IMG/VR virus record: IMGVR_UViG_3300029183_000001
Span: 1,900 to 65,899 of that record
Direction: 5' to 3' (one strand)
DNA: 64,000 nucleotides
DNA from: a virus
Shown here: positions 1 to 64,000 of the stretch, piece after piece
Numbering within the stretch: position 1 is the first letter of the stretch
Layout of the letters: the number at the start of each line of letters is the position of its first letter
The notes under the pieces: generated by a model
Told to the model about the DNA's origin: nothing
The model's input: the letters and a program-made list of their open reading frames with translations, nothing else
Database searches by the model: none
Position numbers and translations under genes: made by a program

Positions 1-107
1 CACATCCTGGACATCTTCCATCATATGGGGCCAATTTAGGCAATTCATGCGTCTTACAATATTCCGTCTGCGCTTTATCTGCTTCAACAAGGTTGAATGT
101 CCTCGGT

Positions 108-578
108 TTACTCATCTCCACAGGCTGACAAGTTCTCAAATGGGTCATCTAATTTGATATCCTCCAATATCTGCTCAAAGGTCCGCGCCTTCGCCTCAAA
201 CCCTCTCTTCGGCCTCTTCCTTCCCTTCACTCCTCCCTGTCTAAATTGATCCTGTGTGTTCTTGTGGAAAGTCTCCCAATAATCTTCCTGGCCACTGTAC
301 CCCTGTGTCTTTTTGAAATCTGCAGTTCCTTTCTGGTATAACTCTTCTGGGTACCGATCAACAATGACCGTCCTCAATAAACTTCTATATTCCTCCTCCT
401 TTGACTGGATCTTTCCAAGGTTGTTGTCTGTAAGCATCAATAACATCTCTACTTTCGTGTATACATACAGGCAATACCTCTTATCTGGAATGCTCCTCTT
501 TTCAAATTCCCTCTTCAATTCATCTTGACTCATTCTCGATATGATGAATCGCTTGATAACCTCCGGTATGCTCATCAT
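108..578 (-). CDS. hypothetical phage protein
   Basis: 156-aa ORF, coupled to upstream gene by stop/start overlap. Confidence 0.75.
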   Translation of the reverse strand: MMSIPEVIKRFIISRMSQDELKREFEKRSIPDKRYCLYVYTKVEMLLMLTDNNLGKIQSKEEEYRSLLRTVIVDRYPEELYQKGTADFKKTQGYSGQEDYWETFHKNTQDQFRQGGVKGRKRPKRGFEAKARTFEQILEDIKLDDPFENLSACGDE

Positions 579-940
579 TGGTAAATGATTAAAGATCTTT
601 CACATTCATCCCACGGACACATCTTCACCAGTATCAGATCATCGATCTCTCCAAATATGGCATGCCCCTTCTGGATCGGTTTGAATGACTGCAAATGGAA
701 TTCCTCTCCATTCACATAAAACCGTGGATCTCTATTGTCCATTAAACATCTCCTCGCCAACTCAGGCGAAAAATAATAATACACCATTTGATTCTTAGGA
801 TCAGCCACTTTATTCAATGACTGAGGCTCCCAATTATCCTTCTGCCTTTGGCTCAATTCCCATATCACCAGGAAGAGCAACAAGGCCATCATAATTCCAA
901 AAAATCTCATTTCTTCTTCTTTTGATTTTGATACTCCCAA
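575..940 (-). CDS. hypothetical protein with N-terminal transmembrane or signal segment
   Basis: Hydrophobic FFGIMMALLLFLVIW near N-terminus. Confidence 0.7.
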   Translation of the reverse strand: MGVSKSKEEEMRFFGIMMALLLFLVIWELSQRQKDNWEPQSLNKVADPKNQMVYYYFSPELARRCLMDNRDPRFYVNGEEFHLQSFKPIQKGHAIFGEIDDLILVKMCPWDECERSLIIYQ

Positions 941-1158
941 TACGGGCTATATGCAACTCGATCCACTCCTTCTTCCTCCAACACGAACCTCAATGCATTT
1001 GCCTTCTCTGTCAACTCAATATACTTCTGCAGATCTAAAAAATACTGTGGGTCTTTCCTTCCCAATATCCAATCCTTCTCCTCAATCCGTGGCTCGATCC
1101 TCTCCCTCGCTTCCAGGATCTGGTCAATCGTGGCTCTGATCTCCTCCTCTGATCTCAC
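907..1158 (-). CDS. hypothetical protein
   Basis: 83-aa ORF in coupled gene string. Confidence 0.7.
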   Translation of the reverse strand: MRSEEEIRATIDQILEARERIEPRIEEKDWILGRKDPQYFLDLQKYIELTEKANALRFVLEEEGVDRVAYSPYWEYQNQKKKK

Positions 1159-1427
1159 TTCTTAATCCCCTTCTCTTTCAACTGTGTATTCATCGCCCTG
1201 ACTGCCTGACTCAATGTTGGCTTCTCAACTGGCCGGATCTCATCCACCCCTCCTTCTTCTGGATCGAAGATATAACCAATCTGCACATTCTCCTCAGTAA
1301 ACGATATCACCAAATGTAAATCATCCACATATCCCCCTGAATATGTGATCACCCTGGGAAGGTGATATTTCATTCTTCCAATTGGGAAGATGGCTTTGAA
1401 TGGTTTAGGGGTCAATATCGTCTTCAT
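1155..1427 (-). CDS. hypothetical protein
   Basis: 90-aa ORF, coupled overlap. Confidence 0.7.
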   Translation of the reverse strand: MKTILTPKPFKAIFPIGRMKYHLPRVITYSGGYVDDLHLVISFTEENVQIGYIFDPEEGGVDEIRPVEKPTLSQAVRAMNTQLKEKGIKK

Positions 1428-1827
1428 CCTTTATCTCTTTTGAACTCCATTTAATTCCCTTGTCTTTCAACATAGTCTCTGCATTCCAACCAACTTGATC
1501 TTCATTACCCGCATCCTCCATCAATCGATTAAATGCCTGCTGTAGATTAAATCCTTTAAGCTCATGCTGCTCCTCTGTGTCTCCAAGATCCACCTCAAAA
1601 TAAAACATCTGTTCTGACTCCCACAACGCTTGGTTCACACCATACAACTCGAGTATTCTTCCATTCTTGTATCTGACGCGAAATGCTCTGTGTTCATGCA
1701 TCTGCTCGATAGAATCAACACCACTCCTTCCCAATACTACTTTATCAAATACTTCTCCCAATCCTTCGTGTTGACTCCCTGCTACATGCCAATTAAAAAT
1801 TACCTCAGTGATCCGCAACTCCTTCAT
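1405..1827 (-). CDS. hypothetical protein
   Basis: 140-aa ORF. Confidence 0.7.
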   Translation of the reverse strand: MKELRITEVIFNWHVAGSQHEGLGEVFDKVVLGRSGVDSIEQMHEHRAFRVRYKNGRILELYGVNQALWESEQMFYFEVDLGDTEEQHELKGFNLQQAFNRLMEDAGNEDQVGWNAETMLKDKGIKWSSKEIKDEDDIDP

Positions 1828-2077
1828 GTCCTTCTTCTTTAAGGTTATTCTTAATGGCCCTCTCTACCAGATGAATGGCATTTTCTAACTTGCTTTGATC
1901 CATTGTGTCGATCACATCCATGATATCCCTATTTAAATTCTCCTCATTGAACTCTCTTCCATCATGGGCATACAACCGTTTGAATTTCAATTGCTGCCCT
2001 CCTGTGCATTCAACGATTAACTCCTTTAATTTCTGTCTCCCCATATCGGATAGGGTAGACCCTTGAATTGTAAGCAT
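1805..2077 (-). CDS. hypothetical protein
   Basis: 90-aa ORF. Confidence 0.7.
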   Translation of the reverse strand: MLTIQGSTLSDMGRQKLKELIVECTGGQQLKFKRLYAHDGREFNEENLNRDIMDVIDTMDQSKLENAIHLVERAIKNNLKEEGHEGVADH

Positions 2078-2088
2078 AATTTATCTAT

Positions 2089-2622
2089 TTAAAATTTGGT
2101 TTTCATTACCCTCGCACAATCTTCTTCGCTCTTCTCGATCACATACCAATCATCGGATCTCTCATCTCGAAAATCATAATACATCAACACTCCATCCCTC
2201 TTATACTTGATCGTCAACTCATACGTCATGTTGTGCGGTCCTTTCAAAAATCTCGGCACCTGATGCTCTCCAAACTTGATAATGTCATCCAACTTGAAAT
2301 TTCGATTCCTGACATTAAACATCACCTCCTTAATCACATCCTCACATCCCTCTGCCAACCCTTCCGGCATATCAGCAGGGCCAACCACCTTTCCATTGTA
2401 CCACACATACCCAATCAACCCATCATCATTATCTCCCATAACTTGACCTCCCGTCCACGTGGAAAATCCCAACTCATTCTCTTCTATGTATTCCCGGCAC
2501 ACCTTCGATGCCTCTTCTGAGTTCTTGACCTTTACGATCTCATCCTTCGGCTTCCCTGGAATATTCATCCCTGGATATTGCCCATAATCGATATTCCCTC
2601 GATTTGCTAAAATTACTCTCAT
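2089..2622 (-). CDS. hypothetical protein, first gene after operator-promoter at 2663
   Basis: 177-aa ORF with short AT-rich leader. Confidence 0.8.
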   Translation of the reverse strand: MRVILANRGNIDYGQYPGMNIPGKPKDEIVKVKNSEEASKVCREYIEENELGFSTWTGGQVMGDNDDGLIGYVWYNGKVVGPADMPEGLAEGCEDVIKEVMFNVRNRNFKLDDIIKFGEHQVPRFLKGPHNMTYELTIKYKRDGVLMYYDFRDERSDDWYVIEKSEEDCARVMKTKF

Positions 2623-2662
2623 TGCTTTTGATTCTTATGAATTAAATAATTGTTTGACGAAC

Positions 2663-2694
2663 CAAATATATAATTTATATATCACTTATACAAA
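2663..2694 (-). promoter_or_regulatory. Bacteroidota sigma-A promoter (TTTG-N20-TATATTTG) overlapped by perfect 17-bp palindrome at 2666-2682
   Basis: + strand caaatata-taatttatatatcacttata-caaa; ATATATAA-T-TTATATAT. Confidence 0.85.
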
Positions 2695-2695
2695 A

Positions 2696-2724
2696 GAAGA
2701 GAGGGAGCCGGGCGACTCCCCCTC
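2696..2724 (-). terminator. intrinsic terminator-like hairpin
   Basis: minus strand gagggggagtcgcccggctccctc followed by tcttctttt. Confidence 0.6.
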
Positions 2725-2785
2725 ACTTTCACTGCATCAACCAAAAAATATCTTAGTATTCCCCCTTAACTTTCAATTGATACAA

Positions 2786-2817
2786 TGAATATATAATTTA
2801 TATAGGAAAGTTGCAAA
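2786..2817 (-). promoter_or_regulatory. promoter (TTTG-N20-TATATTCA) with palindrome at 2789-2805 (1 mismatch)
   Basis: + strand tgaatata-taatttatataggaaagttg-caaa. Confidence 0.75.
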
Positions 2818-2855
2818 TGAAGAAGGGGAGTCGCTCGTGATAACTTCTCCCCTTC
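2816..2855 (-). terminator. terminator-like hairpin downstream of terL
   Basis: 9-bp stem gaaggggag/ctccccttc followed by T-rich tail on minus strand. Confidence 0.6.
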
Positions 2856-2947
2856 CGGTCTTATCTACTTATACAGTAATAACTGAGATACGTCATTCGG
2901 TATAACCCATCCGAATAGAAATATCAACCACAAGATAACATTTATTC

Positions 2948-4375
2948 TCAATGGCCGGATTGCCTCTCCCAATTATCGATCAATAGAATGATGATCGCCA
3001 TTACAGTCAAATCAATCTCTTCATCATGCTTCACATTCGGGTAGGACTTTAATTTTCCTTTGAATGATTCAACCCATGGGCCATCTACAAACATCACTCT
3101 CTTCGCCTGGAAGTACTCAGATACGAACCTCAACAACGCCTCTTTGTCTTGACCTGGATGTTTATACTCCATTGCATTGATCATCCGGTTTCTCAGCAAT
3201 TGAGCGTATGTCAGTCCGGACGCCTTGTTTTCAACGAATATCGGCCCATTCTGGCCTGTTCCCTGTACTAACTTTTGAAACATATCCAGGGCTTCGGTTG
3301 CCTCCATTCTGAAAATACTGCAGTCCATGAACCACAACCGGCCTCCCCATACTTTGACCTTTAAGAATCCATTTGGATCATTCGACTCCTTCTTAGTATA
3401 GGACGTGTCAGCAAACATGATCGTCCTTTGACCCCATACGGCCCGGGGTACAGCGATCTTCGGCACAATCTCAATCCATTCCTCTTTAATGATATTACCC
3501 TCTGCAGATGTCGGGGTCTGCTGATACATGGATCTGAAGGTTTGGGGCCGTTTATCTCTGATATTCTCATATCTCTCCCTGCTGTGCTTCTCTGGCCACA
3601 ACGCCTCCCCAATCTCCCTCTTATCGAACTCATCACCAAAATCACTCTCCTTCAACCCTTCATAAATGACCACGACCCAACCGTCCGGATTGTCTTCACT
3701 CCACACTCCATCTTCCTTCAACAACTGTCCCGCCAAATCATCCTCATGCCATCTGGTCATCATCAAAAGCTGCTGACTGTCATTGTGCAACCTCGTACAG
3801 AAAACATCTGTATACCAATCATAAATCTTCTTCCGCACCTGATCGCTCATGGCTTCCTGTCGATCCTTGATAGGGTCATCAATAATTCCCCAATCGACGG
3901 GGGTTCCCGTCAGTGGTCCATTAACCCCAACCGTCTTGAAAAAACCCTTATGCCCAACAACTTCAAAGATGTTTCCCGTCCTCTTATACGCTCCCCTCGC
4001 ATCCGTGGCAACATTCTTCGCATTTAATTTGGTGTCCGGGAAGATGAGGTTGTAATTATCCCCCATGATGATTCTCTGCACATCACGGTTGATCGATTGA
4101 CTGAGCTCAGCACCATATGAACACAAAGCAATCTTTCGATCTGGATTCTTCCCTAATCCATAACTTGGCAAGATCCTGGAGGCCGCTTCTGTCTTTCCTG
4201 TCTGAGGAGGCTGGAAGAGCATCATTTTCTTGATCTCTCCTTTCTCAAACTTCTCCAGGTGATATATGACACTCAAATGGTGCCAATTGAAATGATAATC
4301 CGGCTTTACTTGCCGAATATAGACCGCTAAGTCATCCTTTGCGAGATAGTTAAGTACATTCTGATCTGTTACCAC
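2948..4375 (-). CDS. terL: terminase large subunit
   Basis: Walker A QPPQTGKT, Walker B IIDDPIKD, MTRWHEDDLAG motif, C-terminal nuclease acidic motifs FADTS and KHDEEID. Confidence 0.93.
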   Translation of the reverse strand: MVTDQNVLNYLAKDDLAVYIRQVKPDYHFNWHHLSVIYHLEKFEKGEIKKMMLFQPPQTGKTEAASRILPSYGLGKNPDRKIALCSYGAELSQSINRDVQRIIMGDNYNLIFPDTKLNAKNVATDARGAYKRTGNIFEVVGHKGFFKTVGVNGPLTGTPVDWGIIDDPIKDRQEAMSDQVRKKIYDWYTDVFCTRLHNDSQQLLMMTRWHEDDLAGQLLKEDGVWSEDNPDGWVVVIYEGLKESDFGDEFDKREIGEALWPEKHSRERYENIRDKRPQTFRSMYQQTPTSAEGNIIKEEWIEIVPKIAVPRAVWGQRTIMFADTSYTKKESNDPNGFLKVKVWGGRLWFMDCSIFRMEATEALDMFQKLVQGTGQNGPIFVENKASGLTYAQLLRNRMINAMEYKHPGQDKEALLRFVSEYFQAKRVMFVDGPWVESFKGKLKSYPNVKHDEEIDLTVMAIIILLIDNWERQSGH

Positions 4376-4458
4376 TCATCAATCTATTCCGCTAACTAAA
4401 ATTGTGCCGGCCCCGCATCTTTGGCATCCATAATCCGGCACACCCAACCTTTCTTATA

Positions 4459-4875
4459 CTACTGGGTTCCGGCTTCTGCCATTACCCTCTCTCCTGTGTC
4501 GCCCTCTTTTTTTGAGGCGGGATTAATCCCTCTCAACGCTTCCACATTTCGGTTATGTTGACCAATCATGTTCTTAGCAGTGTGCATGATTTCCATGTCC
4601 GCACAATGATCTGCAAGATTCATAATATACCGCCATTGGTCATTTGACAACTCGCTCCCACTATCCAAAGTGCCTTTGCAGGTCTTTAACATATTCTTCC
4701 TTTCCATCCATTTGGTAAAGTCTGAATGTGTGACCCCACTTTCAATAAGGTGATGCAGAGTGTCTTCATAAGCCAGCTTCTGTCTGGAATCCTCCAACTC
4801 CTTCCTGACTTTGACCTTCTCTAAAATGTAGTTTGCAAATTCGACTAAATCTCTGTGATTGTAATAGGTTACCAT
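4459..4875 (-). CDS. hypothetical protein
   Basis: 138-aa ORF. Confidence 0.7.
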   Translation of the reverse strand: MVTYYNHRDLVEFANYILEKVKVRKELEDSRQKLAYEDTLHHLIESGVTHSDFTKWMERKNMLKTCKGTLDSGSELSNDQWRYIMNLADHCADMEIMHTAKNMIGQHNRNVEALRGINPASKKEGDTGERVMAEAGTQ

Positions 4876-4925
4876 CTTCTTAATTTTTCATGGTTCGCTA
4901 AATAATTTTATCAATCCAAAGCTAA

Positions 4926-5261
4926 TCATTTTCCCTGTAACTGAGTTTGCCACAACAACGGCTCTCTCACTTTAAGGATCATCATGCCAAGCACTGATTC
5001 AATCCTGGAGATCTCATCCAACGTAAAACTCCTCTTCCCCTTCATCCAATTTCTCCACGTCCGGATGCTCATGTCGAGCTTCTCAGCCATGTATCGATTA
5101 GACATATCCCTCTGATCCATACAATAACTGATCCTCTCAATGATCCCCTCAATAAGAAATGATTTTCTCTCATCCGGTTTCAACATCAGGCTCCTCGGCC
5201 CCTTGTTTCTCCTTATCCTCCTGTTCATCTTCAATGATTTCGGCATCTTCAATTTCCACAC
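4926..5261 (-). CDS. XRE-family helix-turn-helix regulator (true start may be internal)
   Basis: MSNRYMAEKLDMSIRTWRNWMKGKRSFTLDEISRIESVL fits the Cro/CI-type HTH pattern. Confidence 0.8.
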   Translation of the reverse strand: MWKLKMPKSLKMNRRIRRNKGPRSLMLKPDERKSFLIEGIIERISYCMDQRDMSNRYMAEKLDMSIRTWRNWMKGKRSFTLDEISRIESVLGMMILKVREPLLWQTQLQGK

Positions 5262-5709
5262 CAGGGATCCGGAGTGCCTTATCTCGGATCTCCTTGAATA
5301 TCTGTTCCTGTAATTCTGGACTCAATGACTGTATGAACAAATTCGCCTCTTCCTGTTTCTCGATATCGGACTTGGATGCTCCCACTTCTACTCTCTGCAC
5401 AGCCTTTCCATCAACTCGATCCAGAAAGTCCCTCAGCATCTTATTATCCGTCATCAACGCCTCTGTATACCTCAGAGTCAAAGCATCTGCATTCACCATT
5501 GCGATCCTGACATTAACCCTCCTTCCTGTTGGGTTTCCTTCTGCAGTGATTTCATCTACCTGGAAGAAGTCCAAAAATGACTCCTCATCAAATACTTTCT
5601 TCTTAATCTTCGTGAGTAGACTTGCCTCTCTATACCTGGGAGGCTGATATTCACTACTGAATCTCTTTCCGATCTTCGCCAACTCCTCCTTAGATCTACC
5701 ACTGGGCAT
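5170..5709 (-). CDS. putative terminase small subunit
   Basis: N-terminal KRFSSEYQP motif typical of small terminases, acidic tail, near terL. Confidence 0.55.
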   Translation of the reverse strand: MPSGRSKEELAKIGKRFSSEYQPPRYREASLLTKIKKKVFDEESFLDFFQVDEITAEGNPTGRRVNVRIAMVNADALTLRYTEALMTDNKMLRDFLDRVDGKAVQRVEVGASKSDIEKQEEANLFIQSLSPELQEQIFKEIRDKALRIPGVEIEDAEIIEDEQEDKEKQGAEEPDVETG

Positions 5710-5723
5710 GATTCACTCGGTTT

Positions 5724-6245
5724 TTACTCGATTATATTTGATCTACTCGCTCCTGGATCTCCAATCACATCCGGTCCAATATACACCAAAAACTCTCCCT
5801 CCTTTTTGATCATTCCCCTCTTAATCGCATTCGCCAACACAGTCTCCATATCTCCTAAGAATATGACATTATCCCCCTGTATGAAGTCTGTATTGACCTT
5901 ATCCATAACCTCATTCGCTTTCATCTTCACTACACTCTTTGCGAATAGGTCATCAACGAATTTCTCCAATGCTGAATAAAACTGATCCTCTGCTTCTGGC
6001 TTGATTCCATAATCCCCCATTAATTTGGGTATTTCCTTTTGGGTATGGAACTGAAACATTGATACATGCATCCACTGTTGGAGGATAATACAACCCCGTC
6101 CATCCGGTTGATAGAAGTATGTTCCATCTACAGGCTTATAGCCCTTTTTGGCCCATGCATTACATTCAGTCTCAAACTCATGCACCTCCAATCCATGAAT
6201 CATCACAACATCCTTACTCATTCTTCTTCGATTTTTCCCGCGCAT
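5724..6245 (-). CDS. hypothetical protein
   Basis: 173-aa ORF. Confidence 0.7.
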   Translation of the reverse strand: MRGKNRRRMSKDVVMIHGLEVHEFETECNAWAKKGYKPVDGTYFYQPDGRGCIILQQWMHVSMFQFHTQKEIPKLMGDYGIKPEAEDQFYSALEKFVDDLFAKSVVKMKANEVMDKVNTDFIQGDNVIFLGDMETVLANAIKRGMIKKEGEFLVYIGPDVIGDPGASRSNIIE

Positions 6246-6873
6246 CTAACGCCCATTGATTCAAAAATCTCTCCGCATCTATCCGTAATGGAATCCATAC
6301 AGTCGTGTCTTTTGGGAATTCGGATCTAACCGTTTCTCCCGTTTCTGGGTTATACACCAGGGCCTGAGTTGCACACTTCCCATTCACCACCTTCCCTTCT
6401 GGGCTAATACAGATATCTGTCATACTTCCCCTCTCCCACATGTCTCTCTGAAACCGTACCCATTTATAAGCTCCACAATCCTCCGGCACCAATTGACAAT
6501 GATCATATAACTCCTTCTCCATCAATTTAAGGGTGTCAAGCATTGCGACCTGTGAAGTCCCGACAGTTGATAAGAAAAGCATAATTATTGCCAAGGTCGG
6601 CATCAATCTGTTTCTCTTTACATCCTTCATCACTTCCTTCCAAGCTCTCTCCCATGCCCAATCACTTTCCAGGCTCTCAAACTCATACACCTTCTTTTTC
6701 GCCACTGGATTGCCTGGCCCTTCATATTTGAACGCTTTTGGCTTCTCCCACTCCTTCTTCCCTGGGATAACCTTTTTAACAATCTGAGGTAGCCCGATCA
6801 ATCCGACCACTCCTCCAAAAAAACTCCTTCTATTCATCTTTAATTTGTTTTTGTAACCATTCCATGAAATCAT
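6214..6873 (-). CDS. hypothetical protein with twin-arginine-like N-terminus and internal signal-like segment
   Basis: MNRRSFFGGVVGLIGL and internal MPTLAIIMLFLSTVGTSQ. Confidence 0.65.
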   Translation of the reverse strand: MISWNGYKNKLKMNRRSFFGGVVGLIGLPQIVKKVIPGKKEWEKPKAFKYEGPGNPVAKKKVYEFESLESDWAWERAWKEVMKDVKRNRLMPTLAIIMLFLSTVGTSQVAMLDTLKLMEKELYDHCQLVPEDCGAYKWVRFQRDMWERGSMTDICISPEGKVVNGKCATQALVYNPETGETVRSEFPKDTTVWIPLRIDAERFLNQWALDAREKSKKNE

Positions 6874-7288
6874 CCAAACTCACATCTCTTATGGCGAGTG
6901 ATGAATCTGGCTTAACTTTTATAACATAATGTTCAGCAGTTGAATCATATACCTCCCAAAGTACATACTCTCCATTCGGCAACATTACAGGATTATCAAT
7001 TATCCATTGTTTGTATTCTCGATACCATTCAACCAATCCCTTCTCCCATCTCTGCGGATTATCGAATGGTCTCAATGCAGGATCTATTATGTATTCTCGG
7101 TTTTCCCAAATTCCTGGGTCTATTTTGTGTGGTCCAATATCTCCTTTCTCTCCCGGCCATACTGGCATAATTCCCGGGTCAACTATTATTCGTGTCGTGT
7201 CCACTCTTACTGTACCCTCTATTAAAATAACTTGTCCCTGGATCTCCTGCAGGAAACCGAATAGGGCGATTAATAACAATACTCTCAT
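6830..7288 (-). CDS. secreted hypothetical protein with short DPG repeats
   Basis: Signal peptide MRVLLLIALFGFLQEIQG|Q; repeated IVDPG, IDPG, IDPA. Confidence 0.7.
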   Translation of the reverse strand: MRVLLLIALFGFLQEIQGQVILIEGTVRVDTTRIIVDPGIMPVWPGEKGDIGPHKIDPGIWENREYIIDPALRPFDNPQRWEKGLVEWYREYKQWIIDNPVMLPNGEYVLWEVYDSTAEHYVIKVKPDSSLAIRDVSLDDFMEWLQKQIKDE

Positions 7289-7596
7289 GGTTTAATTATT
7301 TGATTTCCAAGCTCTGTGAGATCAACCATTTTTCCTTTCACCAGGATATGATCACCAAATATCAACTTCACCAATTCCTTCAACTCATTGATCTCTTTTT
7401 TAAGATCCTGGATCTCTCCCATCAACTTCTTATTATCAATCCTTTCCTCCTTCTCTTTGTGCACAACTTCCTTCTGAAAGTGTCTCCACTCATGGGCCGG
7501 CCACTCCGAAACCCTGGTTGCAATATTTGTCATAGCCCCCCCTTTGGTGCCACTGAAGCCTGCTAATACATTGTGATGATTTAATCCCATTATCAA
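7285..7596 (-). CDS. hypothetical coiled-coil protein
   Basis: 103-aa ORF with heptad pattern. Confidence 0.65.
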   Translation of the reverse strand: MIMGLNHHNVLAGFSGTKGGAMTNIATRVSEWPAHEWRHFQKEVVHKEKEERIDNKKLMGEIQDLKKEINELKELVKLIFGDHILVKGKMVDLTELGNQIIKP

Positions 7597-8093
7597 TCTT
7601 TATTATGAAACAATCTCAAATTCACTTTAAACCTGATCGCCTTGTCGGTTCCTCCCCTCAACCACGCAGGCGGTATGATCTCGATAAAATCTCCCTTGTG
7701 GTATAACATCATTCCAATCCCTGCACTCGCTATATTCGCCAACTCATGCCTCACTAAATGAACCCCCGCGGGCATCACTATATAAGAATAATCGGCCCAC
7801 CTCTTATGGTCCAACGCCTGATCAAATACTCCTTTGATATCGGTCAACTTCAACTCAAAATTAACAATCTTCCTCTTCGTCATCACCATTACCACATCAC
7901 TCCTCCTCTTTATCTCAGGTATATGATATTCCGTCAGGATCTTCATTGGCCTCACTTCCTCGGTTTCATACTCCTTATGCCGATAATACTTCTGATTCTT
8001 AAGGAACTCAACGAAGAGATCTTGCATCTTCTTCTCCGTTCCTGGGATGTCCCACCCCAAATCATTCAGATAAGGGCTAAACACCGCCATCAC
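7593..8093 (-). CDS. MmcB-like PD-(D/E)XK nuclease-fold protein
   Basis: RRSDVV...FELKL...DQALDHKRWADYSYIVMP. Confidence 0.65.
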   Translation of the reverse strand: MMAVFSPYLNDLGWDIPGTEKKMQDLFVEFLKNQKYYRHKEYETEEVRPMKILTEYHIPEIKRRSDVVMVMTKRKIVNFELKLTDIKGVFDQALDHKRWADYSYIVMPAGVHLVRHELANIASAGIGMMLYHKGDFIEIIPPAWLRGGTDKAIRFKVNLRLFHNKD

Positions 8094-8842
8094 ACTCCTT
8101 TTATCGGCACTTTGATAACTGGATTGATGTCATAAATCTTCTCCTTCTCCTTCGATTTATTTGATGTATCAAACTTGACAATCTTTCCACCCCACTTCTC
8201 TCTCAACATCTCATTATGCAATCTCTCTCTATCAAGATTCCTATATGTCGCACACCCTCCTTCGAGATCCGCTTGGTTACACATGTAATGATACATATTC
8301 AACCTCAGATTCTTCCGGTACTTTCTCAATACCTGGAGAGTCATATCATAATCCTCCTTCAAAAATATCACCTCATCATATCGGCACTCATTATTCCTGT
8401 GAGCCTGGAATGGCCCTCCGATATAGTGCTTTGTCCCAAAAGGTGTATACTCCCTATACGCCCCTTTATCCTTCAAACAATTCAACCCCCAAAACCGGAC
8501 ATCCATATCATCGGCCAAAAGACATCCTTCTTGCATCATGTTATATGCTCCCTGCTCATCCAATATCACATCAACATTCCCATTCCATCTTCCGAAATAA
8601 TCAATGTCATCATCAATTATAATCACCTGGACATCCTCCGGTGCATTGTCCAATATGTAATTTCTCACTCGACAAAGATTCCCTTGCACTGCATCCGGAA
8701 CAACCCAAACCTTGTCATGCACATTCTTATAAGCCTCTCCCTCTGCTTCTCCAACCACATAAGTGACTTGACTCAGATACTTGTGAGACTTACAAAGCTC
8801 GGGCCTCTTATACGATGGGCTATATATGATGAAATCAATCAT
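8090..8842 (-). CDS. GT-A fold glycosyltransferase (TET-associated/GREB1-like DNA glycosyltransferase family)
   Basis: IYSPSYKRP start, IIDDDI (DxD), KEDYDMTLQVL, GGC near C-terminus. Confidence 0.75.
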   Translation of the reverse strand: MIDFIIYSPSYKRPELCKSHKYLSQVTYVVGEAEGEAYKNVHDKVWVVPDAVQGNLCRVRNYILDNAPEDVQVIIIDDDIDYFGRWNGNVDVILDEQGAYNMMQEGCLLADDMDVRFWGLNCLKDKGAYREYTPFGTKHYIGGPFQAHRNNECRYDEVIFLKEDYDMTLQVLRKYRKNLRLNMYHYMCNQADLEGGCATYRNLDRERLHNEMLREKWGGKIVKFDTSNKSKEKEKIYDINPVIKVPIKGV

Positions 8843-9432
8843 GAATTTCTGATCTTATCCAAAGTCTCGGGACCATTCAAAACTCTCCCAACTCCTTTAC
8901 TCCAAGGCTTTCCATTTGTCCTCTTAGATGAAACCGTTTTTAATCCAAGCAAAGTCAACGCCTGCTTCCAATCAACATCCGTCTCGAAATACAGAACAAC
9001 ATAATTGTGTTCCTCATTTAAGAACTCACTAAACTCAACCTTCCCCTTATCATCCTGGGCCTTTCCTCTGATCCCGGATAAGGGTATGTTGTGTTTCGAT
9101 GCTTCTTCAACCGTCATAAACTTCATGGTATATCGACCATATGAAGCATTATCCTTGAATATAAACCTCCTCTTCTTGTCTTCTGGGTATTTGGCATAAT
9201 CTGCAAACCATTCATCTGGGCATTCTCCATCCTCCCCATAAATTACTCTCAATGCAACCAACCTCTTATTCCCTCCTAAAACCATATTCTCCCTGGTCGA
9301 ATCATATACAACCTTGTCCTCTGCAAGAAACTCGGGATCCTCCTTTATACTTTCGATTAATTGCTTCATTGCCCTGGATGACTTCACAGGGAACGGGTTT
9401 TCTGGATTAACCCTCAGACTTGACAACTTCAT
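8839..9432 (-). CDS. ParB/Srx N-terminal domain protein
   Basis: LRVNPENP...QLIESIKEDPEFL...VLGGNKRLVAL; coupled to glycosyltransferase. Confidence 0.8.
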   Translation of the reverse strand: MKLSSLRVNPENPFPVKSSRAMKQLIESIKEDPEFLAEDKVVYDSTRENMVLGGNKRLVALRVIYGEDGECPDEWFADYAKYPEDKKRRFIFKDNASYGRYTMKFMTVEEASKHNIPLSGIRGKAQDDKGKVEFSEFLNEEHNYVVLYFETDVDWKQALTLLGLKTVSSKRTNGKPWSKGVGRVLNGPETLDKIRNS

Positions 9433-9871
9433 TCGCTTCTTTTTTGACTACAAAATTTTCAAAGAATGCAGTGAGGAATATCAAAAGATTCTTCCACAGA
9501 TTCTTCGCTCCTGATGCGATTAAATAATCCAATCTCTCATCCAGGAACTTAGTTGCCGGATCACTGGAATACTTTTTCAAATTGGCCTTATGCTGAATCC
9601 TGATCCACTTTAGATACTCAATAATCCCATCATCACCATTCTTCTTATACGCCTCCTTTAACCTCTGTTCATGGTTCACATTATAGGCCATAGATCTTTT
9701 GAAATCATATAGCGTTTTCGGATCAACCTTCGCCCCATCCTTCTCAATATCATCCGTGTGTTCTTTATCCAATTGATGCCCGTATAACTGATATGAATGC
9801 TTTCGCACATACTGGGTCTTAGGAAGGATTGACGCCAATCTCCTCAACGTCTTTAAATTCTTCTTCTTCAT
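9407..9871 (-). CDS. hypothetical protein
   Basis: 154-aa ORF. Confidence 0.65.
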   Translation of the reverse strand: MKKKNLKTLRRLASILPKTQYVRKHSYQLYGHQLDKEHTDDIEKDGAKVDPKTLYDFKRSMAYNVNHEQRLKEAYKKNGDDGIIEYLKWIRIQHKANLKKYSSDPATKFLDERLDYLIASGAKNLWKNLLIFLTAFFENFVVKKEANEVVKSEG

Positions 9872-9883
9872 CGGTCCTCGACT

Positions 9884-9914
9884 AAAAGAGGGACTACCGT
9901 AGCAACCCCCCTTC
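9884..9914 (-). terminator. terminator-like hairpin with cUACGg tetraloop
   Basis: minus strand aggggggttgc-tacg-gtagtccctct then ttt. Confidence 0.6.
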
Positions 9915-9938
9915 TACTTTTAATAATCTCATGAACTC

Positions 9939-9958
9939 ACAATATACAATTTATATAT
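9939..9958 (-). promoter_or_regulatory. promoter -7 variant with palindrome at 9942-9958 (1 mismatch)
   Basis: + strand acaatatacaatttatatat. Confidence 0.65.
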
Positions 9959-10026
9959 TGAAAAAGGGTGACATATGTTCTACGTCAACCCTTTCTCTGT
10001 TCATGGGACTATTATGTTTCCTTATT

Positions 10027-10425
10027 TCAAGCCTCTGCAGGGGCTTCCTCCTTCTCTTTCTTCTTAGTATTCTTCTTATCCTCCTTCACTGGATTGATAA
10101 TCTCATCCTCTGCATCGATCTGATAGTGTTCCGGCAATTGCTCTCTCTTATACTCCTCATCCGTTTCAGGATCAACATACACCTTCTGCCACTGTCCTTG
10201 ATCAATGTAGATATTGAATGTCTTGGCGACCGTTTCAAACCCCTCCCTCCTTTTAGTTAAAAGCTCTTTGATCAATCCTCTTTTATCCTTGATTTCGGTT
10301 TTCTTATCTCCAATCTCGGATTCCAAAACAATTATCGCCTCTTCTTCCTTGGCGATCTCAACGGCAAAAGCTGTTAATTCTTCTTCTGAATATAGGCGGT
10401 CATATCCCGCTTTTTCCTGTCTCAT
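10027..10425 (-). CDS. hypothetical coiled-coil protein
   Basis: 132-aa ORF. Confidence 0.75.
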   Translation of the reverse strand: MRQEKAGYDRLYSEEELTAFAVEIAKEEEAIIVLESEIGDKKTEIKDKRGLIKELLTKRREGFETVAKTFNIYIDQGQWQKVYVDPETDEEYKREQLPEHYQIDAEDEIINPVKEDKKNTKKKEKEEAPAEA

Positions 10426-10509
10426 TGGCTAAATTTTTTTGATGAAAAAAACGAATGCGAGCCAATCAAACCCGCACCCGAAAACTAACTACTTGAAAAA
10501 AATAATCTT

Positions 10510-11076
10510 TTATTGGTTAGAAAAATATTTTACAACTTCATTCATATTGACATCAAAGGCATCACCTGAATCAATATCACTTTCTAATCCCATTGGGAAA
10601 TCTGTTCCAATGTTCTTCTCTGGAATTCCTGTCCATCTCAACCACTCAACCGCATCGAATGATGGGCATGCTTTCCCATGGTTGATCTGATTATGTCCGA
10701 CCCAAACAATGTCCGGATGGTACGATGTGATCACCTTCACATGAGCCTCCATCGCATCCTGTTGATCTGGGTTCCTGGTGTCCTTCGATTTGAAATTATG
10801 ATCAACCCCTCCAATGTATGCAAGATGGATGGACTTACTATTCCACCCCTTCGCTCCATACGTGATCTCACTCCAATCGATTATCTCATCATTGTTGAAC
10901 TCAACCAAATCATGGGATCTCCCGTCAAGATCAATCACTGTCCGATATCCCGGCTTACTCCAACCATTCCCTCTCGGTGGTTTCGACATAAACCAGGACA
11001 TCAATGTATCAATAGAAATATTCCGGCCTTCCGGAGTAGCGGTGCAATGTAATACACCAAATTGAATCTTTCCCAT
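10510..11076 (-). CDS. N-acetylmuramoyl-L-alanine amidase (Amidase_2, T7 lysozyme-like) endolysin
   Basis: VLHCTATPEGR, GAKGWNSKSIHLAYIGG, VGHNQ...KACPSFD zinc-ligand motifs. Confidence 0.92.
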   Translation of the reverse strand: MGKIQFGVLHCTATPEGRNISIDTLMSWFMSKPPRGNGWSKPGYRTVIDLDGRSHDLVEFNNDEIIDWSEITYGAKGWNSKSIHLAYIGGVDHNFKSKDTRNPDQQDAMEAHVKVITSYHPDIVWVGHNQINHGKACPSFDAVEWLRWTGIPEKNIGTDFPMGLESDIDSGDAFDVNMNEVVKYFSNQ

Positions 11077-11092
11077 ACTGGATAACTTTCGA

Positions 11093-11875
11093 TTAACCTA
11101 ATCCTCCCCTCACAACTGACTTCTTCCCACTTCCTTTGCTCTTTTTCTTTGCCTCTGCGATGAGATCTAACCCATCAATGGAGACTTCATCCATTATCAA
11201 CTTATAGAACTCAGCCGGCCCCTCTAAACTCTTCAGCATCCTAATTCTGAGATCTCCATAGAGTGAATTCAATCCCTGGATGCTGTCAATCGTCCAATCA
11301 TTCAATGGATTATAACTCGCTTGCATCAATTCTCCTTTAACCTTCGTGTGATTCAATCCCAACCCATGTCCAATCACTTCATGTTGGGAGATCTTGCGAA
11401 TGTCCTTCGCATCAACCTTCGGGTCATCCTTCAATTGGAGATAGAAAGTGTCATTGAAAAAACAATACCCGCTCCAATTCTTCCTCCTTCCCCTTGTCGC
11501 ATAATTTGCATACTGGACGGCCAACGTGCTTCTTCTAATCGGATAAGGACACTTAAGCAAAACCTTCCCCTCTTTATCTCGGGCCTTCAAGTCTTCATCA
11601 ACAAAATACATTTTGAAATAGGCTTTTTTGGGATCTCGAGTTGGCCTTGCCTGTAACGGCCACATCATGTAATTGAATTGAGCGAATAATTCAGCCATGA
11701 ATAATAGATGCTCAGTCTCCCCCATATCAGGAGATCGATTGAAGAGGTGAAAGTAAATCACTCCTTTGTTGTTAAATGGAACCAATTTATTGCTCAGGAT
11801 CTTGAACTCCGCAACCGCCCCCTCGACTTGCTGATCCTGACAACTGAAATCAACTCCTAACTTGTTCTTTGACAT
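11093..11875 (-). CDS. matrixin-like (M10) zinc metallopeptidase
   Basis: HEVIGHGLGLNH, Met-turn ELMQASY, DSIQGLNSLYG resembling MMP DDIxGIQxLYG. Confidence 0.8.
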   Translation of the reverse strand: MSKNKLGVDFSCQDQQVEGAVAEFKILSNKLVPFNNKGVIYFHLFNRSPDMGETEHLLFMAELFAQFNYMMWPLQARPTRDPKKAYFKMYFVDEDLKARDKEGKVLLKCPYPIRRSTLAVQYANYATRGRRKNWSGYCFFNDTFYLQLKDDPKVDAKDIRKISQHEVIGHGLGLNHTKVKGELMQASYNPLNDWTIDSIQGLNSLYGDLRIRMLKSLEGPAEFYKLIMDEVSIDGLDLIAEAKKKSKGSGKKSVVRGGLG

Positions 11876-12164
11876 ATTCCTCTGCGATTAAGGTTAATAA
11901 TTTATTGACCGGAAAGGTAGTGATTTCTTCTAACTTCTCGATCTGCTCATTACTGATCATCGTGATCGCAGTCATCTTGTTTTCAATCTCCCGAAAATCT
12001 CTCATCCTGGGAATAAATCCCAAATCCTTATTCTCGATAATTTTAGCCAATCTTTGTTCAAAGAATTCAATCCTACTTTTGGAATCTTCATCATCCTTGA
12101 TCGCCTGTATTGCTCTTTCACTTAATCTCAATCCAATTTGAGTATGGTTCGTATACGGATTCAT
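11850..12164 (-). CDS. hypothetical protein
   Basis: 104-aa ORF. Confidence 0.65.
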   Translation of the reverse strand: MNPYTNHTQIGLRLSERAIQAIKDDEDSKSRIEFFEQRLAKIIENKDLGFIPRMRDFREIENKMTAITMISNEQIEKLEEITTFPVNKLLTLIAEEYVKEQVRS

Positions 12165-12168
12165 GACC

Positions 12169-12939
12169 TCATTTATAAATTCCTAAAATTTCATTTACCT
12201 GATCTCTATTCAATGGGTTTTCAGGGTCCCACTCCCTTATAATTTTATTGGCCTTTTTCAACGCCTCCATCTTCTCATAATCCTTCAAATGCAACTCAGG
12301 GTATTGCTCCCTTAAGCTCATCACATAGTCCTTCTTCCCATACAACGCCTCAACTCCATCTAACATCTTTCCCTGCTCTCCACCTTTGTCTCTATTCGAA
12401 TAAACCGACTGTTTAAAGATGTTCCAACAATTATATCTCAGACTGGGCCACGATCCAATTGAAAACACATGGCCAGAGTCATATTGATTCGTATTCAAAA
12501 ACGGACGAGCAATACAAGTCCTATCAACATCAATCAATTTTATAATCCTATTAATCGATGTCTGTAAAGGATCTGCCGGAGCCCCTTTCTTCCTGGATGC
12601 GAATTTTTTACTCCCCCCTTCACTCAATTCTTCCTCCCACTGGGCCTTCTTCTTCTCCCACGCTTTACGTTGCGCCTTTTTGTCGGCTTCACGCTGCTTC
12701 TTCAATACTTTCTTAGCCGCCTCCTCCATACACTCCAACTTCTCACAGCACTGCTTCAATCCAGTCATGGATCTGACACCATATCTCTGTACGGACATTT
12801 TATACTTCTCATGGCAATAGATGCAACTGTACGTGTTGATCTTGGATGTATCAATTCCGCTCCGGTCCTTTTTCTCCCTGGGAAGCGGCTTCGGATCTCC
12901 AAAGTCAAATTCTTGCATTCCGTTATGCGAGTTCCCCAA
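12169..12939 (-). CDS. ninG: NinG/Rap-like recombination endonuclease
   Basis: YDSGHVFSIGSWPSLRYNCWNIFKQ resembles NinG DAGHYxSxGAxPxLRF; N-terminal Cys cluster and lysine-rich helix. Confidence 0.75.
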   Translation of the reverse strand: MGNSHNGMQEFDFGDPKPLPREKKDRSGIDTSKINTYSCIYCHEKYKMSVQRYGVRSMTGLKQCCEKLECMEEAAKKVLKKQREADKKAQRKAWEKKKAQWEEELSEGGSKKFASRKKGAPADPLQTSINRIIKLIDVDRTCIARPFLNTNQYDSGHVFSIGSWPSLRYNCWNIFKQSVYSNRDKGGEQGKMLDGVEALYGKKDYVMSLREQYPELHLKDYEKMEALKKANKIIREWDPENPLNRDQVNEILGIYK

Positions 12940-13219
12940 CTTCCAAAAATTTTCTCATCTCATCTGCAGTAAATCCAACCCTTACTCCATTGAAATCTTC
13001 TGTGATCAATTTTCTATTCACGCTGAGCGCTTTGATGGCCCCGGTTGTAACAAAACCCAATCCATGAAAGACCTGGCAATCAACTCTAACTCTTCCACCC
13101 TTTGGACTCTCAACAATATAATCACTCCCATCAACTGTGACGTGGCACACCCCTTCCTTTTGCTTCATCCTCTCTCTCTTATAATCGGGGTATCTCCTTC
13201 TCATTTCGTAAACATGCAC
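12923..13219 (-). CDS. hypothetical protein
   Basis: 98-aa ORF (start may be internal). Confidence 0.6.
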   Translation of the reverse strand: MHVYEMRRRYPDYKRERMKQKEGVCHVTVDGSDYIVESPKGGRVRVDCQVFHGLGFVTTGAIKALSVNRKLITEDFNGVRVGFTADEMRKFLEVGELA

Positions 13220-14043
13220 TCAATACACAAAACTGCATCCTCCTCTTCCTGTACTTCACTCAATGGGATCTTCTTCTCACACCTCGCACATCTGACGATC
13301 TTCTGCCCCTTTAACTTCATATTCAATTCATCCCTCAAAGTTGGCTCACCTTTCTCTCTTCTCTGATATTCTGGATCAGCTGGAGGGACTTTGATTCCGA
13401 ATAACAAATTGGCTTCCCTGATCACTCGATCAATGAAATTCTTTGCCTCCTTCCAATTCGCTTTAGCCAAACTTGGCTTCCCTGGAATCTCCCTCAACGT
13501 CTTGATCACTCCGATCACTTGACTTGGTTCCAACAACTCTCCCTCCCCAATCATCATATCCAACTCCCCTGTAAATGGGGCTTTCCAAACCATATCACTT
13601 TCATGGTTCTTCCTGAATACGACAATGGGGTCATCCTTCTCGACAAACCCTCCATCATGAACTGTCTTGACCACCAAAAGATCAGTGAACTTAGGCCCAA
13701 CCACATTCTCAATCTTCATCGCTTTCCAGGGATCACCATTCTTCAAATGCTTCTCCTTCAAATACTCCTCAACTAACTTCTCATCAACCTCATTGTCAAT
13801 CTGCAGATTCTCCGTCCCTGACTGAATCAATCCGAACATATACCAGGGAAGGACAACCCCATAAAAATATCCTAATTGTCCCGTGGACTTCGGAGCAATG
13901 TAAGGCTCACATGAAAACCGGACTTTTTGGCCTTTGAACTCTTCGGCCATCTTTCCAATCCATGATTCATTTGGATTCTCCTTCCAATTCCCATGTTCAC
14001 TCACCTCAGTGACAAAGGATTTCTTCTTTTTTAAACTGCCCAT
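13201..14043 (-). CDS. NinB-like protein with inserted lipoyl/biotinyl-like domain and C-terminal TraR/DksA-type C4 zinc finger
   Basis: KSTGQLGYFYGVVL and FIDRVIREANLLFGIKVPP (NinB-like); VEKDDPIVVF...KAPFTGEL...GEGELLEPSQVIGVI; CARCEKKIP...AVLCIEC. Confidence 0.65.
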   Translation of the reverse strand: MGSLKKKKSFVTEVSEHGNWKENPNESWIGKMAEEFKGQKVRFSCEPYIAPKSTGQLGYFYGVVLPWYMFGLIQSGTENLQIDNEVDEKLVEEYLKEKHLKNGDPWKAMKIENVVGPKFTDLLVVKTVHDGGFVEKDDPIVVFRKNHESDMVWKAPFTGELDMMIGEGELLEPSQVIGVIKTLREIPGKPSLAKANWKEAKNFIDRVIREANLLFGIKVPPADPEYQRREKGEPTLRDELNMKLKGQKIVRCARCEKKIPLSEVQEEEDAVLCIECMFTK

Positions 14044-14303
14044 TGTCCAAGCGATTTCTCCATTAATTGTCTGGCAACTTCATATCCTCCTTCACATCTA
14101 CCAATAGCCCTAAATAGAGCACTATCCTTCCCCTCAATTAAAGTTCTGTAATCTCCATCAACCCAAAATCCAATTTTATAATTCCAATCTTTCCCATCAA
14201 GGTTTAGGCTCAACATAAAATACCCATGTGTGCACAAATACACATCTCCTTCTTGAAAAGATTTCCAATGATAATTTGGCCTGCTAAATTCTGCCCGATT
14301 CAT
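14031..14303 (-). CDS. hypothetical protein
   Basis: 90-aa ORF. Confidence 0.65.
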   Translation of the reverse strand: MNRAEFSRPNYHWKSFQEGDVYLCTHGYFMLSLNLDGKDWNYKIGFWVDGDYRTLIEGKDSALFRAIGRCEGGYEVARQLMEKSLGQWAV

Positions 14304-14306
14304 CCC

Positions 14307-14624
14307 TTAATCGTTGATCAACTGCAACCCCTGCTCGATAGCATACAACTTCTCATAATTCACTGAGTACTCTGGATTATCTCCCGACTCATCACAATTA
14401 ATCAATTTGGCATTTGTCCCAATCTGCAGAACTCGAATCACATCAGTCATTGGCATACCAAGCTCAACAATCACATCATTCATTAATGCAACCTTTCTAT
14501 CTCCAAGATAGACCAATACTTTCCTGACTTCCTTGTCATTATATGCATTGATTATCATTTGAGCAGTCCTCAGCATGTCATTACAAAATATCTCCACTGG
14601 TGGAGTCTTAAACAATGTTACCAT
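14307..14624 (-). CDS. hypothetical protein, possible winged HTH
   Basis: 105-aa ORF directly after operator-promoter at 14642. Confidence 0.7.
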   Translation of the reverse strand: MVTLFKTPPVEIFCNDMLRTAQMIINAYNDKEVRKVLVYLGDRKVALMNDVIVELGMPMTDVIRVLQIGTNAKLINCDESGDNPEYSVNYEKLYAIEQGLQLIND

Positions 14625-14641
14625 AACGCGAAATTTTCAGC

Positions 14642-14661
14642 CAAATATATAAATTATATAT
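14642..14661 (-). promoter_or_regulatory. TATATTTG promoter with perfect palindrome at 14645-14661
   Basis: + strand caaatatataaattatatat. Confidence 0.8.
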
Positions 14662-16310
14662 CAATTGAGGGAATCAATACACCTCTGCCCGATCCACTCA
14701 GGCACTTGTGGTGTGACGGCATTCCCCAACTGTTTGGTCTGATCCCTTTGATTTCCAAGCACTTCATATTCATCCGGGAATCCCATAGCCCTCTGTATCT
14801 CATCCGGTTTCAACATCCGGTAAAAGCAATCCATCGGATCGATTCCATGGGTCTTTACCAGTGACGCTCTTTGTACTCCCGTCATAGTCCGGACTGGATC
14901 AGCCATACTTGACGTGCCATGACCTTTTGAATTGTAATAACTCAAAAAATGATCAAAGCTCTCAGGGCTCAATATACCATGACTCACTTTTGATGTGACT
15001 GTTCTCATCGGTTCTGCAGAACTTGATGCAGTACTCCTCCCCTTGTTGTTGACCATTATTGGCAACCTCAATAATCCATGGTGATCAGTCGCTGTGACTG
15101 TCCCGGCCTCTCTTCCCAAATCTCGAACCCAACCAGGAGAATAATTCCCAACCAACATATGGTGATTCCCCCCTGCCAGGATTGTACTGATATACTCTCC
15201 TATTGATCTTCCTTTACCCGTCCTGTTCATTTCAACAATGAAAGGTAATATCATTCCCGCGCTCTGAGATGTCGTCTGTGTCATTATCTCCCTGGACGTG
15301 GGCCGGACAACTGCAGAATCATTCGCTCCTGCATAAGCCACATTGATCAAGAACGGACTTAACAGGCCATGATCCAATTGAGTTGTGGCCGTTCCCATTG
15401 GGTCGAGTGCCGTCTTTACCCTGCTATTGATTCTCCCCTTATGCCGGACATTCAAAATCAAATGTTCATTACCATACTTCTCCAACCCATATACAATCCT
15501 TCTCATCGTCTTTTCACTCAACGGCCTCTTTCTGTCTCCTATCCTTTTGATCTTGTGATTCCAATTGATCACATTGAATGCTGCATAATAGTATGGCTCA
15601 ACCACTTGATAACATTCCAAGCATCGATATAAATATTGCTGTTTATACTTCCCCCAATTCCTTCCTTTCTTCCATGCTTGATATGATCCAACCTCCTTCT
15701 CGCAATTCATACAATATGCCTTTGGTTCATATTCGAGATCCGGCGCCTTGTTTCCCTTCTTCCAAAACACCACATAAAGCCGGTCACGAGATTGTGGGCA
15801 TGGAAGAAAGTGCATTGAATTGAAATAACAAGTCTTATGCTCATATCCCAATGAATGCATTGCCATCAACCAAGCATCCCACAACGCCCACCTCTTCGCA
15901 TCAACCACATTCTCAACAACAATGATCTCATAATTATGATACTCCGCAAACCTGGGAACATCCCACATCGTGGCTCTGGATCTTTCATGATCTGGATTAA
16001 ACTGGATCTCTCCAAATAATTCCATCTGCCTCTGATGCTTTCTCTTCATCCCCTGGGCGAGACTATGGTTGGTGCATTCAGGAGACGTGACCAATATATC
16101 AGTACTTGGATATCTTCTCGGATCACATGCCTGCACATCTGTACAATCATGATCAACTTCTGGATGATTCGTATTATGAGTATCGATGGCCAACTTCCAA
16201 TGATTCAAAGCCATCTTAACCTCAACCCCGGCCTTTTTAATCCCGGTAGTCGTTCCCCCTGCTCCACAAAATTGATCCGTGGCAGTCAGATAAGATTTTT
16301 TCCTTCCCAT
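14661..16310 (-). CDS. DNA cytosine-5 methyltransferase
   Basis: Motif I DQFCGAGG, catalytic TSPECTNHS, motif VI VENV, motif VIII QSRDRLY, C-terminal KQLGNAVTP. Confidence 0.93.
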   Translation of the reverse strand: MGRKKSYLTATDQFCGAGGTTTGIKKAGVEVKMALNHWKLAIDTHNTNHPEVDHDCTDVQACDPRRYPSTDILVTSPECTNHSLAQGMKRKHQRQMELFGEIQFNPDHERSRATMWDVPRFAEYHNYEIIVVENVVDAKRWALWDAWLMAMHSLGYEHKTCYFNSMHFLPCPQSRDRLYVVFWKKGNKAPDLEYEPKAYCMNCEKEVGSYQAWKKGRNWGKYKQQYLYRCLECYQVVEPYYYAAFNVINWNHKIKRIGDRKRPLSEKTMRRIVYGLEKYGNEHLILNVRHKGRINSRVKTALDPMGTATTQLDHGLLSPFLINVAYAGANDSAVVRPTSREIMTQTTSQSAGMILPFIVEMNRTGKGRSIGEYISTILAGGNHHMLVGNYSPGWVRDLGREAGTVTATDHHGLLRLPIMVNNKGRSTASSSAEPMRTVTSKVSHGILSPESFDHFLSYYNSKGHGTSSMADPVRTMTGVQRASLVKTHGIDPMDCFYRMLKPDEIQRAMGFPDEYEVLGNQRDQTKQLGNAVTPQVPEWIGQRCIDSLN

Positions 16311-16349
16311 TCGTGTGCTATTCGTGTGCGCTTTTACGCACGATTAGAT

Positions 16350-16410
16350 AAAAAGCGTCGGGCATCCATTCATTTGGTTAGGACTTCACCATTGAATAAC
16401 TACCCTACGC
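16350..16410 (-). terminator. long imperfect hairpin plus T-tract upstream of the methyltransferase
   Basis: minus strand GCGT/ACGC, GGGTA/TGCCC, ATTCA/TGAAT, TGGT/ACCA stems followed by TTTTT. Confidence 0.55.
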
Positions 16411-16461
16411 TTGCCTATTTTGATTGATCTTCTACTGTTCAATTCAAAGTTCTGTTATTGC

Positions 16462-16704
16462 TCAGTCTGGTTTAAGAGATTGATTCTCTGACTCAAGGAC
16501 TTTATTAGCCGTAGATGAAGTTATCCGATATCCTACAGTCTCACTTTCTCCTAATCTGATTTTTACAACTACACCACAATACGGTGATTCCATTACGATC
16601 TCTCCTGCGTGTTCAGGTGCATTTCCAATGCCGTCGAACAGTTCCCGAATTGTTTGCTCATTCAGGTAAAGAATATGGTTTTGATTTGTTCTTACTCTTA
16701 TCAT
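16462..16704 (-). CDS. hypothetical protein
   Basis: 80-aa ORF. Confidence 0.6.
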   Translation of the reverse strand: MIRVRTNQNHILYLNEQTIRELFDGIGNAPEHAGEIVMESPYCGVVVKIRLGESETVGYRITSSTANKVLESENQSLKPD

Positions 16705-16736
16705 AATTTATAGTTTACAGGCTTGCGCCCTGTTCA

Positions 16737-16955
16737 TCAATTCTTTTTCAATTCAATATATTTTAAGGCTTCTTGCCCCCTAATACAAGTACCATCCCAA
16801 AATTGGACATATGCTACATTATCTTCTCCATGTCCACAACAAGCGTTCATAACATTATCTAAAGTCCCTATACACCCGTCATGACCTTCAGGCGTTCTTC
16901 TTTTTCCACAATGACCACATGTGTCCTTCCCATAACCCGATAGGTAGTTGCCCAT
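16737..16955 (-). CDS. small Cys/His-rich hypothetical protein
   Basis: CGHCG...HDGCIG...NACCGHG. Confidence 0.75.
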   Translation of the reverse strand: MGNYLSGYGKDTCGHCGKRRTPEGHDGCIGTLDNVMNACCGHGEDNVAYVQFWDGTCIRGQEALKYIELKKN

Positions 16956-16959
16956 GTGT

Positions 16960-17238
16960 TCAATTCAAAGATTTATGTAGTAAATAATAACCCTGTTCAT
17001 CTTCTGGTACATTCTCATATGATTCAATGACTCTGTATCCATTCTTGACATACTCGTCCTTTTTGATTTTGGCATTTTGCTTTTCATTGTATTCGAAAAT
17101 AATACTCACATCATGTCGTTCGCGGACAATCATAGCCGTATGTTCAATTCAAACTTTGGTTGTAAAACTTTTCCGCTTCTGGAATTCCTTTTTATACATG
17201 TCCTCAGACTTGTAATCTGATAATTCAACTTTGCGCAT
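16960..17238 (-). pseudogene. 92-codon ORF interrupted by one in-frame TGA (17149-17151)
   Basis: Manual translation MRKVELSDYKSEDMYKKEFQKRKSFTTKV*IEHTAMIVRERHDVSIIFEYNEKQNAKIKKDEYVKNGYRVIESYENVPEDEQGYYLLHKSLN fills the gap between neighbours. Confidence 0.5.
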
Positions 17239-17240
17239 AA

Positions 17241-18113
17241 TTAAAACTTTTCTTCCTGTCCAATCTCCTTAACCACACTTCCCGGACGGAGAATGTTTGC
17301 CTTTCCTCTCCACACGATCCACTCACATAAATCAGCCATCCTTCCTAATATAGCGTCACCATATATCTTTTGAAAATCTTCCTTTGAATGATTCGTAATG
17401 TAGATCTTCAACGGCTTTCTCTTATTCGTGTAATGATTCCTCACTATCCTTTCAACCAATCCAGTCTTCCCCCTGAATGCAACATGAGCATCCAACCCCG
17501 CATGCGCGAAGTCATCATAAATAGTGTCATACCTATAATGCATCGTTGGTATACTGGTGTCCTTCTTCTCTTCGATCATCTCAACTAACTTCGTATAATC
17601 GATGAAATAGAAACTTTTCAAATTCTTGTATTCATTCTGCAGATCCCGGCAAATTGAGTTGATCACCCGGACAAACGTTGTCTTCCCTGTTCCAACATTA
17701 CCCTCAATCACAATACTCTTCCTCACATTGATCAACTTATCCCCCTCATGATAACCGGGAATCCATTCCCCATCTGGATTCCTCCATCCCTGGAGATTCA
17801 AAAAATATTTGATCAACCTTCTGCACGTCTCTTTATTCCTGTCATCAACCCAAATCTTCCTATCCCCTGGGATCTCCTTTTTCAATCGACTGACGACAAG
17901 ATTAAACATTTGATCATATCCCATGACTGGCATCTCTGCATAGTTCCGGTTTTGGATCCGCTGTAAATATGCTTGATGCTCTTCCGGTGACATCGAGATA
18001 TCATTTTGTCCTGTCCTCCTCTTCTTCTTATCCTCAAACTCAGCCCACCTATCGCTGAGCATTGTTTCCGGGTACTTCTCATTTAAAATGTCTTCATTAC
18101 TAACTTTGGCCAT
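17241..18113 (-). CDS. DnaC/IstB-like P-loop ATPase (helicase loader)
   Basis: Walker A GNVGTGKT, IYDDF, IYITN...IYGDAILGRM; follows initiator. Confidence 0.8.
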   Translation of the reverse strand: MAKVSNEDILNEKYPETMLSDRWAEFEDKKKRRTGQNDISMSPEEHQAYLQRIQNRNYAEMPVMGYDQMFNLVVSRLKKEIPGDRKIWVDDRNKETCRRLIKYFLNLQGWRNPDGEWIPGYHEGDKLINVRKSIVIEGNVGTGKTTFVRVINSICRDLQNEYKNLKSFYFIDYTKLVEMIEEKKDTSIPTMHYRYDTIYDDFAHAGLDAHVAFRGKTGLVERIVRNHYTNKRKPLKIYITNHSKEDFQKIYGDAILGRMADLCEWIVWRGKANILRPGSVVKEIGQEEKF

Positions 18114-18114
18114 A

Positions 18115-18981
18115 TCAATCTCTTTCTGAGTGATTTAATCGATCCTTAAAATTAGCCTTCTTATTCTTTGGGAAAAACCCTTTGTACCTCGCTTTGATCG
18201 CCACATCAATCGCCTCTCCTGCAGACTCAACACCATACTCAACAATATCATTCCAACAACCTTTAATCCCCTTCGTCGATTTATACTGCTCTCCTCTCTC
18301 CACCTTCTTATAATTCAACCACTTCATCAATAGATCCATCTTGGCTTTCGTTCTTCGATCATCTCCCTGGATGACAGGCTCCACATACTGGATCTGATTT
18401 CCATGCTCCTCAATGAATTTTTTTAGATCCCAACTTTCCCCCTGACTCAATTTCAGATAAACACTAATCGAAGGAAACAACTGTTGAAAATCGGCCGGCG
18501 TCATCTTCTTCATTTCATTGGCCGTATACTTCACTTTCTTTTTAAACGGGAGTGTACCATTGGTACCTCCTTCTTCTAAGTTCTTTTTACTATTTACTTC
18601 TTCGGGTAAAGTTACTTGACCATTTCCGGGTAAACCTACTTGACCACCCCGGTCAAGTGACTTGACCCCGGGTAAAGCACCATCGATGTACACTTGTTGC
18701 CATTTCGGTGTCGTCCTCAAATGCTTCGTGATCTCATGCTTCTCAACCAATCCCTTCTTAATCATCCTCTCAACCATATCAATAGCCGCCTGCTTACTGA
18801 TTCCAACCTCCGCTCCTAAATTCACCCTCGACATATAGCACCAACCGGGAACTTTGCTCTCTCTGGATCCGCACATCAAATTGATAATGTCACACATCCC
18901 ATATTCTGGCCAACTCAATCCAAACTCCCTCCTCCAGGGATGGATAATTGTGGTAAATCTGATCTTGATAACTCCTCCCAT
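18115..18981 (-). CDS. phage replication initiator (N-terminal winged HTH)
   Basis: CYMSRVNLGAEVGISKQAAIDMVERMIKKGLV; internal iteron array. Confidence 0.75.
   Translation of the reverse strand: MGGVIKIRFTTIIHPWRREFGLSWPEYGMCDIINLMCGSRESKVPGWCYMSRVNLGAEVGISKQAAIDMVERMIKKGLVEKHEITKHLRTTPKWQQVYIDGALPGVKSLDRGGQVGLPGNGQVTLPEEVNSKKNLEEGGTNGTLPFKKKVKYTANEMKKMTPADFQQLFPSISVYLKLSQGESWDLKKFIEEHGNQIQYVEPVIQGDDRRTKAKMDLLMKWLNYKKVERGEQYKSTKGIKGCWNDIVEYGVESAGEAIDVAIKARYKGFFPKNKKANFKDRLNHSERD
18603..18677. repeat. iteron-like repeats, putative replication origin
   Basis: cgggtaaagttacttgacca (18603), cgggtaaacctacttgacca (18627), ccggtcaagtgacttgaccc (18649), cgggtaaag (18669), next to an AT-rich stretch. 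Confidence 0.7.
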
Positions 18982-19016
18982 ACGTTAATTATAAACATTT
19001 TGTTCCACGTGGAACA

Positions 19017-19505
19017 TCATTTGTCTTTCTCCTGCAGATCCATCAACTCCTCTTCCTTATCCACCAGGATATGCCGGATCTGCGCAATGTCTGACTCTGT
19101 TCCCCTCAAAATCTTAGTTCCTAATATCCTCTCAGTACTCCAAACTGAATCCTCTGGATGCCAAGCCCTCTCCCACTTTTCGTCAAACCAAACCATCTCC
19201 CTCTCATTCTCTTTGGTGATACATAAGTGTATCGGCACACTATTCTCCTTTTTAAACATCAACGACCCCTCTTGTCTTGGATATCCCGGTTTATCAACGG
19301 GGGCTTTGCTCTCTTCATAACCCATTGATTCTAAGTATATTCTGATCTTATCAGCCTCCTTCTCATCGAAAACCATGATATCAATATCCTGGATCAAAGC
19401 AGAATCAACCAACCCATCCAAAACCAATTTGTAACTCCCAATTATAGCAGCCGCAAACATCTTCACAATGAGTTTCGCCAACTGCTGAGATATGTATTCC
19501 TTCAT
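19017..19505 (-). CDS. putative Pol-beta-fold nucleotidyltransferase
   Basis: IIGSYKLVL...QDIDIMV fits hG[GS]...DxD. Confidence 0.5.
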   Translation of the reverse strand: MKEYISQQLAKLIVKMFAAAIIGSYKLVLDGLVDSALIQDIDIMVFDEKEADKIRIYLESMGYEESKAPVDKPGYPRQEGSLMFKKENSVPIHLCITKENEREMVWFDEKWERAWHPEDSVWSTERILGTKILRGTESDIAQIRHILVDKEEELMDLQEKDK

Positions 19506-19512
19506 ATGTAAA

Positions 19513-20886
19513 CTATTTGATTAATCCTCTCCTTCTTAGTTCGACAAATACAAAATGATCACAATTCGGAAGCCCTGAAATGTGTTTCAAATAACTGTCA
19601 GGGACTTGATGCACTGGCTCCCCATAATGCTGACCAAAAGGCATATGTGTAACCTCTCTCCCATTATTCCTCCACCTGGGATTCTTAATGATCTTCCCAT
19701 CGAAGTACAACTTGCTACCAATATCCTCCGCATTGATCCCGGTCAATAATACATTTCCTCGGAAAAGCTCCCATTTCGTCCCTTTCCTTCGATCATAAGC
19801 CACTTCCTTAAAATCGATCTCTTCAATCTCCCCAAACCTTTGAACATTCCCACAATAATCTGCAATAACCTTAGTCTTCATCGATTCCGTGATCCTTACA
19901 ACCCTTCCACATGCCTGGAGATATTCCCCCAAACTCCCATATGGCCTCCCCAACATTATTCCATCCAAACCAGGGAAATCCAAACCCTCCTTAAAAACTC
20001 CAAAATTGAACATCCTTTTAATCTTCCCATTCAACCACGCATCCAATAGATCCTCCCTTTTATTCTTCTCGGTTTTCGATCCTATAAATGCAGAGCTCCT
20101 CACCTTCTCGCTCATCTCCTCCGCGATCTTGGCGCTCGCCCCATAAATCAATATACTCTTATCTGGATCCGCTTTCCTTAAATGATGCAGAATCAAATCA
20201 TTCGTGTTATTGATATTGATCGCCAACGCCACACTCTGAGGAGTAAAATCTCTTCCCGTTGAGTTCCGTCTTAGCTTCGATGCATCGAACTCATATTGCA
20301 TATACTTCAATGGGCTCCACCACTCATTCTCAACCAAGTGTTGAACCGGGACACAAAACCGGATCTTCTTAAAGAACTTTTCTTTGGTATTCGTGATCAC
20401 TCGATATGATACACCATTCATGTTCCGGTAATTCCTAATCGGAGCAGCCGACAATCCAAACACCTTCTCTGCCCCTACTCCCGTCAGAAACTTTTGATAC
20501 ATCGTCTGATCATCTGGACTCACTCCATGACACTCATCAATGACCACATTTTTGATTCCCTTGAATAATGGGATAGCATTCACCATGCTTTGAACAGTCC
20601 CAAACGTAACCATTCCTTTTTTCTTCCTCCCCAATCCTGCACAGAATACATCTGCATTCCTGAATCCATACTTGAAATACTTGTGGAAATTCTGCCTCAC
20701 AAGCTCCTTCTTTGGAGCCATCACAATCATCTCTTCCTGAAGTCTCTTCGCGGTTTCTGAGATCAATATGGATTTCCCGCTTCCCGTTGGTGATATCCCA
20801 ACCTCATTCTGAGGCTTTGGATCTTTGAAGAAATCGCACATACTGTTGACCGAATTCTCCTGGTAACCTCTTAAGACGAACCCCAT
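19513..20886 (-). CDS. superfamily 2 (DExH) helicase
   Basis: SPTGSGKS, IDECH, GLSAAP, motif V EGLDFP, motif VI QACGRVVR; C-terminal PFGQHYG. Confidence 0.93.
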   Translation of the reverse strand: MGFVLRGYQENSVNSMCDFFKDPKPQNEVGISPTGSGKSILISETAKRLQEEMIVMAPKKELVRQNFHKYFKYGFRNADVFCAGLGRKKKGMVTFGTVQSMVNAIPLFKGIKNVVIDECHGVSPDDQTMYQKFLTGVGAEKVFGLSAAPIRNYRNMNGVSYRVITNTKEKFFKKIRFCVPVQHLVENEWWSPLKYMQYEFDASKLRRNSTGRDFTPQSVALAININNTNDLILHHLRKADPDKSILIYGASAKIAEEMSEKVRSSAFIGSKTEKNKREDLLDAWLNGKIKRMFNFGVFKEGLDFPGLDGIMLGRPYGSLGEYLQACGRVVRITESMKTKVIADYCGNVQRFGEIEEIDFKEVAYDRRKGTKWELFRGNVLLTGINAEDIGSKLYFDGKIIKNPRWRNNGREVTHMPFGQHYGEPVHQVPDSYLKHISGLPNCDHFVFVELRRRGLIK

Positions 20887-21033
20887 TTATTTTTCTTTTG
20901 CGACTCTCTCTCCTTCTGCCAATACAGACCAGTAAGCAATAATGGCTCCGAAAAATAATCCGGCACATACCTTGAAATAAAGTACAATTGCCGGATTCTG
21001 CAACATCCTATGAATTAATATTTCGTCATCCAT
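20887..21033 (-). CDS. small membrane protein (48 aa, not in ORF track)
   Basis: MDDEILIHRMLQNPAIVLYFKVCAGLFFGAIIAYWSVLAEGERVAKEK; TGATG coupling to upstream gene. Confidence 0.6.
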   Translation of the reverse strand: MDDEILIHRMLQNPAIVLYFKVCAGLFFGAIIAYWSVLAEGERVAKEK

Positions 21034-21233
21034 CAGAATAGTGTATTTGTATCTTCATTCCACTCCTTCGTCAGCCGGTCCACCTCCTTCTCCAATGGCC
21101 TGGCTTTCTGAAACCAATAATCCTTCTCCTCCCAATCCTTCCTCCTGGAAGCAGCAAAGTAACCAATTTGCGCCTCACGCATTTTAGTCACTTTGCTTAT
21201 GATCAACTCCGCATTCTCAACGGTCCGCTTCAT
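21033..21233 (-). CDS. hypothetical protein
   Basis: 66-aa ORF, coupled. Confidence 0.7.
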   Translation of the reverse strand: MKRTVENAELIISKVTKMREAQIGYFAASRRKDWEEKDYWFQKARPLEKEVDRLTKEWNEDTNTLF

Positions 21234-21670
21234 TACTTGCCACTTGATTTAGATGAACTCTTTGGCTCCTTCTTCTTAGGATCTGGCTTCTCCTCCTTCT
21301 TAGGACTCAATTCATCCTCCTCCTCCTTCAATCTCTTCCTCATCTGGACACCACTGTCAACATACTTATTCTTTGCGGCACTGGTGACCTTCTTCCGTAT
21401 CATGTCTCGGATCTTATCTCCGTCATCTTCCACTTCAACGACTGGCTGTCCATGTTCCAGGAACTTCACTTTCCCATCTTCAATGGCGATCGCAAAACCG
21501 CCCACCAATTTCTCCATCCTGTCAAACACCTTCTTCGATAAGGCCCGTTGTTCAATCAATTGATCAATAGTCAATTTCTTTTCAGTTTTACTCATTTGCA
21601 ATAATTTATTTGGTTTGAAAATTTGCGCTCTAAGCGACGATCTCCCCCTTGGCTGGATATATCCCTCCAA
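21233..21670 (-). CDS. hypothetical protein
   Basis: 145-aa ORF (start may be internal). Confidence 0.65.
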   Translation of the reverse strand: MEGYIQPRGRSSLRAQIFKPNKLLQMSKTEKKLTIDQLIEQRALSKKVFDRMEKLVGGFAIAIEDGKVKFLEHGQPVVEVEDDGDKIRDMIRKKVTSAAKNKYVDSGVQMRKRLKEEEDELSPKKEEKPDPKKKEPKSSSKSSGK

Positions 21671-21708
21671 AAAATGGAGATCTCACAGCCTGCATAGGAG
21701 GAAATTAG

Positions 21709-22335
21709 TCATAATAGGGTAGAACAATAGATTTTGTACCCCGAATCCGATGGATTCACCTTCTCCTCATAACATTCGGACAAATACCCAATTCTTCTCT
21801 CATGTTCCTCCACATCGAATTCTCCAATGTCAAGATCAAATGTAAACACCCTTCCCTTCGCCTCTACTCCAAAAGGATTATCATACTCCTCATCATCCAA
21901 TCCCAACACATGGATCTTCCCCTTGTTGGCCCGACAAACCCACATGGCATGATACACCTGTCTTCGGTAACCAATTGGGATCGCATACCCAATCAACCAA
22001 GTCCACGCCTTCTTCCTCTTCGCGGTCTTCGCCTCATGTACAGTCAACACCCCATCATCCTCATCTTCCAATGCATCAGTATTGACCCCTGCAATCGTTC
22101 CTTTCTTCTCTTTCTTTATCCCCCAACATATCTCAGGCACCCCCGCCTCTCTTAATATGTCCTCCTCCAAAAGATTCCCCGCAATGGTATAATCATTTCG
22201 GATGTTGTAAATCTTAAGCCCTGTGACTTTCTGTTTCCACCAACTTTGGAAGGTAGGTACATCGAAAGACCCATAAATAAAACTCATGTCACTTCCTCCG
22301 ATGTACGCAACCCTGGACTCCTTATCTCTAACCAT
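21709..22335 (-). CDS. YqaJ/lambda-exonuclease-like recombination nuclease
   Basis: IGGSD, GNLLEEDIL, NTDAL...HEAKT, YRRQVYHAMWV. Confidence 0.8.
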   Translation of the reverse strand: MVRDKESRVAYIGGSDMSFIYGSFDVPTFQSWWKQKVTGLKIYNIRNDYTIAGNLLEEDILREAGVPEICWGIKKEKKGTIAGVNTDALEDEDDGVLTVHEAKTAKRKKAWTWLIGYAIPIGYRRQVYHAMWVCRANKGKIHVLGLDDEEYDNPFGVEAKGRVFTFDLDIGEFDVEEHERRIGYLSECYEEKVNPSDSGYKIYCSTLL

Positions 22336-22340
22336 GCTCC

Positions 22341-23063
22341 TTACTTTTTCCTCTTATTGATCTCAGCCTCCAATGTGTTGGCATCCAGCGAAGCCCACTG
22401 CTCCAATAACTGGATCAACTCATTCTTATCCTTATCACTTTCCGAATCCATCACTTTCTTCAACTCTCTTTTTGAGGACTGAATCAATGAATAAAACATA
22501 GCAGTATTCCCACACTTCTTCACCAACTTCTCCGTCAACTCAATGATCTGTTTATTCTTCGCGGTAATCTGCTCGCTTTTTGATTGATCCTCTTCTGGAT
22601 CATCGACCTGGGCTTGTTCATCCTTCATCCATAACGACAATCCCAATCCTGTGTTAATCGCGACACATTTGGCAAATCCCCTTTGATGCGCGATATGCAC
22701 AACTAAGCTCGAAACCTGCCCCCCTGTACTTGAAGCCTTCCCCATAACCGGGAAATCCAATTCAAATTTATCATCATCAATATCAACCCAAACAACCACA
22801 AACGGGGCAATCCCTTGATTAAAAAATGCAGGGTATCCATCTTCATTTCTTTTTACCCCATATCGAACCTTCTTCGCACCATGCTCATACAACAACTCAA
22901 TAATCTTCGCCCACTCACAATAATCCAACCACTGATCCTCCGGTGCTTTTACATACTTGGTTTCTCTCCCTTCTCTTTTCTTGATAAATGTGGGCTTTTT
23001 GAATGTGTGCCCCTCTTTCACAAGGTCAATCTTGACCAACTCATTAAATGGCTTTAATGGCAT
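22341..23063 (-). CDS. single-strand annealing protein (Sak/Rad52-like, DUF1071 type)
   Basis: LDYCEWA...DFPVM...QRGFAKCVAINTGLGLSLW; adjacent to exonuclease. Confidence 0.75.
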   Translation of the reverse strand: MPLKPFNELVKIDLVKEGHTFKKPTFIKKREGRETKYVKAPEDQWLDYCEWAKIIELLYEHGAKKVRYGVKRNEDGYPAFFNQGIAPFVVVWVDIDDDKFELDFPVMGKASSTGGQVSSLVVHIAHQRGFAKCVAINTGLGLSLWMKDEQAQVDDPEEDQSKSEQITAKNKQIIELTEKLVKKCGNTAMFYSLIQSSKRELKKVMDSESDKDKNELIQLLEQWASLDANTLEAEINKRKK

Positions 23064-23093
23064 CTTTTGATAGTTTTAAATTGAGTAATAGGT

Positions 23094-23113
23094 CAAATAT
23101 ATAAATTATATAT
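23094..23113 (-). promoter_or_regulatory. TATATTTG promoter with perfect palindrome at 23097-23113
   Basis: + strand caaatatataaattatatat upstream of the recombination/replication operon. Confidence 0.85.
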
Positions 23114-23118
23114 AACAT

Positions 23119-23144
23119 AAAAAAAGGCGACCACAAAGCCGCCT
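23119..23144 (-). terminator. intrinsic terminator ending the fibre/membrane block
   Basis: aggcg/cgcct stem with A7 tract on + strand. Confidence 0.6.
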
Positions 23145-23183
23145 AATCATACCTATATATGACATTACTCTATAACAGTAAAA

Positions 23184-23621
23184 CTATCCTTCGTCAATGG
23201 CGGGAGCCGCCTTGCTGATGTTGTTCTTCCTCATGACCATCAAAGCGATAGACATTATCGATCCAACAACATCTCCCCAATCAAGCCCAATGATATACTG
23301 GGCATCTTCTGCAGTAAATTCCATTCCGGTAACAATCTGTACAATTGAAAAAATCAATCCTAAAAATCCAGTCCAGAAAATGGGAGATTTCCAAATTGAG
23401 CTCATGATCTCTCCAAAGTTCATTTCTCCAATTGGGGGCTTCGGTATAATAGCCTCTGCAAGTTTGAACGTGGCCCAAACCAAAGCAACTTCACCAAGAA
23501 CCACACCAACCACTCCCATGATTCCTAATCCTGGAGTGTTGATCAATTGTGATAAAGCAATAAAATTGATGCCTGCTATAATCAAAAGAGAAAGCAGCAT
23601 TCTTTTTGTACGAAAACTCAT
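23184..23621 (-). CDS. multi-pass membrane protein (holin candidate)
   Basis: About 4 hydrophobic segments and a basic C-terminus. Confidence 0.6.
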   Translation of the reverse strand: MSFRTKRMLLSLLIIAGINFIALSQLINTPGLGIMGVVGVVLGEVALVWATFKLAEAIIPKPPIGEMNFGEIMSSIWKSPIFWTGFLGLIFSIVQIVTGMEFTAEDAQYIIGLDWGDVVGSIMSIALMVMRKNNISKAAPAIDEG

Positions 23622-23642
23622 TAGTAAAAATTTGGTTTTGAA

Positions 23643-24617
23643 TTAATCTAAAGTCACAGGGCTGAATACCTCTACATTGAAAAATATAATGCAATCCGCT
23701 TGATATCCTCCCTCAATTACGCCTGTAAGGTACATTATTCTTGCCGGATATTCTAAAAGATCTCGACTCGCATTATCAACTGCGGATCTTATCAAATTTC
23801 CCGGTTCTGTCCCAAATCCCTTCTCAACCTGGATTCCATAGGCAACCAAGTGGCAATAACTCATCACCGTTCCCTTCTCACTATCCGGTATTGGCCATTC
23901 TACAAAATCACAATTTAAGTTGTTATGAATGCAATCATCAATTCTCAAATTATTCAATGGCCCCCACACACAATCATGGGTGTGCCTCGATCCCATATTA
24001 TGCCCCATTTCATGACTCATTACAATTTCTGAGTAGACCCCTCCTAATCCAATTCCAAAACTGACCGCATACGGCCCTGCATGGTATGTGACTCCCTGAT
24101 AATCAAAAGTGTGATAATCTAACTCTAATGTTCCAGTCCACGCCACTCCTCCACTGCCCGCCAAACTAATCAAATGCTTCAACCTTCCAGGAGGAGCATT
24201 CTTCCTCAATAATCCAAATTGATTCAACGCAACAAACGCATCCTCAATATATGTACCAACCCAATCCTCCGCAGCACTGGACGGAAACCAAAACCCTGTC
24301 AGGGCCGTACTAATTCCCTCCTTTCCATAGATCTCTGCAAGCTCAATATATCTCTCCTCTATCCACTTAATACAAGCCTCATCACTCGGAAATTGAGACC
24401 TCGTAAACCAATCCGTCTCAATGTATAATCCAACCACCTTACTTGCATCTGCTTTTCTCTCCCCTTTCCATTCCATATGCGACCTGTCCAGGATCGACAT
24501 GTCACAATAAAAGCTCTGGCCATGACATCGATCACACCCAAACATGAGCAATGTCATGAACAACAATGATATCAGTATGTCAATAATTTCTTTGTACTCC
24601 CTGTATTTATCTCCCAT
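23643..24617 (-). CDS. secreted reprolysin-like (M12) zinc metallopeptidase
   Basis: HEMGHNMGSRH (HExxHxxGxxH), Met-turn GTVMSYCH, N-terminal hydrophobic segment ending CHG|Q. Confidence 0.85.
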   Translation of the reverse strand: MGDKYREYKEIIDILISLLFMTLLMFGCDRCHGQSFYCDMSILDRSHMEWKGERKADASKVVGLYIETDWFTRSQFPSDEACIKWIEERYIELAEIYGKEGISTALTGFWFPSSAAEDWVGTYIEDAFVALNQFGLLRKNAPPGRLKHLISLAGSGGVAWTGTLELDYHTFDYQGVTYHAGPYAVSFGIGLGGVYSEIVMSHEMGHNMGSRHTHDCVWGPLNNLRIDDCIHNNLNCDFVEWPIPDSEKGTVMSYCHLVAYGIQVEKGFGTEPGNLIRSAVDNASRDLLEYPARIMYLTGVIEGGYQADCIIFFNVEVFSPVTLD

Positions 24618-25098
24618 ATAATCCCTGACTGTTTAGATGAACTCCAATCATAACCAACGGCTCTCCATCACTACCCCACGCAACGACATCCCCTTGGCAC
24701 CAAACAATTATTTCACCTTCATATTTTCTCCTATATCTGACTTGTATCAAATAATCGATTTCTCCTCTGCTATCAACATGCCTGTGAAACATTTCCACCG
24801 CAGGCCCAACGTCATCCGGATGTATCGCTTGCTGCCAGGACTCAGGCACATTTGGAAAATCTTTCTCCCCCGAATACTGCAAACTGGCCCTATAATTAGG
24901 GCTGTATAATTCCCGGTTGTTCTTTATATCATAAATCCAAAACCCTTTCGAGATATCATCCAATCCATTCTTCATCAACTTACAATAGATCTTATCAATA
25001 TCATTATTGACAGACCGCGCAACTAAATGGAATTGCAACTTGTTAATTGCGCTGTTCCCCCGGAGAAGGAGATCCATGGTTTGAGTTTTTCCTCGCAT
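24607..25098 (-). CDS. stand-alone PAS domain protein (PAS_3 type); start uncertain (possibly ATG near 24975)
   Basis: GFWIYDIKNNRELYSPNY...WQQAIHPDD...YRRKYEGEIIVWCQG...DGEPLVMIGVHL. Confidence 0.85.
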   Translation of the reverse strand: MRGKTQTMDLLLRGNSAINKLQFHLVARSVNNDIDKIYCKLMKNGLDDISKGFWIYDIKNNRELYSPNYRASLQYSGEKDFPNVPESWQQAIHPDDVGPAVEMFHRHVDSRGEIDYLIQVRYRRKYEGEIIVWCQGDVVAWGSDGEPLVMIGVHLNSQGLYGR

Positions 25099-25414
25099 CT
25101 TTTAGCCATTCTTTTACCTTCTCGATCACTGGCTTCATGTTCGGTGATTCAGCATAATCCGCTTCGATCGCACTTACCAACATATCCATAACCATGTACA
25201 TGTTTTCCCTGGAGGCTTCAAGGCTATAAATGTGCGACTCCAACTCAACGATTCTATCCTTCAATTTTCGGATCTCATCATTGCTGTTAATCTGCAGATC
25301 AGCATTGATCTGAGCTTTTGAAGTCTTATACTTAAAATATCGGTCCCATAACTCTTTCAGGCCCAATGCTCCAAGCGCTCCCCCCACGACTTTTGCAATC
25401 TCTAATATCTCCAA
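25043..25414 (-). CDS. single-TM plus coiled-coil protein (holin-like candidate)
   Basis: VVGGALGALGL segment followed by EIRKLKDRIVELESHIYSLE heptads. Confidence 0.65.
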   Translation of the reverse strand: MEILEIAKVVGGALGALGLKELWDRYFKYKTSKAQINADLQINSNDEIRKLKDRIVELESHIYSLEASRENMYMVMDMLVSAIEADYAESPNMKPVIEKVKEWLKDARKNSNHGSPSPGEQRN

Positions 25415-25492
25415 TGTTCATGTATTTAAGGCCGGTCAAGCCAACAATCAATCAAGGTACGTTTATAATAAATTCACACTATACTACTCTCT

Positions 25493-28411
25493 TTAATACA
25501 AGGGATTCCAGGTTGATCCATCACATCCATAATGCTTCGTCCCATTATATCTAATCTCCCCCTCCAATGTTGAATTACAAGTGCCTAAAGTCGTGTCATC
25601 AAAATCCACATGATCCGCCTCTATCCCGCCTGAAAAACTCGCCTCTCCTCCTAAAAAGAAATATGCACCTGTGCTCATAGTTATAGACCCATCCCCTCCT
25701 CCATCAGATAATGCGATATATGGTGTACTCCCTACTGTTCCGGTGGGTTGGATATAAAATAAAGATGATGGCACAAATTCTAATTGTGAGAGATTTTCAA
25801 TATGCTGATTCTCCGCATCATTATCCTTCAACAACACATCAGCCAAATCATCCCTTTCATTATTTGAATCATTGTCATTATCGGACACATCAATCGTTGT
25901 GTTCGCTCCATCTGATATCTGAATCTCAACCTGTACTCCGTTCTTAGTGTGGCTCAAATCCTGGTCATCCTCCGCATGGAATGTCACTCGGGATCCCGAG
26001 CGCGCCAATGTCATATTATCACCAGCTTCCAACTCAACATCTGATGCACTGTTTCCAATATCAATTTTAACCACATCAGAACTCACATCGGCCAATGTCA
26101 ATCCCTGGTCATCTCCTGCATCATCTCCTCTCAGATCTCCCGTTGAGAATCCTAATCCATCATTAGAAGTGAATGTTACAACCCCTGTGTTCCCATCATA
26201 TGATCCACCAGTAAATCCCGCGCCTGTCGCACCCGTCCCTCCTGTGGCACCTGGATCTCCATCATCTCCCTTATCTCCTTTATCACCTTTATCACCTTTA
26301 GCTCCTCTCAAATCAGTTGTTGAGAATCCCAAATTATCATCACTCGTAAACGTCACGATTCCGGTATTCCCATCATACGATCCACCAGTCCATCCATCTC
26401 CATCTGTTCCAGGCGCTCCCGGATCTCCTGGCTGTCCTGGATCACCTTGACCACCTGGATCGCCCTGATCGCCTTGATCTCCTTTGTCACCCTTGTCGCC
26501 TTTGTCGCCCTTGTCGCCTTTTGCACCCTTGATATTCCCCATATTCGCCCATGCTCCCCCGTTCTTCTCATATAGGTTATAATCTTGATTATTGATCGCC
26601 ACATCCCCATCATCTCCATAAGAACTTCCAGGCGTGAACGAAATCACATTTATCTCATCACCTGGATCTCCCTGAGCTCCTGGATCTCCAGGATCGCCCT
26701 GATCGCCCTTATCCCCTTTATCGCCTTTCTCCCCTGTAATGTCAGTTAAGAACTGGAAAGTAGATCCATCATATTGGAAAATCACATCATTCTGATAATT
26801 GAATGCAAAGTCGCCAACATCTGCCCATCCAGAAACATTGTTAGGCGCTCCATTGAATGCTCCCCACTTTGTTCCTCTCTCTCCATCTGCTCCCTGATCA
26901 CCTTGATCTCCCTGATCACCTTTATCTCCTCTCGGTATATAAAACCTCAATTCTGCAGATGTTGAGCTACCTTCATTTACCACATCCGCATTTTGTCCTG
27001 CAGGAAGCGTCTGAGTAGTTAGTATCAAGATGGTCGCATTGGTGCCATCTTCACCATCATCTCCATCTGTTCCATTAGTTCCATTATCTCCCGGATCACC
27101 TTTATCGCCTTTGTCACCTTTGTCGCCCTTATCGCCTTTGTCGCCCTTCGCTCCCTGGATAGGCCCTAAATCAAGCCATCCAGTAGGAGTACAGGTGAAA
27201 ATATGGTCCGGATCAAACGAAGTCACTTTATACGCCTCCCCTTCAATCGCTCCATTACAGGTCGGCAGATCAAGCACATTCACCACTTCTCCAACAATGG
27301 TGAAGCTCGTTCCATCCACTCCATCAGTTCCATCAGCACCCGGATCTCCCTGGTCTCCCTTATCACCCTTCTCTCCTTCCGGGCCGGTCAGATCAATCGT
27401 CGTGAAAGATCCTCCATTTGTGTAATTGATTGTAAAGGTTCCATTACCATTCTCAGTGATAAAATCAATTCCATTTCCCGTCGCTCCTGTGTTTCCAATT
27501 GACCCCTGTGGTCCAGTCAAATCACTCGTCGTGAAACTGGATAGATCCGAATAATTGAAAGTAAACGTACCATTCCCATTATCAACTGTCGAAACAATCC
27601 CAACGCCTGCCACACCTTGCGGCCCTTGACCTCCTGTCTGCCCTTGCGGTCCAGTCAAATCATTGGAGGTGAACGTTGTTAGATCTGTGTAAGTAATGGT
27701 AAAGGTTCCATTACCATTATCAACCGTGGACAGTACTCCAACCCCATCCGCTCCAGGTACACCCTGTTCCCCTTGCTCTCCCTGGGGTCCTTGTGGCCCT
27801 GTGAAATCTCCATCATCTACAGCATCGGCCAATTCTTGCACATTAGTGATCGATGAACTCAAATTGTTATTGAAATTCGTATTATCCAATCCGACCTCTA
27901 ATCCAGTTTGATCATCTGTCCCGGTTCCATCCTGGAGAGCAGCGAGATCAACTGTTATCGTATTGCCATCTTCAATCGAGATCGACACCTCAGTTCCGAC
28001 CAATGAAAAATCCGTGAATGTCTGATCATCAGATATCGACAAACTTGATAAATCCACAAGTTCACTTCCTCCATCTTCCAGTGTAATGAATAATTGATTT
28101 CCGATTAACTCAAATTGAGTGATCTGTTGATCATCCGTCCCTCCCTGCTCGGGCGCCACAAGCACAACCGGGACTTCTGTGATAAACACAGTCCTTTGTC
28201 TCTCATCTCCATTTTTCATGATGAATGAAATACTATCCGGGTATTCCAATTTAATCACTTCATTCAAAGATGAATCTTGCCGCTTCCCATTATCATCCGT
28301 TACAATTACATTATTCCTTCCAGGAACATCACTAAGCGCAATGGTCGGCACTTGACCGACTAATTCAATTGAACAAATAAGAAGAGATAATATGATCAAC
28401 AGATTTTTCAA
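25493..28411 (-). CDS. collagen-like fibre protein with signal peptide
   Basis: Several Gly-X-Y runs (GDKGDKGDK, GPQGPQGEQ) separated by globular repeats; MKNLLIILSLLICSIELVG|Q. Confidence 0.9.
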   Translation of the reverse strand: MKNLLIILSLLICSIELVGQVPTIALSDVPGRNNVIVTDDNGKRQDSSLNEVIKLEYPDSISFIMKNGDERQRTVFITEVPVVLVAPEQGGTDDQQITQFELIGNQLFITLEDGGSELVDLSSLSISDDQTFTDFSLVGTEVSISIEDGNTITVDLAALQDGTGTDDQTGLEVGLDNTNFNNNLSSSITNVQELADAVDDGDFTGPQGPQGEQGEQGVPGADGVGVLSTVDNGNGTFTITYTDLTTFTSNDLTGPQGQTGGQGPQGVAGVGIVSTVDNGNGTFTFNYSDLSSFTTSDLTGPQGSIGNTGATGNGIDFITENGNGTFTINYTNGGSFTTIDLTGPEGEKGDKGDQGDPGADGTDGVDGTSFTIVGEVVNVLDLPTCNGAIEGEAYKVTSFDPDHIFTCTPTGWLDLGPIQGAKGDKGDKGDKGDKGDKGDPGDNGTNGTDGDDGEDGTNATILILTTQTLPAGQNADVVNEGSSTSAELRFYIPRGDKGDQGDQGDQGADGERGTKWGAFNGAPNNVSGWADVGDFAFNYQNDVIFQYDGSTFQFLTDITGEKGDKGDKGDQGDPGDPGAQGDPGDEINVISFTPGSSYGDDGDVAINNQDYNLYEKNGGAWANMGNIKGAKGDKGDKGDKGDKGDQGDQGDPGGQGDPGQPGDPGAPGTDGDGWTGGSYDGNTGIVTFTSDDNLGFSTTDLRGAKGDKGDKGDKGDDGDPGATGGTGATGAGFTGGSYDGNTGVVTFTSNDGLGFSTGDLRGDDAGDDQGLTLADVSSDVVKIDIGNSASDVELEAGDNMTLARSGSRVTFHAEDDQDLSHTKNGVQVEIQISDGANTTIDVSDNDNDSNNERDDLADVLLKDNDAENQHIENLSQLEFVPSSLFYIQPTGTVGSTPYIALSDGGGDGSITMSTGAYFFLGGEASFSGGIEADHVDFDDTTLGTCNSTLEGEIRYNGTKHYGCDGSTWNPLY
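26215..27800. repeat. 9-nt tandem repeats encoding collagen triplets, plus interspersed ~30-aa repeats
   Basis: cctttgtcg/cccttgtcg runs; three STVDNGNGTFT-type and two GGSYDGNTGxVTFTS units. Confidence 0.85.
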
Positions 28412-28421
28412 ACCACTCTTT

Positions 28422-28952
28422 TTATAGATTCCAAATCATGGCCGCTAATTCAGCCTTTGTTTTTCCACTGATATCATCATTACTAATCCCGGCCTCTCTC
28501 GCCCACTTCCTCAATTGAGATATTTTGTTGTCATCTAAATCGCCAGGACCGGAGTAAATGCTTTTCAATTTATCAGCAATACCCTGATCTCCCCCACCTG
28601 ATCCTCCTTCTCCATCTGAATCGCTGATCTTGGTAACTGTCTTGGCTCCTCCTTTCTCATTTATTTTGGCAATATACCTCTCATGTTTTCGGATCTGCTT
28701 TCCAATTTGAGTCTTCTCTTTCCTCTGCTCTTCAATTACACTTTGAGCAGTGGCATCCCTCTCTCTTAAAATTGAAATAATCCACTCATGTCCCTTTATT
28801 AATGCGCTGTCAGTTTTCACAACGTTGATATCCAATCCAAGACTTTCAACCTTGTAAGTAGAATCAGTCTCAGTTGTTATAATTTCATTCTTCTGCGAAA
28901 AGCAGCTAATTGAAATTAGAAACCCAAAAATCAATAGTGCTATATTTTTCAT
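28422..28952 (-). CDS. secreted coiled-coil protein with C-terminal Rho-N/HeH-like helices
   Basis: MKNIALLIFGFLISISCFS|Q; ISQLRKWAREAGI...SGKTKAELAAMI. Confidence 0.65.
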   Translation of the reverse strand: MKNIALLIFGFLISISCFSQKNEIITTETDSTYKVESLGLDINVVKTDSALIKGHEWIISILRERDATAQSVIEEQRKEKTQIGKQIRKHERYIAKINEKGGAKTVTKISDSDGEGGSGGGDQGIADKLKSIYSGPGDLDDNKISQLRKWAREAGISNDDISGKTKAELAAMIWNL

Positions 28953-28957
28953 TTTTT

Positions 28958-30043
28958 CTATTTGTTATAAAGTGTATAATCAAATTTCAACCCCCATGAA
29001 TTTAGAAAATCTTCTATGTACGGGAATATCTCTTTTTCAACTTCCAGGACTGAAATATTATAATACTCCTTCCTTGGTTCATCGTCTCCTCCTGGATCTT
29101 GAATCTCTCCATGTAACACTTCTCCTCCAAGTTCAAAATTGATCATTCCACAACTTCCATTCCCGCAATGAATTTGCCCCCAATGTTTCCAAACCTCTTT
29201 GTCCCACAAGCCAGTATCAGGGTTGTACTCTCTTCTCTTTCTTCTGGTGTCGATATAAACCTTGTCATCAAATTCATTCCCATATGCCGGATCGGTTTCA
29301 AAATCAAAGTAAAATCCAGGAGACTTGTAGTGTCCATATGATGGTATAAAATAGATTCCTTTGAATGCCGTGATATAACCCTCTGCATATTTCCTCTTCT
29401 TCCCTGGACTTTCTAAGATCTCATTAACAATCTTCTCAAGCCACGGCATCTCTCCATAGAACTCACTTATGTGCGTTTCCCCTGCTTTGAATTCCTCCAG
29501 CTCTGCGACCAACTCCCCTCCGGAGGCCACATCTGTCCACGGGTTATCAAAACTGTCATACCTGATTCCCGAATAAGCCCACGGAGCGAAATATGCCAAT
29601 ATGAATCCATCTCGGATCTTCTTATGGTAATATCCTGTTGGATCATAAGATGAATAATTCACCCTGTAGATATCATACGTCTCAGCATCAAACATCACCT
29701 GGATAACTTCTCTTTCATTTTTCTTCCCGACATACAACCTTTGGAAATGATACGAGTCCTCTTTTGGTATCTGACTCAATACACTCTTCAAAACATCTCC
29801 TCCTCCAATGGCATCAATCCTGTCTTTCAATCTCTGAATCTCAGTATTCGCCACATTCAGCGAATCAATCAAATCAAGCCTCTCATATAGCTTGTCTGCA
29901 ACATCGGCATCAATCAAAGTTCTCACTCTTCGGCTCTCCTCTGCCTGTAACATCAATTCGGTCGGCTCTCGTTCCTTGTAGATTGCCTGTCCAAATACAT
30001 CTCCCAAAATGGAGACCATGAAAATCAATACAATAAATCTCAT
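28958..30043 (-). CDS. secreted hypothetical protein
   Basis: MRFIVLIFMVSILGDVFG|Q; Tyr/Phe-rich. Confidence 0.75.
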   Translation of the reverse strand: MRFIVLIFMVSILGDVFGQAIYKEREPTELMLQAEESRRVRTLIDADVADKLYERLDLIDSLNVANTEIQRLKDRIDAIGGGDVLKSVLSQIPKEDSYHFQRLYVGKKNEREVIQVMFDAETYDIYRVNYSSYDPTGYYHKKIRDGFILAYFAPWAYSGIRYDSFDNPWTDVASGGELVAELEEFKAGETHISEFYGEMPWLEKIVNEILESPGKKRKYAEGYITAFKGIYFIPSYGHYKSPGFYFDFETDPAYGNEFDDKVYIDTRRKRREYNPDTGLWDKEVWKHWGQIHCGNGSCGMINFELGGEVLHGEIQDPGGDDEPRKEYYNISVLEVEKEIFPYIEDFLNSWGLKFDYTLYNK

Positions 30044-30052
30044 TGGTAAAAA

Positions 30053-31288
30053 TTAACTGGTTAAAGAATTTAGTTTGTTCAACGTTATGTAATCCGAATC
30101 AAAATGATCCGGCAATGTTTCCGGTATATCAATCACAATCTGAGATCCAAACATCAGCCCTGCATTCCCTCCTGTCTCCCCTGGGAAAAATCCAGGGTAA
30201 TTAACCTCATGAGTCACTCCGCTCCAATACTTCCTATTCTTTCCATCTGAATCAAAATGAGGATTCCACCAATACGAATCCTGATCAACAACAATATGAG
30301 ATCCATACACCCTTTCCCAACCTTCAGGATGGTAAGGCGTCAATACTGGATCTTTAATAATCTTGAACTCATAAGGATTGTCACCGACTCCGCAATATAT
30401 CGCTCTATGGTTATGTGCTGCCGACTCGCTCCCACAAGTGAAAGTCAACAAATACTTCTCCCCCACTTTTACAACTCCTGAAGCATGAACCAACCGGCTC
30501 CCCAACGGATGAAGGTTGTTGGCCTCGCAATGCGATCCACTCAAAATCCATCTATCAAATTCCCATTCTCTCAATGAACCCTCTTTGCAAATATAGGTGC
30601 ATAGGTAATACTTATCACTTTGATAAGTTCCCGCCTGAGCTCCTCCCCTTTGAAGGTTATGGTAAACATTACAATAAGCCATTAATCGATCTGTGCCGTC
30701 CTCCATACGCTTGACATCCGTCATATCGATCCAATTAAACCTCTCTCCATTTGGCCCCAAAGGTATTCCTCCTTTCTTCGAGATCTTCGTTGCATCAATT
30801 ACTGGTGTCTTCTCAGTGATCCATCTACTCTTCCCATCTGGCCTTTGGTTCGGTTGAACATCATAACCAGGTGCCGGCCAATCCATTGTCCCTTCCGCTT
30901 GGTAATTGTACGACAAATAGACCGACTTTGAATAATTCGGCTGTCCTCCAACTTGACCTCCCCAAAACATGAAATATGCAAATGATGGATAACTCCCCAT
31001 CCTGGGATCATGCCTCAATACCGACACCTCACACTTATTCATTCCGGGAACATCTGATATATGAGTTGCCAATCTTGGATTCTTCCAATTGGTCAACCCA
31101 TCAACACTGCTATGCGTTACATGCTGCTTACTCTTCGCATTCACCACATACTCTCCAATCCTTCCATCCCAAATCACATATGGAGGATAGTACTGATTCT
31201 TTACATTTCCGAAATGCCCAAAATCGACCTCATCGATCATTGGTCCATCCAGGGATTCAAAAGTTATAATCTCATTACTCATTCCCAC
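30053..31288 (-). CDS. putative five-bladed beta-propeller glycoside hydrolase (GH43/32/130-like)
   Basis: Repeated S-x-D-G-x-x-W-like blades; HASGVVKVGEKYLLTFT...AIYCGVGDNPYEFKIIKDPVLTP. Confidence 0.55.
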   Translation of the reverse strand: MGMSNEIITFESLDGPMIDEVDFGHFGNVKNQYYPPYVIWDGRIGEYVVNAKSKQHVTHSSVDGLTNWKNPRLATHISDVPGMNKCEVSVLRHDPRMGSYPSFAYFMFWGGQVGGQPNYSKSVYLSYNYQAEGTMDWPAPGYDVQPNQRPDGKSRWITEKTPVIDATKISKKGGIPLGPNGERFNWIDMTDVKRMEDGTDRLMAYCNVYHNLQRGGAQAGTYQSDKYYLCTYICKEGSLREWEFDRWILSGSHCEANNLHPLGSRLVHASGVVKVGEKYLLTFTCGSESAAHNHRAIYCGVGDNPYEFKIIKDPVLTPYHPEGWERVYGSHIVVDQDSYWWNPHFDSDGKNRKYWSGVTHEVNYPGFFPGETGGNAGLMFGSQIVIDIPETLPDHFDSDYITLNKLNSLTS

Positions 31289-31956
31289 TGTTTTGTATCT
31301 GTGTACAATATTTCAAAATTCCATCTTCTGTTTGATGTAGAAAGATTCAGAGTTGCTGCCTCTCCATTAGCATTATAAGCCGTAACCCCACTATCAACCG
31401 TTTGTCCCACAGTGGCGCCCGAGGCTACATATAAAGCAATCCAGGTATCAGACCCGAATGTTGATGTTGGGTTTTTTACAATTCCATAATTCAGTTTATG
31501 ACCTCCCCCACCTCCTTCCAATAATGGAATATCTAAATATGATCCATACCCTGCACTAATCGAAGTTGTTGAACTTCTCAATTTAGATGCGGTGTTATCA
31601 CTGATCCCCAAATTCCTCATTTTGAATCCAAGAAAGTAATTACCGGATGGAATTGGCCCATTTGAATTTACCGTCTCATTACCCGCAGTGCTCAAATCCG
31701 TTCCATCTCCATTTCCCAACTTCGTCACACTGCTCAAATTGTTTTCAATATTGGAATACTCCGCAGCCGTGATCATTACAATATCTCCATCACTGGCCGC
31801 ATCATAGTCTGCCAACGACGTGCTCAATTGCGCTCTCTGCTGATTTACTTCAATTGCAAATAAGAGCATCGATTGACCCTCTCCAATAACTGGAAAGGCC
31901 ATCATTAATATGACTATAAATTTGTACATGATACTGAACCTGTTAATCCTTTCCAA
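31279..31956 (-). CDS. secreted hypothetical beta-rich protein
   Basis: From internal Met: MYKFIVILMMAFPVIGEG|Q. Confidence 0.65.
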   Translation of the reverse strand: MERINRFSIMYKFIVILMMAFPVIGEGQSMLLFAIEVNQQRAQLSTSLADYDAASDGDIVMITAAEYSNIENNLSSVTKLGNGDGTDLSTAGNETVNSNGPIPSGNYFLGFKMRNLGISDNTASKLRSSTTSISAGYGSYLDIPLLEGGGGGHKLNYGIVKNPTSTFGSDTWIALYVASGATVGQTVDSGVTAYNANGEAATLNLSTSNRRWNFEILYTDTKQWE

Positions 31957-34889
31957 TCTGTATTATTTGCCGTTACTTCAAAATCAATCACATCACCTGT
32001 ATTGATTGTGAAATCTGAGAAATTCAAAGTCGTCGCGCTAAGCGTTGTCAACGCTATACTTCCCTGTGATACATCATTCTTCCTTATATGTACAGTCACA
32101 GACGGGGATCCGCTCGTCGTTCCGCTATCCGCTTTAAACTCAACCTCTGTGCAACTGACTCCATCATAAGCCTCCGGTGTAGCCAAATAACTCTCACTCT
32201 CTGATATCGTAATGCTCTGAGATCTCCCAAACATCTGTATAGAAATTGGAGGAAGGGCATATGGTAGATCTATATTCTTCGTCGCCTCTCCATCTCCTTC
32301 AATCGACAACTGAATTCTGTGATTCGCAGCATCAAAGCTCGATACATCAAATGTTTGGTCATCCGTTCCTGTTCCATCCTGGAGGGAAGCAAGATCAACT
32401 GTCTGATTCGCTTCTCCATCATCTTCCAATGAGATTTCCAGCGTGGTGCCATTCAAATTTAGGAAATCAATTGTTTGGTCATCACTTGTTGCAATCCCGG
32501 TCAATCCTGATCCATCACCTACAAACGCAGTCGCTGTAACGGTTCCATTTACCTCCAATGCAGTACTCGGTGACTTCTCATTTCCAATTCCAACGAATCC
32601 AGTTGATTCATCCAAGAATAACATTGACACCCCTTGATCATTAGTATGTGATACATCATTTCCATTTGCCGGTCTAAATATCACCTCATTATTGGTGTCA
32701 TCTAATTGCCAGTGCATATATGCTGTCGCCCCTTCCGCTAAACTAAGAACAGTCTGCGCAGTGGTTATATCACTTCCAGAAACTACCAATCTCGCCCACG
32801 GGTCAGTCAATCCAATTCCAACATCTCCATCATCTTCAATCGTCATCCGAATTCCATTATTGGTTCCCGCCCCTCTCGTCCAAAATTGTAAATCTCCTTG
32901 ATTCGTGCCATGATCAAGAAACCTGGCCGCAATCATTGCAGAAGCCGGTTGTGTAGATCCATCCGAAAAGAACATCGTCGCATAATTGAAATTCGTTTGG
33001 TTGTCATTCGTCATGATCAACGGATTCCCACTCGATGTAATAGCCGTCCCTCCTGATGTTGTTGCGAATACACCTCCGCTTGCATTTGATGATTGTATAT
33101 GCAATAACTTATTTGGCACATTAGTACCGATCCCAACCCTCTGCTGATTATCAACCCTTAAAGCAAAAGTTGAATTGGTGAATATGTCAAAATGGTAATT
33201 CCCTACAGTCTCGATATATGGTGAATTATAAATATCTCCATACGCTCCAAATTCAACCTCTCCAATGCCCGTTCTCTCTATTTTCATTCTTGATCCAAGG
33301 TGGGAAGTCCCTTCGATATGCAATGCCATCTCAGCGTCCAATGCTCCTATTCCTAAATATCCTAAATAATTCAATGCCATCTTCTGTAGAACAAGCCCTG
33401 CATTAGCGACTGACCAAATTATTCTCCCATCTTCTGATCCATCGGTTGGATCTTGGATATCTCCCGTAACCCTTACATAATTTTGGGCATTCCCCAAATT
33501 GTCTTTTGCATAGTAATTTATATACCCCGCATTTCCCGGCCCTCCTCCGGCATCTCTGAATAATGACAGTTCTGGTATTGTGCCGCCTGTTCCTCTTACT
33601 CCAATAGTTGTGTTTGTAATCCCTGAATGAATACCTCCAACATCAAGCAGCGCATTTGGTGTTGATGTCTTTACTCCAATTTCTCCACCAGTTACCCGGA
33701 CAACCTCTCCACTTCCATCATGAATCGCCAACTCACTTCCTGATCCTGGATTATCGATCTTTGAATGCCCACTATTGGCAGTGTTGTAATACTTCGATGA
33801 GCTATTCGTCCTATGCAAAATATCTCCACCTCCATTCATCTCCAAATTTCCTCCTCCTCCAATTACCAACTGCTCATTCGCATTCAGATAATTGATCCCT
33901 ACATTGCCCGTGCTCTTTAATACCAATTGATATTCTGATGTCTGATCATTGTACCACGCATGATTCGCGCTCCCCCCACTAAACAATCTCATTTGATCAA
34001 CTCCATTCTCCTGGTATGCAACAAGGGTTCTTGATCCTGTTCCAGTCCAATTATACCGAACCATTTTATTGGTAGTTCCTTCATAGATAACCGCCCCTCC
34101 TTTGTAATGTGCTAACGCCCCTGGGTTTGTTTCTCCAACTCCAAAATTCCCCCCTGATATAATAAAATCACCAGAACCGGAAAACGTTACATCATTTCCA
34201 TCTTTATCAATATCTCGAGCTGCGGTAACTGTCCCATCACTCGAATAAATATTCGCTCCTGATATTGTTGCCGGATCTACTGGCATAAGCTCTCCATTGA
34301 CATCCATTCCCACAAGATCTTCCAGCGTCAATGTTGTTCTGAGAGTCGGCATATGGACTCCCCCATCATTGCTCACTTTGAAAGTTACGACACTGTTTGA
34401 ATTGAGACTTGTCATCCCCGCATGCCTCATCCATACTTCTCCATATCCTCCAGGCCCACCAGTGTCATAAAACTGGATGTAATTCACGCCTGCCAATCCA
34501 GGTCCTAAATAGATCTTGTAGTTCCCATTCTCAACCTCCATATCTCCCGTAACATCGAAGTTCTGTTCCGGGGTGGGGTCATTTATCCCAACGTGTCCAC
34601 TTGATAGGATATACACATTTAAAGACCCATCAAAGATCAAATCATTTCCATTCAACGTAACCGTCCTATCCTCATCCAAAGATCCGTCCGTTTCATAAAA
34701 CCTCTCCTCGGCATCAACCACACTATCCACATACGGCTTCGCCACAAATAGAGTGTCTAAATCAATTGTATTGATCGGCTTAACGAAAACAGTGTCAACC
34801 CCTGTTACTTGACCTTTCAGGCTACTGGACGCAAACGCGCACAACCCAAGAAGGGTCAAGATTCTGATAAAAATTAATGTTCTGTCCAT
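31914..34889 (-). CDS. tail-fibre-like protein with signal peptide
   Basis: Eight GxVGIGxxxP-type repeats, DDQ repeats, C-terminal beta-sandwich; ...GLCAFASSSLKG|Q. Confidence 0.8.
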   Translation of the reverse strand: MDRTLIFIRILTLLGLCAFASSSLKGQVTGVDTVFVKPINTIDLDTLFVAKPYVDSVVDAEERFYETDGSLDEDRTVTLNGNDLIFDGSLNVYILSSGHVGINDPTPEQNFDVTGDMEVENGNYKIYLGPGLAGVNYIQFYDTGGPGGYGEVWMRHAGMTSLNSNSVVTFKVSNDGGVHMPTLRTTLTLEDLVGMDVNGELMPVDPATISGANIYSSDGTVTAARDIDKDGNDVTFSGSGDFIISGGNFGVGETNPGALAHYKGGAVIYEGTTNKMVRYNWTGTGSRTLVAYQENGVDQMRLFSGGSANHAWYNDQTSEYQLVLKSTGNVGINYLNANEQLVIGGGGNLEMNGGGDILHRTNSSSKYYNTANSGHSKIDNPGSGSELAIHDGSGEVVRVTGGEIGVKTSTPNALLDVGGIHSGITNTTIGVRGTGGTIPELSLFRDAGGGPGNAGYINYYAKDNLGNAQNYVRVTGDIQDPTDGSEDGRIIWSVANAGLVLQKMALNYLGYLGIGALDAEMALHIEGTSHLGSRMKIERTGIGEVEFGAYGDIYNSPYIETVGNYHFDIFTNSTFALRVDNQQRVGIGTNVPNKLLHIQSSNASGGVFATTSGGTAITSSGNPLIMTNDNQTNFNYATMFFSDGSTQPASAMIAARFLDHGTNQGDLQFWTRGAGTNNGIRMTIEDDGDVGIGLTDPWARLVVSGSDITTAQTVLSLAEGATAYMHWQLDDTNNEVIFRPANGNDVSHTNDQGVSMLFLDESTGFVGIGNEKSPSTALEVNGTVTATAFVGDGSGLTGIATSDDQTIDFLNLNGTTLEISLEDDGEANQTVDLASLQDGTGTDDQTFDVSSFDAANHRIQLSIEGDGEATKNIDLPYALPPISIQMFGRSQSITISESESYLATPEAYDGVSCTEVEFKADSGTTSGSPSVTVHIRKNDVSQGSIALTTLSATTLNFSDFTINTGDVIDFEVTANNTDWKGLTGSVSCTNL

Positions 34890-36498
34890 TGATGTTAGTG
34901 TGTAAAATATGACTCATTGAAACCTTCTCTGTCATCATTACTCCAAATAGATAAATCTGCCTCTTCTCAATATCCCCGGGCAATGTCACAGGCGAAACGA
35001 TGGAAGAAGATGAAACCCCTGTCACCTCATTACATTGAGCATTGCTATTCTTCAACACTGTTAAATCAACACTGTTTCCATTTTCTATACTCAGCGTGTT
35101 TGTTCCTTCATCCCAATCTAAAAACTGATCATCTGACGAACTCCCCGCACCTGTTCCAACATGCCCCAATCCCTCGATCACATACACAACCCTTCTGTCT
35201 CCTCCTTCAATTGCTCCTCCAATCACTATGTTCTCAGCCGCATCTTGGGATAGTGTGATACTGTCAAGCTCATTCGTCGGGTCAGTATCTAAATCATTCA
35301 ATATATGGTTGTTCCAATTATCAACATCACTTTGTTGAATTGATGCCGCAACCGACAAAAGGAAAACCGGATCTAATTCTGTTATGGGCAAAACCTTCGT
35401 TGTACTATTCTCCAACTTCAACGTGATCTCCCCATTCGCAAAACTGAATGTTTCAATTTCTTGATCATCAGTGTTATCGAGATACGGGGTTAAATTGATT
35501 GCCGGCTCAGTGTTTCCGATTATGTAAAGTGAATTGCCATTCAACTCCAACCGATCTTCTAAATCAAATAGACTTTTATTGACTGTGTTCCCATCCTCCA
35601 TCGTGATGGATAGAACTTTGGTCACTGTATTCCATACCACATCAATCTCCTGATCATCCGTCCCTGAATTATTGTATATACTCAAATCAATCTGTGTCGG
35701 GCTTCCATTATTTGTCACAGTGAGGATGTCATTCAATAACTGCAGATCCTGGATCTCATTCAATATGTCATTATCTGCTGAGAACGGCAACCAACCCGAC
35801 CATGTGCCTACGTAGCGCGTTCGATAATAGAATCCGGTTTCCCCGGCTCCCTGAATGTATGGTATGGCTAATTGCGTGACATTCCCTGTCCCATCCAGGG
35901 AGGCATATTCGAATACAAAACAATAATAAAACTCAGTTCCCGTGGTTGGCCCATTCGTGTGATTCCCTCTTAACAATGTCACATTACTTCCCTGTTGTGT
36001 ATTCGTGATATCATTCCAATCCAGAACCCCCGTTGTCACTCGGGCGCCAAACTCATCCTCAATATTCACAAAAATGTCATCTCCTCTCTCAATCCCAATA
36101 TTGACAACCTCATTATTCTTCCCTATGTAAATGAGATCTTGATTGTCCTCAAACTCAACCGCGCTACACCCCTCCAAGTAAGCCCTCAATAATGGCTCAG
36201 TGTTATATGTCGCAATTTGATTTATTGGGATCTCCAACGCTGTCTCATCCTTATGAGGCCCAATCATTCTCACATTTCCATTCCCTCGAAACCAAATCTT
36301 TACAGGCTCAAAAATGAACTTATCCGCACTCCCGTCTGAGAACAATAAACCCTTTGAAATATTGACACTGAAATCAGTACAGCTATTACAGATCACCACA
36401 TCATTGTTATCCTCATTCACACAGGTGATTGTGTACGTCTGACTATGTAGATTCCAACTAATAAAAAGGCAAGCGATTATTAATATCCTCCCCATCAT
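34822..36498 (-). CDS. tail-fibre-like protein (pyocin-knob-type domain) with signal peptide
   Basis: NGPTTGTEFYYC...NVTQLAIPY...FYYRTRYVGTWSGW knob motif; DDQ repeats; MMGRILIIACLFISWNLHS|Q. Confidence 0.75.
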   Translation of the reverse strand: MMGRILIIACLFISWNLHSQTYTITCVNEDNNDVVICNSCTDFSVNISKGLLFSDGSADKFIFEPVKIWFRGNGNVRMIGPHKDETALEIPINQIATYNTEPLLRAYLEGCSAVEFEDNQDLIYIGKNNEVVNIGIERGDDIFVNIEDEFGARVTTGVLDWNDITNTQQGSNVTLLRGNHTNGPTTGTEFYYCFVFEYASLDGTGNVTQLAIPYIQGAGETGFYYRTRYVGTWSGWLPFSADNDILNEIQDLQLLNDILTVTNNGSPTQIDLSIYNNSGTDDQEIDVVWNTVTKVLSITMEDGNTVNKSLFDLEDRLELNGNSLYIIGNTEPAINLTPYLDNTDDQEIETFSFANGEITLKLENSTTKVLPITELDPVFLLSVAASIQQSDVDNWNNHILNDLDTDPTNELDSITLSQDAAENIVIGGAIEGGDRRVVYVIEGLGHVGTGAGSSSDDQFLDWDEGTNTLSIENGNSVDLTVLKNSNAQCNEVTGVSSSSIVSPVTLPGDIEKRQIYLFGVMMTEKVSMSHILHTNINGQNINFYQNLDPSWVVRVCVQ

Positions 36499-36528
36499 GC
36501 TAAGTTATTGAATGATATTCAGTTAAAT

Positions 36529-36564
36529 AAAAAATGACCGAAGATTTCCCACCTCCGGCCATTT
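36529..36564 (-). terminator. terminator-like hairpin between head genes and fibre block
   Basis: aaatgaccg/cggccattt stem with A-tract on + strand. Confidence 0.5.
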
Positions 36565-36592
36565 CAAATTTTTCAACCAATGAAGTTTATTG

Positions 36593-37447
36593 CTATTTCT
36601 GCTTTTTCCTCGCAGCCACTTCCTTCTTAATGTCCTTAGATGCCTGGGCCGTCTGCTCAGCAGCTTCAACCAATTCATCATCTGATAAACCGCTGTAATC
36701 GCCATCTGACAACTGTCCAGCCAATCCACCTCCAACTGCAGTCTTCCACATCCTTTTCGATCCCGTCCTGGACATAGTGACGCCATCATAATCGATCGGC
36801 TTCTGCAGGACTTCAATGGTGACGGTGAACTCAGTATTATCATCACTCTCAACAACTGTGATCTCTCCATACTCAACGGAAAGGTTCCCCAATGCTGTCC
36901 CGATAGCCGTGGCCAATGCCGCGCCCTCAGTCGTGTTATGAGTACCAAGTGCCTCGTCAGATCCATTGTAACTCAAATTACCCTGAGCTCCTACGGCATG
37001 GACAATCTGAAGTTCGGTTGCAATGACTGATTCAGTGAGCCTTGTTAATGCAGTTTCTGTGACACCATTCAACATCGCTACGATCTCGAAATCGGCATCA
37101 ATGGTAATCTTTTTATTACCTCCACCAATGTCTCTTACCCTTACTCCCCCATTGTCATGCCATTCCGTTTTAACGAATGCTCCCATTCCATTCAACCTGT
37201 AAGGCTGAATAGCTGCATCCAGAATGTTTTTTTCCAATGTGTCAGGATCCGCAGTAAGACCAAAAGAAGCAGTTCTCGTAGTCCCTTCTTGATCGATGAA
37301 TTTCACTCCATCAAAATCTGCAGCCAGGGCAACATCAACAGTATGCCGGGCCAAAACTGCACTATAGCCCGGACATTGGGTCGCCTTATTACTCAGTGTA
37401 ATAAGATTCGGAGTGTTTTGTTCCGGTACACTTTTCTGATATAACAT
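36593..37447 (-). CDS. putative structural protein
   Basis: 284 aa, Thr/Ala/Gly-rich, end of head operon. Confidence 0.6.
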   Translation of the reverse strand: MLYQKSVPEQNTPNLITLSNKATQCPGYSAVLARHTVDVALAADFDGVKFIDQEGTTRTASFGLTADPDTLEKNILDAAIQPYRLNGMGAFVKTEWHDNGGVRVRDIGGGNKKITIDADFEIVAMLNGVTETALTRLTESVIATELQIVHAVGAQGNLSYNGSDEALGTHNTTEGAALATAIGTALGNLSVEYGEITVVESDDNTEFTVTIEVLQKPIDYDGVTMSRTGSKRMWKTAVGGGLAGQLSDGDYSGLSDDELVEAAEQTAQASKDIKKEVAARKKQK

Positions 37448-37462
37448 GGTTTAAAATTTAAG

Positions 37463-37774
37463 TTATTCAATTAATGTCAATCCATCCAATTCCCTATAAT
37501 AATTCGCTTCATCCTTATCATTCCACCTACCCATCGGGCAGGTCGTTAGTCTTATTTTTCCAGTCCTTATATCCCTGTGAGTGATTGACCTTGCTTTGGC
37601 ATCGATCACACAAGTACAAAACTTACACTCATCACTCTCCGGTCCCGAGTAGTTCTCACATGGCCCACACCTTCCCTTCCTATAGGCAATCACAACCGGA
37701 TTGTCCGTCTTCTCAACTACCAGGAAGCCCAACGCAAGCCTCTTCTTTACCTCTTTCTTAATCCTCCCAATCAT
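37463..37774 (-). CDS. small Cys-rich phage protein
   Basis: CGPC...CKFCTCVIDAK...TCPMGRW pattern seen near phage head genes. Confidence 0.7.
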   Translation of the reverse strand: MIGRIKKEVKKRLALGFLVVEKTDNPVVIAYRKGRCGPCENYSGPESDECKFCTCVIDAKARSITHRDIRTGKIRLTTCPMGRWNDKDEANYYRELDGLTLIE

Positions 37775-38474
37775 GCCGAAACATCATGCCGCCTCCATCA
37801 TAATTGGTCACATTATCAACTCCACTCGATCCACACTGTAACGCGATAAAATCAACCTTCTCCAAAACTTCGCACTCACCAGTATCATAAGCCGCCTGGA
37901 TCTTCTTCTTTAAGACTCCATAGATCATTCCACATCTCTTTCCATATGATGACATGATCGAGGCCAATTGACTCTCATTCACAGCTTTCTTCTGATTCCC
38001 TTGGCTCTGTTTTGTGAACCCTCCAGGACCATACTGACTATCGATAAACGGGGCCGCAACATAGGCCACTTTCCAACAAAGCCAACTATTCAATCTATCC
38101 CAAAGATCATTCAAACAATCGGTTGTAAATACATTCTTTACTTCCCAATCGGTTGAGCAACTCGGATCAGTGACAACCGTCTGTTCATCATCTGAGATCT
38201 TTTCATAAAATCTACCATGATAATCAGCGATATCATTTATCGCATAGCTGTGTCCCTCCGTGAACTCATTAACAACTTCATACTCCGCTCGATCATCCAA
38301 CAACGCTTCCAAAAAGTCTGATCCCATCCTGGATTCAAAAATCAACTCTAAATCCATATGGTTCTTTAGAAACTCTTCGGGCACTGTACTTGATACAGGA
38401 GTCCGGTTAATTACTTGCCGATATGTCACTAAGCTCTGTTTCTGTAAGGCCATCTTTGTTACCAGTTGCTTCAA
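37758..38474 (-). CDS. putative head-tail adaptor/connector
   Basis: Directly downstream of portal; helical, LNSWLCWKVAY...PF. Confidence 0.55.
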   Translation of the reverse strand: MKQLVTKMALQKQSLVTYRQVINRTPVSSTVPEEFLKNHMDLELIFESRMGSDFLEALLDDRAEYEVVNEFTEGHSYAINDIADYHGRFYEKISDDEQTVVTDPSCSTDWEVKNVFTTDCLNDLWDRLNSWLCWKVAYVAAPFIDSQYGPGGFTKQSQGNQKKAVNESQLASIMSSYGKRCGMIYGVLKKKIQAAYDTGECEVLEKVDFIALQCGSSGVDNVTNYDGGGMMFRHDWED

Positions 38475-39831
38475 TCCTCCGATTGATCAAATCTTGAAGA
38501 GGACTATTGAATTTTATCGCATAATTCTTCATGTCATTCATATCAAGAAATTCAGCCGCCACATGCAGGGCCTCATTGATAAACCCTCCAACTGCCAACT
38601 GATGCTTCAAGATCTTCGTAGCTCCGTGGATCTCAAATATATCCATAAACTGGCTACTGTTAAAACCTCCAACCTGATCCATCATCAAGGCTCTCGGAAA
38701 ATGATTCGCTTTCATGATTGATTCCTCGAATCTCTCAAACAACTTCAAGTAAAAATTCTCTTTCGCTTGGTGTTTGAACTCATGAACCTTAAACGGTTTC
38801 ATTCCCGCTTTCCTGGTGATAGCCATGATCGACGTGGGCGCTCTTCCTTCTGCCGAAAACTGCTCCTCAATCTTCCTTAAGATCGACTTCTGCTTCGGGT
38901 TCCCAAATGGATTCCCGGTTGTGCCGATATTCTCAATGCTTGGAATGTTTGAGGTGTTTATTGCATTCGGATTGAACCCAAATCCACCTTCTTCCAATTC
39001 AATCAATACTTCTGGCATGAATTTTTTCTTGATCATCTTCGTGATCATCACATTCAATTTATACTGATTGTATTGGGTCGGAAAGTTTCCATAATCATCC
39101 GGCCTGCCTACATACTTGTACCTTCCATCTTTCGCAAATAAGAACGTTCTTATTGATCCATCTGGAAACTCCTTGTAATTAGGCCAAACGGGTACTTCCC
39201 GGGCTGGGTACTTCTTCAAGTAATGCGTTGAGAACTTTGGCGAGATGGCCATCCATCGATCATCACTATCATCCTTGTAGACCGGCATATACTTATCCGG
39301 CATTACACAATTAAAGCGAACTAAATCAATATCTGCTATGCCCGTCCAAATGACCTCCATTCCCATTTCTCCAACTGTCATCTTCGAATGGTTCAGCTTG
39401 TAGGCCATAGAGACATAATCATCTCCACATAAATCAATCCCACTCACAAAATCATTGAAACCATTCCAAGTCGTAACATCCGTAATTTCTTCCTTGAAAT
39501 TAGGTATAAACAACCTGGGGTTAGATGACCGGATATACTGGTATTGACCTCCAAAAGCAAAATCACTTGTCTTGGTGATCACATTACCCTTTGTCTCACT
39601 CATATAACCTGAGTTCAACAAGTACCATTTCAGCATCTGGCTTGTAACCTTATCCGCAAACGCGTAAGGTATATAAGGATATATGTCAAAGATCTTTTTG
39701 AGGTCATGCCCATCAGACACTTCCTCCGGCATTGGGTTCCGAATCTCTGCAAACTTTATTGCATTGACCGATCCGGTACCTCTTGGGAAATCCCTTATAG
39801 GGTGTATTCCATCTGTGTCACTTTTTGCCAT
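38407..39831 (-). CDS. putative portal protein
   Basis: 474 aa; size, position, YVGRPDDY and IMKANHFPRALM segments; acidic tail. Confidence 0.7.
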   Translation of the reverse strand: MAKSDTDGIHPIRDFPRGTGSVNAIKFAEIRNPMPEEVSDGHDLKKIFDIYPYIPYAFADKVTSQMLKWYLLNSGYMSETKGNVITKTSDFAFGGQYQYIRSSNPRLFIPNFKEEITDVTTWNGFNDFVSGIDLCGDDYVSMAYKLNHSKMTVGEMGMEVIWTGIADIDLVRFNCVMPDKYMPVYKDDSDDRWMAISPKFSTHYLKKYPAREVPVWPNYKEFPDGSIRTFLFAKDGRYKYVGRPDDYGNFPTQYNQYKLNVMITKMIKKKFMPEVLIELEEGGFGFNPNAINTSNIPSIENIGTTGNPFGNPKQKSILRKIEEQFSAEGRAPTSIMAITRKAGMKPFKVHEFKHQAKENFYLKLFERFEESIMKANHFPRALMMDQVGGFNSSQFMDIFEIHGATKILKHQLAVGGFINEALHVAAEFLDMNDMKNYAIKFNSPLQDLINRRIEATGNKDGLTETELSDISASN

Positions 39832-39840
39832 TTCATATTA

Positions 39841-40266
39841 CTATGTATTGGCATCGGTTGCTCCACCTGAGCCCCCGGTTGAAGAAGCACTGGATCTCCC
39901 AGTTGTTTTCTTATCGGACTTCTTTTTTGAAGTGTCTTCTAACTCTTCAACTGCCTCCTCATCTTCATATTCAGGGGCTTCGTCCGGATATACTAAAACG
40001 ATGTTAGGGTTCTTTTCAAGATCTTCTTTGTTCTCTGAAACTTTGATCGATTTAACCCCTCCTCGCTTGTCAAACAATTCATGAACCTGGGCGCGTGTAG
40101 CTCCATATACAACTCTTTGAGATTTACCTCCGATCTTTTGGTTGCTGGCCCTGGTTGTTATCGCTGTAGTCTGAGAAGTTCCCAAATTGATCACTTCTCC
40201 TTCAACTGTCTGCTGAATCACTGGCTTCGCATATCGAGCCTTTAATCCATAATACTTTTCTGCCAT
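39841..40266 (-). CDS. hypothetical head-module protein
   Basis: 141-aa ORF between tail tube and portal. Confidence 0.7.
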   Translation of the reverse strand: MAEKYYGLKARYAKPVIQQTVEGEVINLGTSQTTAITTRASNQKIGGKSQRVVYGATRAQVHELFDKRGGVKSIKVSENKEDLEKNPNIVLVYPDEAPEYEDEEAVEELEDTSKKKSDKKTTGRSSASSTGGSGGATDANT

Positions 40267-40283
40267 GGTTAAAAAATTTATTC

Positions 40284-40862
40284 TTAAGGCGCTGTAAGTG
40301 CCAATATGTCATCAAATGTCTGTGTCGCAGTATCGATCACACATGCAGGCGTTCTCTGCGTTCCATTGAAGTTCATCGTCAACTTATCAGTTCCACCCGA
40401 TGTTCCAAAATCGAGACTCACAACCGGCCTCAACTCCGTCAACGAATCTTTCAACTCCTCATTCGCACTACATCCTTCAACCACATCCCAACCGAATAGA
40501 ACGACAAGACAATTGTTCATCTCAGCAATGATAATCCAATCTTTGACTTTCGTCAACCTGGATGCCTCCGCAATGTCTTCCTTTCGAATACCTGGGAACT
40601 CAGCCAAGCCCTCGATATTACTTCTGTGTGATCCATCTTCCAACGCTCCCGTACTGGTTAGCGTGGCCGTATCCTTCTTAGGGACATACAATGCCTGCTC
40701 AGCGTTGGTAATTGCTACGGTGACGAGATTCCCCGCCGCCAATGTAGAACTATCAATATCGACGTCATCCTTCGGTATAAGGATATACCGCGCCATTCCA
40801 CCAATGGCCGCTTTGGTATTCGTCTTAGAATTTATTCCGGTAAGGCCCAAACCTAAAGGCAT
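40284..40862 (-). CDS. putative tail tube (major tail) protein
   Basis: IGGMARYILIP start, WIIIAEMNN..VVLFGW, GTSGGTDKLTMNFNG. Confidence 0.65.
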   Translation of the reverse strand: MPLGLGLTGINSKTNTKAAIGGMARYILIPKDDVDIDSSTLAAGNLVTVAITNAEQALYVPKKDTATLTSTGALEDGSHRSNIEGLAEFPGIRKEDIAEASRLTKVKDWIIIAEMNNCLVVLFGWDVVEGCSANEELKDSLTELRPVVSLDFGTSGGTDKLTMNFNGTQRTPACVIDTATQTFDDILALTAP

Positions 40863-40905
40863 AACTTAATTTTTAACGGTTATCAAATATGGTTCAAGAC
40901 ACTTC

Positions 40906-42120
40906 TTATGCCGGCTCCAATACAAGTGATGAGTTGGCAATCCAATCATTCTGCCCAAGTACTGTGAAACCTAATTCAAAGTCAGCACTAAAGTAAGTCT
41001 TACCCATAAACGGAGGAGTCTTCCAGTGTGAAACTGTCATTCCCATTCCATTATCCTGGTTAGAGATATCGACATCATAACCGACACCAAACACTCCAGG
41101 TGCACATACAAGTAACCTATGTGTAATGGTTCCGCACAACGAATCCTTCTTAGCTTGTGTGTCATCCCTGATATACCAATCACCATCATACTGGATCACT
41201 CTTCTCGGATCGAGTCTCAATGTCTTCGGTCTATTGTCATGGCCCATCACTTCAATGTTATAGGCTTCTGGCAATGCTGAGTATCTCAACTTAATCAACT
41301 CCTTCATACGATTGAAGAGACCGACAGTACAAATATTGATTCTGGCTTGATCTGCATTTCCAAGCTTCTCAGGTAACTGCTCCTTCACATCATCGACATA
41401 CTTAAGCGCATCACCTGTGAACTTCTTCCCGCTTACAAGTGTCGGGTCAAGCTCGATATTGAAGTGCTCCAATTGCGTCACATTCTTAAGAGAATCAACC
41501 ATTGTGTACAATCCACCGAGTGTTCTTTGTTGTTTAAGCAATCTCGCCCATTTCGTTGGATTCAGACTCTTGTTGGCTCTCCACCAACCATTAGCATCTG
41601 CTTTTTCGAAATCCGGGTGAGATCCATAATGGCCGAGCAGCCATATATCATTACTCATCCCTGCGTGGAGTTTCGCGATCGCTTCAAACAATAGTTGTCT
41701 TGATCCTGGTGTGCTCTCAATATCTCGGATTCCACCTCCAGGCCCAAGTAATTGCCTCCAACATTTCTTCCATAGGAAATCGGTACATAGTTCTGACTGG
41801 TGTTGAACTCCATACGTCCTCATCTTTTCACTGGATGCACCGATCATCAATGCAGGGTCCCAAACACATCCGGCCTGCCTCGGAGCAAGTCCATATTCTG
41901 GATCGTCGAAAATGGTAATATCAACTTCCCTCAATCCTTCCATCGGTACCATCGTGTACAGACCCAATGCATTCTCCGCAAACCTGGGGTACATCAATAC
42001 CTTGTCTCTAAAGACCTGGATCTCGGTATCCTTTGGGATGGTAAGTACCGCCCCTCTGAGGCCATCGCCATCGAGATAAAATTGGCCTCCTCCTGGTATT
42101 TCTAATGTGACGTTTGTCAT
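40906..42120 (-). CDS. putative major capsid protein
   Basis: 404 aa after protease and scaffold; GCVWDP...SELCTDFL..W pattern. Confidence 0.75.
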   Translation of the reverse strand: MTNVTLEIPGGGQFYLDGDGLRGAVLTIPKDTEIQVFRDKVLMYPRFAENALGLYTMVPMEGLREVDITIFDDPEYGLAPRQAGCVWDPALMIGASSEKMRTYGVQHQSELCTDFLWKKCWRQLLGPGGGIRDIESTPGSRQLLFEAIAKLHAGMSNDIWLLGHYGSHPDFEKADANGWWRANKSLNPTKWARLLKQQRTLGGLYTMVDSLKNVTQLEHFNIELDPTLVSGKKFTGDALKYVDDVKEQLPEKLGNADQARINICTVGLFNRMKELIKLRYSALPEAYNIEVMGHDNRPKTLRLDPRRVIQYDGDWYIRDDTQAKKDSLCGTITHRLLVCAPGVFGVGYDVDISNQDNGMGMTVSHWKTPPFMGKTYFSADFELGFTVLGQNDWIANSSLVLEPA

Positions 42121-42163
42121 GATTCGATTTTTATAGCTTATTCAAAATTTTTCCTTACTGATA

Positions 42164-42775
42164 TTAATTCATCCAACCAACCAATCCCTTAGCTGCCGGA
42201 TCTTCCGAGCAATCAACCTTTGCCCTCTCTCCACTCTCACTTCTCAAATGGATATCCTCATCCAAATCCTTATCATCTCCCTGGGCTACTGTGGACGCCT
42301 TGCCACTCCTCTTATTCAGAGCGTTAATTGTGGCCGTCAATCTTGTGGTGTTTTTGTTCAATTGAGTTTTGATTTTCTTGGTGTCTTCTGCACCCTCTTT
42401 AAGGGTGTTCTCAATTGAATCAAGTCGAGCTAAAATCTTCTCGCTTACATTTGCATTTTGGTCGCCTCCTTCACTGCCTGAATTCCCCCCTTCGTCACCG
42501 CCTTCTCCTTCGTCTCCTTGCTCTCCTTCTGTGCCGCTCTCTTCTGTAGATCCTTCTTCAGATTCTTCGGTAATAGTGGTATCATCTTCAATAACATTTG
42601 ATTCTCCTTCTGTGCCGCCCTCAGCACCTTCATCTCCCCCTTCTCCTTCTTGGGCTTCGACCGCTTGATCGGTCGCGTCAAGTATGGACTCCAAACTATC
42701 TCCACCCTCAACATTTATACCTAACGCTTGTAGGTTTTTTACGATGTTTTTAACCTTCTTTTTATCGGTGAACAT
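42164..42775 (-). CDS. putative scaffolding protein
   Basis: Very acidic low-complexity region plus coiled coil, between protease and capsid. Confidence 0.7.
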   Translation of the reverse strand: MFTDKKKVKNIVKNLQALGINVEGGDSLESILDATDQAVEAQEGEGGDEGAEGGTEGESNVIEDDTTITEESEEGSTEESGTEGEQGDEGEGGDEGGNSGSEGGDQNANVSEKILARLDSIENTLKEGAEDTKKIKTQLNKNTTRLTATINALNKRSGKASTVAQGDDKDLDEDIHLRSESGERAKVDCSEDPAAKGLVGWMN

Positions 42776-42786
42776 GATTAAATATT

Positions 42787-43641
42787 TTACTTGTTTCTGA
42801 TTAAACTTCTCATTCTCCTTAGAGCATAATTGAGATCTCCAACTCCGTGAACAACTCCATACTCTAAAGCCTTATGAGCTTTTACCACTCTTCCATCCAG
42901 GATCTCAGAATCCATCGGTATGTTTCTGATCTTGGCAACTTGTCCCATGAATTGCTTATCAAGTGACTGCAACCTCTTCTCGAATAGAGTTGTGGTTCCT
43001 TCTTCGAGGTACTCCCTGAGCGCTTCATTCTTCTTTGGAGAATCTGCAGAATACAATCGAACATAATTGTCCTTGTATTCTTGTAATAGATCTTTTGGCA
43101 GATCCATCATCACACCTATTGATCCAAACTGAACCATTGGCCCGGATAAGATAATCTCGTCTGCATACAATGAACCCAACACTCCTCCACTCGCCATATA
43201 ATGTCCGTGGATGATGGATGGTTTTCTGGCCTCTTTGAATGCATTTTGCATCATCATTGCTGCCGTAACCTCTCCTCCTCCGGTATGCATCTCCGTTATC
43301 GTTCCTTTGACTCCCGGTGTGCTCTCCGCTCTTCTCATTTGATCGACAAAGTAGCTCATTCCATATGAGCAGGCTTCATCCTCAGCGAACATCACTCCGT
43401 GAAATCTGAGATACGCAACCGCTCCCATTTCATCGGTGACATCATCGAGATATCTTGACCTCTTCCCGCTATTCAATCCAATGTAGTACTCTGTTACGGA
43501 TTCTTTTTTCTCCTCCAACATTTCCTTCTTCCTGGAGTAACCCATCTGGCTTTCCAGAAGGTATTTATTATACATTTTGATGCCGTAAGTCCCATCAATG
43601 CACCAATCTGTCATCAAGATCCTTGCGTCAATCTTATTCAT
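42787..43641 (-). CDS. S49 (SppA/ClpP-like) prohead protease
   Basis: MHTGGGEV, MASGGVLGSLYADEI, FGSIGV, ILDGRVVKAHKALEYGVVHGVG. Confidence 0.9.
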   Translation of the reverse strand: MNKIDARILMTDWCIDGTYGIKMYNKYLLESQMGYSRKKEMLEEKKESVTEYYIGLNSGKRSRYLDDVTDEMGAVAYLRFHGVMFAEDEACSYGMSYFVDQMRRAESTPGVKGTITEMHTGGGEVTAAMMMQNAFKEARKPSIIHGHYMASGGVLGSLYADEIILSGPMVQFGSIGVMMDLPKDLLQEYKDNYVRLYSADSPKKNEALREYLEEGTTTLFEKRLQSLDKQFMGQVAKIRNIPMDSEILDGRVVKAHKALEYGVVHGVGDLNYALRRMRSLIRNK

Positions 43642-43659
43642 GCATCATAACATATGAAG

Positions 43660-43670
43660 CAAATATATAA
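43660..43670 (-). promoter_or_regulatory. TATATTTG promoter of head operon with only a half-site of the palindrome
   Basis: + strand caaatatataa followed by tctgttgtt instead of WTTATATAT. Confidence 0.65.
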
Positions 43671-43700
43671 TCTGTTGTTGGAAGTTAGGGTGTATGTTTT

Positions 43701-43979
43701 TTAACCCTGGATGTTCTCCTTTCTAAAATGAGCTATCTGCTTAACGGTTTCGAGACTGCATCCATACTCATCTGCGAGGTCCAAATATTTCTTTGGGTAT
43801 TCCTGGTTTAATTCGTGGATTATTAAAAACCTCCTCATTGAAGAATCTTTTGTGCAATTAAGCAACAGATCAAACATAATTTTTTCACTTAAGTCTAATC
43901 CTTTGCATTTTATCAAAGTTTTTACCCTCAGTATTAATCTATCTCTTTCCACTATCCACCTCTTTAAAATATTGTTCAA
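43701..43979 (-). CDS. small HTH protein (possible Mor/C-like late regulator)
   Basis: C-terminal YLDLADEYGCSLETVKQIA; immediately upstream of head promoter. Confidence 0.55.
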   Translation of the reverse strand: MNNILKRWIVERDRLILRVKTLIKCKGLDLSEKIMFDLLLNCTKDSSMRRFLIIHELNQEYPKKYLDLADEYGCSLETVKQIAHFRKENIQG

Positions 43980-44307
43980 ACCGATTTACCAAACCATCAA
44001 GCCCACAGCAGGCATAATCATAGCTGCTCAAATCATATTTCTCATGCAATTTCAACAACTCCTTCTTCAGTCTCATCTCAGTGAACTTTCTGGCATTTTT
44101 TAATTCTGAATCTGGCAGATTTTCCCATCTGAAATCTTCTGAATTTTTTTCAATCTTTTTTTGGTTTAATGCCCTGGATATCTCAATTGATACTTTGTAA
44201 TAATCCTCCTCCTTAACTCTGTACACATTTCCATTTGGAATATTGGTTGGCGCGACTCCTTCAAAATATCTGCTCACCTTCCCTTCAATAACTACAAAGT
44301 ACCCCAC
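43939..44307 (-). CDS. hypothetical protein
   Basis: 122-aa ORF. Confidence 0.65.
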   Translation of the reverse strand: MGYFVVIEGKVSRYFEGVAPTNIPNGNVYRVKEEDYYKVSIEISRALNQKKIEKNSEDFRWENLPDSELKNARKFTEMRLKKELLKLHEKYDLSSYDYACCGLDGLVNRFEQYFKEVDSGKR

Positions 44308-44643
44308 TCAGATATTGATTAATCCCATGTTTTTATTCAACCTCTCAATCATCTCGATCGCATATTTTTTGTAGAACCTTAAAGTCCGGACTACACACTC
44401 ACCAGGATCTGCAGAATTCGCCTCTCCCTGTGTCCACCCTCCCTTCTCATCATCTCTCTTTGCAATGAAGCAACTGAATTCATTGTTATCCTCAAACAAT
44501 CTCATGTTCCCCAAATAACAATGATACATCCACTTACTCCCATGGTTCTCGATCTTATGACTCCAATCTCCATCCAATCGGTCCTTTAATATCACACATA
44601 CTTCCCGGCCCCTTTGGTCCGCGTCTTTACTTGAATTATACAT
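44308..44643 (-). CDS. hypothetical protein
   Basis: 111-aa ORF. Confidence 0.7.
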   Translation of the reverse strand: MYNSSKDADQRGREVCVILKDRLDGDWSHKIENHGSKWMYHCYLGNMRLFEDNNEFSCFIAKRDDEKGGWTQGEANSADPGECVVRTLRFYKKYAIEMIERLNKNMGLINI

Positions 44644-44660
44644 AGGTTGGTTAAATGAGG

Positions 44661-44694
44661 AAAGGGGGCCTAAAACCCCGGATCAGCCCCCCTT
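44661..44694 (-). terminator. hairpin after lipoprotein gene
   Basis: aagggggc/gcccccctt imperfect stem. Confidence 0.45.
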
Positions 44695-44704
44695 CGCGTT
44701 ATGG

Positions 44705-45175
44705 TCAATACTTATCTCTTTCCTCTTTCTTCTCCCTCCACATTTTACGCCCAAATTTGGCCTGCCTGAAAATATTGAAAGGCTGTGGTACTTTCTCTTT
44801 CGTAAGGTAATCAGCAGCGAAATCAACCACTCCTCTCAAAATATCTCCAATGATTCCTCCTCCACCGGCCAGGATATCCCCCATATTCAATTCCGCGACC
44901 GGCACTCCACCGGCCTGCTCACTGGCCAACATCATCAAATAGGTCTCAACAAGCTCATCTGTCTTCTCATCTTCTGTGAGTTCATCATTCATTTCTGCCG
45001 TGTAAAGCATCCTGAAATTATCACTCACATCCATACTTTCAGCAATGTACTTTTGAACAATATGATTGTTCCTCTCTTCCTCCCTGTATCTGTCTTTCTC
45101 AACGACAACTCTTCCAGATCCACAACTGGATAACATGATCAATGCAACGATCCCTAAAACAATAAATCTCAACAT
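44705..45175 (-). CDS. lipoprotein (spanin or superinfection-exclusion candidate)
   Basis: Lipobox MLRFIVLGIVALIMLSS|C. Confidence 0.7.
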   Translation of the reverse strand: MLRFIVLGIVALIMLSSCGSGRVVVEKDRYREEERNNHIVQKYIAESMDVSDNFRMLYTAEMNDELTEDEKTDELVETYLMMLASEQAGGVPVAELNMGDILAGGGGIIGDILRGVVDFAADYLTKEKVPQPFNIFRQAKFGRKMWREKKEERDKY

Positions 45176-45186
45176 GGTATATAAAT

Positions 45187-48100
45187 TTAAACTTGATAAA
45201 TCACCGATGTGCTGGCATACGGTTTCCCGACTCCATCTATCGGCACTAATACTCTCCTCGCTTCAATATAATCACTCGCTAAATTCTCCTCCTCATTCCA
45301 TCGGATGAATCTGCTATTGGCATCCAAACGATACAAAATGAAATCATCATAGTCTCCTGCAGGAGTGGTGCCAATCCTGTTCATTCTTTGTGCTCCAAAC
45401 TCATTGATATACTCGAGTGATGCAGTCGGTGCAACACTTGTATAACTATCAACCCTGAATAATCCCGTCACTGGTATCGGATCACAAGCATCATTAAAAT
45501 CAATCTCCGCATAAAATTCCAAATCAGTGGTAACATCAACGATTTCCACATCCGGGGTATATGGTATCGCGCTCTGGCCAACTGGATTATAAGTGACAGA
45601 GCTCAGCACATATGTGTTATTGATCTGCCCTCCAATGTCTGCTTTCACCACCAACTCATTGTCTTCGTTCTTAAAGCTCTCAAATACCCATTCAGGTTGA
45701 TCCGTGATACATGGGTTTATCACAATCCTGGGAGTCAATACATCATCACAAGTCTCTCCCTGGAAGTCATCAAATGAAGTGTCTGCCCACACCTCAACCT
45801 CATTCGTTAAATTGTCCACAAAGGAGGTCAATGATGTGTCTTGTGGAATTGTGACCACTGTTTGGCTCCCCAACTCCTGATAATAGAACTGAGCATTATT
45901 CAAAACTGAATTAAAGGATCCAGAGATTGATAAATTGATTCTATTATCTACAATCGAATAGTTCACAACCGGGAAGTTCATACATCTCCCTTCTTGGACA
46001 ACCGCCACTCCACACGCGCTTATGTTCCCACTATACTTCACAAAGGTTATCGGAGTGGTCAACCCCTTTCCAAATATGTTATCTCGGATCTGTGTAACCC
46101 TCCATAGATCCGGTTTCCCATCAACCGTAATCTTATACAACTTCCTCAAATTGAATGATCTAAAATCTTCATCACTCAAATGGGCCAATAAATCCAAGGT
46201 CGGCTCATTGACCTCCTCATGCAATGCCCTTTTATGCATCTGCTCATAAATCATGAATCCATAATATTGGGGCAGATATCCAATGGCAAGGCTCCTGAAA
46301 TCCAGGGTATCGATTGACCACCTGGCCGGAGAATTCACATTGTTACTTTCTTCACTGGCCCACAAAGCTCCCATGTATGCACTTGGAATCAACGTGCTTG
46401 TCTCATTCCCTCTCTTTACAGACCTATGAGGAAGAGGGATAGCCGCATTTACTACGAATCCGTGTTGGATCACTCCCTGTGCCAATAACAATCTCGGCCC
46501 TATATCCAGGTGATGCACCAACTCCTCTTCACTTCCCCCATACATTCTCGGTATGATCAAATTCAAGCTCTTTACATTGTCATATGAAATTATGCTGCCG
46601 GAGATTCCAGGGAGGTTGTAATTCACATCTACCAATTCAGTGTAAGGGGCCATTCTCACATGCGCTGTTGGCTCAAAGAATTTATTTTCACGATCATCCG
46701 GCTCAATATCCAAATAATCTTCCCCCCTATCCAATAGGCGACTGTACAATGGCTCATCCAAATTCAACCCCTTGATATATGAATCAGTGGACTCCTTCCA
46801 CGCAGTCCGAATATACCGCGGCCCCTCTTTGTCTGGGTAATCGATTAAAGGAGAATCCGGTACAACCTTCTCATCAAAATCAATCGGATCTGTCACATCA
46901 TAAAACCCCTCTACTGAATCTCCCCTTATAATCAAATCATACGGACTTCTCGCTGTAACAGTCCTTGATCCATGGTCTGTTTCAAACTTCCATTGAAACG
47001 CTTTTGTCAGCCCTTTAAAAGTATCCTCGATCTTATAATTCTGTCCAATCAACTCACTGACTTCATACACTTCATTCAGCTGGAGATAAACCGCCTGGGC
47101 TGTATACGAAATATTACTTTCTGCCTTACGTATGATTTTGGCCTCTGGATCTTTGGTGAAATACTCCACATGAATCCTCTGCAGATCAAATGCAGGGACG
47201 TTGTCGGCCTTTAACTCAAATTCTTCGATCTCATCATCCGGTGTCTTTCTGCTTATTTCTCTCTCATCCAGGATCACAACTTTCTCCACCGCTGCCTCAT
47301 TCGTCCTTCTTACTAACTGGAATTTCACAACATGGTCAGAATTAAGCTCCGTGATATCGCACTTGATTTCCGCTTTAATTGAAACTTCACAATTACCAAT
47401 AAAACTTCCCTCATGAATGTGAGGTATCGTCTTCAGATTTCCTTTGACATTCTGCATGATGGTCTCAAACCCATACTTCCTAACAGAATCAGTAATCAAC
47501 TCCTCTCCTGAATCAACCGCCATTCTCGCAACTGCAGAATGCGCAGTTCTGAGATCTTGGTTCCTTCCCATCTTTGGATCTAACAGATATGCCCACAACC
47601 GCTTCCCTCCATCATTCTCAAATAACGGGCACTCAAACCTCCATCCCCACTCACAAAATGCCTTGTCAACCAAATACGGTATGGAGAATAATGGCCTTTG
47701 CGCTGCATCCGGAACAAGTAACGCCTCATTATCATCATCTCCACATCCTTCAAAATCACCATAATCGGCCAATACTTGCCAAGTGAAATCAGTCCCATTA
47801 TAGATATACGAATCATGCAATTGCTGAGTCGTCTTGATTGTGTGAGTATACTGCCCCAAATTCGTCAGATCCTTCCAATACACCCCTTTCATCTTCTTCG
47901 CCCAATGGTTCTTATAAAACCCAATGCCGATCTGGATTCCCTCTCCTCCCCCTGATTTATCAATGATCATTTCTGCAGTTGAGTCCACATCAGATCCAGT
48001 GATAAAATCGATCTCCACATTATCATAATTCTCCTTCTGGTCAACAACCGTCAACTCATTATGAAGCAATGCGATATTCTTTGCTGTTTTAGGTAATGCG

Positions 48101-48276
48101 AATGCCAGGACATAATCAAATTTGATCATATCAGCTTCTGTCAATTCCTCTACAACCTTCGTCCGGCTTAACTCAAAATCAGCAGGCATATCCAGGTACA
48201 AACTCCCATCCCCTGAATAATGATGATTAGCCACATTTAGAGGCTCTTTCCGGAGTCTGATTTTCACATCACTCAT
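45187..48276 (-). CDS. putative tail tip/hub protein
   Basis: 1029 aa, two genes downstream of tape measure, beta-rich C-terminal domains. Confidence 0.65.
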   Translation of the reverse strand: MSDVKIRLRKEPLNVANHHYSGDGSLYLDMPADFELSRTKVVEELTEADMIKFDYVLAFALPKTAKNIALLHNELTVVDQKENYDNVEIDFITGSDVDSTAEMIIDKSGGGEGIQIGIGFYKNHWAKKMKGVYWKDLTNLGQYTHTIKTTQQLHDSYIYNGTDFTWQVLADYGDFEGCGDDDNEALLVPDAAQRPLFSIPYLVDKAFCEWGWRFECPLFENDGGKRLWAYLLDPKMGRNQDLRTAHSAVARMAVDSGEELITDSVRKYGFETIMQNVKGNLKTIPHIHEGSFIGNCEVSIKAEIKCDITELNSDHVVKFQLVRRTNEAAVEKVVILDEREISRKTPDDEIEEFELKADNVPAFDLQRIHVEYFTKDPEAKIIRKAESNISYTAQAVYLQLNEVYEVSELIGQNYKIEDTFKGLTKAFQWKFETDHGSRTVTARSPYDLIIRGDSVEGFYDVTDPIDFDEKVVPDSPLIDYPDKEGPRYIRTAWKESTDSYIKGLNLDEPLYSRLLDRGEDYLDIEPDDRENKFFEPTAHVRMAPYTELVDVNYNLPGISGSIISYDNVKSLNLIIPRMYGGSEEELVHHLDIGPRLLLAQGVIQHGFVVNAAIPLPHRSVKRGNETSTLIPSAYMGALWASEESNNVNSPARWSIDTLDFRSLAIGYLPQYYGFMIYEQMHKRALHEEVNEPTLDLLAHLSDEDFRSFNLRKLYKITVDGKPDLWRVTQIRDNIFGKGLTTPITFVKYSGNISACGVAVVQEGRCMNFPVVNYSIVDNRINLSISGSFNSVLNNAQFYYQELGSQTVVTIPQDTSLTSFVDNLTNEVEVWADTSFDDFQGETCDDVLTPRIVINPCITDQPEWVFESFKNEDNELVVKADIGGQINNTYVLSSVTYNPVGQSAIPYTPDVEIVDVTTDLEFYAEIDFNDACDPIPVTGLFRVDSYTSVAPTASLEYINEFGAQRMNRIGTTPAGDYDDFILYRLDANSRFIRWNEEENLASDYIEARRVLVPIDGVGKPYASTSVIYQV

Positions 48277-48466
48277 TAAGCCACTCTTTTAGTTTCTTCT
48301 TACTCAATATATGCAGGTTTTCATTGAGGCATCTAACTCCAACAAATTTTCCTCCTATCCAAATTATAATCCCTTCGTCATTCCTAATCTCCCCATCATC
48401 TTGCAACACTTTGACGAATACAGTTTCGCCAACTTTCAAATCAATATATGCTATTCGGTGCATCAT
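48269..48466 (-). CDS. small SH3-like hypothetical protein
   Basis: LKVGETVFV...GIIIWIG. Confidence 0.55.
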   Translation of the reverse strand: MMHRIAYIDLKVGETVFVKVLQDDGEIRNDEGIIIWIGGKFVGVRCLNENLHILSKKKLKEWLNE

Positions 48467-49613
48467 CTACTGTAAGGATCTCAAAACTCGCTCTAAAGAA
48501 CAATTCTCTCTTCCTCACGAATGTACCGTATGTTCCTGGCACCAAGCCAACACTCACTTCCACTCCTCTCATATGTGCTATGTATGACTTGCTTTTAATA
48601 AACACTTCCAACCATTTCTTCCAATCCTGATCCATTGGGATCTTTTTCACCAGGGAAATAATGTTCTGTCCTGGCTTATCAACTATCCTCGGCCCTGCCT
48701 CCAATCTCCCCACACTGGAAAACCCTGCATGCCCATCCACATCAACCCTCGCCCTGGATTCGACAAATGAGATGTTTCCGTTTTCTGCATATTCAAATGA
48801 TATCGAACTGTACCCTCCATCATACTCCTGGAAGATGACAGGAACGGCCTCATCTGAATAATCAATCATGTACTTAAATGTGAAGTCCGGATCTCCCGAA
48901 ACCGGCCCATTCCAAGCCTGTACAATATAGAACTCAACATTGCTCCATCCTGGATAGGTCAATATGTTCTTAGGTCCAATTCCAATACTCCTTACATCCG
49001 CTCCGCTTGTGACCTCCAACGTGTTCACCAATTGATTCCTGTCAGCATCATATCCATTTACCCGGACAACACAATTCTCCAGGGCATATAAAAAGTCCTC
49101 ACAGTTGCTCGATGATGGAATTAGGCATGGTCTCTGCGTTAAGATCTCGGAAGCTGCAATTGCTCCCCTGGTGTCATACCACCTCTGTACTGAGTTGAAA
49201 ACCCGGATGACTGTTGTGTCCAACTGTGATCCAACAATCACCTCGGCACAGGTATTCAGATCTGTGCTGACCTCCCAATATTTGATCTTTATATCGACCC
49301 ACATTCCAACCTCTTCCCGGGCATCTGGTATGGTCCCGGTCACGCCTGCCCCCAAGTTCGGTATTGGTGTGAACAAATTCGCGAATGCCTCTCTCTTAAT
49401 TGAGATCGCAAAGTTTCCGGTATTCCTGGGATCAAACTGCAGATTCTTCTTACTGATTTGCACCTCCGATCCACTTACAACCTTGTAGATCTTATATCCA
49501 AATGAAATCTTCGTGTTAACGAGATCTCCAACACTTGTCAGATTAAATACAAATTCCAGATTGTCGCTCAACCTGGATCTCACATTAGGTTCAGATACTA
49601 CATTGATCGCCAT
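48441..49613 (-). CDS. putative distal tail protein
   Basis: Directly after tape measure; FQEYDGGYSSISF. Confidence 0.6.
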   Translation of the reverse strand: MAINVVSEPNVRSRLSDNLEFVFNLTSVGDLVNTKISFGYKIYKVVSGSEVQISKKNLQFDPRNTGNFAISIKREAFANLFTPIPNLGAGVTGTIPDAREEVGMWVDIKIKYWEVSTDLNTCAEVIVGSQLDTTVIRVFNSVQRWYDTRGAIAASEILTQRPCLIPSSSNCEDFLYALENCVVRVNGYDADRNQLVNTLEVTSGADVRSIGIGPKNILTYPGWSNVEFYIVQAWNGPVSGDPDFTFKYMIDYSDEAVPVIFQEYDGGYSSISFEYAENGNISFVESRARVDVDGHAGFSSVGRLEAGPRIVDKPGQNIISLVKKIPMDQDWKKWLEVFIKSKSYIAHMRGVEVSVGLVPGTYGTFVRKRELFFRASFEILTVDDAPNSIY

Positions 49614-49614
49614 C

Positions 49615-52600
49615 CTATATCTGGTTTAATCGAATTGAAAGTAATTCCCTTTCCTCTCTTCTGTTCTGGGCATTCAATGAAGCTCCCATTGCTCTCGTCA
49701 CTTTTCGGACTGTCTGATCATTCAACTTCTTATTCTCTTCTCCTATTCCTTCGATGAGATAATCAAAATCATCTTTGGCGAATCCCTGCGGATCCGCAAC
49801 TCGTACATCTGACGGTGACACAGTTTGGGGTATAAATGCTCCATCCTGGGCATACATAGCCTCTCCAGGTACACCGATCTGCGCAAATACATCATTCCCA
49901 TATATCGCTTTGGCCTTCTTCACCTGGGCCTTATTCATGATCACCTCTCCTCCTTCCGCTTCTCCAACATACGCTCTTCCACCCTTTCTTAATACAAACG
50001 GTACTCCTCCTTTACTATGGCTCGGGCCTCGGATCTCCCCGCCAGTCTTAGCCGGAAAATCAATTGCTCCTCCCCCTGCATAGGTTCCCAATGACGCCTG
50101 TCCAATCCCTTCCAACATATCCAGAAAACCGCCATCCTTAAAATTGATCAACCCTCTCAATCCCCTGATCAATCCTAATACTAATCCTTGGGCTACAAGT
50201 CCCTGGGGCAAACCAAACAAACCTTTGGTTCCTAATTCTACGGCAAACGCAGCAATCGCATTCGCCCTAATCGCATTCTCCAGGACATCAAGCAAGATCC
50301 CAAGCACAGCCAACCCAAACGCCCTCATGGCATCTTCCTGTCCAGAAAACAACAACGAAAATGCCTCTCCCAACTGTTCGAATCCTTCTTGATATGCTCG
50401 GTTTAAATCATCCTGAATCCTTTGTTGTTCTGCAGCCGCATCCTCTGCCGCCTCGGTCTGCGCTTCATTCTGGATCTTTGATATCTCCCCTCTCTTTTTT
50501 GCATTCTCTAACAACAATGCATTCCTCTCCGCTTCATGCAATCTCTCATTCTCCAAAAGGAGATTATTTGAATTGATCTGCCCTTGAAGTTTTATGATTC
50601 TCAACTGCCTCTGTAACTCCTCCTCATTCTCGATAGTGGAAATAGCTGCAAGCCTGGCCGCATCCGTTGCTCCTTGAATCTGCAACAACCCCAACTTCTC
50701 CTCATCAACTCTCTTCTTCTCCTCTCTCTTCTTGAAATTCTGATCCTCCTTATCGATGGCCTCCTTTCTCTTCTGCTCGATGATGGCAATTTGTGCATCA
50801 AGCGATTCATTTAGTAACTTCTTCTGCTCTTCAATCTGCTCCGGAGTTCCTGAAAGGCCAACTATTTCTCTCCCCACTCTTGTTCTAAGCTCTGCTATCT
50901 TTCTGTCGAAATCATCATTAATCAATGAATTTCTAAGATCCTCAATCTTTTTTACCGCGTTCTGCTCATCCTTAATCCGTTGTGCCTCCCTTCTCTCCGC
51001 ATCTCTTCTTTCCTTTTCGGCCCTCGCCTTGGCATCCCGCTCTGCCTTCCTCTCCTTCCTTTTTCTGTCAGCCTCTTCCTGCTTCTCTTTTTCCCTCTTC
51101 TCCTTGGCAATTCTCTTGTCTTCCTCCTCCCTCAACTTCTTCTCCTCCTTCTTCTTTTTATTGAACTCCGCGAGCCCTCCTGTATCTTCTGACTCAACAC
51201 TTTCTAATCCAGCCAACTCCGTGACACCCTTGATTATTTCGTTATTCAGCTTCTCCTGTGCAACCCTCGCTTCATTCAGATCCTTGGCATATTCTGGAAG
51301 ATTCTGAGTCCAGAACTGCCACCACGTGATCTCTCCTTCATTGACTGCCCTGGCGACTTCAAAAAAGCCCTGCCTAAAACCTTTTAAGTGTAGGTTTGCT
51401 TTAGTGAAAAATCCCTCCCCTGAATCAATAGACAATAAATAATTCTCATATGCCACTGTCGCCTGCTGTGCGGCAAATGCTGCCGTGTCCGTGTTTATGG
51501 ATGACTGCTCTAAAGCATTCCCCACATCATTTAGAGCTCCATCCAATTCATTTATCGCGTCCACCTGTTCGATAACGATAGCGGCACTTGTAACTCCCTT
51601 CTCTCCAAATATGTCGAGTAATTCGAGATAATCCAGGTTCGCATCAGCAAGGTTGTTTATCGCACCGACACCGCCAACAATGGAAGGATTGAATTCATCC
51701 CTTCCTGTTTTGGCCAGCCTATTCAATACTTGTCGATATGCTGTCCCTGCATCTGCTCCTTCCTTTCCTCCTTTAGCAAACCCCTGGAGAATCGCTAAAC
51801 TATCCTCCAAAGTCACATTCAATGCTGCAGCTGCCGGCCCTCCATTCTTTAATGATTCCGTCAACGCCTCAACTCTCGCGGTTCCTTTCTGCTGAGCCGT
51901 GGCCAGGATATCTGTAACCTGTCCTGCCCTGTTAGCAGACAGGTTATAAATGTTCATTGTTTTGGTCACAGCCTCAACCGCCTGATTCAATTCAAGTCCA
52001 CCGGCCCTTTGCAATATGATTGCCTGTTTGGTGACCTCTTCTAAAGCACTGGGAATCTTTAACAATTCGGGAGCCGCAGAACCAACCAGGGCAAAGGCAT
52101 TGTTAATATCCTTCGCGCTTATCGAAAGTTGACGAGACAAATCAATTGACCTGCTTTTTAGATCCTCCAACATCTCTCCCGTCAACCCTGTAATTGACTC
52201 CAACTTTTTAAACGACTCATTATATTCCGCAGAAACACGGGTTCCATCTCTCATGATCCCGGCAAGCCCTCTGGTTATCCCGGCAATAGCTGCCAATGGC
52301 CCTGCATAGGTAAGCATCCTTTGCGTCGCAATTCCCATATTCTGCCCTAATGATCCCTGCCCACGTATAGCCATCACAATGGCCTCATTGTAATTGCCGA
52401 TATTGCTGGTGAAATCACCCATCTGCTTATCCTGCCTCCTTACCTCATCTCTCAATGATTTAGACCTGGCCTTGGCTTGCTCATAAGTGATTCCCAACTC
52501 ACCAATCACTTTGTTATTCTTCCTTACATCTTCAGTCTGAGATCTGATCACTCTTCTCAACTCAGCCGCTTCCCTGGCCATCCCCTCAACTGAATCTTTC

Positions 52601-52863
52601 GGTATGGCCTTCCCGAACTTCTGCCAGTCTGACACCTGTTTTCGGATCTCCCTTCCCAATCTCTTCTTCTCCTCCCTGATAGCGATCTGGGTAGTCTTAT
52701 AATCCTTATACGTGTCCGTGGTTTGTTTCCCCTGCTTTTTTAATTCTCGGAGATTCCTGGTGACCACGGCCAATCGGTTATCCAATTTGGCCATCTCACT
52801 GATCGAACTTGAAGCATTCAATCGAAGGGCTAATACAATTTGTTCCTCTCCTCCAGGGGGCAT
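49615..52863 (-). CDS. tail tape measure protein (TP901 family)
   Basis: 1082 aa, helical; SAKDINNAFALVGSA, TDILATAQQKGTA, GADAGTAYRQVL; C-terminal FKDGG...GPSHSKGG...AEGGE. Confidence 0.93.
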   Translation of the reverse strand: MPPGGEEQIVLALRLNASSSISEMAKLDNRLAVVTRNLRELKKQGKQTTDTYKDYKTTQIAIREEKKRLGREIRKQVSDWQKFGKAIPKDSVEGMAREAAELRRVIRSQTEDVRKNNKVIGELGITYEQAKARSKSLRDEVRRQDKQMGDFTSNIGNYNEAIVMAIRGQGSLGQNMGIATQRMLTYAGPLAAIAGITRGLAGIMRDGTRVSAEYNESFKKLESITGLTGEMLEDLKSRSIDLSRQLSISAKDINNAFALVGSAAPELLKIPSALEEVTKQAIILQRAGGLELNQAVEAVTKTMNIYNLSANRAGQVTDILATAQQKGTARVEALTESLKNGGPAAAALNVTLEDSLAILQGFAKGGKEGADAGTAYRQVLNRLAKTGRDEFNPSIVGGVGAINNLADANLDYLELLDIFGEKGVTSAAIVIEQVDAINELDGALNDVGNALEQSSINTDTAAFAAQQATVAYENYLLSIDSGEGFFTKANLHLKGFRQGFFEVARAVNEGEITWWQFWTQNLPEYAKDLNEARVAQEKLNNEIIKGVTELAGLESVESEDTGGLAEFNKKKKEEKKLREEEDKRIAKEKREKEKQEEADRKRKERKAERDAKARAEKERRDAERREAQRIKDEQNAVKKIEDLRNSLINDDFDRKIAELRTRVGREIVGLSGTPEQIEEQKKLLNESLDAQIAIIEQKRKEAIDKEDQNFKKREEKKRVDEEKLGLLQIQGATDAARLAAISTIENEEELQRQLRIIKLQGQINSNNLLLENERLHEAERNALLLENAKKRGEISKIQNEAQTEAAEDAAAEQQRIQDDLNRAYQEGFEQLGEAFSLLFSGQEDAMRAFGLAVLGILLDVLENAIRANAIAAFAVELGTKGLFGLPQGLVAQGLVLGLIRGLRGLINFKDGGFLDMLEGIGQASLGTYAGGGAIDFPAKTGGEIRGPSHSKGGVPFVLRKGGRAYVGEAEGGEVIMNKAQVKKAKAIYGNDVFAQIGVPGEAMYAQDGAFIPQTVSPSDVRVADPQGFAKDDFDYLIEGIGEENKKLNDQTVRKVTRAMGASLNAQNRREERELLSIRLNQI

Positions 52864-52882
52864 ATCATTGACCTTTGCTCTT

Positions 52883-52890
52883 CAAAGTTA
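52883..52890 (-). promoter_or_regulatory. TAACTTTG -7 element upstream of tape measure gene
   Basis: + strand caaagtta about 20 bp before the start codon. Confidence 0.5.
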
Positions 52891-52910
52891 GCAAATTTGG
52901 TCACACAAAT

Positions 52911-52934
52911 AAAAAACCCCGGCATTCACCGGGG
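52911..52934 (-). terminator. intrinsic terminator
   Basis: minus strand ccccgg-tgaatg-ccgggg-tttttt. Confidence 0.8.
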
Positions 52935-52993
52935 CTGTCTGGCTTCCTACACTTCAAGGAGGTGACCGCGACATGGGTCCCTGCAAAGTTCTT

Positions 52994-53025
52994 AAAAGGG
53001 GTTCATGCAATCACTTGAACCCCTT
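52994..53025 (-). terminator. perfect 10-bp hairpin, terminator-like
   Basis: aaggggttca-N10-tgaacccctt. Confidence 0.6.
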
Positions 53026-53119
53026 GTCTGTATGAAAAAAAAATCTGACGTTCATTGTTTGACTCCTAACTCATCCAGAAAATGGATATACAAAATCACA
53101 ATTCCAATTCCAAAGATGA

Positions 53120-53395
53120 TCATACCAATAATTCCTTCTCCTCTTTCAAAATTAATAAATCTTCTGTCAATGACTCAACATCACTCTCCAAATCTTCGAT
53201 CTTATTATTCGCCTCCTCCAGCTGATCATGCAACTCATTCCCCCATTCTCTTAGCTCTGTGTTGATGTCTCTGACAATTTCCAATAAATCCTTCTCATGC
53301 TCCACATTCTCAAAATGGGCCTCTCCCAACTCTTCTAATCGGTTGATAACTCGATTTATATAAGAACAGGTATATGGTTGCCCTGAATGATCCAT
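53120..53395 (-). CDS. hypothetical coiled-coil protein
   Basis: 91-aa acidic heptad ORF. Confidence 0.7.
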   Translation of the reverse strand: MDHSGQPYTCSYINRVINRLEELGEAHFENVEHEKDLLEIVRDINTELREWGNELHDQLEEANNKIEDLESDVESLTEDLLILKEEKELLV

Positions 53396-53773
53396 CTACT
53401 TTTTATTGATCAAATTTTGATAGATCCAATCTAAACCTCTCTTAATCCAATCATTCTGAGATCTGATCAACAACTTGCCTCCCTTTGGGTAGTAATCAAC
53501 TGTTCCGAATCCATCCACCTGGAAACTAAAACTCCCATTTTCTCTTTCTTGAACCGGGGTCAATTCCTGGATCTTTGGAAGATGAACATGTATAAACTTA
53601 TCCTCCTTCTCATCCCTTCTTTGCTTGATTGAATCCTTAAACTCTTTCCAATCCTGAGACCCCATAATACTTAGATATTTGAGTTGTAAAAATCGCCTTA
53701 ACCTTCCCCACTCTGATCCAATCCCTGGAATCAAATATTTTTTGAAATGAATCCATATAGACCAACTTATCAT
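53396..53773 (-). CDS. hypothetical protein (true start probably MGSQDW)
   Basis: GTVDYYPKGGKLLIRSQNDWIKRGL. Confidence 0.65.
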   Translation of the reverse strand: MISWSIWIHFKKYLIPGIGSEWGRLRRFLQLKYLSIMGSQDWKEFKDSIKQRRDEKEDKFIHVHLPKIQELTPVQERENGSFSFQVDGFGTVDYYPKGGKLLIRSQNDWIKRGLDWIYQNLINKK

Positions 53774-54044
53774 TACTCTTCACACAGTGCCGTATAACAA
53801 ATCTTTTGAGCCGCCTTTGGGTAGATTCCTTGAACAACACAACCAACCCTTCACTCTCCCCTTCTTCATCGAACTCACAAAACAAATAATCACCATCTGA
53901 GATAGGGTGCATCTTTCCAATTCCCCTGTCTGCACTGGCGATCATCAAAAATGTATTCTCTGCCGATCCTGGGAGCAATTTGGAAGAGAAAGGTATATGA
54001 TCCTTCGCCCTTCCAAATGCTCTTCTAATCTCATCTCTATTCAC
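53637..54044 (-). CDS. hypothetical protein
   Basis: 135-aa ORF. Confidence 0.65.
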   Translation of the reverse strand: MNRDEIRRAFGRAKDHIPFSSKLLPGSAENTFLMIASADRGIGKMHPISDGDYLFCEFDEEGESEGLVVLFKESTQRRLKRFVIRHCVKSNDKLVYMDSFQKIFDSRDWIRVGKVKAIFTTQISKYYGVSGLERV

Positions 54045-54333
54045 TCGGTTCCTTTTTGAGATCTTCGACTGCCTCCCTCGCTCTGTCCTCCATTCTCATA
54101 TGGGTCAATTTCCCTTTCAGGATATTAACTAACTGCTCATCCATTTTATCATCCTCTCCCTTCTCTTCTTTATGGGCCATCTTCCCCTTATCAAACATCT
54201 CTTTCGGTATTCCTATGGTCTCAACCATCATCTTCTCGGCAAATTTTTCAAGCATGCTTCTGGTGTTCAATACGGTTCCCAATCCTTCCAATAATAGACG
54301 GTATTCGTCTTCTGTAAAAATTCTGTTACTCAT
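54037..54333 (-). CDS. hypothetical protein
   Basis: 98-aa ORF. Confidence 0.7.
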   Translation of the reverse strand: MSNRIFTEDEYRLLLEGLGTVLNTRSMLEKFAEKMMVETIGIPKEMFDKGKMAHKEEKGEDDKMDEQLVNILKGKLTHMRMEDRAREAVEDLKKEPSE

Positions 54334-54345
54334 AATTCCAATTAT

Positions 54346-55371
54346 TTAAGTTGGCCCACAACTATCCCCAAAGGCTCCAATGGGCATCGTCCATGTTCCG
54401 GTGAATATATCTCCATAATATACTTTGCTTCGAGCCAGGGCCAACATCTCTCCTTCCACACCCTCATACGCCTCTCCCCTGACAATCAACTCTTCTAAGC
54501 TCTCATTTCTCTTAATCGTGACTCCCCATCCCTCTTCCATCGCCATCAACTGGAATCCTATCAACGGACTCACTTTGAATGCGCTTGCCATCTGATTAGC
54601 TCCTCCGAATATACAGAACTGGCAAGAACATCTCGACCAACCCATGTAATAACAGGGATGCACAACCACATTCCATCTTTTGATGATTTCCCAAACCTCT
54701 CCTTCCTTCCAATCTTTAATCGGTCTCCATCTGTCAACATGCCGATCCTTCTTCCCCTTGGTGACTGTACGACTCCTATACTTCCCTTTGACCTTATATC
54801 GAATCGTTCTCTCTCCCTGGAAACGGTTATCCGTTCTATCCTTATGGAATGGGTCATAGCAAGCCCTCTGCGCACTCTCCTCTCCTCTTTCACCTGACAC
54901 AATCAAAATCCTGGAATTATGAAACCTCTTTTGGTTGGCGATCGCAGCACTGTACACATCAATCTTAAGATAAGCAGAGCACCAACGCTGTGTCAGATCT
55001 CCGCTCACCTGTGGGAACATCCTCCGCGTTGATAACTTGCCTCCTCTTCCCCCAACTGTCTCTCTCTTTCCACCTGGGATCTCAAATGTAATCGGGGCTG
55101 TTCTCTCCTCACACCTGGATGCCTCCCCCATAAATCCACCCTCCTTCCAACTGAAATAAATGGGGATCTCAAACGCCTCCGCAAACTTCCGGCAATAATC
55201 CTCAGTACACGCCCAATCCATCAATGTCATCTCTTCGGGCGACCCATCCACCAAGTGATGCCACAACTCAATCTTCTCCTTTGGTATACCCAGTTCCAAT
55301 AAATGAAGAAGGCAAGCGGTTGAATCCTTTCCTCCTGAGAACACCAGTATGTATTTATCATATCCTTTCAC
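54346..55371 (-). CDS. PAPS reductase / PP-loop family protein
   Basis: PP-loop FSGGKDS, RWCSAYLKI, SGERGEESAQRA, RPIKDW...VW, HPCYYMGWSRCSCQFC. Confidence 0.88.
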   Translation of the reverse strand: MKGYDKYILVFSGGKDSTACLLHLLELGIPKEKIELWHHLVDGSPEEMTLMDWACTEDYCRKFAEAFEIPIYFSWKEGGFMGEASRCEERTAPITFEIPGGKRETVGGRGGKLSTRRMFPQVSGDLTQRWCSAYLKIDVYSAAIANQKRFHNSRILIVSGERGEESAQRACYDPFHKDRTDNRFQGERTIRYKVKGKYRSRTVTKGKKDRHVDRWRPIKDWKEGEVWEIIKRWNVVVHPCYYMGWSRCSCQFCIFGGANQMASAFKVSPLIGFQLMAMEEGWGVTIKRNESLEELIVRGEAYEGVEGEMLALARSKVYYGDIFTGTWTMPIGAFGDSCGPT

Positions 55372-55946
55372 GATACCATTATTTTGGGTTCACACCTCAA
55401 TCTCGGCCATTCTGGATGATTCACATGGGCCATAAATCTTCTCGCCATAATGCAGTCAGGGATCAACCCAACCATGATAAACTGCTCCATAATCAATCTC
55501 TTCAAATCTCTCACCGCTCCCCGCACCATGTCCTCCATCCACAATCTCTCTTCCTTCGTGAAGTTCACATTGTTCTTCCTCACTTCGATAAACAAGCTCA
55601 TGCCCTCCTTAATCTGCTTCTCTGCCATTTCTTCTGCTCTGAGTTCGGCAACCATAAAATTCCTGAATCTCTGTCCATGCATCTTGCAGAACCAAAGCTC
55701 TGCAAGTTCAATAAGCTCATCACCTATTGGCTCCCAATACTCTTCTGGCACCATTTCTAAAGTTTCTGGATCAATCACATACATTTGGTCAAAGTTCTCA
55801 TCATCCTTAATCACATAACCTAAAACCTGGGCCGCTTCCCAATTATCAATCTCTGCCTCGAAGCTGATCACTCCGTTATTGAAATACAACGTGTTCTCTG
55901 CGAAGAAGAGGTCATGCTTGTCTGAATTGAATACTAAATTTTTCAT
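55368..55946 (-). CDS. hypothetical protein, first gene after operator-promoter at 55983
   Basis: 192-aa ORF. Confidence 0.75.
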   Translation of the reverse strand: MKNLVFNSDKHDLFFAENTLYFNNGVISFEAEIDNWEAAQVLGYVIKDDENFDQMYVIDPETLEMVPEEYWEPIGDELIELAELWFCKMHGQRFRNFMVAELRAEEMAEKQIKEGMSLFIEVRKNNVNFTKEERLWMEDMVRGAVRDLKRLIMEQFIMVGLIPDCIMARRFMAHVNHPEWPRLRCEPKIMVS

Positions 55947-55982
55947 TGCTCTAATACTTCTGATTTAATTGTTTTGACGAGT

Positions 55983-56014
55983 TAAATATATAATTTATAT
56001 ATCGAAACTGCAAA
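55983..56014 (-). promoter_or_regulatory. promoter (TTTG-N20-TATATTTA) with perfect palindrome at 55986-56002
   Basis: + strand taaatata-taatttatatatcgaaactg-caaa. Confidence 0.85.
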
Positions 56015-56015
56015 T

Positions 56016-56046
56016 AAAAAAGGGAGGAACTTTTTGGCCCCTCCCT
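56016..56046 (-). terminator. intrinsic terminator
   Basis: agggagg/cctccct stem with A-tract on + strand. Confidence 0.65.
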
Positions 56047-56071
56047 CAACCTGAAATCCATATAATGGAAT

Positions 56072-56938
56072 CTATTTTAACGCCTCCGCGAATTCAATCG
56101 TCTCTCTCTCTTTGTACCCGAAATCCTTAACGAATAGATCAACCATGTCATTCTTCCTGTTATTGGAAAAATAGTGAGTCACCATGTTATGGAGACCAAA
56201 TCCATTCATCCCCAATGCCTTACTCTCAATGTCCCATGATTCCATCAATCCGGTCACGATGTTCGTCTTTCGAGTGGAGACCTTTTTTCCATCAATGATC
56301 ACTTCCTTCCCCGTTGCCAACATTCTCACTTGCTTCCTCTCCAACTCAGTCCATCCACCAATGAGATCATAAACATTGCTCCGATTGACTTTGATGTCTG
56401 CCAATCTCTCCAATCTCTGAATGTGAGCGTCTTGATTGACTCTAAACATCTCCATTCTAAAACTGAACTCGCTGACCATTTTCTCGAGTTCCCGGTTGTG
56501 ATTGACTGAAAGGTGCACATCCGTGGATCGAAACATATTATCACATCTGTGGATCTGCCCACTTCCTCCAATTGATAACTTCTTACTCCCATCCCTGGAA
56601 TCAAAAAGAACAACGTGAGACTCAAACGAGTGACCCAAAATGTTGAATCCTTCGGAGCCATTCATCTTCAATGCGGATAGAACTTTTTTCCCACCCTTGT
56701 AAGTTCCATAATGGGCAACCTCATAACCTGTGGACTCAGCCACTCGGTTAGTCAATTCCATGAACTCTTCATTGGTGAATAGACGGTAACCGGGGGTCAT
56801 GTAACTTAGGATATCCCCAGTCTTGTCATTGATCAATGCAACCTTCTTAGGATCGATTATCTCCTTCCCGCTTGGGAGTTGAATTTTGATGGGTGCTTTT
56901 ACTACTTCAAAATCTAAGGTATCGGTGTAATTACTCAT
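56072..56938 (-). CDS. DUF932/DUF945-family protein
   Basis: VLFDSRDGSKKLSIGG...RCDNMF; GMNGFGLHNMVTHY. Confidence 0.8.
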   Translation of the reverse strand: MSNYTDTLDFEVVKAPIKIQLPSGKEIIDPKKVALINDKTGDILSYMTPGYRLFTNEEFMELTNRVAESTGYEVAHYGTYKGGKKVLSALKMNGSEGFNILGHSFESHVVLFDSRDGSKKLSIGGSGQIHRCDNMFRSTDVHLSVNHNRELEKMVSEFSFRMEMFRVNQDAHIQRLERLADIKVNRSNVYDLIGGWTELERKQVRMLATGKEVIIDGKKVSTRKTNIVTGLMESWDIESKALGMNGFGLHNMVTHYFSNNRKNDMVDLFVKDFGYKERETIEFAEALK

Positions 56939-56972
56939 GATTAAAATTTTATGTTTTGACTAATTTGATTTA

Positions 56973-57404
56973 CTAACTTCTGTTTGTCAATTTCATGATC
57001 AAAGCCTCATTATTCGTTCCAACTTGATTGAACAAAAAAACCTCCTCCTCAATGCTTCTCACTGCATCTTCGATGTTATCATGCAAAATTGGGTCATCCA
57101 TCATTGGCTCTCCATAATTGCACACTCCATAAAAATACCCGTTCAAACTTGCGACCTTGATAAATCTACCTCCGCATTCATACAACTTCTCAATCACCTC
57201 GTTCTCATAAGCATGATCATATGTTTCGCACAACATCTCACACAACTCCAAATACTCCTCCTCTTTCATTCTATTGGCCAATTCTTCCAATACTACATTC
57301 ATAACCGTGTCGGCCTGATCCCTTTTGTCATTCATTAATTGATACGTGATGTTCTTTAGAGTCTCAGTATTCTGGGCCTGGACTTTGATTTTTATTTTTT
57401 GCAT
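56973..57404 (-). CDS. hypothetical protein, first gene after operator-promoter at 57436
   Basis: 143-aa ORF. Confidence 0.75.
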   Translation of the reverse strand: MQKIKIKVQAQNTETLKNITYQLMNDKRDQADTVMNVVLEELANRMKEEEYLELCEMLCETYDHAYENEVIEKLYECGGRFIKVASLNGYFYGVCNYGEPMMDDPILHDNIEDAVRSIEEEVFLFNQVGTNNEALIMKLTNRS

Positions 57405-57435
57405 TGCTTAAGATTTAATTGTTTTGACTACGTTG

Positions 57436-57455
57436 AAGATATATAATTTATATAT
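57436..57455 (-). promoter_or_regulatory. promoter -7 variant with perfect palindrome at 57439-57455
   Basis: + strand aagatatataatttatatat. Confidence 0.75.
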
Positions 57456-57547
57456 ACGCCACAAGCATAACTGTAAAAAATATGGGCGGTCCGTGATTCT
57501 TCAATCACACAACACGCGCCCACGAACTTAAGGATGTTAAGACTCTT

Positions 57548-58114
57548 TTATATCTCCACCTGGATCTCCCCTACATTGCGCAGGCTATCGGTGATATATT
57601 CCTTGACTGCTCTTTTAATCGGATTCGTGAAATCCACTACACTTATATCCTTTAGGTTTTTCTCGATCTCAGCAACCGCCTCCTTGATAAAATTGCTTCC
57701 CCGTTTGAATCTTTGATACCAACTCAAAGGAGCTCCAAACTTTTTCTGCAGGGTCGCCAATGCAAACGCGGCACTCTTCGCCTCCTTCTCATCCAATCCC
57801 AAATTCCTCCAATACGCATATAACCCCTGGATGTATAATGATGTACCACCTTTCCCCCTTGATCCTATCTCATATGGGATCTTCTCCGGAGGCACTCCAA
57901 TGCTGTGATAAACTCCATATGTCTTCATGTAAATCAACGCCTCAAACAATGGCATCACTCCACTCACTTCCTGCCTAACTGATTCCCTGAGCGCTCCGGT
58001 CCCCCGCATATTCTTCTCATCGATCTTCGTGACAATGATCTCAATCGCCTCCTCTCCCTTCTTCTTCAATATTTCCTTAAGGTTGATCTCTTGTACTTTC
58101 TCCCTTAGAGTCAT
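57548..58114 (-). CDS. putative neck / tail-completion protein
   Basis: RGTGALRESVR...YGVYHSIG...NFIKEAV pattern of HK97 gp10-like proteins. Confidence 0.55.
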   Translation of the reverse strand: MTLREKVQEINLKEILKKKGEEAIEIIVTKIDEKNMRGTGALRESVRQEVSGVMPLFEALIYMKTYGVYHSIGVPPEKIPYEIGSRGKGGTSLYIQGLYAYWRNLGLDEKEAKSAAFALATLQKKFGAPLSWYQRFKRGSNFIKEAVAEIEKNLKDISVVDFTNPIKRAVKEYITDSLRNVGEIQVEI

Positions 58115-58851
58115 TACCTGGACTTATGAATCATGTTTTTGAACTTCTGGAAGTTCCACGCCACATCTTCAGAATCAACCTCTTTCCTCAATGAGATCGT
58201 CCCGACAATCCCCACCAGGAAATCCCCCATGTGCACATAACCTCCCTTGACATTAGCATTATCCTCCTCCCACATGGCCCATCTTTGATTGCTAATCGCA
58301 TACTGCAGATCCGCACTCTGTATTGGATCATCTCCATCTGCCACTCTGTGAGCAATGTAATTCTCATTCTCCCAACTATACGTAATGCTCTGGCCATCAT
58401 TGATCTTGAAATAGCCGGCCTCTCTGATATAATCGATCACTTGATGCCATAACTTTCTCACATCAATTTTGATCTGCTCCTTATCTCTCTTCCCACAATA
58501 TTTGCACTTATCACAGTCAGCGATATACCTGTCAATGATCGCCAACTCAAACCGGTCTCTATCTTTTGACATCTTTTGGAATGGCCCCAACATCTCAATC
58601 GTCTCCACGTTGAGCGTGCATATAGGGTACAACTCATCCTTATTTCTGATAAAAGCATGATCAACGCTCTTCGGGTCATTGATCATTATTTCAAAATTAG
58701 GAATCCCATCAGCAACCCAACTCTTTACATATGCAAAGCTCTGGATCCTCTGACAAGGGTTGCCCTCCACTATTGGGGAAAACATCACCGCCTCCTTCAC
58801 AAGCCGTATTAAATCCCCCTCATTGAAATCATTAGAACATACAGAACTCAT
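58114..58851 (-). CDS. putative tail terminator protein
   Basis: Coupled to neck gene; FELAIIDRY, DFLVGIVGTISL. Confidence 0.45.
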   Translation of the reverse strand: MSSVCSNDFNEGDLIRLVKEAVMFSPIVEGNPCQRIQSFAYVKSWVADGIPNFEIMINDPKSVDHAFIRNKDELYPICTLNVETIEMLGPFQKMSKDRDRFELAIIDRYIADCDKCKYCGKRDKEQIKIDVRKLWHQVIDYIREAGYFKINDGQSITYSWENENYIAHRVADGDDPIQSADLQYAISNQRWAMWEEDNANVKGGYVHMGDFLVGIVGTISLRKEVDSEDVAWNFQKFKNMIHKSR

Positions 58852-58866
58852 GGAAGTAAAGATAAT

Positions 58867-58900
58867 AAAAATGGGGCGTCATTATGGGAGGTGACGCCCC
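58867..58900 (-). terminator. intrinsic terminator
   Basis: minus strand ggggcgtca-cctcccataa-tgacgcccc-attttt. Confidence 0.75.
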
Positions 58901-58955
58901 GATGGTTTGGAATTATCTAAGTTAGGAGGATTAGATGGCTCGCAAAATATGACTT

Positions 58956-59603
58956 TTAATTGAATTCATCGAGATAAAAGTTGAGACTCTTTTTGCTCTT
59001 CTCAAATACCCAAAAATAACAATGATGTTTCCGAGCATGGCTCTGTTCCTCAATATTCGTCATCCGATTCTTCGCCAAAAGTATAAATAGATCCTTTGGA
59101 TAGAATCCAATTTCAACCGCCATATTCATTACCAGGACATGGCTCATGTACTGCTTCCTTCCATGTACTACATCCTGACATTTGAATATCACTATCCCAC
59201 CAGGAAGCAAGATCCTCCAAAACTCTTTCAGTGAATTGTAATACATCTTCCTTAATTCCGGTGGGTTCTTGAATCTCCCAAACCTCTGCTCAATCTTCCC
59301 CTTGCTCTCTGACTCTCCACCAATGATAAAAGGTGGGTCAAACATGATCGTCTCCAACCAATTGTTTGGGAACATATGGAGATCTTGACTGTCAGCCTCC
59401 AGGACTCCTTCAACCTGGGGCTTGAGATCTGAGATGTGTTGCGGTTCTTGAATTCTTCTCCCTTTATAGAAATTCCCAATTGAATAGGTTGGGTCCAGAT
59501 CAATCCTCTTCTGTGGAGAATGAAGATGGAGGATGTCAGCAATCATCTCCTCCTCATCATAACCAACACTCCTAACAAGATCTCCAAACAACGTATTATT
59601 CAT
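58956..59603 (-). CDS. putative amino (N6-A/N4-C) DNA methyltransferase
   Basis: IDLDPTYSIGNFY, catalytic MFDPPF, RILLPGGIVIFKCQD. Confidence 0.75.
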   Translation of the reverse strand: MNNTLFGDLVRSVGYDEEEMIADILHLHSPQKRIDLDPTYSIGNFYKGRRIQEPQHISDLKPQVEGVLEADSQDLHMFPNNWLETIMFDPPFIIGGESESKGKIEQRFGRFKNPPELRKMYYNSLKEFWRILLPGGIVIFKCQDVVHGRKQYMSHVLVMNMAVEIGFYPKDLFILLAKNRMTNIEEQSHARKHHCYFWVFEKSKKSLNFYLDEFN

Positions 59604-59847
59604 CAGCCGCGATTATTGATAATATGATCTCTGAGCATTGTTTAGGGATGGACTGCCTGTCCATGTCGAATAACAGCGCAGACGGGAACAATTCATGTAT
59701 CCTATTTTTCTTCCACCCTGTGAAAATATATTCCAACTTATACGGATCACGCGGTATCATTTTCCTGGACTTGCTGAAAATGAAGCATCCCTTAGATCCA
59801 TACACCATAACCAAATTCCTCCCTTCTATTGGTTTTACTACTATCAT
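59596..59847 (-). CDS. hypothetical protein
   Basis: 83-aa ORF, coupled. Confidence 0.6.
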   Translation of the reverse strand: MIVVKPIEGRNLVMVYGSKGCFIFSKSRKMIPRDPYKLEYIFTGWKKNRIHELFPSALLFDMDRQSIPKQCSEIILSIIAADE

Positions 59848-60104
59848 AATTTAGGTTTGTCATTCCATGGTAAACTCCTCCACAAAATATCTCTCACTTC
59901 TGACTTATAAAAATATCTCCTCTCTCCCTTCGGAAACCACCTCCCATTCACTCTCATCCTGAACCTGGGCGCGCCCTTCCAACCTCTCTCCTCCCCCCAT
60001 AACTCACAATCAAACAATTCAACCCTATGACTCTTCTTGTCTCCCTTTGCCTCTATTTTGAGCAAAAACGTAATTCTCGGTTTCCTCTTTTCGCTCACAA
60101 TCAA
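59844..60104 (-). CDS. hypothetical protein
   Basis: 86-aa ORF. Confidence 0.65.
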   Translation of the reverse strand: MIVSEKRKPRITFLLKIEAKGDKKSHRVELFDCELWGEERGWKGAPRFRMRVNGRWFPKGERRYFYKSEVRDILWRSLPWNDKPKL

Positions 60105-60180
60105 CTGTTTATCAGCAAAATAAACTGGGCTCTATCTGCTGTGCTACACTTGCCGCGGTTGCACATGACAGCTGCTCGGA

Positions 60181-60492
60181 TTAACAACCTGGCCAACTCA
60201 TGAACACATTATAATTCCTGAATCTCCACACATGCAAAAATCCAATCTTGATCAAATACGCATCCGTCTTTCCAAATGATGTTTGATTCAATCTCTTAAT
60301 CCAGATCTTGAAACTCCTTCTCCAAAAAAACTTCCACACTGGCCGGTCATCAGTCCGGATCTTCCTTCTGTGATATCCCCACGGATCTTCCAGGAATAAC
60401 GCTTTTAATCTTTTGACATATTCCGGTCCTGGGTGATTCTCCCAATCACACCCGGATCTCCTCGGCTTTAATTCATGTCTTGGATTCTTCAT
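60181..60492 (-). CDS. hypothetical basic protein
   Basis: 103-aa ORF; its ATG overlaps the TGA of the -1 frame chaperone extension. Confidence 0.6.
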   Translation of the reverse strand: MKNPRHELKPRRSGCDWENHPGPEYVKRLKALFLEDPWGYHRRKIRTDDRPVWKFFWRRSFKIWIKRLNQTSFGKTDAYLIKIGFLHVWRFRNYNVFMSWPGC

Positions 60493-61720
60493 ATCTGTGC
60501 ATTTTCTATACTCATTAGCTTCAAAGCATTTTCAAATATGCTCCTCTTCACTGATTCAATCGGCTTCTCATTACCCACCTGGAAGTACGCCCCCTTCAAT
60601 AATCTCACATAAATAGAATCATAATCTATCCTCTCAAAGATATCACGATTCATCCTCCGCATCACCTCCTTCCTCTTCGCGAACGACTTTTGGTCCCCCG
60701 AGTAGTTCTTCTCTTCCGGCGGAGTAAAAAACCATTTGTTCTTGGGATCTTCTTTGAGGGCTTCCCAAAACCGTTCAAAAAAAAAAGAATATCCAACCCA
60801 TCACACATATTGATGCAGGGAGCAATCTTGTCATCTCCTCGATATCCACTAAAGAACTCAACTCTCTCGTCCAACCAAATATCAAAACTCTTATCATCTG
60901 CAGGCATTTCATCCCAACCTCTGATAATTGAAAACAATGAGATCTTAGTGATACACTTCATAAATGAAAAATGCGCCCTCGCTTTCCATCCATCGACTCC
61001 CTCATATTTCTCATCCTCCGGTATGCCATCAATCAACTTCGTATATCGGTACTGGATCTTAAGGGACTCGACCACCTGTTGAGTCGTGATGAATGGTAAC
61101 ACTTTCTTCTCCATCACCTTCTTCACATAGATGACAGGGATCTTGCATTTCTGCTTCCTGTGCCTATACTTGCAATCCTGTCCCTTTGATCTGAGCCTGG
61201 GTTCATACATCGTGATCATGTTAATCGCCCTCTTGTAAAGCTCTGAGGCCGTCATGACGATCATTTCTCCCGACTCATCAACCCCAATCTCCTCATTCCA
61301 ATCTTCTCTTAACTCCTTCATCAAGACTCCCATTGGGATCAACTTAACCAACTCCATATCAACCTCGTAGAATTCACTTATGAAACCCTGTACCAATTGT
61401 ATGTGCACATCCTCCCTGTAGATGTCCTTCACCGCATCACCGATCGTCATGGATTTTTTCTCCCCCTTCTCATCCTGGAAACTGATTCTCCTTCTGTGAA
61501 ACTTCTTACTCATCGCCTCACTGAGGCTGATTTTCTTCCTCCTGCAGAACTCATCAATGGCCAATTCTGAATCCAACCCCTTCCTCAAATATTGGTTGAT
61601 ATGATCCAATTGAAAGATCCCCACGATGTAGGTGTCGAAACCAATGTCCCTAAATGTCAAAGGCACCTGAATCTCTCCAAGTACCTTCTTACCCTTTAAT
61701 AATTCAAAATTTACTTTCAC
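60489..61720 (-). CDS. tail assembly chaperone GT-like -1 frameshift product (about 410 aa)
   Basis: -1 frame stays open for 96 codons (FERFWEALKEDP...SIFENALKLMSIENAQI) and stops on the next gene's ATGA. Confidence 0.65.
60662..61720 (-). CDS. putative tail assembly chaperone (G-like, 0 frame)
   Basis: 352 aa ending in DGLDILFF at a T10 run. Confidence 0.6.
   Translation of the reverse strand: MKVNFELLKGKKVLGEIQVPLTFRDIGFDTYIVGIFQLDHINQYLRKGLDSELAIDEFCRRKKISLSEAMSKKFHRRRISFQDEKGEKKSMTIGDAVKDIYREDVHIQLVQGFISEFYEVDMELVKLIPMGVLMKELREDWNEEIGVDESGEMIVMTASELYKRAINMITMYEPRLRSKGQDCKYRHRKQKCKIPVIYVKKVMEKKVLPFITTQQVVESLKIQYRYTKLIDGIPEDEKYEGVDGWKARAHFSFMKCITKISLFSIIRGWDEMPADDKSFDIWLDERVEFFSGYRGDDKIAPCINMCDGLDILFFLNGFGKPSKKIPRTNGFLLRRKRRTTRGTKSRSRRGRR
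60777..60786 (-). other. slippery sequence T TTT TTT (T10)
   Basis: minus strand GAT ATT CTT TTT TTT TTG AAC. Confidence 0.65.
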
Positions 61721-61723
61721 TGA

Positions 61724-62440
61724 TTAGGACGCCAACTCATTTACTTTTTCCTGGATGGCCTGTTTAGCTGCCTTGATTCCATTTTCTAATCTCTGTGACT
61801 CATCCCAATTCCTTAGATCAATCCGGCTCTCTTCTGGAATAAATTCATTGACAAAATCAACCAATCCTCCCAAACCTCCAAACTCCTCAACCAATTGGTC
61901 ATCTGTCTTCTTAACCAGATCATTAAAGATCTCTGCTTCCTGTACCCCTCCATCAACCTTGTTCTTCTCCTCCTTCCTCTCCGCTCGATTCTCAAACGAA
62001 TTCTTCTGAACCTGCATCTCTCCATTAGCAGTACTCGCAGCCGCTTCCTGACTTTTTTTTTGCGCATCGGAGAATTCTTGCTTGCTGTAAGTCTGTACTT
62101 GATAATTCCGATTAGATCTGCTCGTATGAACAACCCCATCTGTACTTCCTCCCCCCTGGACTGTCATCTTTGCCACTGGCGCTGATTTACTACTGGAAAA
62201 ACTTTTCAAATTGTTCTGTTTCAATTGGTGGATCTCTTGATGCATATCCCTTCCATTGAACCCATCGAAATTCCTGGTAATCCAATTGGTAAACTGATCA
62301 CTCATGTGTGAACTGTGATCAACCGCTTCCCACTCCATCACCTTCACCATAAGAGACTTCGCAGACTTGATCATATCTGCCTTAATCTGATTCGGGGTCC
62401 TTTGGGCTTTCGCCTTCTTCTTTGTTCTTGTTGTTGCCAT
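61724..62440 (-). CDS. hypothetical protein
   Basis: 238-aa ORF upstream of chaperone. Confidence 0.75.
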   Translation of the reverse strand: MATTRTKKKAKAQRTPNQIKADMIKSAKSLMVKVMEWEAVDHSSHMSDQFTNWITRNFDGFNGRDMHQEIHQLKQNNLKSFSSSKSAPVAKMTVQGGGSTDGVVHTSRSNRNYQVQTYSKQEFSDAQKKSQEAAASTANGEMQVQKNSFENRAERKEEKNKVDGGVQEAEIFNDLVKKTDDQLVEEFGGLGGLVDFVNEFIPEESRIDLRNWDESQRLENGIKAAKQAIQEKVNELAS

Positions 62441-62452
62441 TTAGTTAATTTG

Positions 62453-62480
62453 AAAAACCGGGGCGACTTTCATCACCCCG
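62453..62480 (-). terminator. intrinsic terminator with GAAA tetraloop
   Basis: minus strand cggggtgat-gaaa-gtcgccccg-gttttt. Confidence 0.8.
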
Positions 62481-62565
62481 ATTATTGTTCGTCAAAACAA
62501 TTATAATCACAAGCATCAACGATCCACCAGGACGGTGGATATAAAGCTGAACGCTTAGATATAAC
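62453..62565 (-). ncRNA. candidate small regulatory RNA with three hairpins, antisense to phage 5' leaders
   Basis: Bounded by promoter at 62570 and terminator at 62453; contains taattgttttgacgaac complementary to leaders at 2647, 55966, 57416 and 63911. Confidence 0.55.
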
Positions 62566-62569
62566 TCTT

Positions 62570-62589
62570 CAAATATATAAATTATATAC
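62570..62589 (-). promoter_or_regulatory. TATATTTG promoter with palindrome at 62573-62589 (1 mismatch)
   Basis: + strand caaatatataaattatatac. Confidence 0.8.
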
Positions 62590-63124
62590 TATATGTCTTC
62601 TCTTCTGGTCTTTTGATTTTAGATAAATCCAATTGAACTGTAACGGCCACATCACTTAAATTCGGCCAACTCCCTACATGTTTAAATTTGAAATCCTGAT
62701 AATTCAACTTCGCTGTCTCATCATCAAAGATCTCCAACATGATTGCCAATGCCAATTGCGCAGGACCGGAGCCCCCATATCCCCAATTGAATCCAGTGGG
62801 CGAATGCCTCCTATAAGTCAAACTTCTGCCAATATTCAGCTTCTTCCCCATCAACTCAACAGTACGCTCTCCATCATCCTCAATCGTTCCTCTGATCCAT
62901 ATTCTCAACACTCCCTTATTCCACCCCTTCTCCAAATTATCGAGACTGGTTAATGCCCCTGTGTACTTATCCCACGTCTTCCATTCTCCTCCACAACTAT
63001 ACACAACCCATGCCGCATTCTTCGATGGGTGAACCTCTTTGACAATTCCCGGTGAACTATCTCCAAATGTTGAGGTATAAGTCACCTTATCTCCTCTCTT
63101 TAATTCCGATTTATTTACCATCAC
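62582..63124 (-). CDS. DUF6166-type protein with N-terminal SH3-like domain
   Basis: RRHSPTGFNWGYGGSGPAQLALAIML. Confidence 0.75.
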   Translation of the reverse strand: MMVNKSELKRGDKVTYTSTFGDSSPGIVKEVHPSKNAAWVVYSCGGEWKTWDKYTGALTSLDNLEKGWNKGVLRIWIRGTIEDDGERTVELMGKKLNIGRSLTYRRHSPTGFNWGYGGSGPAQLALAIMLEIFDDETAKLNYQDFKFKHVGSWPNLSDVAVTVQLDLSKIKRPEEKTYSI

Positions 63125-63299
63125 TTTTAGATTTATTCCAATTCAAATACTGCTCCCAATATTCCGGCCACGTCTCTTTAATCTTAACCAGATTGAACGG
63201 ATCAGCCGACATCACACAAGATCCCAAACATCTCACGAAACTCCCTCCATAGGAAATCATATTCTCTCCAACCATCAACTGTTCTTCTCTACTGATCAT
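63111..63299 (-). CDS. small conserved-type phage protein
   Basis: YGGSFVRCLG...ADPFNLVKIKETWPEYW. Confidence 0.75.
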   Translation of the reverse strand: MISREEQLMVGENMISYGGSFVRCLGSCVMSADPFNLVKIKETWPEYWEQYLNWNKSKSDGK

Positions 63300-63310
63300 A
63301 ACCTGGAATT

Positions 63311-63343
63311 AAAAGGGGCTGGCCTCACTACAAGCCAACCCCC
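63311..63343 (-). terminator. terminator-like hairpin
   Basis: ggggctggc/gccaacccc stem with A-tract on + strand. Confidence 0.55.
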
Positions 63344-63500
63344 TGTGTAAAGAGCAAAAAAACTGTCTATTATCATCCTGGGATCTCATCCCCATTCTTG
63401 ATTCACTTTTGAAAATTGGAGCGGATCTATCCATTGACCTATCCAACTCCAATTCAGTTCTGATTTAAAATAAGCTATAAAAATAACTCTTTCACGTCCG

Positions 63501-63545
63501 AAAAAAGGAAGAGGGCGTTTGGTCGGCCACATCCCTCTCTCCTTT
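63501..63545 (-). terminator. terminator-like hairpin after SH3-fold gene
   Basis: aggaagaggg/ccctctctcct imperfect stem with A6 tract. Confidence 0.55.
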
Positions 63546-63560
63546 CTACTTAAAACAAAA

Positions 63561-63905
63561 TTACGGACTGGTGATCGCCTCTCTATTCGAGACCTCAACA
63601 CAAATATAATTTTCGATTCTGAAGCTCCTAAAAGCCCCTCTCATCATATCCCAATACGTGATCACATCTCTCACCTCTCTCTCACTCCCTTTGAATTCAT
63701 AATCAATCAAATCTTCCTTCAACGTTCCCAATGCCTGCCTCGTCGTGTTGGTTGATTTCTTGACATACCAAAACTCCTTCATCCCGGTTTTCATTTCCTG
63801 GATGATTCGGTACTTCATCCATGCTCTTTTCAAGCACTCAGAAAAGGTATCAAACAACCCCTTCTTCGAATATGCCCATGCATCTTTAAATATCTCTGAT
63901 CTCAT
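63561..63905 (-). CDS. WYL_2/DUF2693-type SH3-fold protein
   Basis: CLKRAW...FWYVKKS...RQALGTL...VITYWDMMRGAFRSFR. Confidence 0.8.
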   Translation of the reverse strand: MRSEIFKDAWAYSKKGLFDTFSECLKRAWMKYRIIQEMKTGMKEFWYVKKSTNTTRQALGTLKEDLIDYEFKGSEREVRDVITYWDMMRGAFRSFRIENYICVEVSNREAITSP

Positions 63906-63926
63906 GACTCAATTGTTTTGACATAC

Positions 63927-63958
63927 GCAATATATAAAATATATATTATCGCTCCAAG
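63927..63958 (-). promoter_or_regulatory. promoter (CTTG-N20-TATATTGC) with palindrome at 63930-63946 (1 mismatch)
   Basis: + strand gcaatata-taaaatatatattatcgctc-caag. Confidence 0.75.
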
Positions 63959-64000
63959 CATAAATACAAATGCCCCTAAGAAAATTCATTCTCAGAGGCA

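What the first reader, a model, noticed from the sequence alone, without database searches (positions are those of the whole stretch)
13201..14043. NinB-like protein with an inserted lipoyl/biotinyl-like domain and a TraR/DksA-type zinc finger
Seen: NinB-like halves (QLGYFYGVVL ... FIDRVIREANLLFGIKVPP) flank about 66 aa (approx. 13498-13696) that align by eye to lipoyl domains (VEKDDPIVVF..., KAPFTGEL...GEGELLEPSQVIGVI). The acceptor motif (ETDKA) is replaced by RKNHES. The C-terminus has CARC-x17-CIEC. Established: NinB/Orf is a recombination mediator, TraR/DksA fingers modulate RNA polymerase, and lipoyl domains belong to 2-oxoacid dehydrogenases. Inference: an unusual three-part fusion, possibly linking recombination to transcription or using a host-captured domain as a decoy.
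Basis: partly seen in the sequence, partly recalled or inferred. Interest (0 to 1): 0.6.

Follow-up and report, generated by a model that had tools for sequence, protein, structure and literature searches.

The report
NinB recombination protein with lipoyl-fold insert
An uncultured marine phage encodes a divergent NinB/Orf recombination helper that carries a lipoyl/biotinyl-fold domain, lacking the cofactor-accepting lysine, spliced into a hairpin, plus a small C-terminal zinc ribbon; the domain combination is rare and I found no description of it, but its role is not established.

Summary
ORF 13201-14043 (minus strand, 280 aa) is real. Its two flanks belong to a divergent NinB/Orf family. 29 of 40 family members hit PHROG 72 (NinB/Orf, best E 4e-22). 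An insert-less relative's model has lambda NinB (1pc6) as rank 1 of 48,161 chains (Z 9.1). The top BFVD hit of the P0001 model is a phage NinB.

Residues ~106-187 form a discrete insert that short family members lack. The insert folds confidently (pLDDT 92-97) as a barrel-sandwich hybrid, matching BCCP 2d5d (Z 10.6, rmsd 1.5 A) and lipoyl domain 1iyv (Z 10.2).

The cofactor lysine position holds E, G, N, D, S or E in the six insert-bearing proteins, so the insert is not a cofactor carrier. On a core-only tree they form one clade (97/95), which points to a single acquisition.

The "TraR/DksA" label is not supported. The Pfam score is 13.1 bits against a cut-off of 24.9, and Cys-pair spacing varies from 13 to 17 among relatives. 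It is better called a generic C4 zinc ribbon.

The gene sits in a lambda-Red-like module: Sak annealing protein, RecE-like exonuclease, O-like initiator, DnaC-like loader, NinG/Rap.

Best reading: an Orf-type recombination mediator with two accessory modules. It is a new variant of a known kind. The role of the insert is inferred only.

The parts
13201..14043 (-). Whole ORF, 280 aa plus stop (P0001): NinB/Orf-like protein with an inserted barrel-sandwich hybrid domain and a C-terminal zinc ribbon
   Evidence: The start is supported by relatives that align from residues 1-5. It overlaps the upstream ORF by 13 nt and the downstream ORF by 19 nt, which suggests translational coupling.
13729..14043 (-). 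N-terminal half of the Orf/NinB core (residues 1-105): N-terminal strands plus helices 54-74 and 85-99. It contains K52-S53-x-x-Q56, which aligns with lambda Orf R41-S42-x-x-Q45.
   Evidence: Q56 is nearly invariant in the 40-sequence family. Residue roles in lambda Orf are from PMC4118853.
13483..13728 (-). Inserted barrel-sandwich hybrid (lipoyl/biotinyl-fold) domain, residues ~106-187, contiguous and all-beta. The canonical acceptor-lysine position is E148. It contains an APFTGEL motif.
   Evidence: Model pLDDT 92-97. VIA: 2d5d_A Z 10.6, rmsd 1.5 A, 67 aa; 1iyv_A Z 10.2. Foldseek: 5gua TM 0.84 on target length. Atlas ESMFold TM 0.80-0.85 to Biotin_lipoyl clusters. Absent from short relatives. 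Lysine register.
13306..13482 (-). C-terminal half of the Orf/NinB core (residues 188-246): the PSLAKA segment, helix 197-215 (third helix of the bundle), the conserved IPxPD motif, and helix 236-245
   Evidence: The 1pc6_B alignment spans model residues 52-222, across the insert.
13204..13305 (-). C-terminal C4 zinc ribbon (residues 247-280; C252-x2-C255-x17-C273-x2-C276, window ~13216-13290)
   Evidence: Pfam zf-dskA_traR is sub-threshold. The finger is present in 5 of 6 insert-bearing relatives and in insert-less P0013, with spacing 13-17. Model pLDDT is 62-83 here.
12169..12939 (-). NinG/Rap junction-specific endonuclease, two genes downstream (context)
   Evidence: Pfam NinG E 4.8e-16; phrog_171 E 9e-14. 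A full-length homologue lies directly after the NinB-like gene in L003.
21709..23063 (-). Sak-like single-strand annealing protein (22341-23063) and RecE-like exonuclease (21709-22335): the likely recombinase partners (context)
   Evidence: Pfam SSAP_Sak E 4e-07, 30.1 bits against a 22.3 cut-off. phrog_434 RecE-like exonuclease E 3.9e-12.

Best explanation
The gene encodes a divergent member of the phage Orf/NinB family of recombination mediators. It sits in a lambda-Red-like module of an uncultured Bacteroidota phage: RecE-like exonuclease, Sak-type annealing protein, Orf-like protein, and NinG/Rap resolvase.

Inferred by analogy with lambda Orf: it dimerises through its helical core, binds ssDNA and the SSB tail, and helps load the phage annealing protein (and/or host RecA) onto SSB-coated ssDNA.

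Shown here: a contiguous ~80-residue barrel-sandwich hybrid domain of the lipoyl/biotinyl-carrier type was inserted once, in the ancestor of a small clade, at the tip of the hairpin between the second and third core helices. This corresponds to lambda Orf residues 90/91. The domain lacks the modifiable lysine, so it is not a cofactor-carrying swinging arm.

Inferred, and the weakest step: the insert serves as a rigid protein-protein docking or oligomerisation module next to the dimer interface and channel entrance.

The C-terminal C4 zinc ribbon is a generic small zinc ribbon. It extends the C-terminal region, which in lambda Orf contributes to DNA binding, so it is most likely an extra DNA or partner contact. 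It is not a TraR/DksA RNA-polymerase effector.
For: Core = NinB/Orf:
- The exhaustive phmmer search links P0001 to insert-less relatives, e.g. P0015 at E 2e-4 in 1.84 billion proteins.
- P0015 hits phrog_72 NinB/Orf at E 4.1e-22 and P0014 at 1.5e-8. 29 of 40 family members hit phrog_72, and 5 hit Pfam NinB.
- VIA-align places 1pc6_B at Z 7.6 across P0001 residues 52-222.
- For the insert-less P0008 model, 1pc6_B is rank 1 at Z 9.1 with 94 aa aligned, the only Z >= 8. The next hits are the Sak SSAP and the Redbeta C-terminal domain, Orf's known structural relatives (PMC6393309). Foldseek's top two PDB hits are 1pc6_B and 1pc6_A.
- The BFVD top hit of the P0001 model is NinB of Tenacibaculum phage Gundel_1, E 1.1e-4.
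- The hhalign register against lambda NinB aligns K52/S53/Q56/Y61 with lambda R41/S42/Q45/W50.

Insert = barrel-sandwich hybrid.

No acceptor lysine.

Single origin: the insert-bearing proteins form one clade with 97/95 support.

Context:
- Window module.
- NinG adjacency is conserved in L003.
- The gene lies downstream of an O-like initiator in L004-L006, as ninB does in lambda.
Against: - P0001 itself has no direct significant hit to Pfam NinB or phrog_72; the link is transitive.
- hhalign against the single lambda sequence is weak (E 0.003-0.008, probability 5-9%).
- The Foldseek E-value for 1pc6 is only 0.09.
- Lambda N46 is L57 in P0001, and R103 is not conserved in the wider family, so the DNA-channel chemistry may differ.
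- The insert's net charge is inconsistent across relatives (pI 5.0-9.6), and no partner has been identified.
- No SSB gene was recognised in the window.
- Dimerisation, DNA binding and SSB binding are all untested.
Confidence: 0.8

Rival explanations
1. The insert is a functional or mimicking lipoyl/biotinyl carrier domain. Either it is modified on a nearby lysine (K145 in P0001), or it acts as a decoy that binds host enzymes recognising such domains (lipoate or biotin ligases, E1/E3 components). Either way it would couple phage recombination to host metabolism.
For: The fold is closest to genuine carrier domains: BCCP Z 10.6 and lipoyl Z 10.2. It shares the APF-x-GE[LV] motif with carrier domains. 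It is contiguous, as carrier domains are, whereas the efflux-adaptor matches span chain ranges far longer than the ~70 residues aligned. Atlas feature neighbours are lipoyl/biotinyl clusters at 0.79-0.80, which is only a lead.
Against: The acceptor position, 11 residues before the PxxG glycine (validated on all three AceF lipoyl domains), holds E, G, N, D, S or E in the six proteins. P0001 and P0002 have no lysine within one residue of it. No hairpin lysine is invariant. There is no significant sequence similarity to any carrier domain (E 0.7 at best; Pfam Biotin_lipoyl E 0.26 in one member). VIA Z-scores for the adaptor and other non-carrier barrel-sandwich domains (about 8-9.5) lie close behind the carrier domains.
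Confidence: 0.05
2. The C-terminal finger is a genuine TraR/DksA-type zinc finger that binds the RNA-polymerase secondary channel, which would link recombination to transcription.
For: P0001 has CxxC-x17-CxxC, the DksA/TraR spacing, and a weak Pfam zf-dskA_traR hit at E 0.1.
Against: The score of 13.1 bits is well below the 24.9 cut-off, and a ubiquitin-binding zinc finger model scores better. None of the other 39 family members hits this model. Related fingers have spacings of 13, 13, 13, 14 and 16. Only one short helix (236-245) precedes the finger in the model; a DksA-type coiled coil with an acidic tip would be expected (from my knowledge of that family). pLDDT is 62-83 in this region.
Confidence: 0.05
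3. The protein is not a mediator of the Orf type. It merely shares the three-helix bundle found in the Redbeta and Sak C-terminal domains, and has a different function, for example an exonuclease- or SSB-binding adaptor only.
For: Structural hits to the Sak SSAP (Z 5.7-5.9) and the Redbeta C-terminal domain (Z 5.0) are present. Direct NinB sequence hits for P0001 are lacking.
Against: 1pc6 scores more than 3 Z units above those hits and aligns 94 residues, including the hairpin region. Family members hit the NinB/Orf profile over nearly its full length (31-154 of 161). The phage already has a separate Sak protein.
Confidence: 0.08

Closest known systems
Phage lambda Orf (NinB), PDB 1PC6; Pfam PF05772; PHROG 72
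   Same: Same family by transitive profile homology and by fold. Same genomic niche: after the replication genes and near NinG/Rap, in a phage with an exonuclease plus annealing-protein pair. The K/R-S-x-x-Q motif of the channel-lining helix is conserved.
   Different: Very divergent: there is no direct Pfam or PHROG hit for P0001. It carries an ~80-aa barrel-sandwich hybrid domain inserted at the position of lambda residues 90/91, and a C-terminal zinc ribbon. Lambda N46 is replaced by Leu.
DUF968 Orf-like proteins (Orf domain fused to a C-terminal zinc-finger HNH nuclease; Curtis et al. 2014, PMC4118853)
   Same: An Orf core with a cysteine-containing C-terminal extension, a precedent for accessory C-terminal modules in this family. 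P0003 and P0004 show weak similarity to an HNH PHROG (E 0.017-0.057).
   Different: The tail here is only ~34 aa. P0001 has no histidine in its last 60 residues, so an HNH motif is impossible. DUF968 proteins have no internal domain insertion.
Lipoyl and biotinyl carrier domains (Pfam PF00364), e.g. E. coli AceF lipoyl domains and P. horikoshii BCCP 2d5d
   Same: The same contiguous flattened beta-barrel (barrel-sandwich hybrid) fold at rmsd 1.5-2.4 A over 67-76 residues, and a shared (A/S)P-x-x-G-x-(L/I/V) motif.
   Different: There is no lysine at the modification position, no significant sequence similarity, and the domain is embedded in a DNA-recombination protein rather than a metabolic enzyme.
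Non-carrier barrel-sandwich hybrid domains (efflux-pump adaptors HlyD, EmrA, AcrA, BesA; CphZ; RNAP beta-flap)
   Same: The same fold used as a structural or interaction module with no cofactor. VIA Z is 8-9.5 for the adaptors and CphZ and 5.4-6.0 for the RNAP beta-flap entries.
   Different: In the adaptor matches the aligned ~70 residues are spread over chain ranges of 130-270 residues, so the two halves lie far apart in sequence; from my knowledge of those proteins an alpha-hairpin separates them. Here the domain is contiguous.

Membership tests
Orf/NinB recombination mediator family (PF05772 / phrog_72) | Significant match of the protein itself to the family profile | tested here: not met
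   P0001 has no hit to Pfam NinB at E <= 10, nor to phrog_72 at E <= 1.
Orf/NinB recombination mediator family (PF05772 / phrog_72) | Transitive homology: significant relatives of the protein match the family profile | tested here: met
   P0001 to P0015 is E 2e-4 against 1.84 billion proteins. P0015 to phrog_72 is E 4.1e-22 over profile positions 31-154 of 161. 29 of 40 members hit phrog_72 and 5 of 40 hit Pfam NinB.
Orf/NinB recombination mediator family (PF05772 / phrog_72) | The Orf fold as in PDB 1PC6 | tested here: met
   P0001 model: 1pc6_B Z 7.6, 75 aa, spanning residues 52-222. Insert-less P0008 model: 1pc6_B rank 1 of 48,161 at Z 9.1 with 94 aa, next hit Z 5.9. Foldseek ranks 1-2 are 1pc6_B and 1pc6_A, E 0.09. 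BFVD top hit is a phage NinB, E 1.1e-4.
Orf/NinB recombination mediator family (PF05772 / phrog_72) | Conserved channel residues (lambda R41, Q45, N46, K48, W50; PMC4118853) | tested here: inconclusive
   In the hhalign register, K52 = R41, Q56 = Q45 (nearly invariant in the family) and Y61 = W50, but L57 = N46 and Y59 = K48. The alignment is of low confidence.
Orf/NinB recombination mediator family (PF05772 / phrog_72) | Dimeric toroid; ssDNA and SSB binding; mediator activity | not testable with these tools
   Needs biochemistry or a multimer model. Only monomer prediction was available.
Lipoyl/biotinyl carrier domain (PF00364) | Barrel-sandwich hybrid fold | tested here: met
   2d5d_A Z 10.6, rmsd 1.5 A, 67 of 70 aa; 1iyv_A Z 10.2. 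5gua TM 0.84 on target length. Atlas ESMFold TM 0.80-0.85.
Lipoyl/biotinyl carrier domain (PF00364) | Modifiable lysine at the hairpin tip (11 residues before the PxxG glycine) | tested here: not met
   The control is met in all three AceF domains. P0001 has E148 at this position, and the relatives have G, N, D, S and E. In the HMMER alignment the biotinyl-lysine of pyruvate carboxylase aligns with E148.
Lipoyl/biotinyl carrier domain (PF00364) | Significant match to the Pfam profile | tested here: not met
   No hit for P0001 at E <= 10. One family member hits at E 0.26.
TraR/DksA C4 zinc finger (PF01258) | Match above Pfam's gathering score | tested here: not met
   13.1 bits against a 24.9 cut-off, E 0.1. 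No other family member hits the model.
TraR/DksA C4 zinc finger (PF01258) | Conserved CxxC-x17-CxxC spacing | tested here: inconclusive
   P0001 has x17, but homologous fingers in relatives have x13, x13, x13, x14 and x16.
TraR/DksA C4 zinc finger (PF01258) | Binding to the RNA polymerase secondary channel | not testable with these tools
   Needs a binding assay.

The most novel reading that the evidence does not exclude
The lysine-less carrier-type domain is a molecular mimic that docks onto host proteins which recognise lipoyl or biotinyl domains (ligases, E1/E3 components, or a defence system that monitors them). This would tether or sequester them at recombination intermediates, a direct physical link between phage recombination and host central metabolism or defence.
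Probability: 0.05. Interest if true: 0.75.

Novelty: new variant of a known kind. Interest (0 to 1): 0.42.

Why it matters
Orf/NinB is the phage counterpart of RecFOR, and how it contacts its partners is still poorly understood. A natural variant with a rigid, well-folded extra domain spliced into the hairpin beside the dimer interface, plus a zinc ribbon at the DNA-contacting C-terminus, marks surfaces that tolerate and presumably use added interaction modules. It offers matched natural pairs (with and without the insert, with and without the finger) for dissecting mediator function.

It also adds a DNA-recombination context to the known uses of the barrel-sandwich hybrid fold without a cofactor. 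The form is rare: six full-length proteins among about 15 billion. Its practical importance is therefore limited unless a specific partner is found.

Tried and rejected
- **Direct profile hits for P0001.** Pfam, PHROGs, and PF05772 against the whole viral record gave nothing significant. phmmer against PDB sequences gave nothing.
- **Close relatives.** The word-indexed protein search found only the protein itself. tblastn against 50,697 phage records found nothing.
- **P0016.** This 926-aa protein matched the insert region five times, but it is an FG-GAP/NHL repeat protein. I treat the hit as a repeat-boosted chance match to TGE[LV]D/N[MV]W and set it aside.
- **Genomic context of the insert-bearing relatives.** Two metagenome scans and one genome scan found no locus, and one call failed for lack of conserved columns. 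The viral scan returned only insert-less relatives.
- **Origin of the insert.** Using the insert alone against PDB sequences, the best hit was a pyruvate carboxylase biotinyl domain at E 0.71, which is not significant. I therefore cannot name a donor or separate a lipoyl from a biotinyl origin. VIA Z-scores for carrier and several non-carrier domains are within about 1 unit.
- **hhalign of the family profile against lambda NinB.** The register is sensible, but the probability is only 5-9%.
- **HNH reading of the C-terminus.** Rejected, because P0001 has no histidine in its last 60 residues.
- **Net charge of the insert as a clue to DNA binding.** Inconsistent (pI 5.0-9.6).
- **Literature.** No paper in the library combines NinB with lipoyl, biotinyl or barrel-sandwich terms.
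- **Earlier findings of this scan.** No look-alike by sequence or by words.

Full report
**Observation.** The window is part of a 69.8-kb IMG/VR viral contig with all genes on the minus strand. The finding's coordinates hold a 280-aa ORF on the minus strand, 13201-14043 (protein P0001). The ORF overlaps its neighbours by 13 and 19 nt, which is typical of a translationally coupled phage operon.

**Relatives and the insert.** P0001 has no significant hit in Pfam or PHROGs, no close relative in the word-indexed search of 5.8 billion proteins, and none in phage GenBank records.

An exhaustive phmmer search of 1.84 billion representatives found 15 relatives. A profile search extended the family to 40 sequences. 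Four architectures occur:

| Architecture | Members | Length |
|---|---|---|
| Insert + zinc finger | P0001, P0002, P0003, P0004, P0017 | 262-280 aa |
| Insert only | P0007 | 239 aa |
| Zinc finger only | P0013 | 202 aa |
| Neither | the remaining 33 | 131-177 aa |

The alignment shows a clean insert of about 75-80 residues in P0001 (about 106/113-187) relative to the short forms. A 926-aa FG-GAP repeat protein that matched the insert five times is a chance, repeat-boosted hit.

**The flanks are NinB/Orf.**
- 29 of the 40 family members individually hit phrog_72, "NinB/Orf homologous recombination mediator". Five hit Pfam NinB.
- P0015, a direct phmmer hit of P0001, matches phrog_72 at E 4.1e-22 over almost the whole profile. 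P0014 matches at 1.5e-8.
- A confident AF2 model of P0001 (mean pLDDT 89.8) aligns with lambda NinB (1pc6_B) at Z 7.6 across residues 52-222, that is, across the insert.
- To remove the insert's influence I modelled the insert-less relative P0008 (pLDDT 89.4). Foldseek's top two of 350,542 PDB chains are 1pc6_B and 1pc6_A (E 0.09).
- In the Foldseek-independent VIA-align search, 1pc6_B is rank 1 of 48,161 chains. Its Z of 9.1 (94 residues aligned) is the only Z >= 8. The Sak annealing protein (5.9) and the Redbeta C-terminal domain (5.0) follow. These are the proteins reported to share Orf's three-helix core (PMC6393309).
- In BFVD the best hit of the P0001 model is NinB of Tenacibaculum phage Gundel_1 (E 1.1e-4), with two more annotated NinB proteins in the list.
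- hhalign of the family profile against the single lambda NinB sequence is weak (E 0.003-0.008). Its register is coherent over 100-125 columns. It aligns K52-S53-x-x-Q56 with lambda R41-S42-x-x-Q45, and Y61 with W50. Curtis et al. identify these residues as conserved and channel-lining (PMC4118853).
- Q56 is nearly invariant across the 40 sequences. Lambda N46 is Leu in P0001.

**The insert is a barrel-sandwich hybrid domain without the acceptor lysine.** Residues 106-186 are all-beta with pLDDT 92-97.

| Search | Best matches |
|---|---|
| Foldseek, PDB | Biotinyl and lipoyl domains: 5gua TM 0.84 on target length, rmsd 1.8 A; also 1qjo, 1ghj, 3crk_C |
| VIA-align wide | BCCP 2d5d_A Z 10.6 (rmsd 1.5 A, 67 of 70 residues); lipoyl 1iyv_A Z 10.2; non-carrier domains of efflux adaptors and CphZ at Z 8-9.5 |
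| Atlas ESMFold model | Biotin_lipoyl clusters at TM 0.80-0.85 |
| BFVD | Giant-virus lipoyl-domain proteins at ranks 2 and 5 |

The domain is contiguous, like carrier domains. In the efflux-adaptor matches the aligned residues are spread over much longer chain ranges.

By sequence, the only hint is a non-significant hit (E 0.71) to the biotinyl domain of pyruvate carboxylase, anchored on APF-x-GE[LV]. In that alignment the biotinyl-lysine pairs with E148. As a control, all three lipoyl-lysines of E. coli AceF lie exactly 11 residues before the PxxG glycine. At that position the six insert-bearing proteins have E, G, N, D, S and E, and P0001 and P0002 have no lysine within one residue. No hairpin lysine is invariant. 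The domain is therefore not a conserved cofactor carrier.

**Evolution.** On a maximum-likelihood tree built from core columns only, the six insert-bearing proteins form one clade (UFboot/SH-aLRT 97/95). This clade is nested in a group (94/97) with insert-less forms. A single insertion event is the simplest account. The insert is less conserved (20-30% identity to P0001) than the core halves (29-45%), and its net charge varies (pI 5.0-9.6).

**The zinc finger.** P0001 has CxxC-x17-CxxC. The Pfam zf-dskA_traR match is far below threshold (13.1 against 24.9 bits, E 0.1), and a ubiquitin-binding zinc finger model scores better. No other family member hits that model. The homologous fingers have spacings of 13, 13, 13, 14 and 16. 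P0001 has no histidine in its last 60 residues, which excludes an HNH motif of the DUF968 type. I read it as a generic C4 zinc ribbon.

Curtis et al. report that Orf's flexible C-terminal helix contributes to DNA binding, and that DUF968 Orf-like proteins carry C-terminal zinc-finger HNH extensions. C-terminal accessory modules therefore have precedent in this family.

**Context.** In transcription order the module contains:
- Sak-type annealing protein, 22341-23063 (Pfam SSAP_Sak, 30.1 bits against a 22.3 cut-off)
- RecE-like exonuclease, 21709-22335
- SF2 helicase, 19513-20886
- O-like initiator, 18115-18981
- DnaC-like loader, 17241-18113
- C5 DNA methyltransferase, 14661-16310
- two small ORFs
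- P0001
- a 98-aa ORF
- NinG/Rap, 12169-12939
- a matrixin-like peptidase
- an amidase endolysin

The layout mirrors lambda's exo/bet plus O-P-ren-ninB...ninG.

In related viral contigs, the insert-less homologue is followed directly by a full-length NinG homologue in L003 (E 2e-21). In L004-L006 it lies about 1 kb downstream of an O-like initiator.

The window's NinG is closest to those of Cellulophaga and Flavobacterium phages, and the best structural NinB match is from a Tenacibaculum phage.

**Mechanism.**
- Shown: family, fold, insert position, absence of the acceptor lysine, single origin, and genomic context.
- Inferred from lambda Orf: a dimeric mediator that binds ssDNA and the SSB tail and helps the phage Sak protein and/or RecA onto SSB-coated ssDNA.
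- Inferred, and the weakest step: the insert emerges from the hairpin between core helices 2 and 3. This is the alpha3-beta3-beta4 region that contributes to the Orf dimer interface and varies among Orf homologues. It probably acts as a protein-docking or oligomerisation module. The zinc ribbon probably adds a DNA or partner contact.

**Limits.**
- The contigs of the insert-bearing relatives could not be recovered.
- Model coordinates are not exposed, so I could not measure the geometry of the insert relative to the channel or model the dimer.
- No paper in the library links NinB with lipoyl, biotinyl or barrel-sandwich domains. That shows only that I found no description of the combination.

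**Verdict.** This is a new architectural variant of a known family, rare, and of moderate interest.

Noticed in passing
window 21709-23063 (minus strand): Sak-type single-strand annealing protein (Pfam SSAP_Sak, E 4e-07) followed by a RecE-like exonuclease (phrog_434, E 3.9e-12). Together with the Orf-like protein and NinG/Rap, they give this Bacteroidota phage a complete lambda-Red-like recombination set.
   Followed up: partly
window 14661-16310 (minus strand): A 549-aa C5 cytosine DNA methyltransferase (Pfam DNA_methylase E 2.7e-29; phrog_116 E 1.8e-66), unusually long. The PHROG match spans residues 4-548, so there is a large middle region between the N- and C-terminal catalytic parts.
   Followed up: no
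window 12923-13219 and 14031-14624 (minus strand): Three small ORFs (98, 90 and 105 aa) flank the Orf-like gene and have no Pfam or PHROG family. The 98-aa ORF and the 90-aa ORF overlap the Orf-like gene by 19 and 13 nt, so they are probably co-translated with it and could be partners.
   Followed up: no
window 12169-12939 (minus strand): The NinG/Rap homologue is long (256 aa). It has an N-terminal Cys-rich segment and a lysine/glutamate-rich linker absent from the 214-aa homologue in L003.
   Followed up: no
P0016 (not in the window): A 926-aa NHL/FG-GAP repeat protein reached E 7.5e-4 against P0001, through five repeats resembling TGELDMW. This shows how repeats can lift a chance match over the threshold.
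   Followed up: yes
window 8090-8842 (minus strand): A glucosyltransferase-like protein (phrog_842, beta-glucosyl-HMC-alpha-glucosyltransferase, E 1.7e-15) lies next to a ParB/methyltransferase-like ORF. This suggests DNA hypermodification, and an earlier first-reader note of this scan (e1-5350663) already covers it.
   Followed up: no

What the first reader, a model, noticed from the sequence alone, without database searches (positions are those of the whole stretch)
23643..36498. 13-kb block of tail-fibre-, collagen- and protease-like genes carrying Sec signal peptides that end before Gln
Seen: seven of the ten genes begin with a hydrophobic signal peptide followed by Gln: WNLHS|Q (558 aa, pyocin-knob-type motif), SSLKG|Q (991 aa, eight GxVGIG repeats), IGEG|Q, DVFG|Q, SCFS|Q, ELVG|Q (972-aa collagen) and RCHG|Q (M12 protease). 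No typical T9SS C-terminal sorting domain was apparent. Established: Bacteroidota SPI substrates commonly expose an N-terminal Gln (pyroglutamate Q-rule), while virion fibres normally fold and assemble in the cytoplasm without export. The block sits where tail fibres are expected and is bounded by terminators (36529, 23119). Inference: either virion fibres mature in the periplasm and join particles at lysis, or the phage builds a host surface fibre or adhesin (lysogenic conversion, receptor masking).
Basis: partly seen in the sequence, partly recalled or inferred. Interest (0 to 1): 0.8.

Follow-up and report, generated by a model that had tools for sequence, protein, structure and literature searches.

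The report
Phage tail fibres carrying export signals
An uncultured marine phage of Bacteroidota puts its host's own secretion signal on seven late fibre-type proteins, as many related phages do, which suggests that part of the virus's host-recognition gear matures outside the cytoplasm where phage particles are built.

Summary
Seven of the ten genes at 36498-23643 (minus strand) start with a secretion leader that ends in a small residue followed by Gln, the Bacteroidota "Q-rule". That is 7/10 in the block against 2/95 elsewhere in the record (Fisher p=2e-7). The leaders are not start-codon artefacts. The genes abut or overlap, and the homologous cassette in eight other phage contigs, on at least two unrelated backbones, carries leader|Gln on at least 23 further proteins.

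The proteins are fibre-like. They contain a widespread tail-fibre knob domain, a collagen-like stretch, a jelly-roll tip, and a C-terminal beta-sandwich whose closest solved folds are podovirus fibre anchors (T7 gp17-N type, Z 9.3). Cysteines in the end domains come and go in pairs. No T9SS sorting domain and no integrase were found.

Two cultured Cellulophaga phages (phi10:1, phi18:3) have leader|Gln proteins that GenBank annotates as structural from MS/MS proteomics.

My best reading (about 0.45) is that these are virion fibres matured in the periplasm which join particles at lysis. The main rival (0.3) is exported accessory proteins that never join the virion.

This scan has already noted the same habit in at least 60 other genomes. 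I found no account of it in the papers I searched.

The parts
34822..36498 (-). 558-aa first cassette protein. Leader ..NLHS|Q, then a Cys-rich N-domain, a tail-fibre knob domain (aa ~145-245), 'TDDQ' repeats, and a C-terminal beta-sandwich (aa ~488-558) with a co-varying Cys pair.
   Evidence: ORF and leader. Knob. Orthologues with leader|Gln (P0002-4, P0184). AF2 model of aa 395-558 has pLDDT 87-96 over the last ~70 aa. Nearest folds are podovirus fibre anchors: LME-1 9efk_AE Z 9.3, rmsd 1.6 A over 67 aa; CBA120 TSP4 Z 6.9; T7 gp17-N Z 5.8. Cys pair is absent together in P0004.
31914..34889 (-). 991-aa fibre protein. Leader ..SLKG|Q, eight GxVGIG-type repeats, TDDQ repeats, and a C-terminal 8-stranded jelly roll with an invariant Cys pair. 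The gene start overlaps the upstream gene by 68 nt.
   Evidence: phrog_9942 'tail fiber protein' E=3e-12. Weak hits to pelagiphage and cyanophage proteins. Orthologues in L002, L003 and L006 carry leaders. AF2 of the last 140 aa has pLDDT 75; the best fold match is the tail-fibre tip of phage 7-7-1 at Z 9.7, but the fold is generic.
31279..31956 (-). 225-aa small cassette protein. Leader ..IGEG|Q; the start is probably the ATG at codon 10. Function unknown.
   Evidence: Orthologues of 209-219 aa in L002, L003 and L006, all with leader|Gln. The Atlas model is weak, with a possible jelly roll at TM 0.47.
30053..31288 (-). 411-aa protein without a leader; the start is probably the ATG at codon 3. 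Five-bladed beta-propeller of the GH43/GH32/GH130 glycoside-hydrolase type.
   Evidence: ESM Atlas feature scores 0.92-0.93 and structural TM about 0.6 to GH130/43/32 clusters. No Pfam or PHROG hit. Not present in the cassettes of the other phages.
28958..30043 (-). 361-aa protein. Leader ..DVFG|Q. Two Cys. No recognisable relatives.
   Evidence: No Pfam, PHROG or NCBIfam hit. No usable Atlas match.
28422..28952 (-). 176-aa small cassette protein. Leader ..SCFS|Q, a basic coiled stretch, and a helix-extension-helix-like C-terminus.
   Evidence: Weak Rho_N hit, E=0.03. Positional orthologues of 182-206 aa with leader|Gln in L002, L003 and L006.
25493..28411 (-). 972-aa collagen-like fibre with a TTG start. 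Leader ..ELVG|Q, TDDQ repeats, several Gly-X-Y tracts, and a C-terminal domain with an invariant Cys pair.
   Evidence: PF01391 E=7e-24. Many 'tail fiber' PHROGs matched through the collagen tracts. Orthologues L006 740 aa and L002 590+ aa carry leaders.
25043..25414 (-). 123-aa protein with a short hydrophobic N-terminus and a coiled coil. No leader|Gln.
24607..25098 (-). 163-aa stand-alone PAS_3 domain protein. No leader.
   Evidence: PF08447 E=3e-12.
23643..24617 (-). 324-aa metzincin (reprolysin-like) protease with a hydrophobic leader. The cut is either before Gln34 (signal peptidase I) or before Cys28 (lipoprotein type). The protein is Cys-rich.
   Evidence: Reprolysin_3 E=1.3e-6, above the cut-off. 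HExxHxxGxxH and a Met-turn are read from the sequence. Leader.
23184..23621 (-). 145-aa multi-span membrane protein closing the transcription unit. Holin candidate.
   Evidence: Hydrophobic segments. No Pfam hit. Membrane proteins sit in the same position after the cassette in L006/G001 (165 aa), phi10:1 (gp096-098) and phi18:3 (gp088, gp091).
36531..36565 (-). Terminator-like hairpin plus T-run between the upstream 284-aa gene and the block. No Bacteroidota-type promoter box is seen after it.
23125..23144 (-). Terminator-like hairpin plus T-run that ends the late unit before the Sak recombinase gene.

Best explanation
The block is the host-recognition (fibre) module at the far end of the late operon of a long-tailed phage. 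The host is a Bacteroidota bacterium, probably a marine member of the Flavobacteriaceae.

Proposed mechanism:
1. The fibre proteins are made as Sec preproteins.
2. Host signal peptidase I cuts them just before Gln. The host glutaminyl cyclase then probably converts that Gln to pyroglutamate.
3. They fold and form disulfide bonds in the periplasm.
4. The DNA-filled tailed particles are built in the cytoplasm. They meet the fibres only when the holin opens the inner membrane at lysis. The holin candidate is the 145-aa membrane protein that ends the block.
5. The C-terminal beta-sandwich of the 558-aa protein resembles the tail-anchoring domain of T7-type fibres. It is the candidate docking piece.
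6. The 991-aa and 972-aa proteins are the long fibres, with binding tips at their C-termini.

Shown here:
- The leaders and their Gln junctions.
- Their conservation in the same cassette on unrelated phage backbones.
- The fibre-type domains and the anchor-like fold.
- Cysteines that come and go in pairs.
- The absence of T9SS sorting domains.
- Leader|Gln proteins annotated as structural from MS/MS proteomics in two cultured Cellulophaga phages.

Inferred, not shown:
- Actual export, cleavage, cyclisation and disulfide formation.
- That the pool found in virions passed through the periplasm.
- When and how the fibres dock.
For: 1. Leaders. Seven of ten genes carry n-h-c leaders ending [G/S]|Gln, against 2/95 elsewhere, p=1.8e-7. 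The Q-rule is specific to Bacteroidetes signal-peptidase-I substrates (PMC5837995).

2. Conservation. Orthologues of the 558-, 991-, 225-, 176- and 972-aa proteins lie in the same order in L002, L003 and L006, whose terminase, portal and other structural genes are unrelated to this window's. All have leader|Gln. Fibre-like genes with TDDQ-type repeats in five further loci from four contigs (L007-L012) also have it. That gives at least 23 further proteins.

3. Fibre nature.
- The knob domain at aa 145-245 is shared with classic leaderless tail fibres (P0041; P0047, whose C-terminus looks like a Peptidase_S74-type chaperone by eye).
- phrog_9942 tail fibre hit.
- Collagen repeats.
- Jelly-roll tip.

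4. Docking candidate. Nearly all of the top 28 fold matches of the 558-aa C-terminal domain are phage tail, fibre or neck parts, led by the N-terminal anchors of podovirus fibres (Z 9.3-5.8).

5. Extracytoplasmic signature. Invariant Cys pairs sit in the three terminal domains. P0004 has lost both partners together.

6. Operon logic.
- There is no promoter after the upstream hairpin.
- The genes abut or overlap.
- The block is followed by a holin-like gene and then a strong terminator.
- G001 is a 45.3-kb relative that CheckV rates 100% complete. It has no other fibre-like gene.

7. Cultured analogues. phi10:1 gp091-094 and phi18:3 gp085-087 are annotated structural 'based on experimental MS/MS proteomics analysis'. 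They start with leader|Gln and lie between the tail genes and the lysis genes.
Against: - No experiment or trained predictor was available, so export and cleavage are inferred from sequence.
- I know of no precedent in tailed phages for adding exported parts to cytoplasmic particles. The time window at lysis is short.
- The MS/MS annotations do not say whether the leader is removed, and co-purifying secreted proteins cannot be excluded.
- The TDDQ repeats and the knob domain also occur in chromosomal, leader-bearing cell-surface proteins. Some of these lie in operons with a type-B T9SS cargo and a PorP/SprF protein. The cassette could therefore be a borrowed surface structure.
- The whole cassette, N-termini included, moves between unrelated backbones, which is unusual for a part that must dock on a specific tail.
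- The anchor-like fold is a small beta-sandwich. Z 9.3 is only modestly above what unrelated models reach (typical best Z 7-8).
- The tail-tip genes lie 9 kb away.
- The Bacteroidota O-glycosylation motif is not enriched: 12 seen against 18 expected.
- Other Bacteroidota phages (B124-14, tant8-1) have leaderless tail proteins.
Confidence: 0.45

Rival explanations
1. The proteins are exported but never join the virion. The cassette is a self-contained accessory module. Its products would act in the periplasm or be released at lysis. Possible roles are masking or binding the receptor, blocking superinfection or loss of progeny on debris, degrading or binding polysaccharide, or serving as free adhesins.
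For: - The cassette travels as a unit between unrelated backbones.
- It contains enzymes (a metzincin, and a GH-like propeller beside it).
- The same repeats build chromosomal cell-surface proteins.
- P. gingivalis phages carry Q-rule proteins that their authors read as envelope modifiers (PMC10367356).
- From my own knowledge, lambda lom and bor and T5 llp are exported phage proteins encoded near tail genes.
Against: - Three proteins of 558-991 aa expressed from the late structural operon would be a heavy cost for an accessory role.
- The first protein has an anchor-like fold.
- There is no own promoter.
- G001 has no alternative fibre gene.
- Analogous leader|Gln proteins are annotated as structural from MS/MS proteomics in phi10:1 and phi18:3.
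Confidence: 0.3
2. These are ordinary virion fibres assembled in the cytoplasm. The hydrophobic N-terminus is not used for export of the virion pool. It might stay uncleaved, tether the fibre to the inner face of the membrane, or be removed in some other way. Any export would be a side route.
For: - All known tailed-phage fibres assemble in the cytoplasm.
- The MS/MS annotations do not show the N-termini.
- The 411-aa neighbour has no leader.
Against: - The strict small-residue|Gln junction has no known role other than as a signal-peptidase-I site followed by cyclisation.
- The cores are strongly hydrophobic, not of the weak signal-arrest-release kind.
- Cys pairs co-vary as disulfides do.
Confidence: 0.12
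3. The phage builds a fibre on the host surface. The exported proteins would ride out through the host T9SS by binding a host type-B cargo and PorP/SprF pair, as their chromosomal look-alikes may do.
For: Chromosomal relative P0006 lies in tandem operons of the form PTL_trimer protein, then CHU_C protein, then PorP/SprF. The chromosomal relatives are also leader|Gln proteins without a sorting domain of their own.
Against: - The record has no CHU_C, Por_Secre_tail or PorP/SprF gene.
- Similarity to the chromosomal proteins is limited to the repeats.
- There is no integrase.
- The genes are late and lie next to the lysis gene.
Confidence: 0.06
4. Artefact: wrong start codons or chance hydrophobic N-termini.
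For: One public gene call trims the 991-aa leader. Two genes use TTG starts.
Against: The leaders are conserved as leaders, though not in sequence, in every orthologue. The genes are tightly packed. Enrichment is p=1.8e-7.
Confidence: 0.03

Closest known systems
Bacteroidota 'Q-rule' substrates of Sec and signal peptidase I (Bochtler et al. 2018, PMC5837995; PMC10653852)
   Same: An n-h-c leader, small residues at -1 and -3, and Gln at +1. Cellular neighbours of the homologues show the same junctions.
   Different: Here the substrates are phage-encoded, fibre-like late proteins. Cyclisation and export are untested.
Leader|Gln 'structural proteins' of cultured Cellulophaga phages phi10:1 (gp091-094, NC_021802) and phi18:3 (gp085-087, NC_021794)
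   Same: Several consecutive leader|Gln proteins lie between the tail genes and the membrane/lysis genes. Homologous versions are shared by a siphovirus and a podovirus. They are annotated as structural from MS/MS proteomics.
   Different: Sequence resemblance to this window is only weak and at repeat level (E about 1e-3 to 1e-4 in a database of eight proteins). Those cassettes include pectate lyases. This one has collagen-like and TDDQ-repeat fibres, a metzincin and a PAS protein.
N-terminal tail-anchor domain of podovirus fibres and spikes (T7 gp17-N, LME-1, P-SCSP1u, CBA120 TSP4)
   Same: The predicted fold of the last ~70 residues of the 558-aa protein: Z 9.3-5.8, rmsd 1.6-2.3 A over 60-67 residues.
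   Different: The domain sits at the C-terminus, not the N-terminus. Sequence identity is 8-20%. This phage has a tape measure, so it is long-tailed. Docking is untested.
Q-rule proteins of unknown function in Porphyromonas gingivalis phages (Matrishin et al. 2023, PMC10367356)
   Same: Phage genes with Sec leaders that obey the Q-rule. This is the nearest statement in print that I found.
   Different: Those are small proteins of unknown function, read as modifiers of the host envelope. No fibre or tail parts were named.
Chromosomal TDDQ-repeat and 'PTL_trimer' surface proteins of Flavobacteriaceae, in operons with CHU_C (type-B T9SS cargo) and PorP/SprF
   Same: Leader|Gln, the same repeat modules and the GxVGIG motif.
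   Different: They are chromosomal and have no phage genes nearby. They have T9SS partners that the phage lacks. Similarity is confined to the repeats.
Exported phage 'morons' near tail genes (lambda lom and bor, T5 llp; from my own knowledge)
   Same: Phage-encoded proteins with signal sequences, encoded beside tail-fibre genes.
   Different: Those are single small genes with their own expression signals. They are not fibre-like and do not form a conserved multi-gene late cassette.

Membership tests
Bacteroidota Q-rule Sec/SPI substrate | N-terminal leader with a charged n-region, a hydrophobic core and a short c-region | tested here: met
   Seven block proteins have an 8-residue hydropathy mean of 2.6-3.6. 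No trained predictor was available.
Bacteroidota Q-rule Sec/SPI substrate | Small residue at -1 and Gln at +1 of the cleavage site | tested here: met
   Residue -1 is S, G, G, G, S, G, G and residue +1 is Gln in all seven. The 324-aa site is ambiguous with a lipoprotein cut.
Bacteroidota Q-rule Sec/SPI substrate | Host belongs to Bacteroidota | tested here: met
   Relatives of the repeat proteins are almost all from Flavobacteriaceae, Saprospiraceae and other Bacteroidota. The nearest terminases among isolates are from Flavobacterium phages.
Bacteroidota Q-rule Sec/SPI substrate | Cleavage and pyroglutamate formation actually occur | not testable with these tools
   This needs N-terminal proteomics.
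Phage tail fibre / receptor-binding protein | Fibre-type domains | tested here: met
   Knob domain, phrog_9942, collagen repeats, jelly-roll tip, anchor-like sandwich.
Phage tail fibre / receptor-binding protein | Encoded in the late structural operon next to tail or lysis genes | tested here: inconclusive
   The block is in the late operon, ahead of a holin-like gene. However, the head module separates it from the tape-measure and tail-tip genes. G002 and G003 have the same layout.
Phage tail fibre / receptor-binding protein | Present in the virion | not testable with these tools
   There is only indirect support: analogous leader|Gln proteins of phi10:1 and phi18:3 are annotated as MS/MS-detected structural proteins.
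Phage tail fibre / receptor-binding protein | Made and assembled in the cytoplasm (no export signal) | tested here: not met
   Leaders are present and conserved. This is what makes the block a variant. Leaderless controls: B124-14 and tant8-1.
T9SS cargo | C-terminal sorting domain of type A (TIGR04183) or type B (CHU_C / TIGR04131) | tested here: not met
   No NCBIfam or Pfam hit at E<=0.1 in the ten proteins. No hit in six frames of the whole record. The fold matches of the two modelled C-termini are phage fibre parts and generic jelly rolls.
Lysogenic-conversion moron | Own promoter and terminator, and a temperate phage with an integrase | tested here: not met
   No promoter box after the upstream hairpin. 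No PF00589 in the record. The record is only about 74% complete, so absence of an integrase is not proven.
Collagen triple-helix repeat protein (PF01391) | Gly-X-Y tracts that score above the Pfam cut-off | tested here: met
   83.8 bits against a cut-off of 27.2, in five stretches.
Metzincin / reprolysin-like peptidase | HExxHxxGxxH zinc site with a Met-turn, and a Pfam score above the cut-off | tested here: met
   Reprolysin_3 scores 29.4 bits against a cut-off of 22.4. The motif and a downstream Met were read from the translation.
Bacteroidota O-glycosylated periplasmic proteins | Enrichment of the motif D-(S/T)-(A/I/L/V/M/T) | tested here: not met
   12 observed against 18 expected from shuffles in the nine leader proteins. 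The three large fibres have 6 against 14.5.

The most novel reading that the evidence does not exclude
A broad set of tailed phages of Bacteroidota finish their virions across the inner membrane. Their fibres are exported by Sec, capped with pyroglutamate and disulfide-bonded in the periplasm. They dock onto cytoplasmically built particles only at lysis, here through a C-terminal T7-gp17-N-like domain.
Probability: 0.4. Interest if true: 0.85.

Novelty: new variant of a known kind. Interest (0 to 1): 0.65.

Why it matters
Textbook assembly of tailed phages takes place entirely in the cytoplasm. If these fibres really pass through the periplasm, virion completion would be tied to host secretion, signal peptidase, glutaminyl cyclase, disulfide formation and the lysis step. 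That would change several things:
- how receptor-binding proteins of Bacteroidota phages are predicted and annotated, because gene callers trim the leaders;
- how such proteins should be expressed for engineering, since they would need an oxidising compartment;
- what can limit phage production.

The question can be tested directly in cultured Cellulophaga phage-host pairs.

If the rival is right, phages of a dominant marine and gut phylum carry a large, mobile, exported fibre cassette whose role in the host envelope is unknown. That would also be new.

Tried and rejected
**Searches that found nothing useful**
- Single-protein pattern scans of viral contigs with the 284-aa and 558-aa proteins found no relatives. 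An alignment of the C-terminal half was needed.
- Megablast of the block against cultured phages hit only collagen-like low-complexity stretches.
- tblastn with the capsid candidate and with the collagen protein's C-terminus found nothing.
- The word-based homologue search with residues 1-480 of the 991-aa protein returned only the protein itself.
- PHROGs and Pfam leave most head and neck genes unnamed even at loose thresholds.
- The Atlas gave nothing usable for the 361-aa and 225-aa proteins.
- The contig behind L002 could not be extended.
- Literature searches found no description of signal peptides on tail fibres of Bacteroidota phages. The Hankyphage paper states that its phage DGR target proteins lack them. 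The Cellulophaga genome paper could not be read, so the MS/MS evidence rests on the GenBank annotation alone.

**Ideas tested and dropped**
- The N-terminal Cys-rich domain of the 558-aa protein is not demonstrably homologous to the first cassette protein of G002 and G003 (E=0.42). I therefore dropped the argument that the first protein's N-domain tracks the phage backbone.
- Chromosomal relatives are not prophage-borne, as far as my set of phage proteins can tell.
- PF26696 (PTL_trimer) could not be tested, because the local Pfam copy did not report it even for P0006.
- O-glycosylation motif enrichment, reported by this scan for other phages, is absent here.

**Not used**
- No complex prediction was sent, because I make no specific binding claim that a pass would decide.

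Full report
**What the DNA is.** The window is most of a 69.8-kb IMG/VR virus record that CheckV rates about 74% complete. All long ORFs lie on the minus strand, and the GC skew is unusually strong. Read in the direction of transcription, the record holds:
- a tape measure gene (49615-52863; PF10145 and many tape-measure PHROGs);
- two tail-tip-sized genes of 390 and 1029 aa. This matches the 1087-584-82-1028 aa layout of Flavobacterium phage tant8-1;
- a lipoprotein gene;
- an S49 head protease, and a probable capsid gene with six unnamed genes after it;
- the block in question (36498-23643);
- a multi-span membrane protein, then a terminator;
- recombination and replication genes, an amidase endolysin and the large terminase.

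The closest terminases among cultured phages are from Flavobacterium phages, at 35-39% identity.

**The observation.** Seven of the ten block genes encode a leader with a charged start, a strongly hydrophobic core and a short tail ending in Ser or Gly, directly followed by Gln. In the rest of the record only two proteins look like this. There are also two lipobox proteins and one twin-arginine-like leader. The contrast of 7/10 against 2/95 gives p=1.8e-7. A Gln right after the signal-peptidase-I site is a trait specific to Bacteroidetes, where it is cyclised to pyroglutamate (PMC5837995).

**Are the starts right?**
- The genes are separated by 5-10 nt or overlap.
- A public gene call that starts the 991-aa gene 15 codons later is contradicted by three orthologues. 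Each keeps an ATG and a full leader inside a 47-68 nt overlap with the upstream gene.
- The cleavage site of the protease is the only ambiguous one.
- No T9SS sorting domain is detectable in the proteins or anywhere in the record.
- Terminator-like hairpins flank the unit. No promoter box follows the upstream hairpin. The block therefore looks like the attenuated tail end of the late operon.

**Relatives.** The C-terminal half of the 558-aa protein has close relatives (38-50% identity) that also carry leader|Gln. Their contigs (L002, L003, L006) hold the same gene order: 334-357 aa, then 707-795 aa, then 209-219 aa, then a ~180-206-aa protein (in L003 after an intervening leaderless 174-aa gene). 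In L002 and L006 a collagen-like fibre follows. These are orthologous to this window's 558-, 991-, 225-, 176- and 972-aa genes. Nearly every member has leader|Gln; the exception is that extra 174-aa gene in L003.

None of the other structural proteins of those phages match this window's. One of them, G001, is a 45.3-kb genome rated complete. It has no tape-measure relative of this window's kind and no other fibre-like gene.

Two further contigs, G002 and G003, share this window's layout: tape measure upstream, then head genes, then leader|Gln fibres. They also share distant homologues of the 238- and 474-aa proteins.

In all I count at least 23 further leader|Gln fibre-block proteins in eight other phage contigs. 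The cassette is therefore mobile between backbones, and the leaders are conserved as leaders while their sequences drift.

**What the proteins are.**
- *Knob domain.* Residues 145-245 of the 558-aa protein form a widespread knob domain, with 639 relatives at E<=0.001. Of the 149 best hits other than the query itself, about half (76) have no hydrophobic N-terminus; these include classic leaderless tail fibres. Another 61 have a hydrophobic N-terminus, 28 of them with a Q-rule-type junction. The domain matches T4-type long-fibre distal subunits and, weakly, R-pyocin fibres.
- *C-terminus of the 558-aa protein.* An AF2 model of the last 164 residues is confident only over the final ~70 (pLDDT 87-96). 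An exhaustive fold comparison puts phage tail parts in nearly all of the top 28 places. The list is led by the N-terminal tail anchors of podovirus fibres: LME-1 Z 9.3, P-SCSP1u 7.1, CBA120 TSP4 6.9, T7 gp17-N 5.8. No T9SS sorting domain appears.
- *991-aa protein.* It has a tail-fibre PHROG hit and ends in an 8-stranded jelly roll. The best match is a phage fibre tip, but the fold is generic.
- *972-aa protein.* It is collagen-like.
- *Cysteine pairs.* Each of the three terminal domains holds two invariant cysteines. One relative (P0004) has lost both partners together. This is what disulfides in exported proteins look like.
- *411-aa neighbour.* It has no leader and is a GH43/32/130-type propeller. 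It is not part of the conserved cassette.

**The cellular connection.** The TDDQ repeats are abundant in chromosomal proteins of marine Flavobacteriaceae and other Bacteroidota, and no phage genes from my set lie nearby. One such protein sits in tandem operons with a type-B T9SS cargo and a PorP/SprF protein. All these cellular proteins also show leader|Gln. The similarity to the phage proteins is confined to the repeats.

**Earlier notes of this scan.** A look-up showed that this scan has flagged leader-bearing fibre modules in at least 60 other genomes. It also pointed to cultured Cellulophaga phages. I checked that lead myself.
- In phi10:1 (NC_021802), gp091-094 follow the tail genes and precede membrane proteins and the endolysin. 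They start with leader|Gln and are annotated 'structural ... based on experimental MS/MS proteomics analysis'.
- In the unrelated podovirus phi18:3 (NC_021794), the same is true of gp085-087. Two of these are homologous to phi10:1 proteins.
- I could not read the underlying paper.
- Another claim from those notes, enrichment of the O-glycosylation motif, does not hold for this window.
- Two other Bacteroidota phages, B124-14 and tant8-1, have leaderless tail proteins, so the habit is lineage-specific and not universal.

**Weighing.** That these are genuine Sec/signal-peptidase-I substrates seems very likely, about 0.85. Where they end up is open.

For virion fibres that mature in the periplasm and join at lysis:
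- the fibre domains;
- the anchor-like fold;
- the position in the late operon next to a holin-like gene;
- the lack of any other fibre gene in a complete relative;
- the MS/MS annotations in the cultured phages.

Against it:
- no precedent;
- the topological problem of bringing exported fibres and cytoplasmic particles together;
- the fact that the whole cassette moves between backbones;
- its kinship with cell-surface proteins;
- the modest strength of the fold match;
- MS/MS data that do not show the N-termini.

My odds:

| Reading | Odds |
|---|---|
| Periplasm-matured virion fibres | 0.45 |
| Exported non-virion accessory module | 0.30 |
| Cytoplasmic assembly with an unused or differently used leader | 0.12 |
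| T9SS-assisted surface display | 0.06 |
| Artefact | 0.03 |

**Novelty.** In print I found only the remark that some P. gingivalis phage genes of unknown function obey the Q-rule (PMC10367356). None of the papers I searched describes tail fibres with export signals. This window is one more clear instance of a recurring habit of Bacteroidota phages that I did not find described in print. It adds a candidate docking domain and paired-cysteine evidence.

Noticed in passing
window 1-64000: GC skew is -0.2 to -0.4 in every 2-kb window, and every long ORF is on the minus strand. This is an unusually strong and uniform strand asymmetry for a phage.
   Followed up: no
window 45187-52863 and 36593-43641; also G002, G003 (L085, L086): The tape measure and two tail-tip-sized genes lie upstream of the head protease and capsid module, not downstream of it. 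Two related contigs have the same order.
   Followed up: partly
window 6214-7288 and 44705-45175: Further exported proteins outside the block. One 219-aa protein has a twin-arginine-like leader (RRSFF). One 152-aa leader|Gln protein has a weak papain-like toxin-domain hit (E=0.0085, below the cut-off). One lipobox protein lies directly after the 1029-aa tail-tip-sized gene.
   Followed up: partly
window 34822-34889; L002 10956-11005; L003 10421-10467; L006 10800-10846: The leader of the second cassette gene is encoded inside a 47-68 nt overlap with the conserved C-terminus of the first gene. This holds in all four phages, so it is a conserved two-frame coding stretch. Automatic gene callers trim it.
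   Followed up: partly
L004 5868-14702 (GCA_043554545.1): Two tandem chromosomal operons, each with a leader|Gln 'PTL_trimer' repeat protein without a sorting domain, then a CHU_C type-B T9SS cargo, then a PorP/SprF protein. The first protein may reach the surface by riding on the second.
   Followed up: no
window 30053-31288: A GH43/32/130-type five-bladed propeller without a leader, inserted between leader-bearing cassette genes. It is absent from the cassettes of the other phages.
   Followed up: partly
G001 (L087/L088): portal 10258-12192, and genes at 25510-25980 and 25996-26430: The portal and two small downstream proteins all end in the same acidic ...E-D-E-D-L-L type tail. This could be a shared targeting or interaction tag.
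   Followed up: no
window 23184-25414: A stand-alone PAS_3 domain protein sits between a coiled-coil membrane-associated protein and the exported metzincin, just before the holin-like gene.
   Followed up: no
window 25493-36498: The three large exported fibres hold fewer Bacteroidota O-glycosylation motifs than shuffles predict (6 against 14.5). This is the opposite of what this scan reported for some soil phages.
   Followed up: partly

Follow-up and report, generated by a model that had tools for sequence, protein, structure and literature searches.

An uncultured aquatic phage, probably of Bacteroidota, carries a promoter-to-terminator unit of about 110 nt that holds a backwards copy of the short leader preceding four or five of its own genes, and one distant relative keeps the same layout with a different, matching tag. 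On this evidence, which comes from sequence alone, the unit is probably a real RNA regulator. The reading favored here, with a probability of about 0.6, is that of an attenuated leader-derived antisense RNA that represses a set of the phage's own leaders.

The DNA analysed, hereafter the window, is a stretch of 64,000 nt from a 69.8-kb single-contig genome (phage A) in which all genes lie on the minus strand. The genome encodes a large terminase, a tape measure protein, a helicase and methyltransferases, so it is that of a tailed phage. Bacteroidota-type -7 boxes (TAnnTTTG) stand in front of many operons, with nine intergenic boxes, and 29 on the coding strand against 11 on the other. Ten copies of a 17-bp AT palindrome overlap such boxes. 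The sequence comes from an aquatic metagenome, and the only runs found to contain it are two DNA metagenome runs, which show no difference between them. The relevant features are as follows.

62573-62589 (minus): 17-bp AT palindrome, operator-like, overlapping the promoter; the stop codon of the upstream DUF6166 gene (62582-62584) lies inside it.
62570-62577 (minus): perfect Bacteroidota-type -7 box, TATATTTG, one of the nine intergenic TAnnTTTG boxes, with the start site inferred at about 62560-62566.
62506-62560 (minus): hairpin 1, a long irregular stem with the apical helix ATCCACC/GTCCT/GGTGGAT (62522-62540).
62489-62514 (minus): anti-leader segment, a 26-nt inverted copy of the whole class-I leader module, with the core AATTGTTTTGAC at 62491-62502.
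62484-62501 (minus): hairpin 2, a weak 7-bp A/U-rich stem with a UGAC loop that presents part of the anti-leader and abuts the terminator (loop unpaired probability 0.96-1.0).
62453-62483 (minus): intrinsic-terminator-like hairpin with a 12-bp stem, a GAAA loop and then five U.
62445-62516 (minus): 23-codon ORF that runs across the terminator, judged incidental.
61724-62440 (minus): gene B, an orphan of 238 aa, first gene of the operon that depends on read-through of the terminator.
63900-63922 (minus): putative target leader of the WYL_2 gene (63561-63905); the predicted duplex (-25.0 kcal/mol) covers the AUG at 63903-63905.
57405-57428 (minus): putative target leader of the 143-aa gene that heads the DUF932 operon (-25.0 kcal/mol).
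55955-55980 (minus): putative target leader of the 192-aa gene, which is followed by a PAPS-reductase-like gene (-28.1 kcal/mol).
2637-2662 (minus): putative target leader of the 177-aa gene behind terL; the core lacks one A, but the flanks match further (-21.1 kcal/mol).
56936-56961 (minus): translation start region of DUF932, with a 9-nt core match and no promoter; a weaker site (-16.4 kcal/mol), but conserved in the relative.

The observation made in an earlier note, that a promoter and a GAAA-tetraloop terminator enclose an RNA antisense to the 5' leaders of several other transcripts, is confirmed and is stronger than reported. The motif GTCAAAACAATT is exact at three minus-strand leaders, 55967-55978, 57417-57428 and 63911-63922, and once inverted at 62491-62502(+). 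There are no further copies with one mismatch or none, and none in the other 5.8 kb of the genome. The match lengths of 15, 13 and 12 nt, the bulged 10+7-nt match at 2646-2662 and the 9-mer at 56952-56960 before DUF932 were all reproduced. With a start site at 62560-62564, the RNA is predicted to fold into three hairpins (z -6.4). Some details required correction. The note placed the seed UUGACG in the loop of the middle hairpin, but this hairpin is AUUGUUU/GAACAAU with a UGAC loop, so that only 4 nt of the seed are in the loop, and with a longer 5' end part of the anti-motif pairs elsewhere. In addition, a generic consensus scan for terminators did not list the terminator hairpin.

The complementarity is also longer than the 12-16 nt first described. 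The sense copies belong to a two-block leader module, consisting of GTCAAAACAATT, then 3-7 nt, then TC-A/T-N-A/G-AG, often followed by CA and ATG, and the segment 62489-62514 is an inverted copy of both blocks. Duplexes were computed on 26-nt windows, since unrestricted RNAduplex runs gave meaningless long duplexes. The four leaders give local duplexes of 22-24 bp at -21 to -28 kcal/mol, which in two cases reach or cover the start codon. The net energy after opening both RNAs is about -10 to -13 kcal/mol, whereas leaders without the tag give +6 to +18 kcal/mol. Part of the anti-leader is, however, buried in stems, and opening costs 6-11 kcal/mol in phage A. The flank beyond the core pairs better than random 14-mers in three leaders (P 0.003-0.015), although these three are related to one another and do not count independently.

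Nor is the unit a free-standing gene. The U tract ends 12 nt, and the stem 16 nt, before the gene B ATG, and no -7 box lies between them; gene B has no other promoter. The promoter is of the same class as two operon promoters: the stretch 62569-62588 is identical over 20 nt to 23093-23112 and over 19 nt to 14642-14660, and those promoters (at 23097 and 14645) drive operons through leaders of 17-30 nt. By contrast, the box at 62570-62577 lies 129 nt from the next start codon, against 17-41 nt for the six other boxes that directly precede a start codon. The unit is therefore the attenuated 5' leader of the gene B operon, whatever else it does. By sequence it has its own promoter and a Rho-independent terminator, but this phage has several terminators directly in front of genes, and a promoter-terminator pair does not by itself prove a discrete small RNA. 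Such terminator-like hairpins, with no promoter after them, lie at 58852-58955, 9872-9935, 44644-44704 and 63453-63560, which suggests leaky or regulated termination inside operons, possibly an antitermination strategy. A second promoter-to-terminator unit of about 95 nt lies behind terL (2686-2805, minus strand), with a palindrome promoter at 2789, a 13-bp hairpin and a terminator (2789 to 2690), followed directly by the next promoter at 2666; no ORF and no recurrent complementary target were found for it.

One distant relative was available for comparison. Gene B is an orphan in a word-indexed search of 5.8 billion proteins, but an exhaustive HMMER search found one protein (P0122) with 29% identity over its full length. 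The contig that encodes it (L259, extended by the contigs L261 and L262) is syntenic with phage A, carrying NinG, M10 peptidase, amidase, ParB-N, TAGT, TerL, WYL_2 (45% identity), DUF932, the gene B homologue, a homologue of the next gene (40%) and the tape measure. Upstream of its gene B lie a TATATTTG box, about 100 nt of leader unalignable with that of phage A, a terminator hairpin with six U, then 22 nt without a -7 box and the ATG. The RNA is predicted to fold into the same layout (z -3.3), with a GC hairpin, a weak hairpin and a directly abutting terminator. The leaders carry a different tag, GTCAATAACA, which is exact four times in sense in 33 kb, each copy 0-12 nt before a start codon and one directly on the DUF932 ATG, while a fifth copy in a further leader has one mismatch. 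The tag is inverted exactly once, at L259 7922-7932, partly in the loop of the weak hairpin and 1-6 nt before the terminator. The second block (TAACACA) is also present in the inverted copy. Predicted duplexes at the five sites are -18.6 to -22.4 kcal/mol, with opening costs of 5-16 kcal/mol. Seed and targets have thus changed together, although this covariation rests on two genomes and a single relative lineage.

Other searches for relatives gave nothing useful. These included blastn and tblastn against isolate phages, and IMG/VR searches by gene B, by the gene B and next-gene alignments, and by DNA patterns. TerL relatives in IMG/VR are at most 52% identical and lack both motifs. A pattern scan of metagenomes gave 59 hits, all chance matches without the palindrome, one of them (L092) inside a coding region; the palindrome alone hits AT-rich giant viruses, and a pattern search of genome contigs gave five chance hits. 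P0122 has no further relatives in the protein index, and DUF6166 homologues are only domain-level, their contigs having no such unit.

In view of these findings the interpretation in the note, a trans-acting RNA that could silence a set of dispersed operons, is supported, with the refinements that the unit is an operon leader and that pairing would extend over the whole leader. Two conditions that the note had set for rejecting its reading were examined, and neither was fulfilled: the only homologous locus found keeps an inverted copy that follows the changed tag, and the 23-codon ORF is no better than chance. In the model, transcription starts at the -7 box and most transcripts stop at the hairpin/U5 terminator just before gene B, giving an RNA of about 110 nt with a 5' GC-rich hairpin, a weak A/U hairpin and the terminator. 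The weak hairpin and the 12 nt before it carry the 26-nt reverse complement of the module that heads at least four other transcripts and, in part, the DUF932 start region. This RNA, and possibly the same segment in read-through mRNA, would pair with those leaders from about +1 to the start codon, blocking ribosome access and perhaps creating a double-strand RNase substrate, so that the tagged genes would be turned down together. The analysis itself establishes the sequence anatomy, the complementarity and its energies, and the conservation of the architecture with a matching changed tag in one distant relative, while the start site, the efficiency of termination, the existence and abundance of the RNA, and the repressive outcome are inferred.

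An alternative is that the tag is an asymmetric DNA operator, or a roadblock site, for a phage protein, the copy at 62491-62502 being one more site that happens to lie in the other orientation. Dispersed asymmetric operators of this kind are known for the P1 C1 repressor. The perfect conservation of the 12-nt core while the flanks drift, the location of four sense copies 7-10 nt after the palindrome/-7 box, and the concerted change of all copies between the two phages, as would be expected for the sites of one protein, are in keeping with this view. Nevertheless, it is considered unlikely, because three observations favor RNA pairing. First, the DUF932 copies lie inside operons without a promoter in either phage (two sites per phage pair), and in L259 the copy sits between a stop codon and the start codon, overlapping them. 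All ten sense copies lie within 27 nt upstream of a start codon, while their distance to promoters varies between the phages. Second, the spacing between the blocks differs between the inverted copy and the leaders, 4 against 3 or 7 nt in phage A and 0 against 3 nt in L259, which a duplex with a bulge tolerates and a rigid protein site would not. Third, in alignments of the inverted copy with each leader all 14 transition differences, in nine independent columns, leave a G·U pair on the transcribed strands and none leaves A·C, with 11 transversions. Under a symmetric null the 9:0 column count has P of about 0.002, but the asymmetry is weaker (P about 0.02) once the A/C-rich composition of the tag is allowed for. 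Duplexes on the real strands sum to -233.8 kcal/mol, against -192.8 on the mirror strands. Moreover, the inverted copy stays immediately before the terminator, within a hairpin, in both phages.

Concerted change could also result from gene conversion among repeats. Thus the inverted copy might be a neutral relic of an inverted duplication kept similar by conversion, or mark a DNA inversion site, and it does look like a complete copy of a leader, closest to the 57404 leader. This is very unlikely, since it is retained at the same position in a relative whose proteins are only 29-45% identical, while the rest of the leader is unalignable, and since contigs of the two samples are identical, with no variants, joints or rearrangement, so that DNA inversion is rejected.

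The unit might instead be purely a cis-acting attenuator of the gene B operon, with abundant tagged mRNAs pairing next to the terminator to set read-through and the short RNA having no effect on them. Gene B has no other promoter in either phage, the anti-tag ends 1-9 nt before the terminator stem in both, and the link to gene B is conserved although neighboring genes are rearranged. However, the paired segment does not overlap the G+C-rich terminator stem, and no convincing alternative antiterminator helix was seen, by inspection of the folds only. Pairing of 22-24 bp over start codons would be expected to affect the targets whichever way control runs, and this reading is therefore held to be improbable. 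A two-way RNA switch is not excluded but remains speculative: the anti-tag RNA would silence the tagged (early or accessory) mRNAs, and these in turn would set read-through into the gene B operon, timing the switch between gene sets by RNA alone. Antitermination of the HK022 put or lambda nut type has no support beyond the hairpin and the basic N-terminus of gene B. The anti-motif as a -7 box for gene B, and the sense motifs as divergent promoters, were also considered and dropped; the box has T at the conserved A, and the transcript would start inside the terminator region.

Attenuation of the pyrBI type, in which a ribosome translating a leader peptide across the terminator prevents hairpin formation, is very doubtful. 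Both phages have an ATG-initiated ORF that crosses the terminator and stops just before gene B, of 23 codons ending 4 nt upstream in phage A and of 20 codons ending 17 nt upstream in L259. Shuffled upstream sequence, however, gives such an ORF in 37% and 43% of trials, the two peptides are unrelated, sharing only their first two residues (ML), and both start codons lie in structured, G/U-rich context, unlike the A-rich leaders of the real genes.

No Rfam family matches the unit: there was no hit at gathering score in the window, and none to the C4 (RF01695) or IsrK (RF01394) phage antisense RNA models at E up to 5 in 55000-64000. By mechanism, among the nearest systems is the c4 antisense RNA of phages P1 and P7 (immI; Citron & Schuster 1990, as cited in PMC8198154), which is likewise made from the 5' part of an operon and uses short segments to pair with the ribosome-binding region of phage mRNA and shut it off. 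c4 acts on the downstream genes of its own operon (icd-ant), in a different host group, whereas here gene B's own start region has no tag, the only strong self-match of the leader is the terminator, and the putative targets are four to five other transcripts. The CI RNA of satellite phage P4 (seqA/seqB/seqC immunity) is also derived from an operon leader, has repeated complementary sites and is linked to transcription termination, but its partner sites lie in the same leader transcript and cause premature termination, rather than at the start regions of dispersed operons. Lambda PreS/LPR1 (bioRxiv 10.1101/2024.10.31.621285) is a phage-encoded trans-acting base-pairing RNA that was detected in Hfq-based RIL-seq and regulates host genes such as dnaN, whereas the evident targets here are the phage's own tagged leaders; the presumed host phylum is not known to possess Hfq or ProQ. 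The T4 RegA translational repressor and RegB endoribonuclease follow the same logic, one factor recognizing a short element in the start regions of many early mRNAs and turning them off together, but are proteins. Finally, in leaders such as those of the riboswitch-derived SreA/SreB RNAs of Listeria, the terminated leader doubles as a trans-acting RNA while read-through expresses the downstream genes; those RNAs are not phage-encoded, and no ligand-sensing domain is evident here.

Very little is known about how phages of Bacteroidota time their genes, or about RNA regulators in this phylum. A single leader-derived RNA that recognizes a shared tag on several of the phage's own mRNAs would be a compact way to switch a gene set off, would be an RNA counterpart of T4 RegA/RegB, and would extend the P1 c4/P4 CI principle from one operon to a dispersed regulon. 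The two phages offer a natural pair of presumably non-cross-reacting tags and anti-tags, which makes the idea directly testable with reporters and could serve as an orthogonal control element in Bacteroidota.

The palindrome promoters of phage A fall into two orientation classes, with centre AAATT (2666, 2789, 9942, 55986 and 57439) or AATTT (14645, 23097 and 62573); the AATTT class has a perfect -7 box and no leader tag, while three of the five AAATT promoters carry the tag. In L259 the tagged promoters use a different operator-like element, a direct repeat of TTTGTTTATC, instead of the AT palindrome (742-802, 3214-3252, 5617-5677 and 14123-14183), and one inverted copy of that element (7853-7862) lies just upstream of the anti-leader's -7 box. 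The anti-leader promoter of L259 is preceded (7360-7865) by a tRNA-like gene (7462-7533, with an unusual anticodon loop) and about 330 nt of ORF-free sequence, with no Rfam match.

Gene B and P0122 share a basic N-terminus (TT-R/K-T/R-KKK) and a confidently predicted helical C-terminal third, the structure model of gene B being otherwise poor (pLDDT 56) and unsuited to a structure search. The first tagged gene encodes the WYL_2 protein, described by Pfam as having an Sm-like SH3 barrel, and is tagged in the relative too. Directly upstream of the WYL_2 promoter, just outside the window, a stretch of about 1 kb without ORFs follows the palindrome promoter at window coordinate 64856. This stretch (genome C1 about 65908-66378, minus strand, equal to window coordinates about 64009-64479; 2009-2479 in locus L134) matches the full length of the Rfam GOLLD model (RF02032) at 49.5 bits and E 7e-11, below the gathering score of 150, and has a tRNA-Asn(GTT) embedded (L134 2296-2374).
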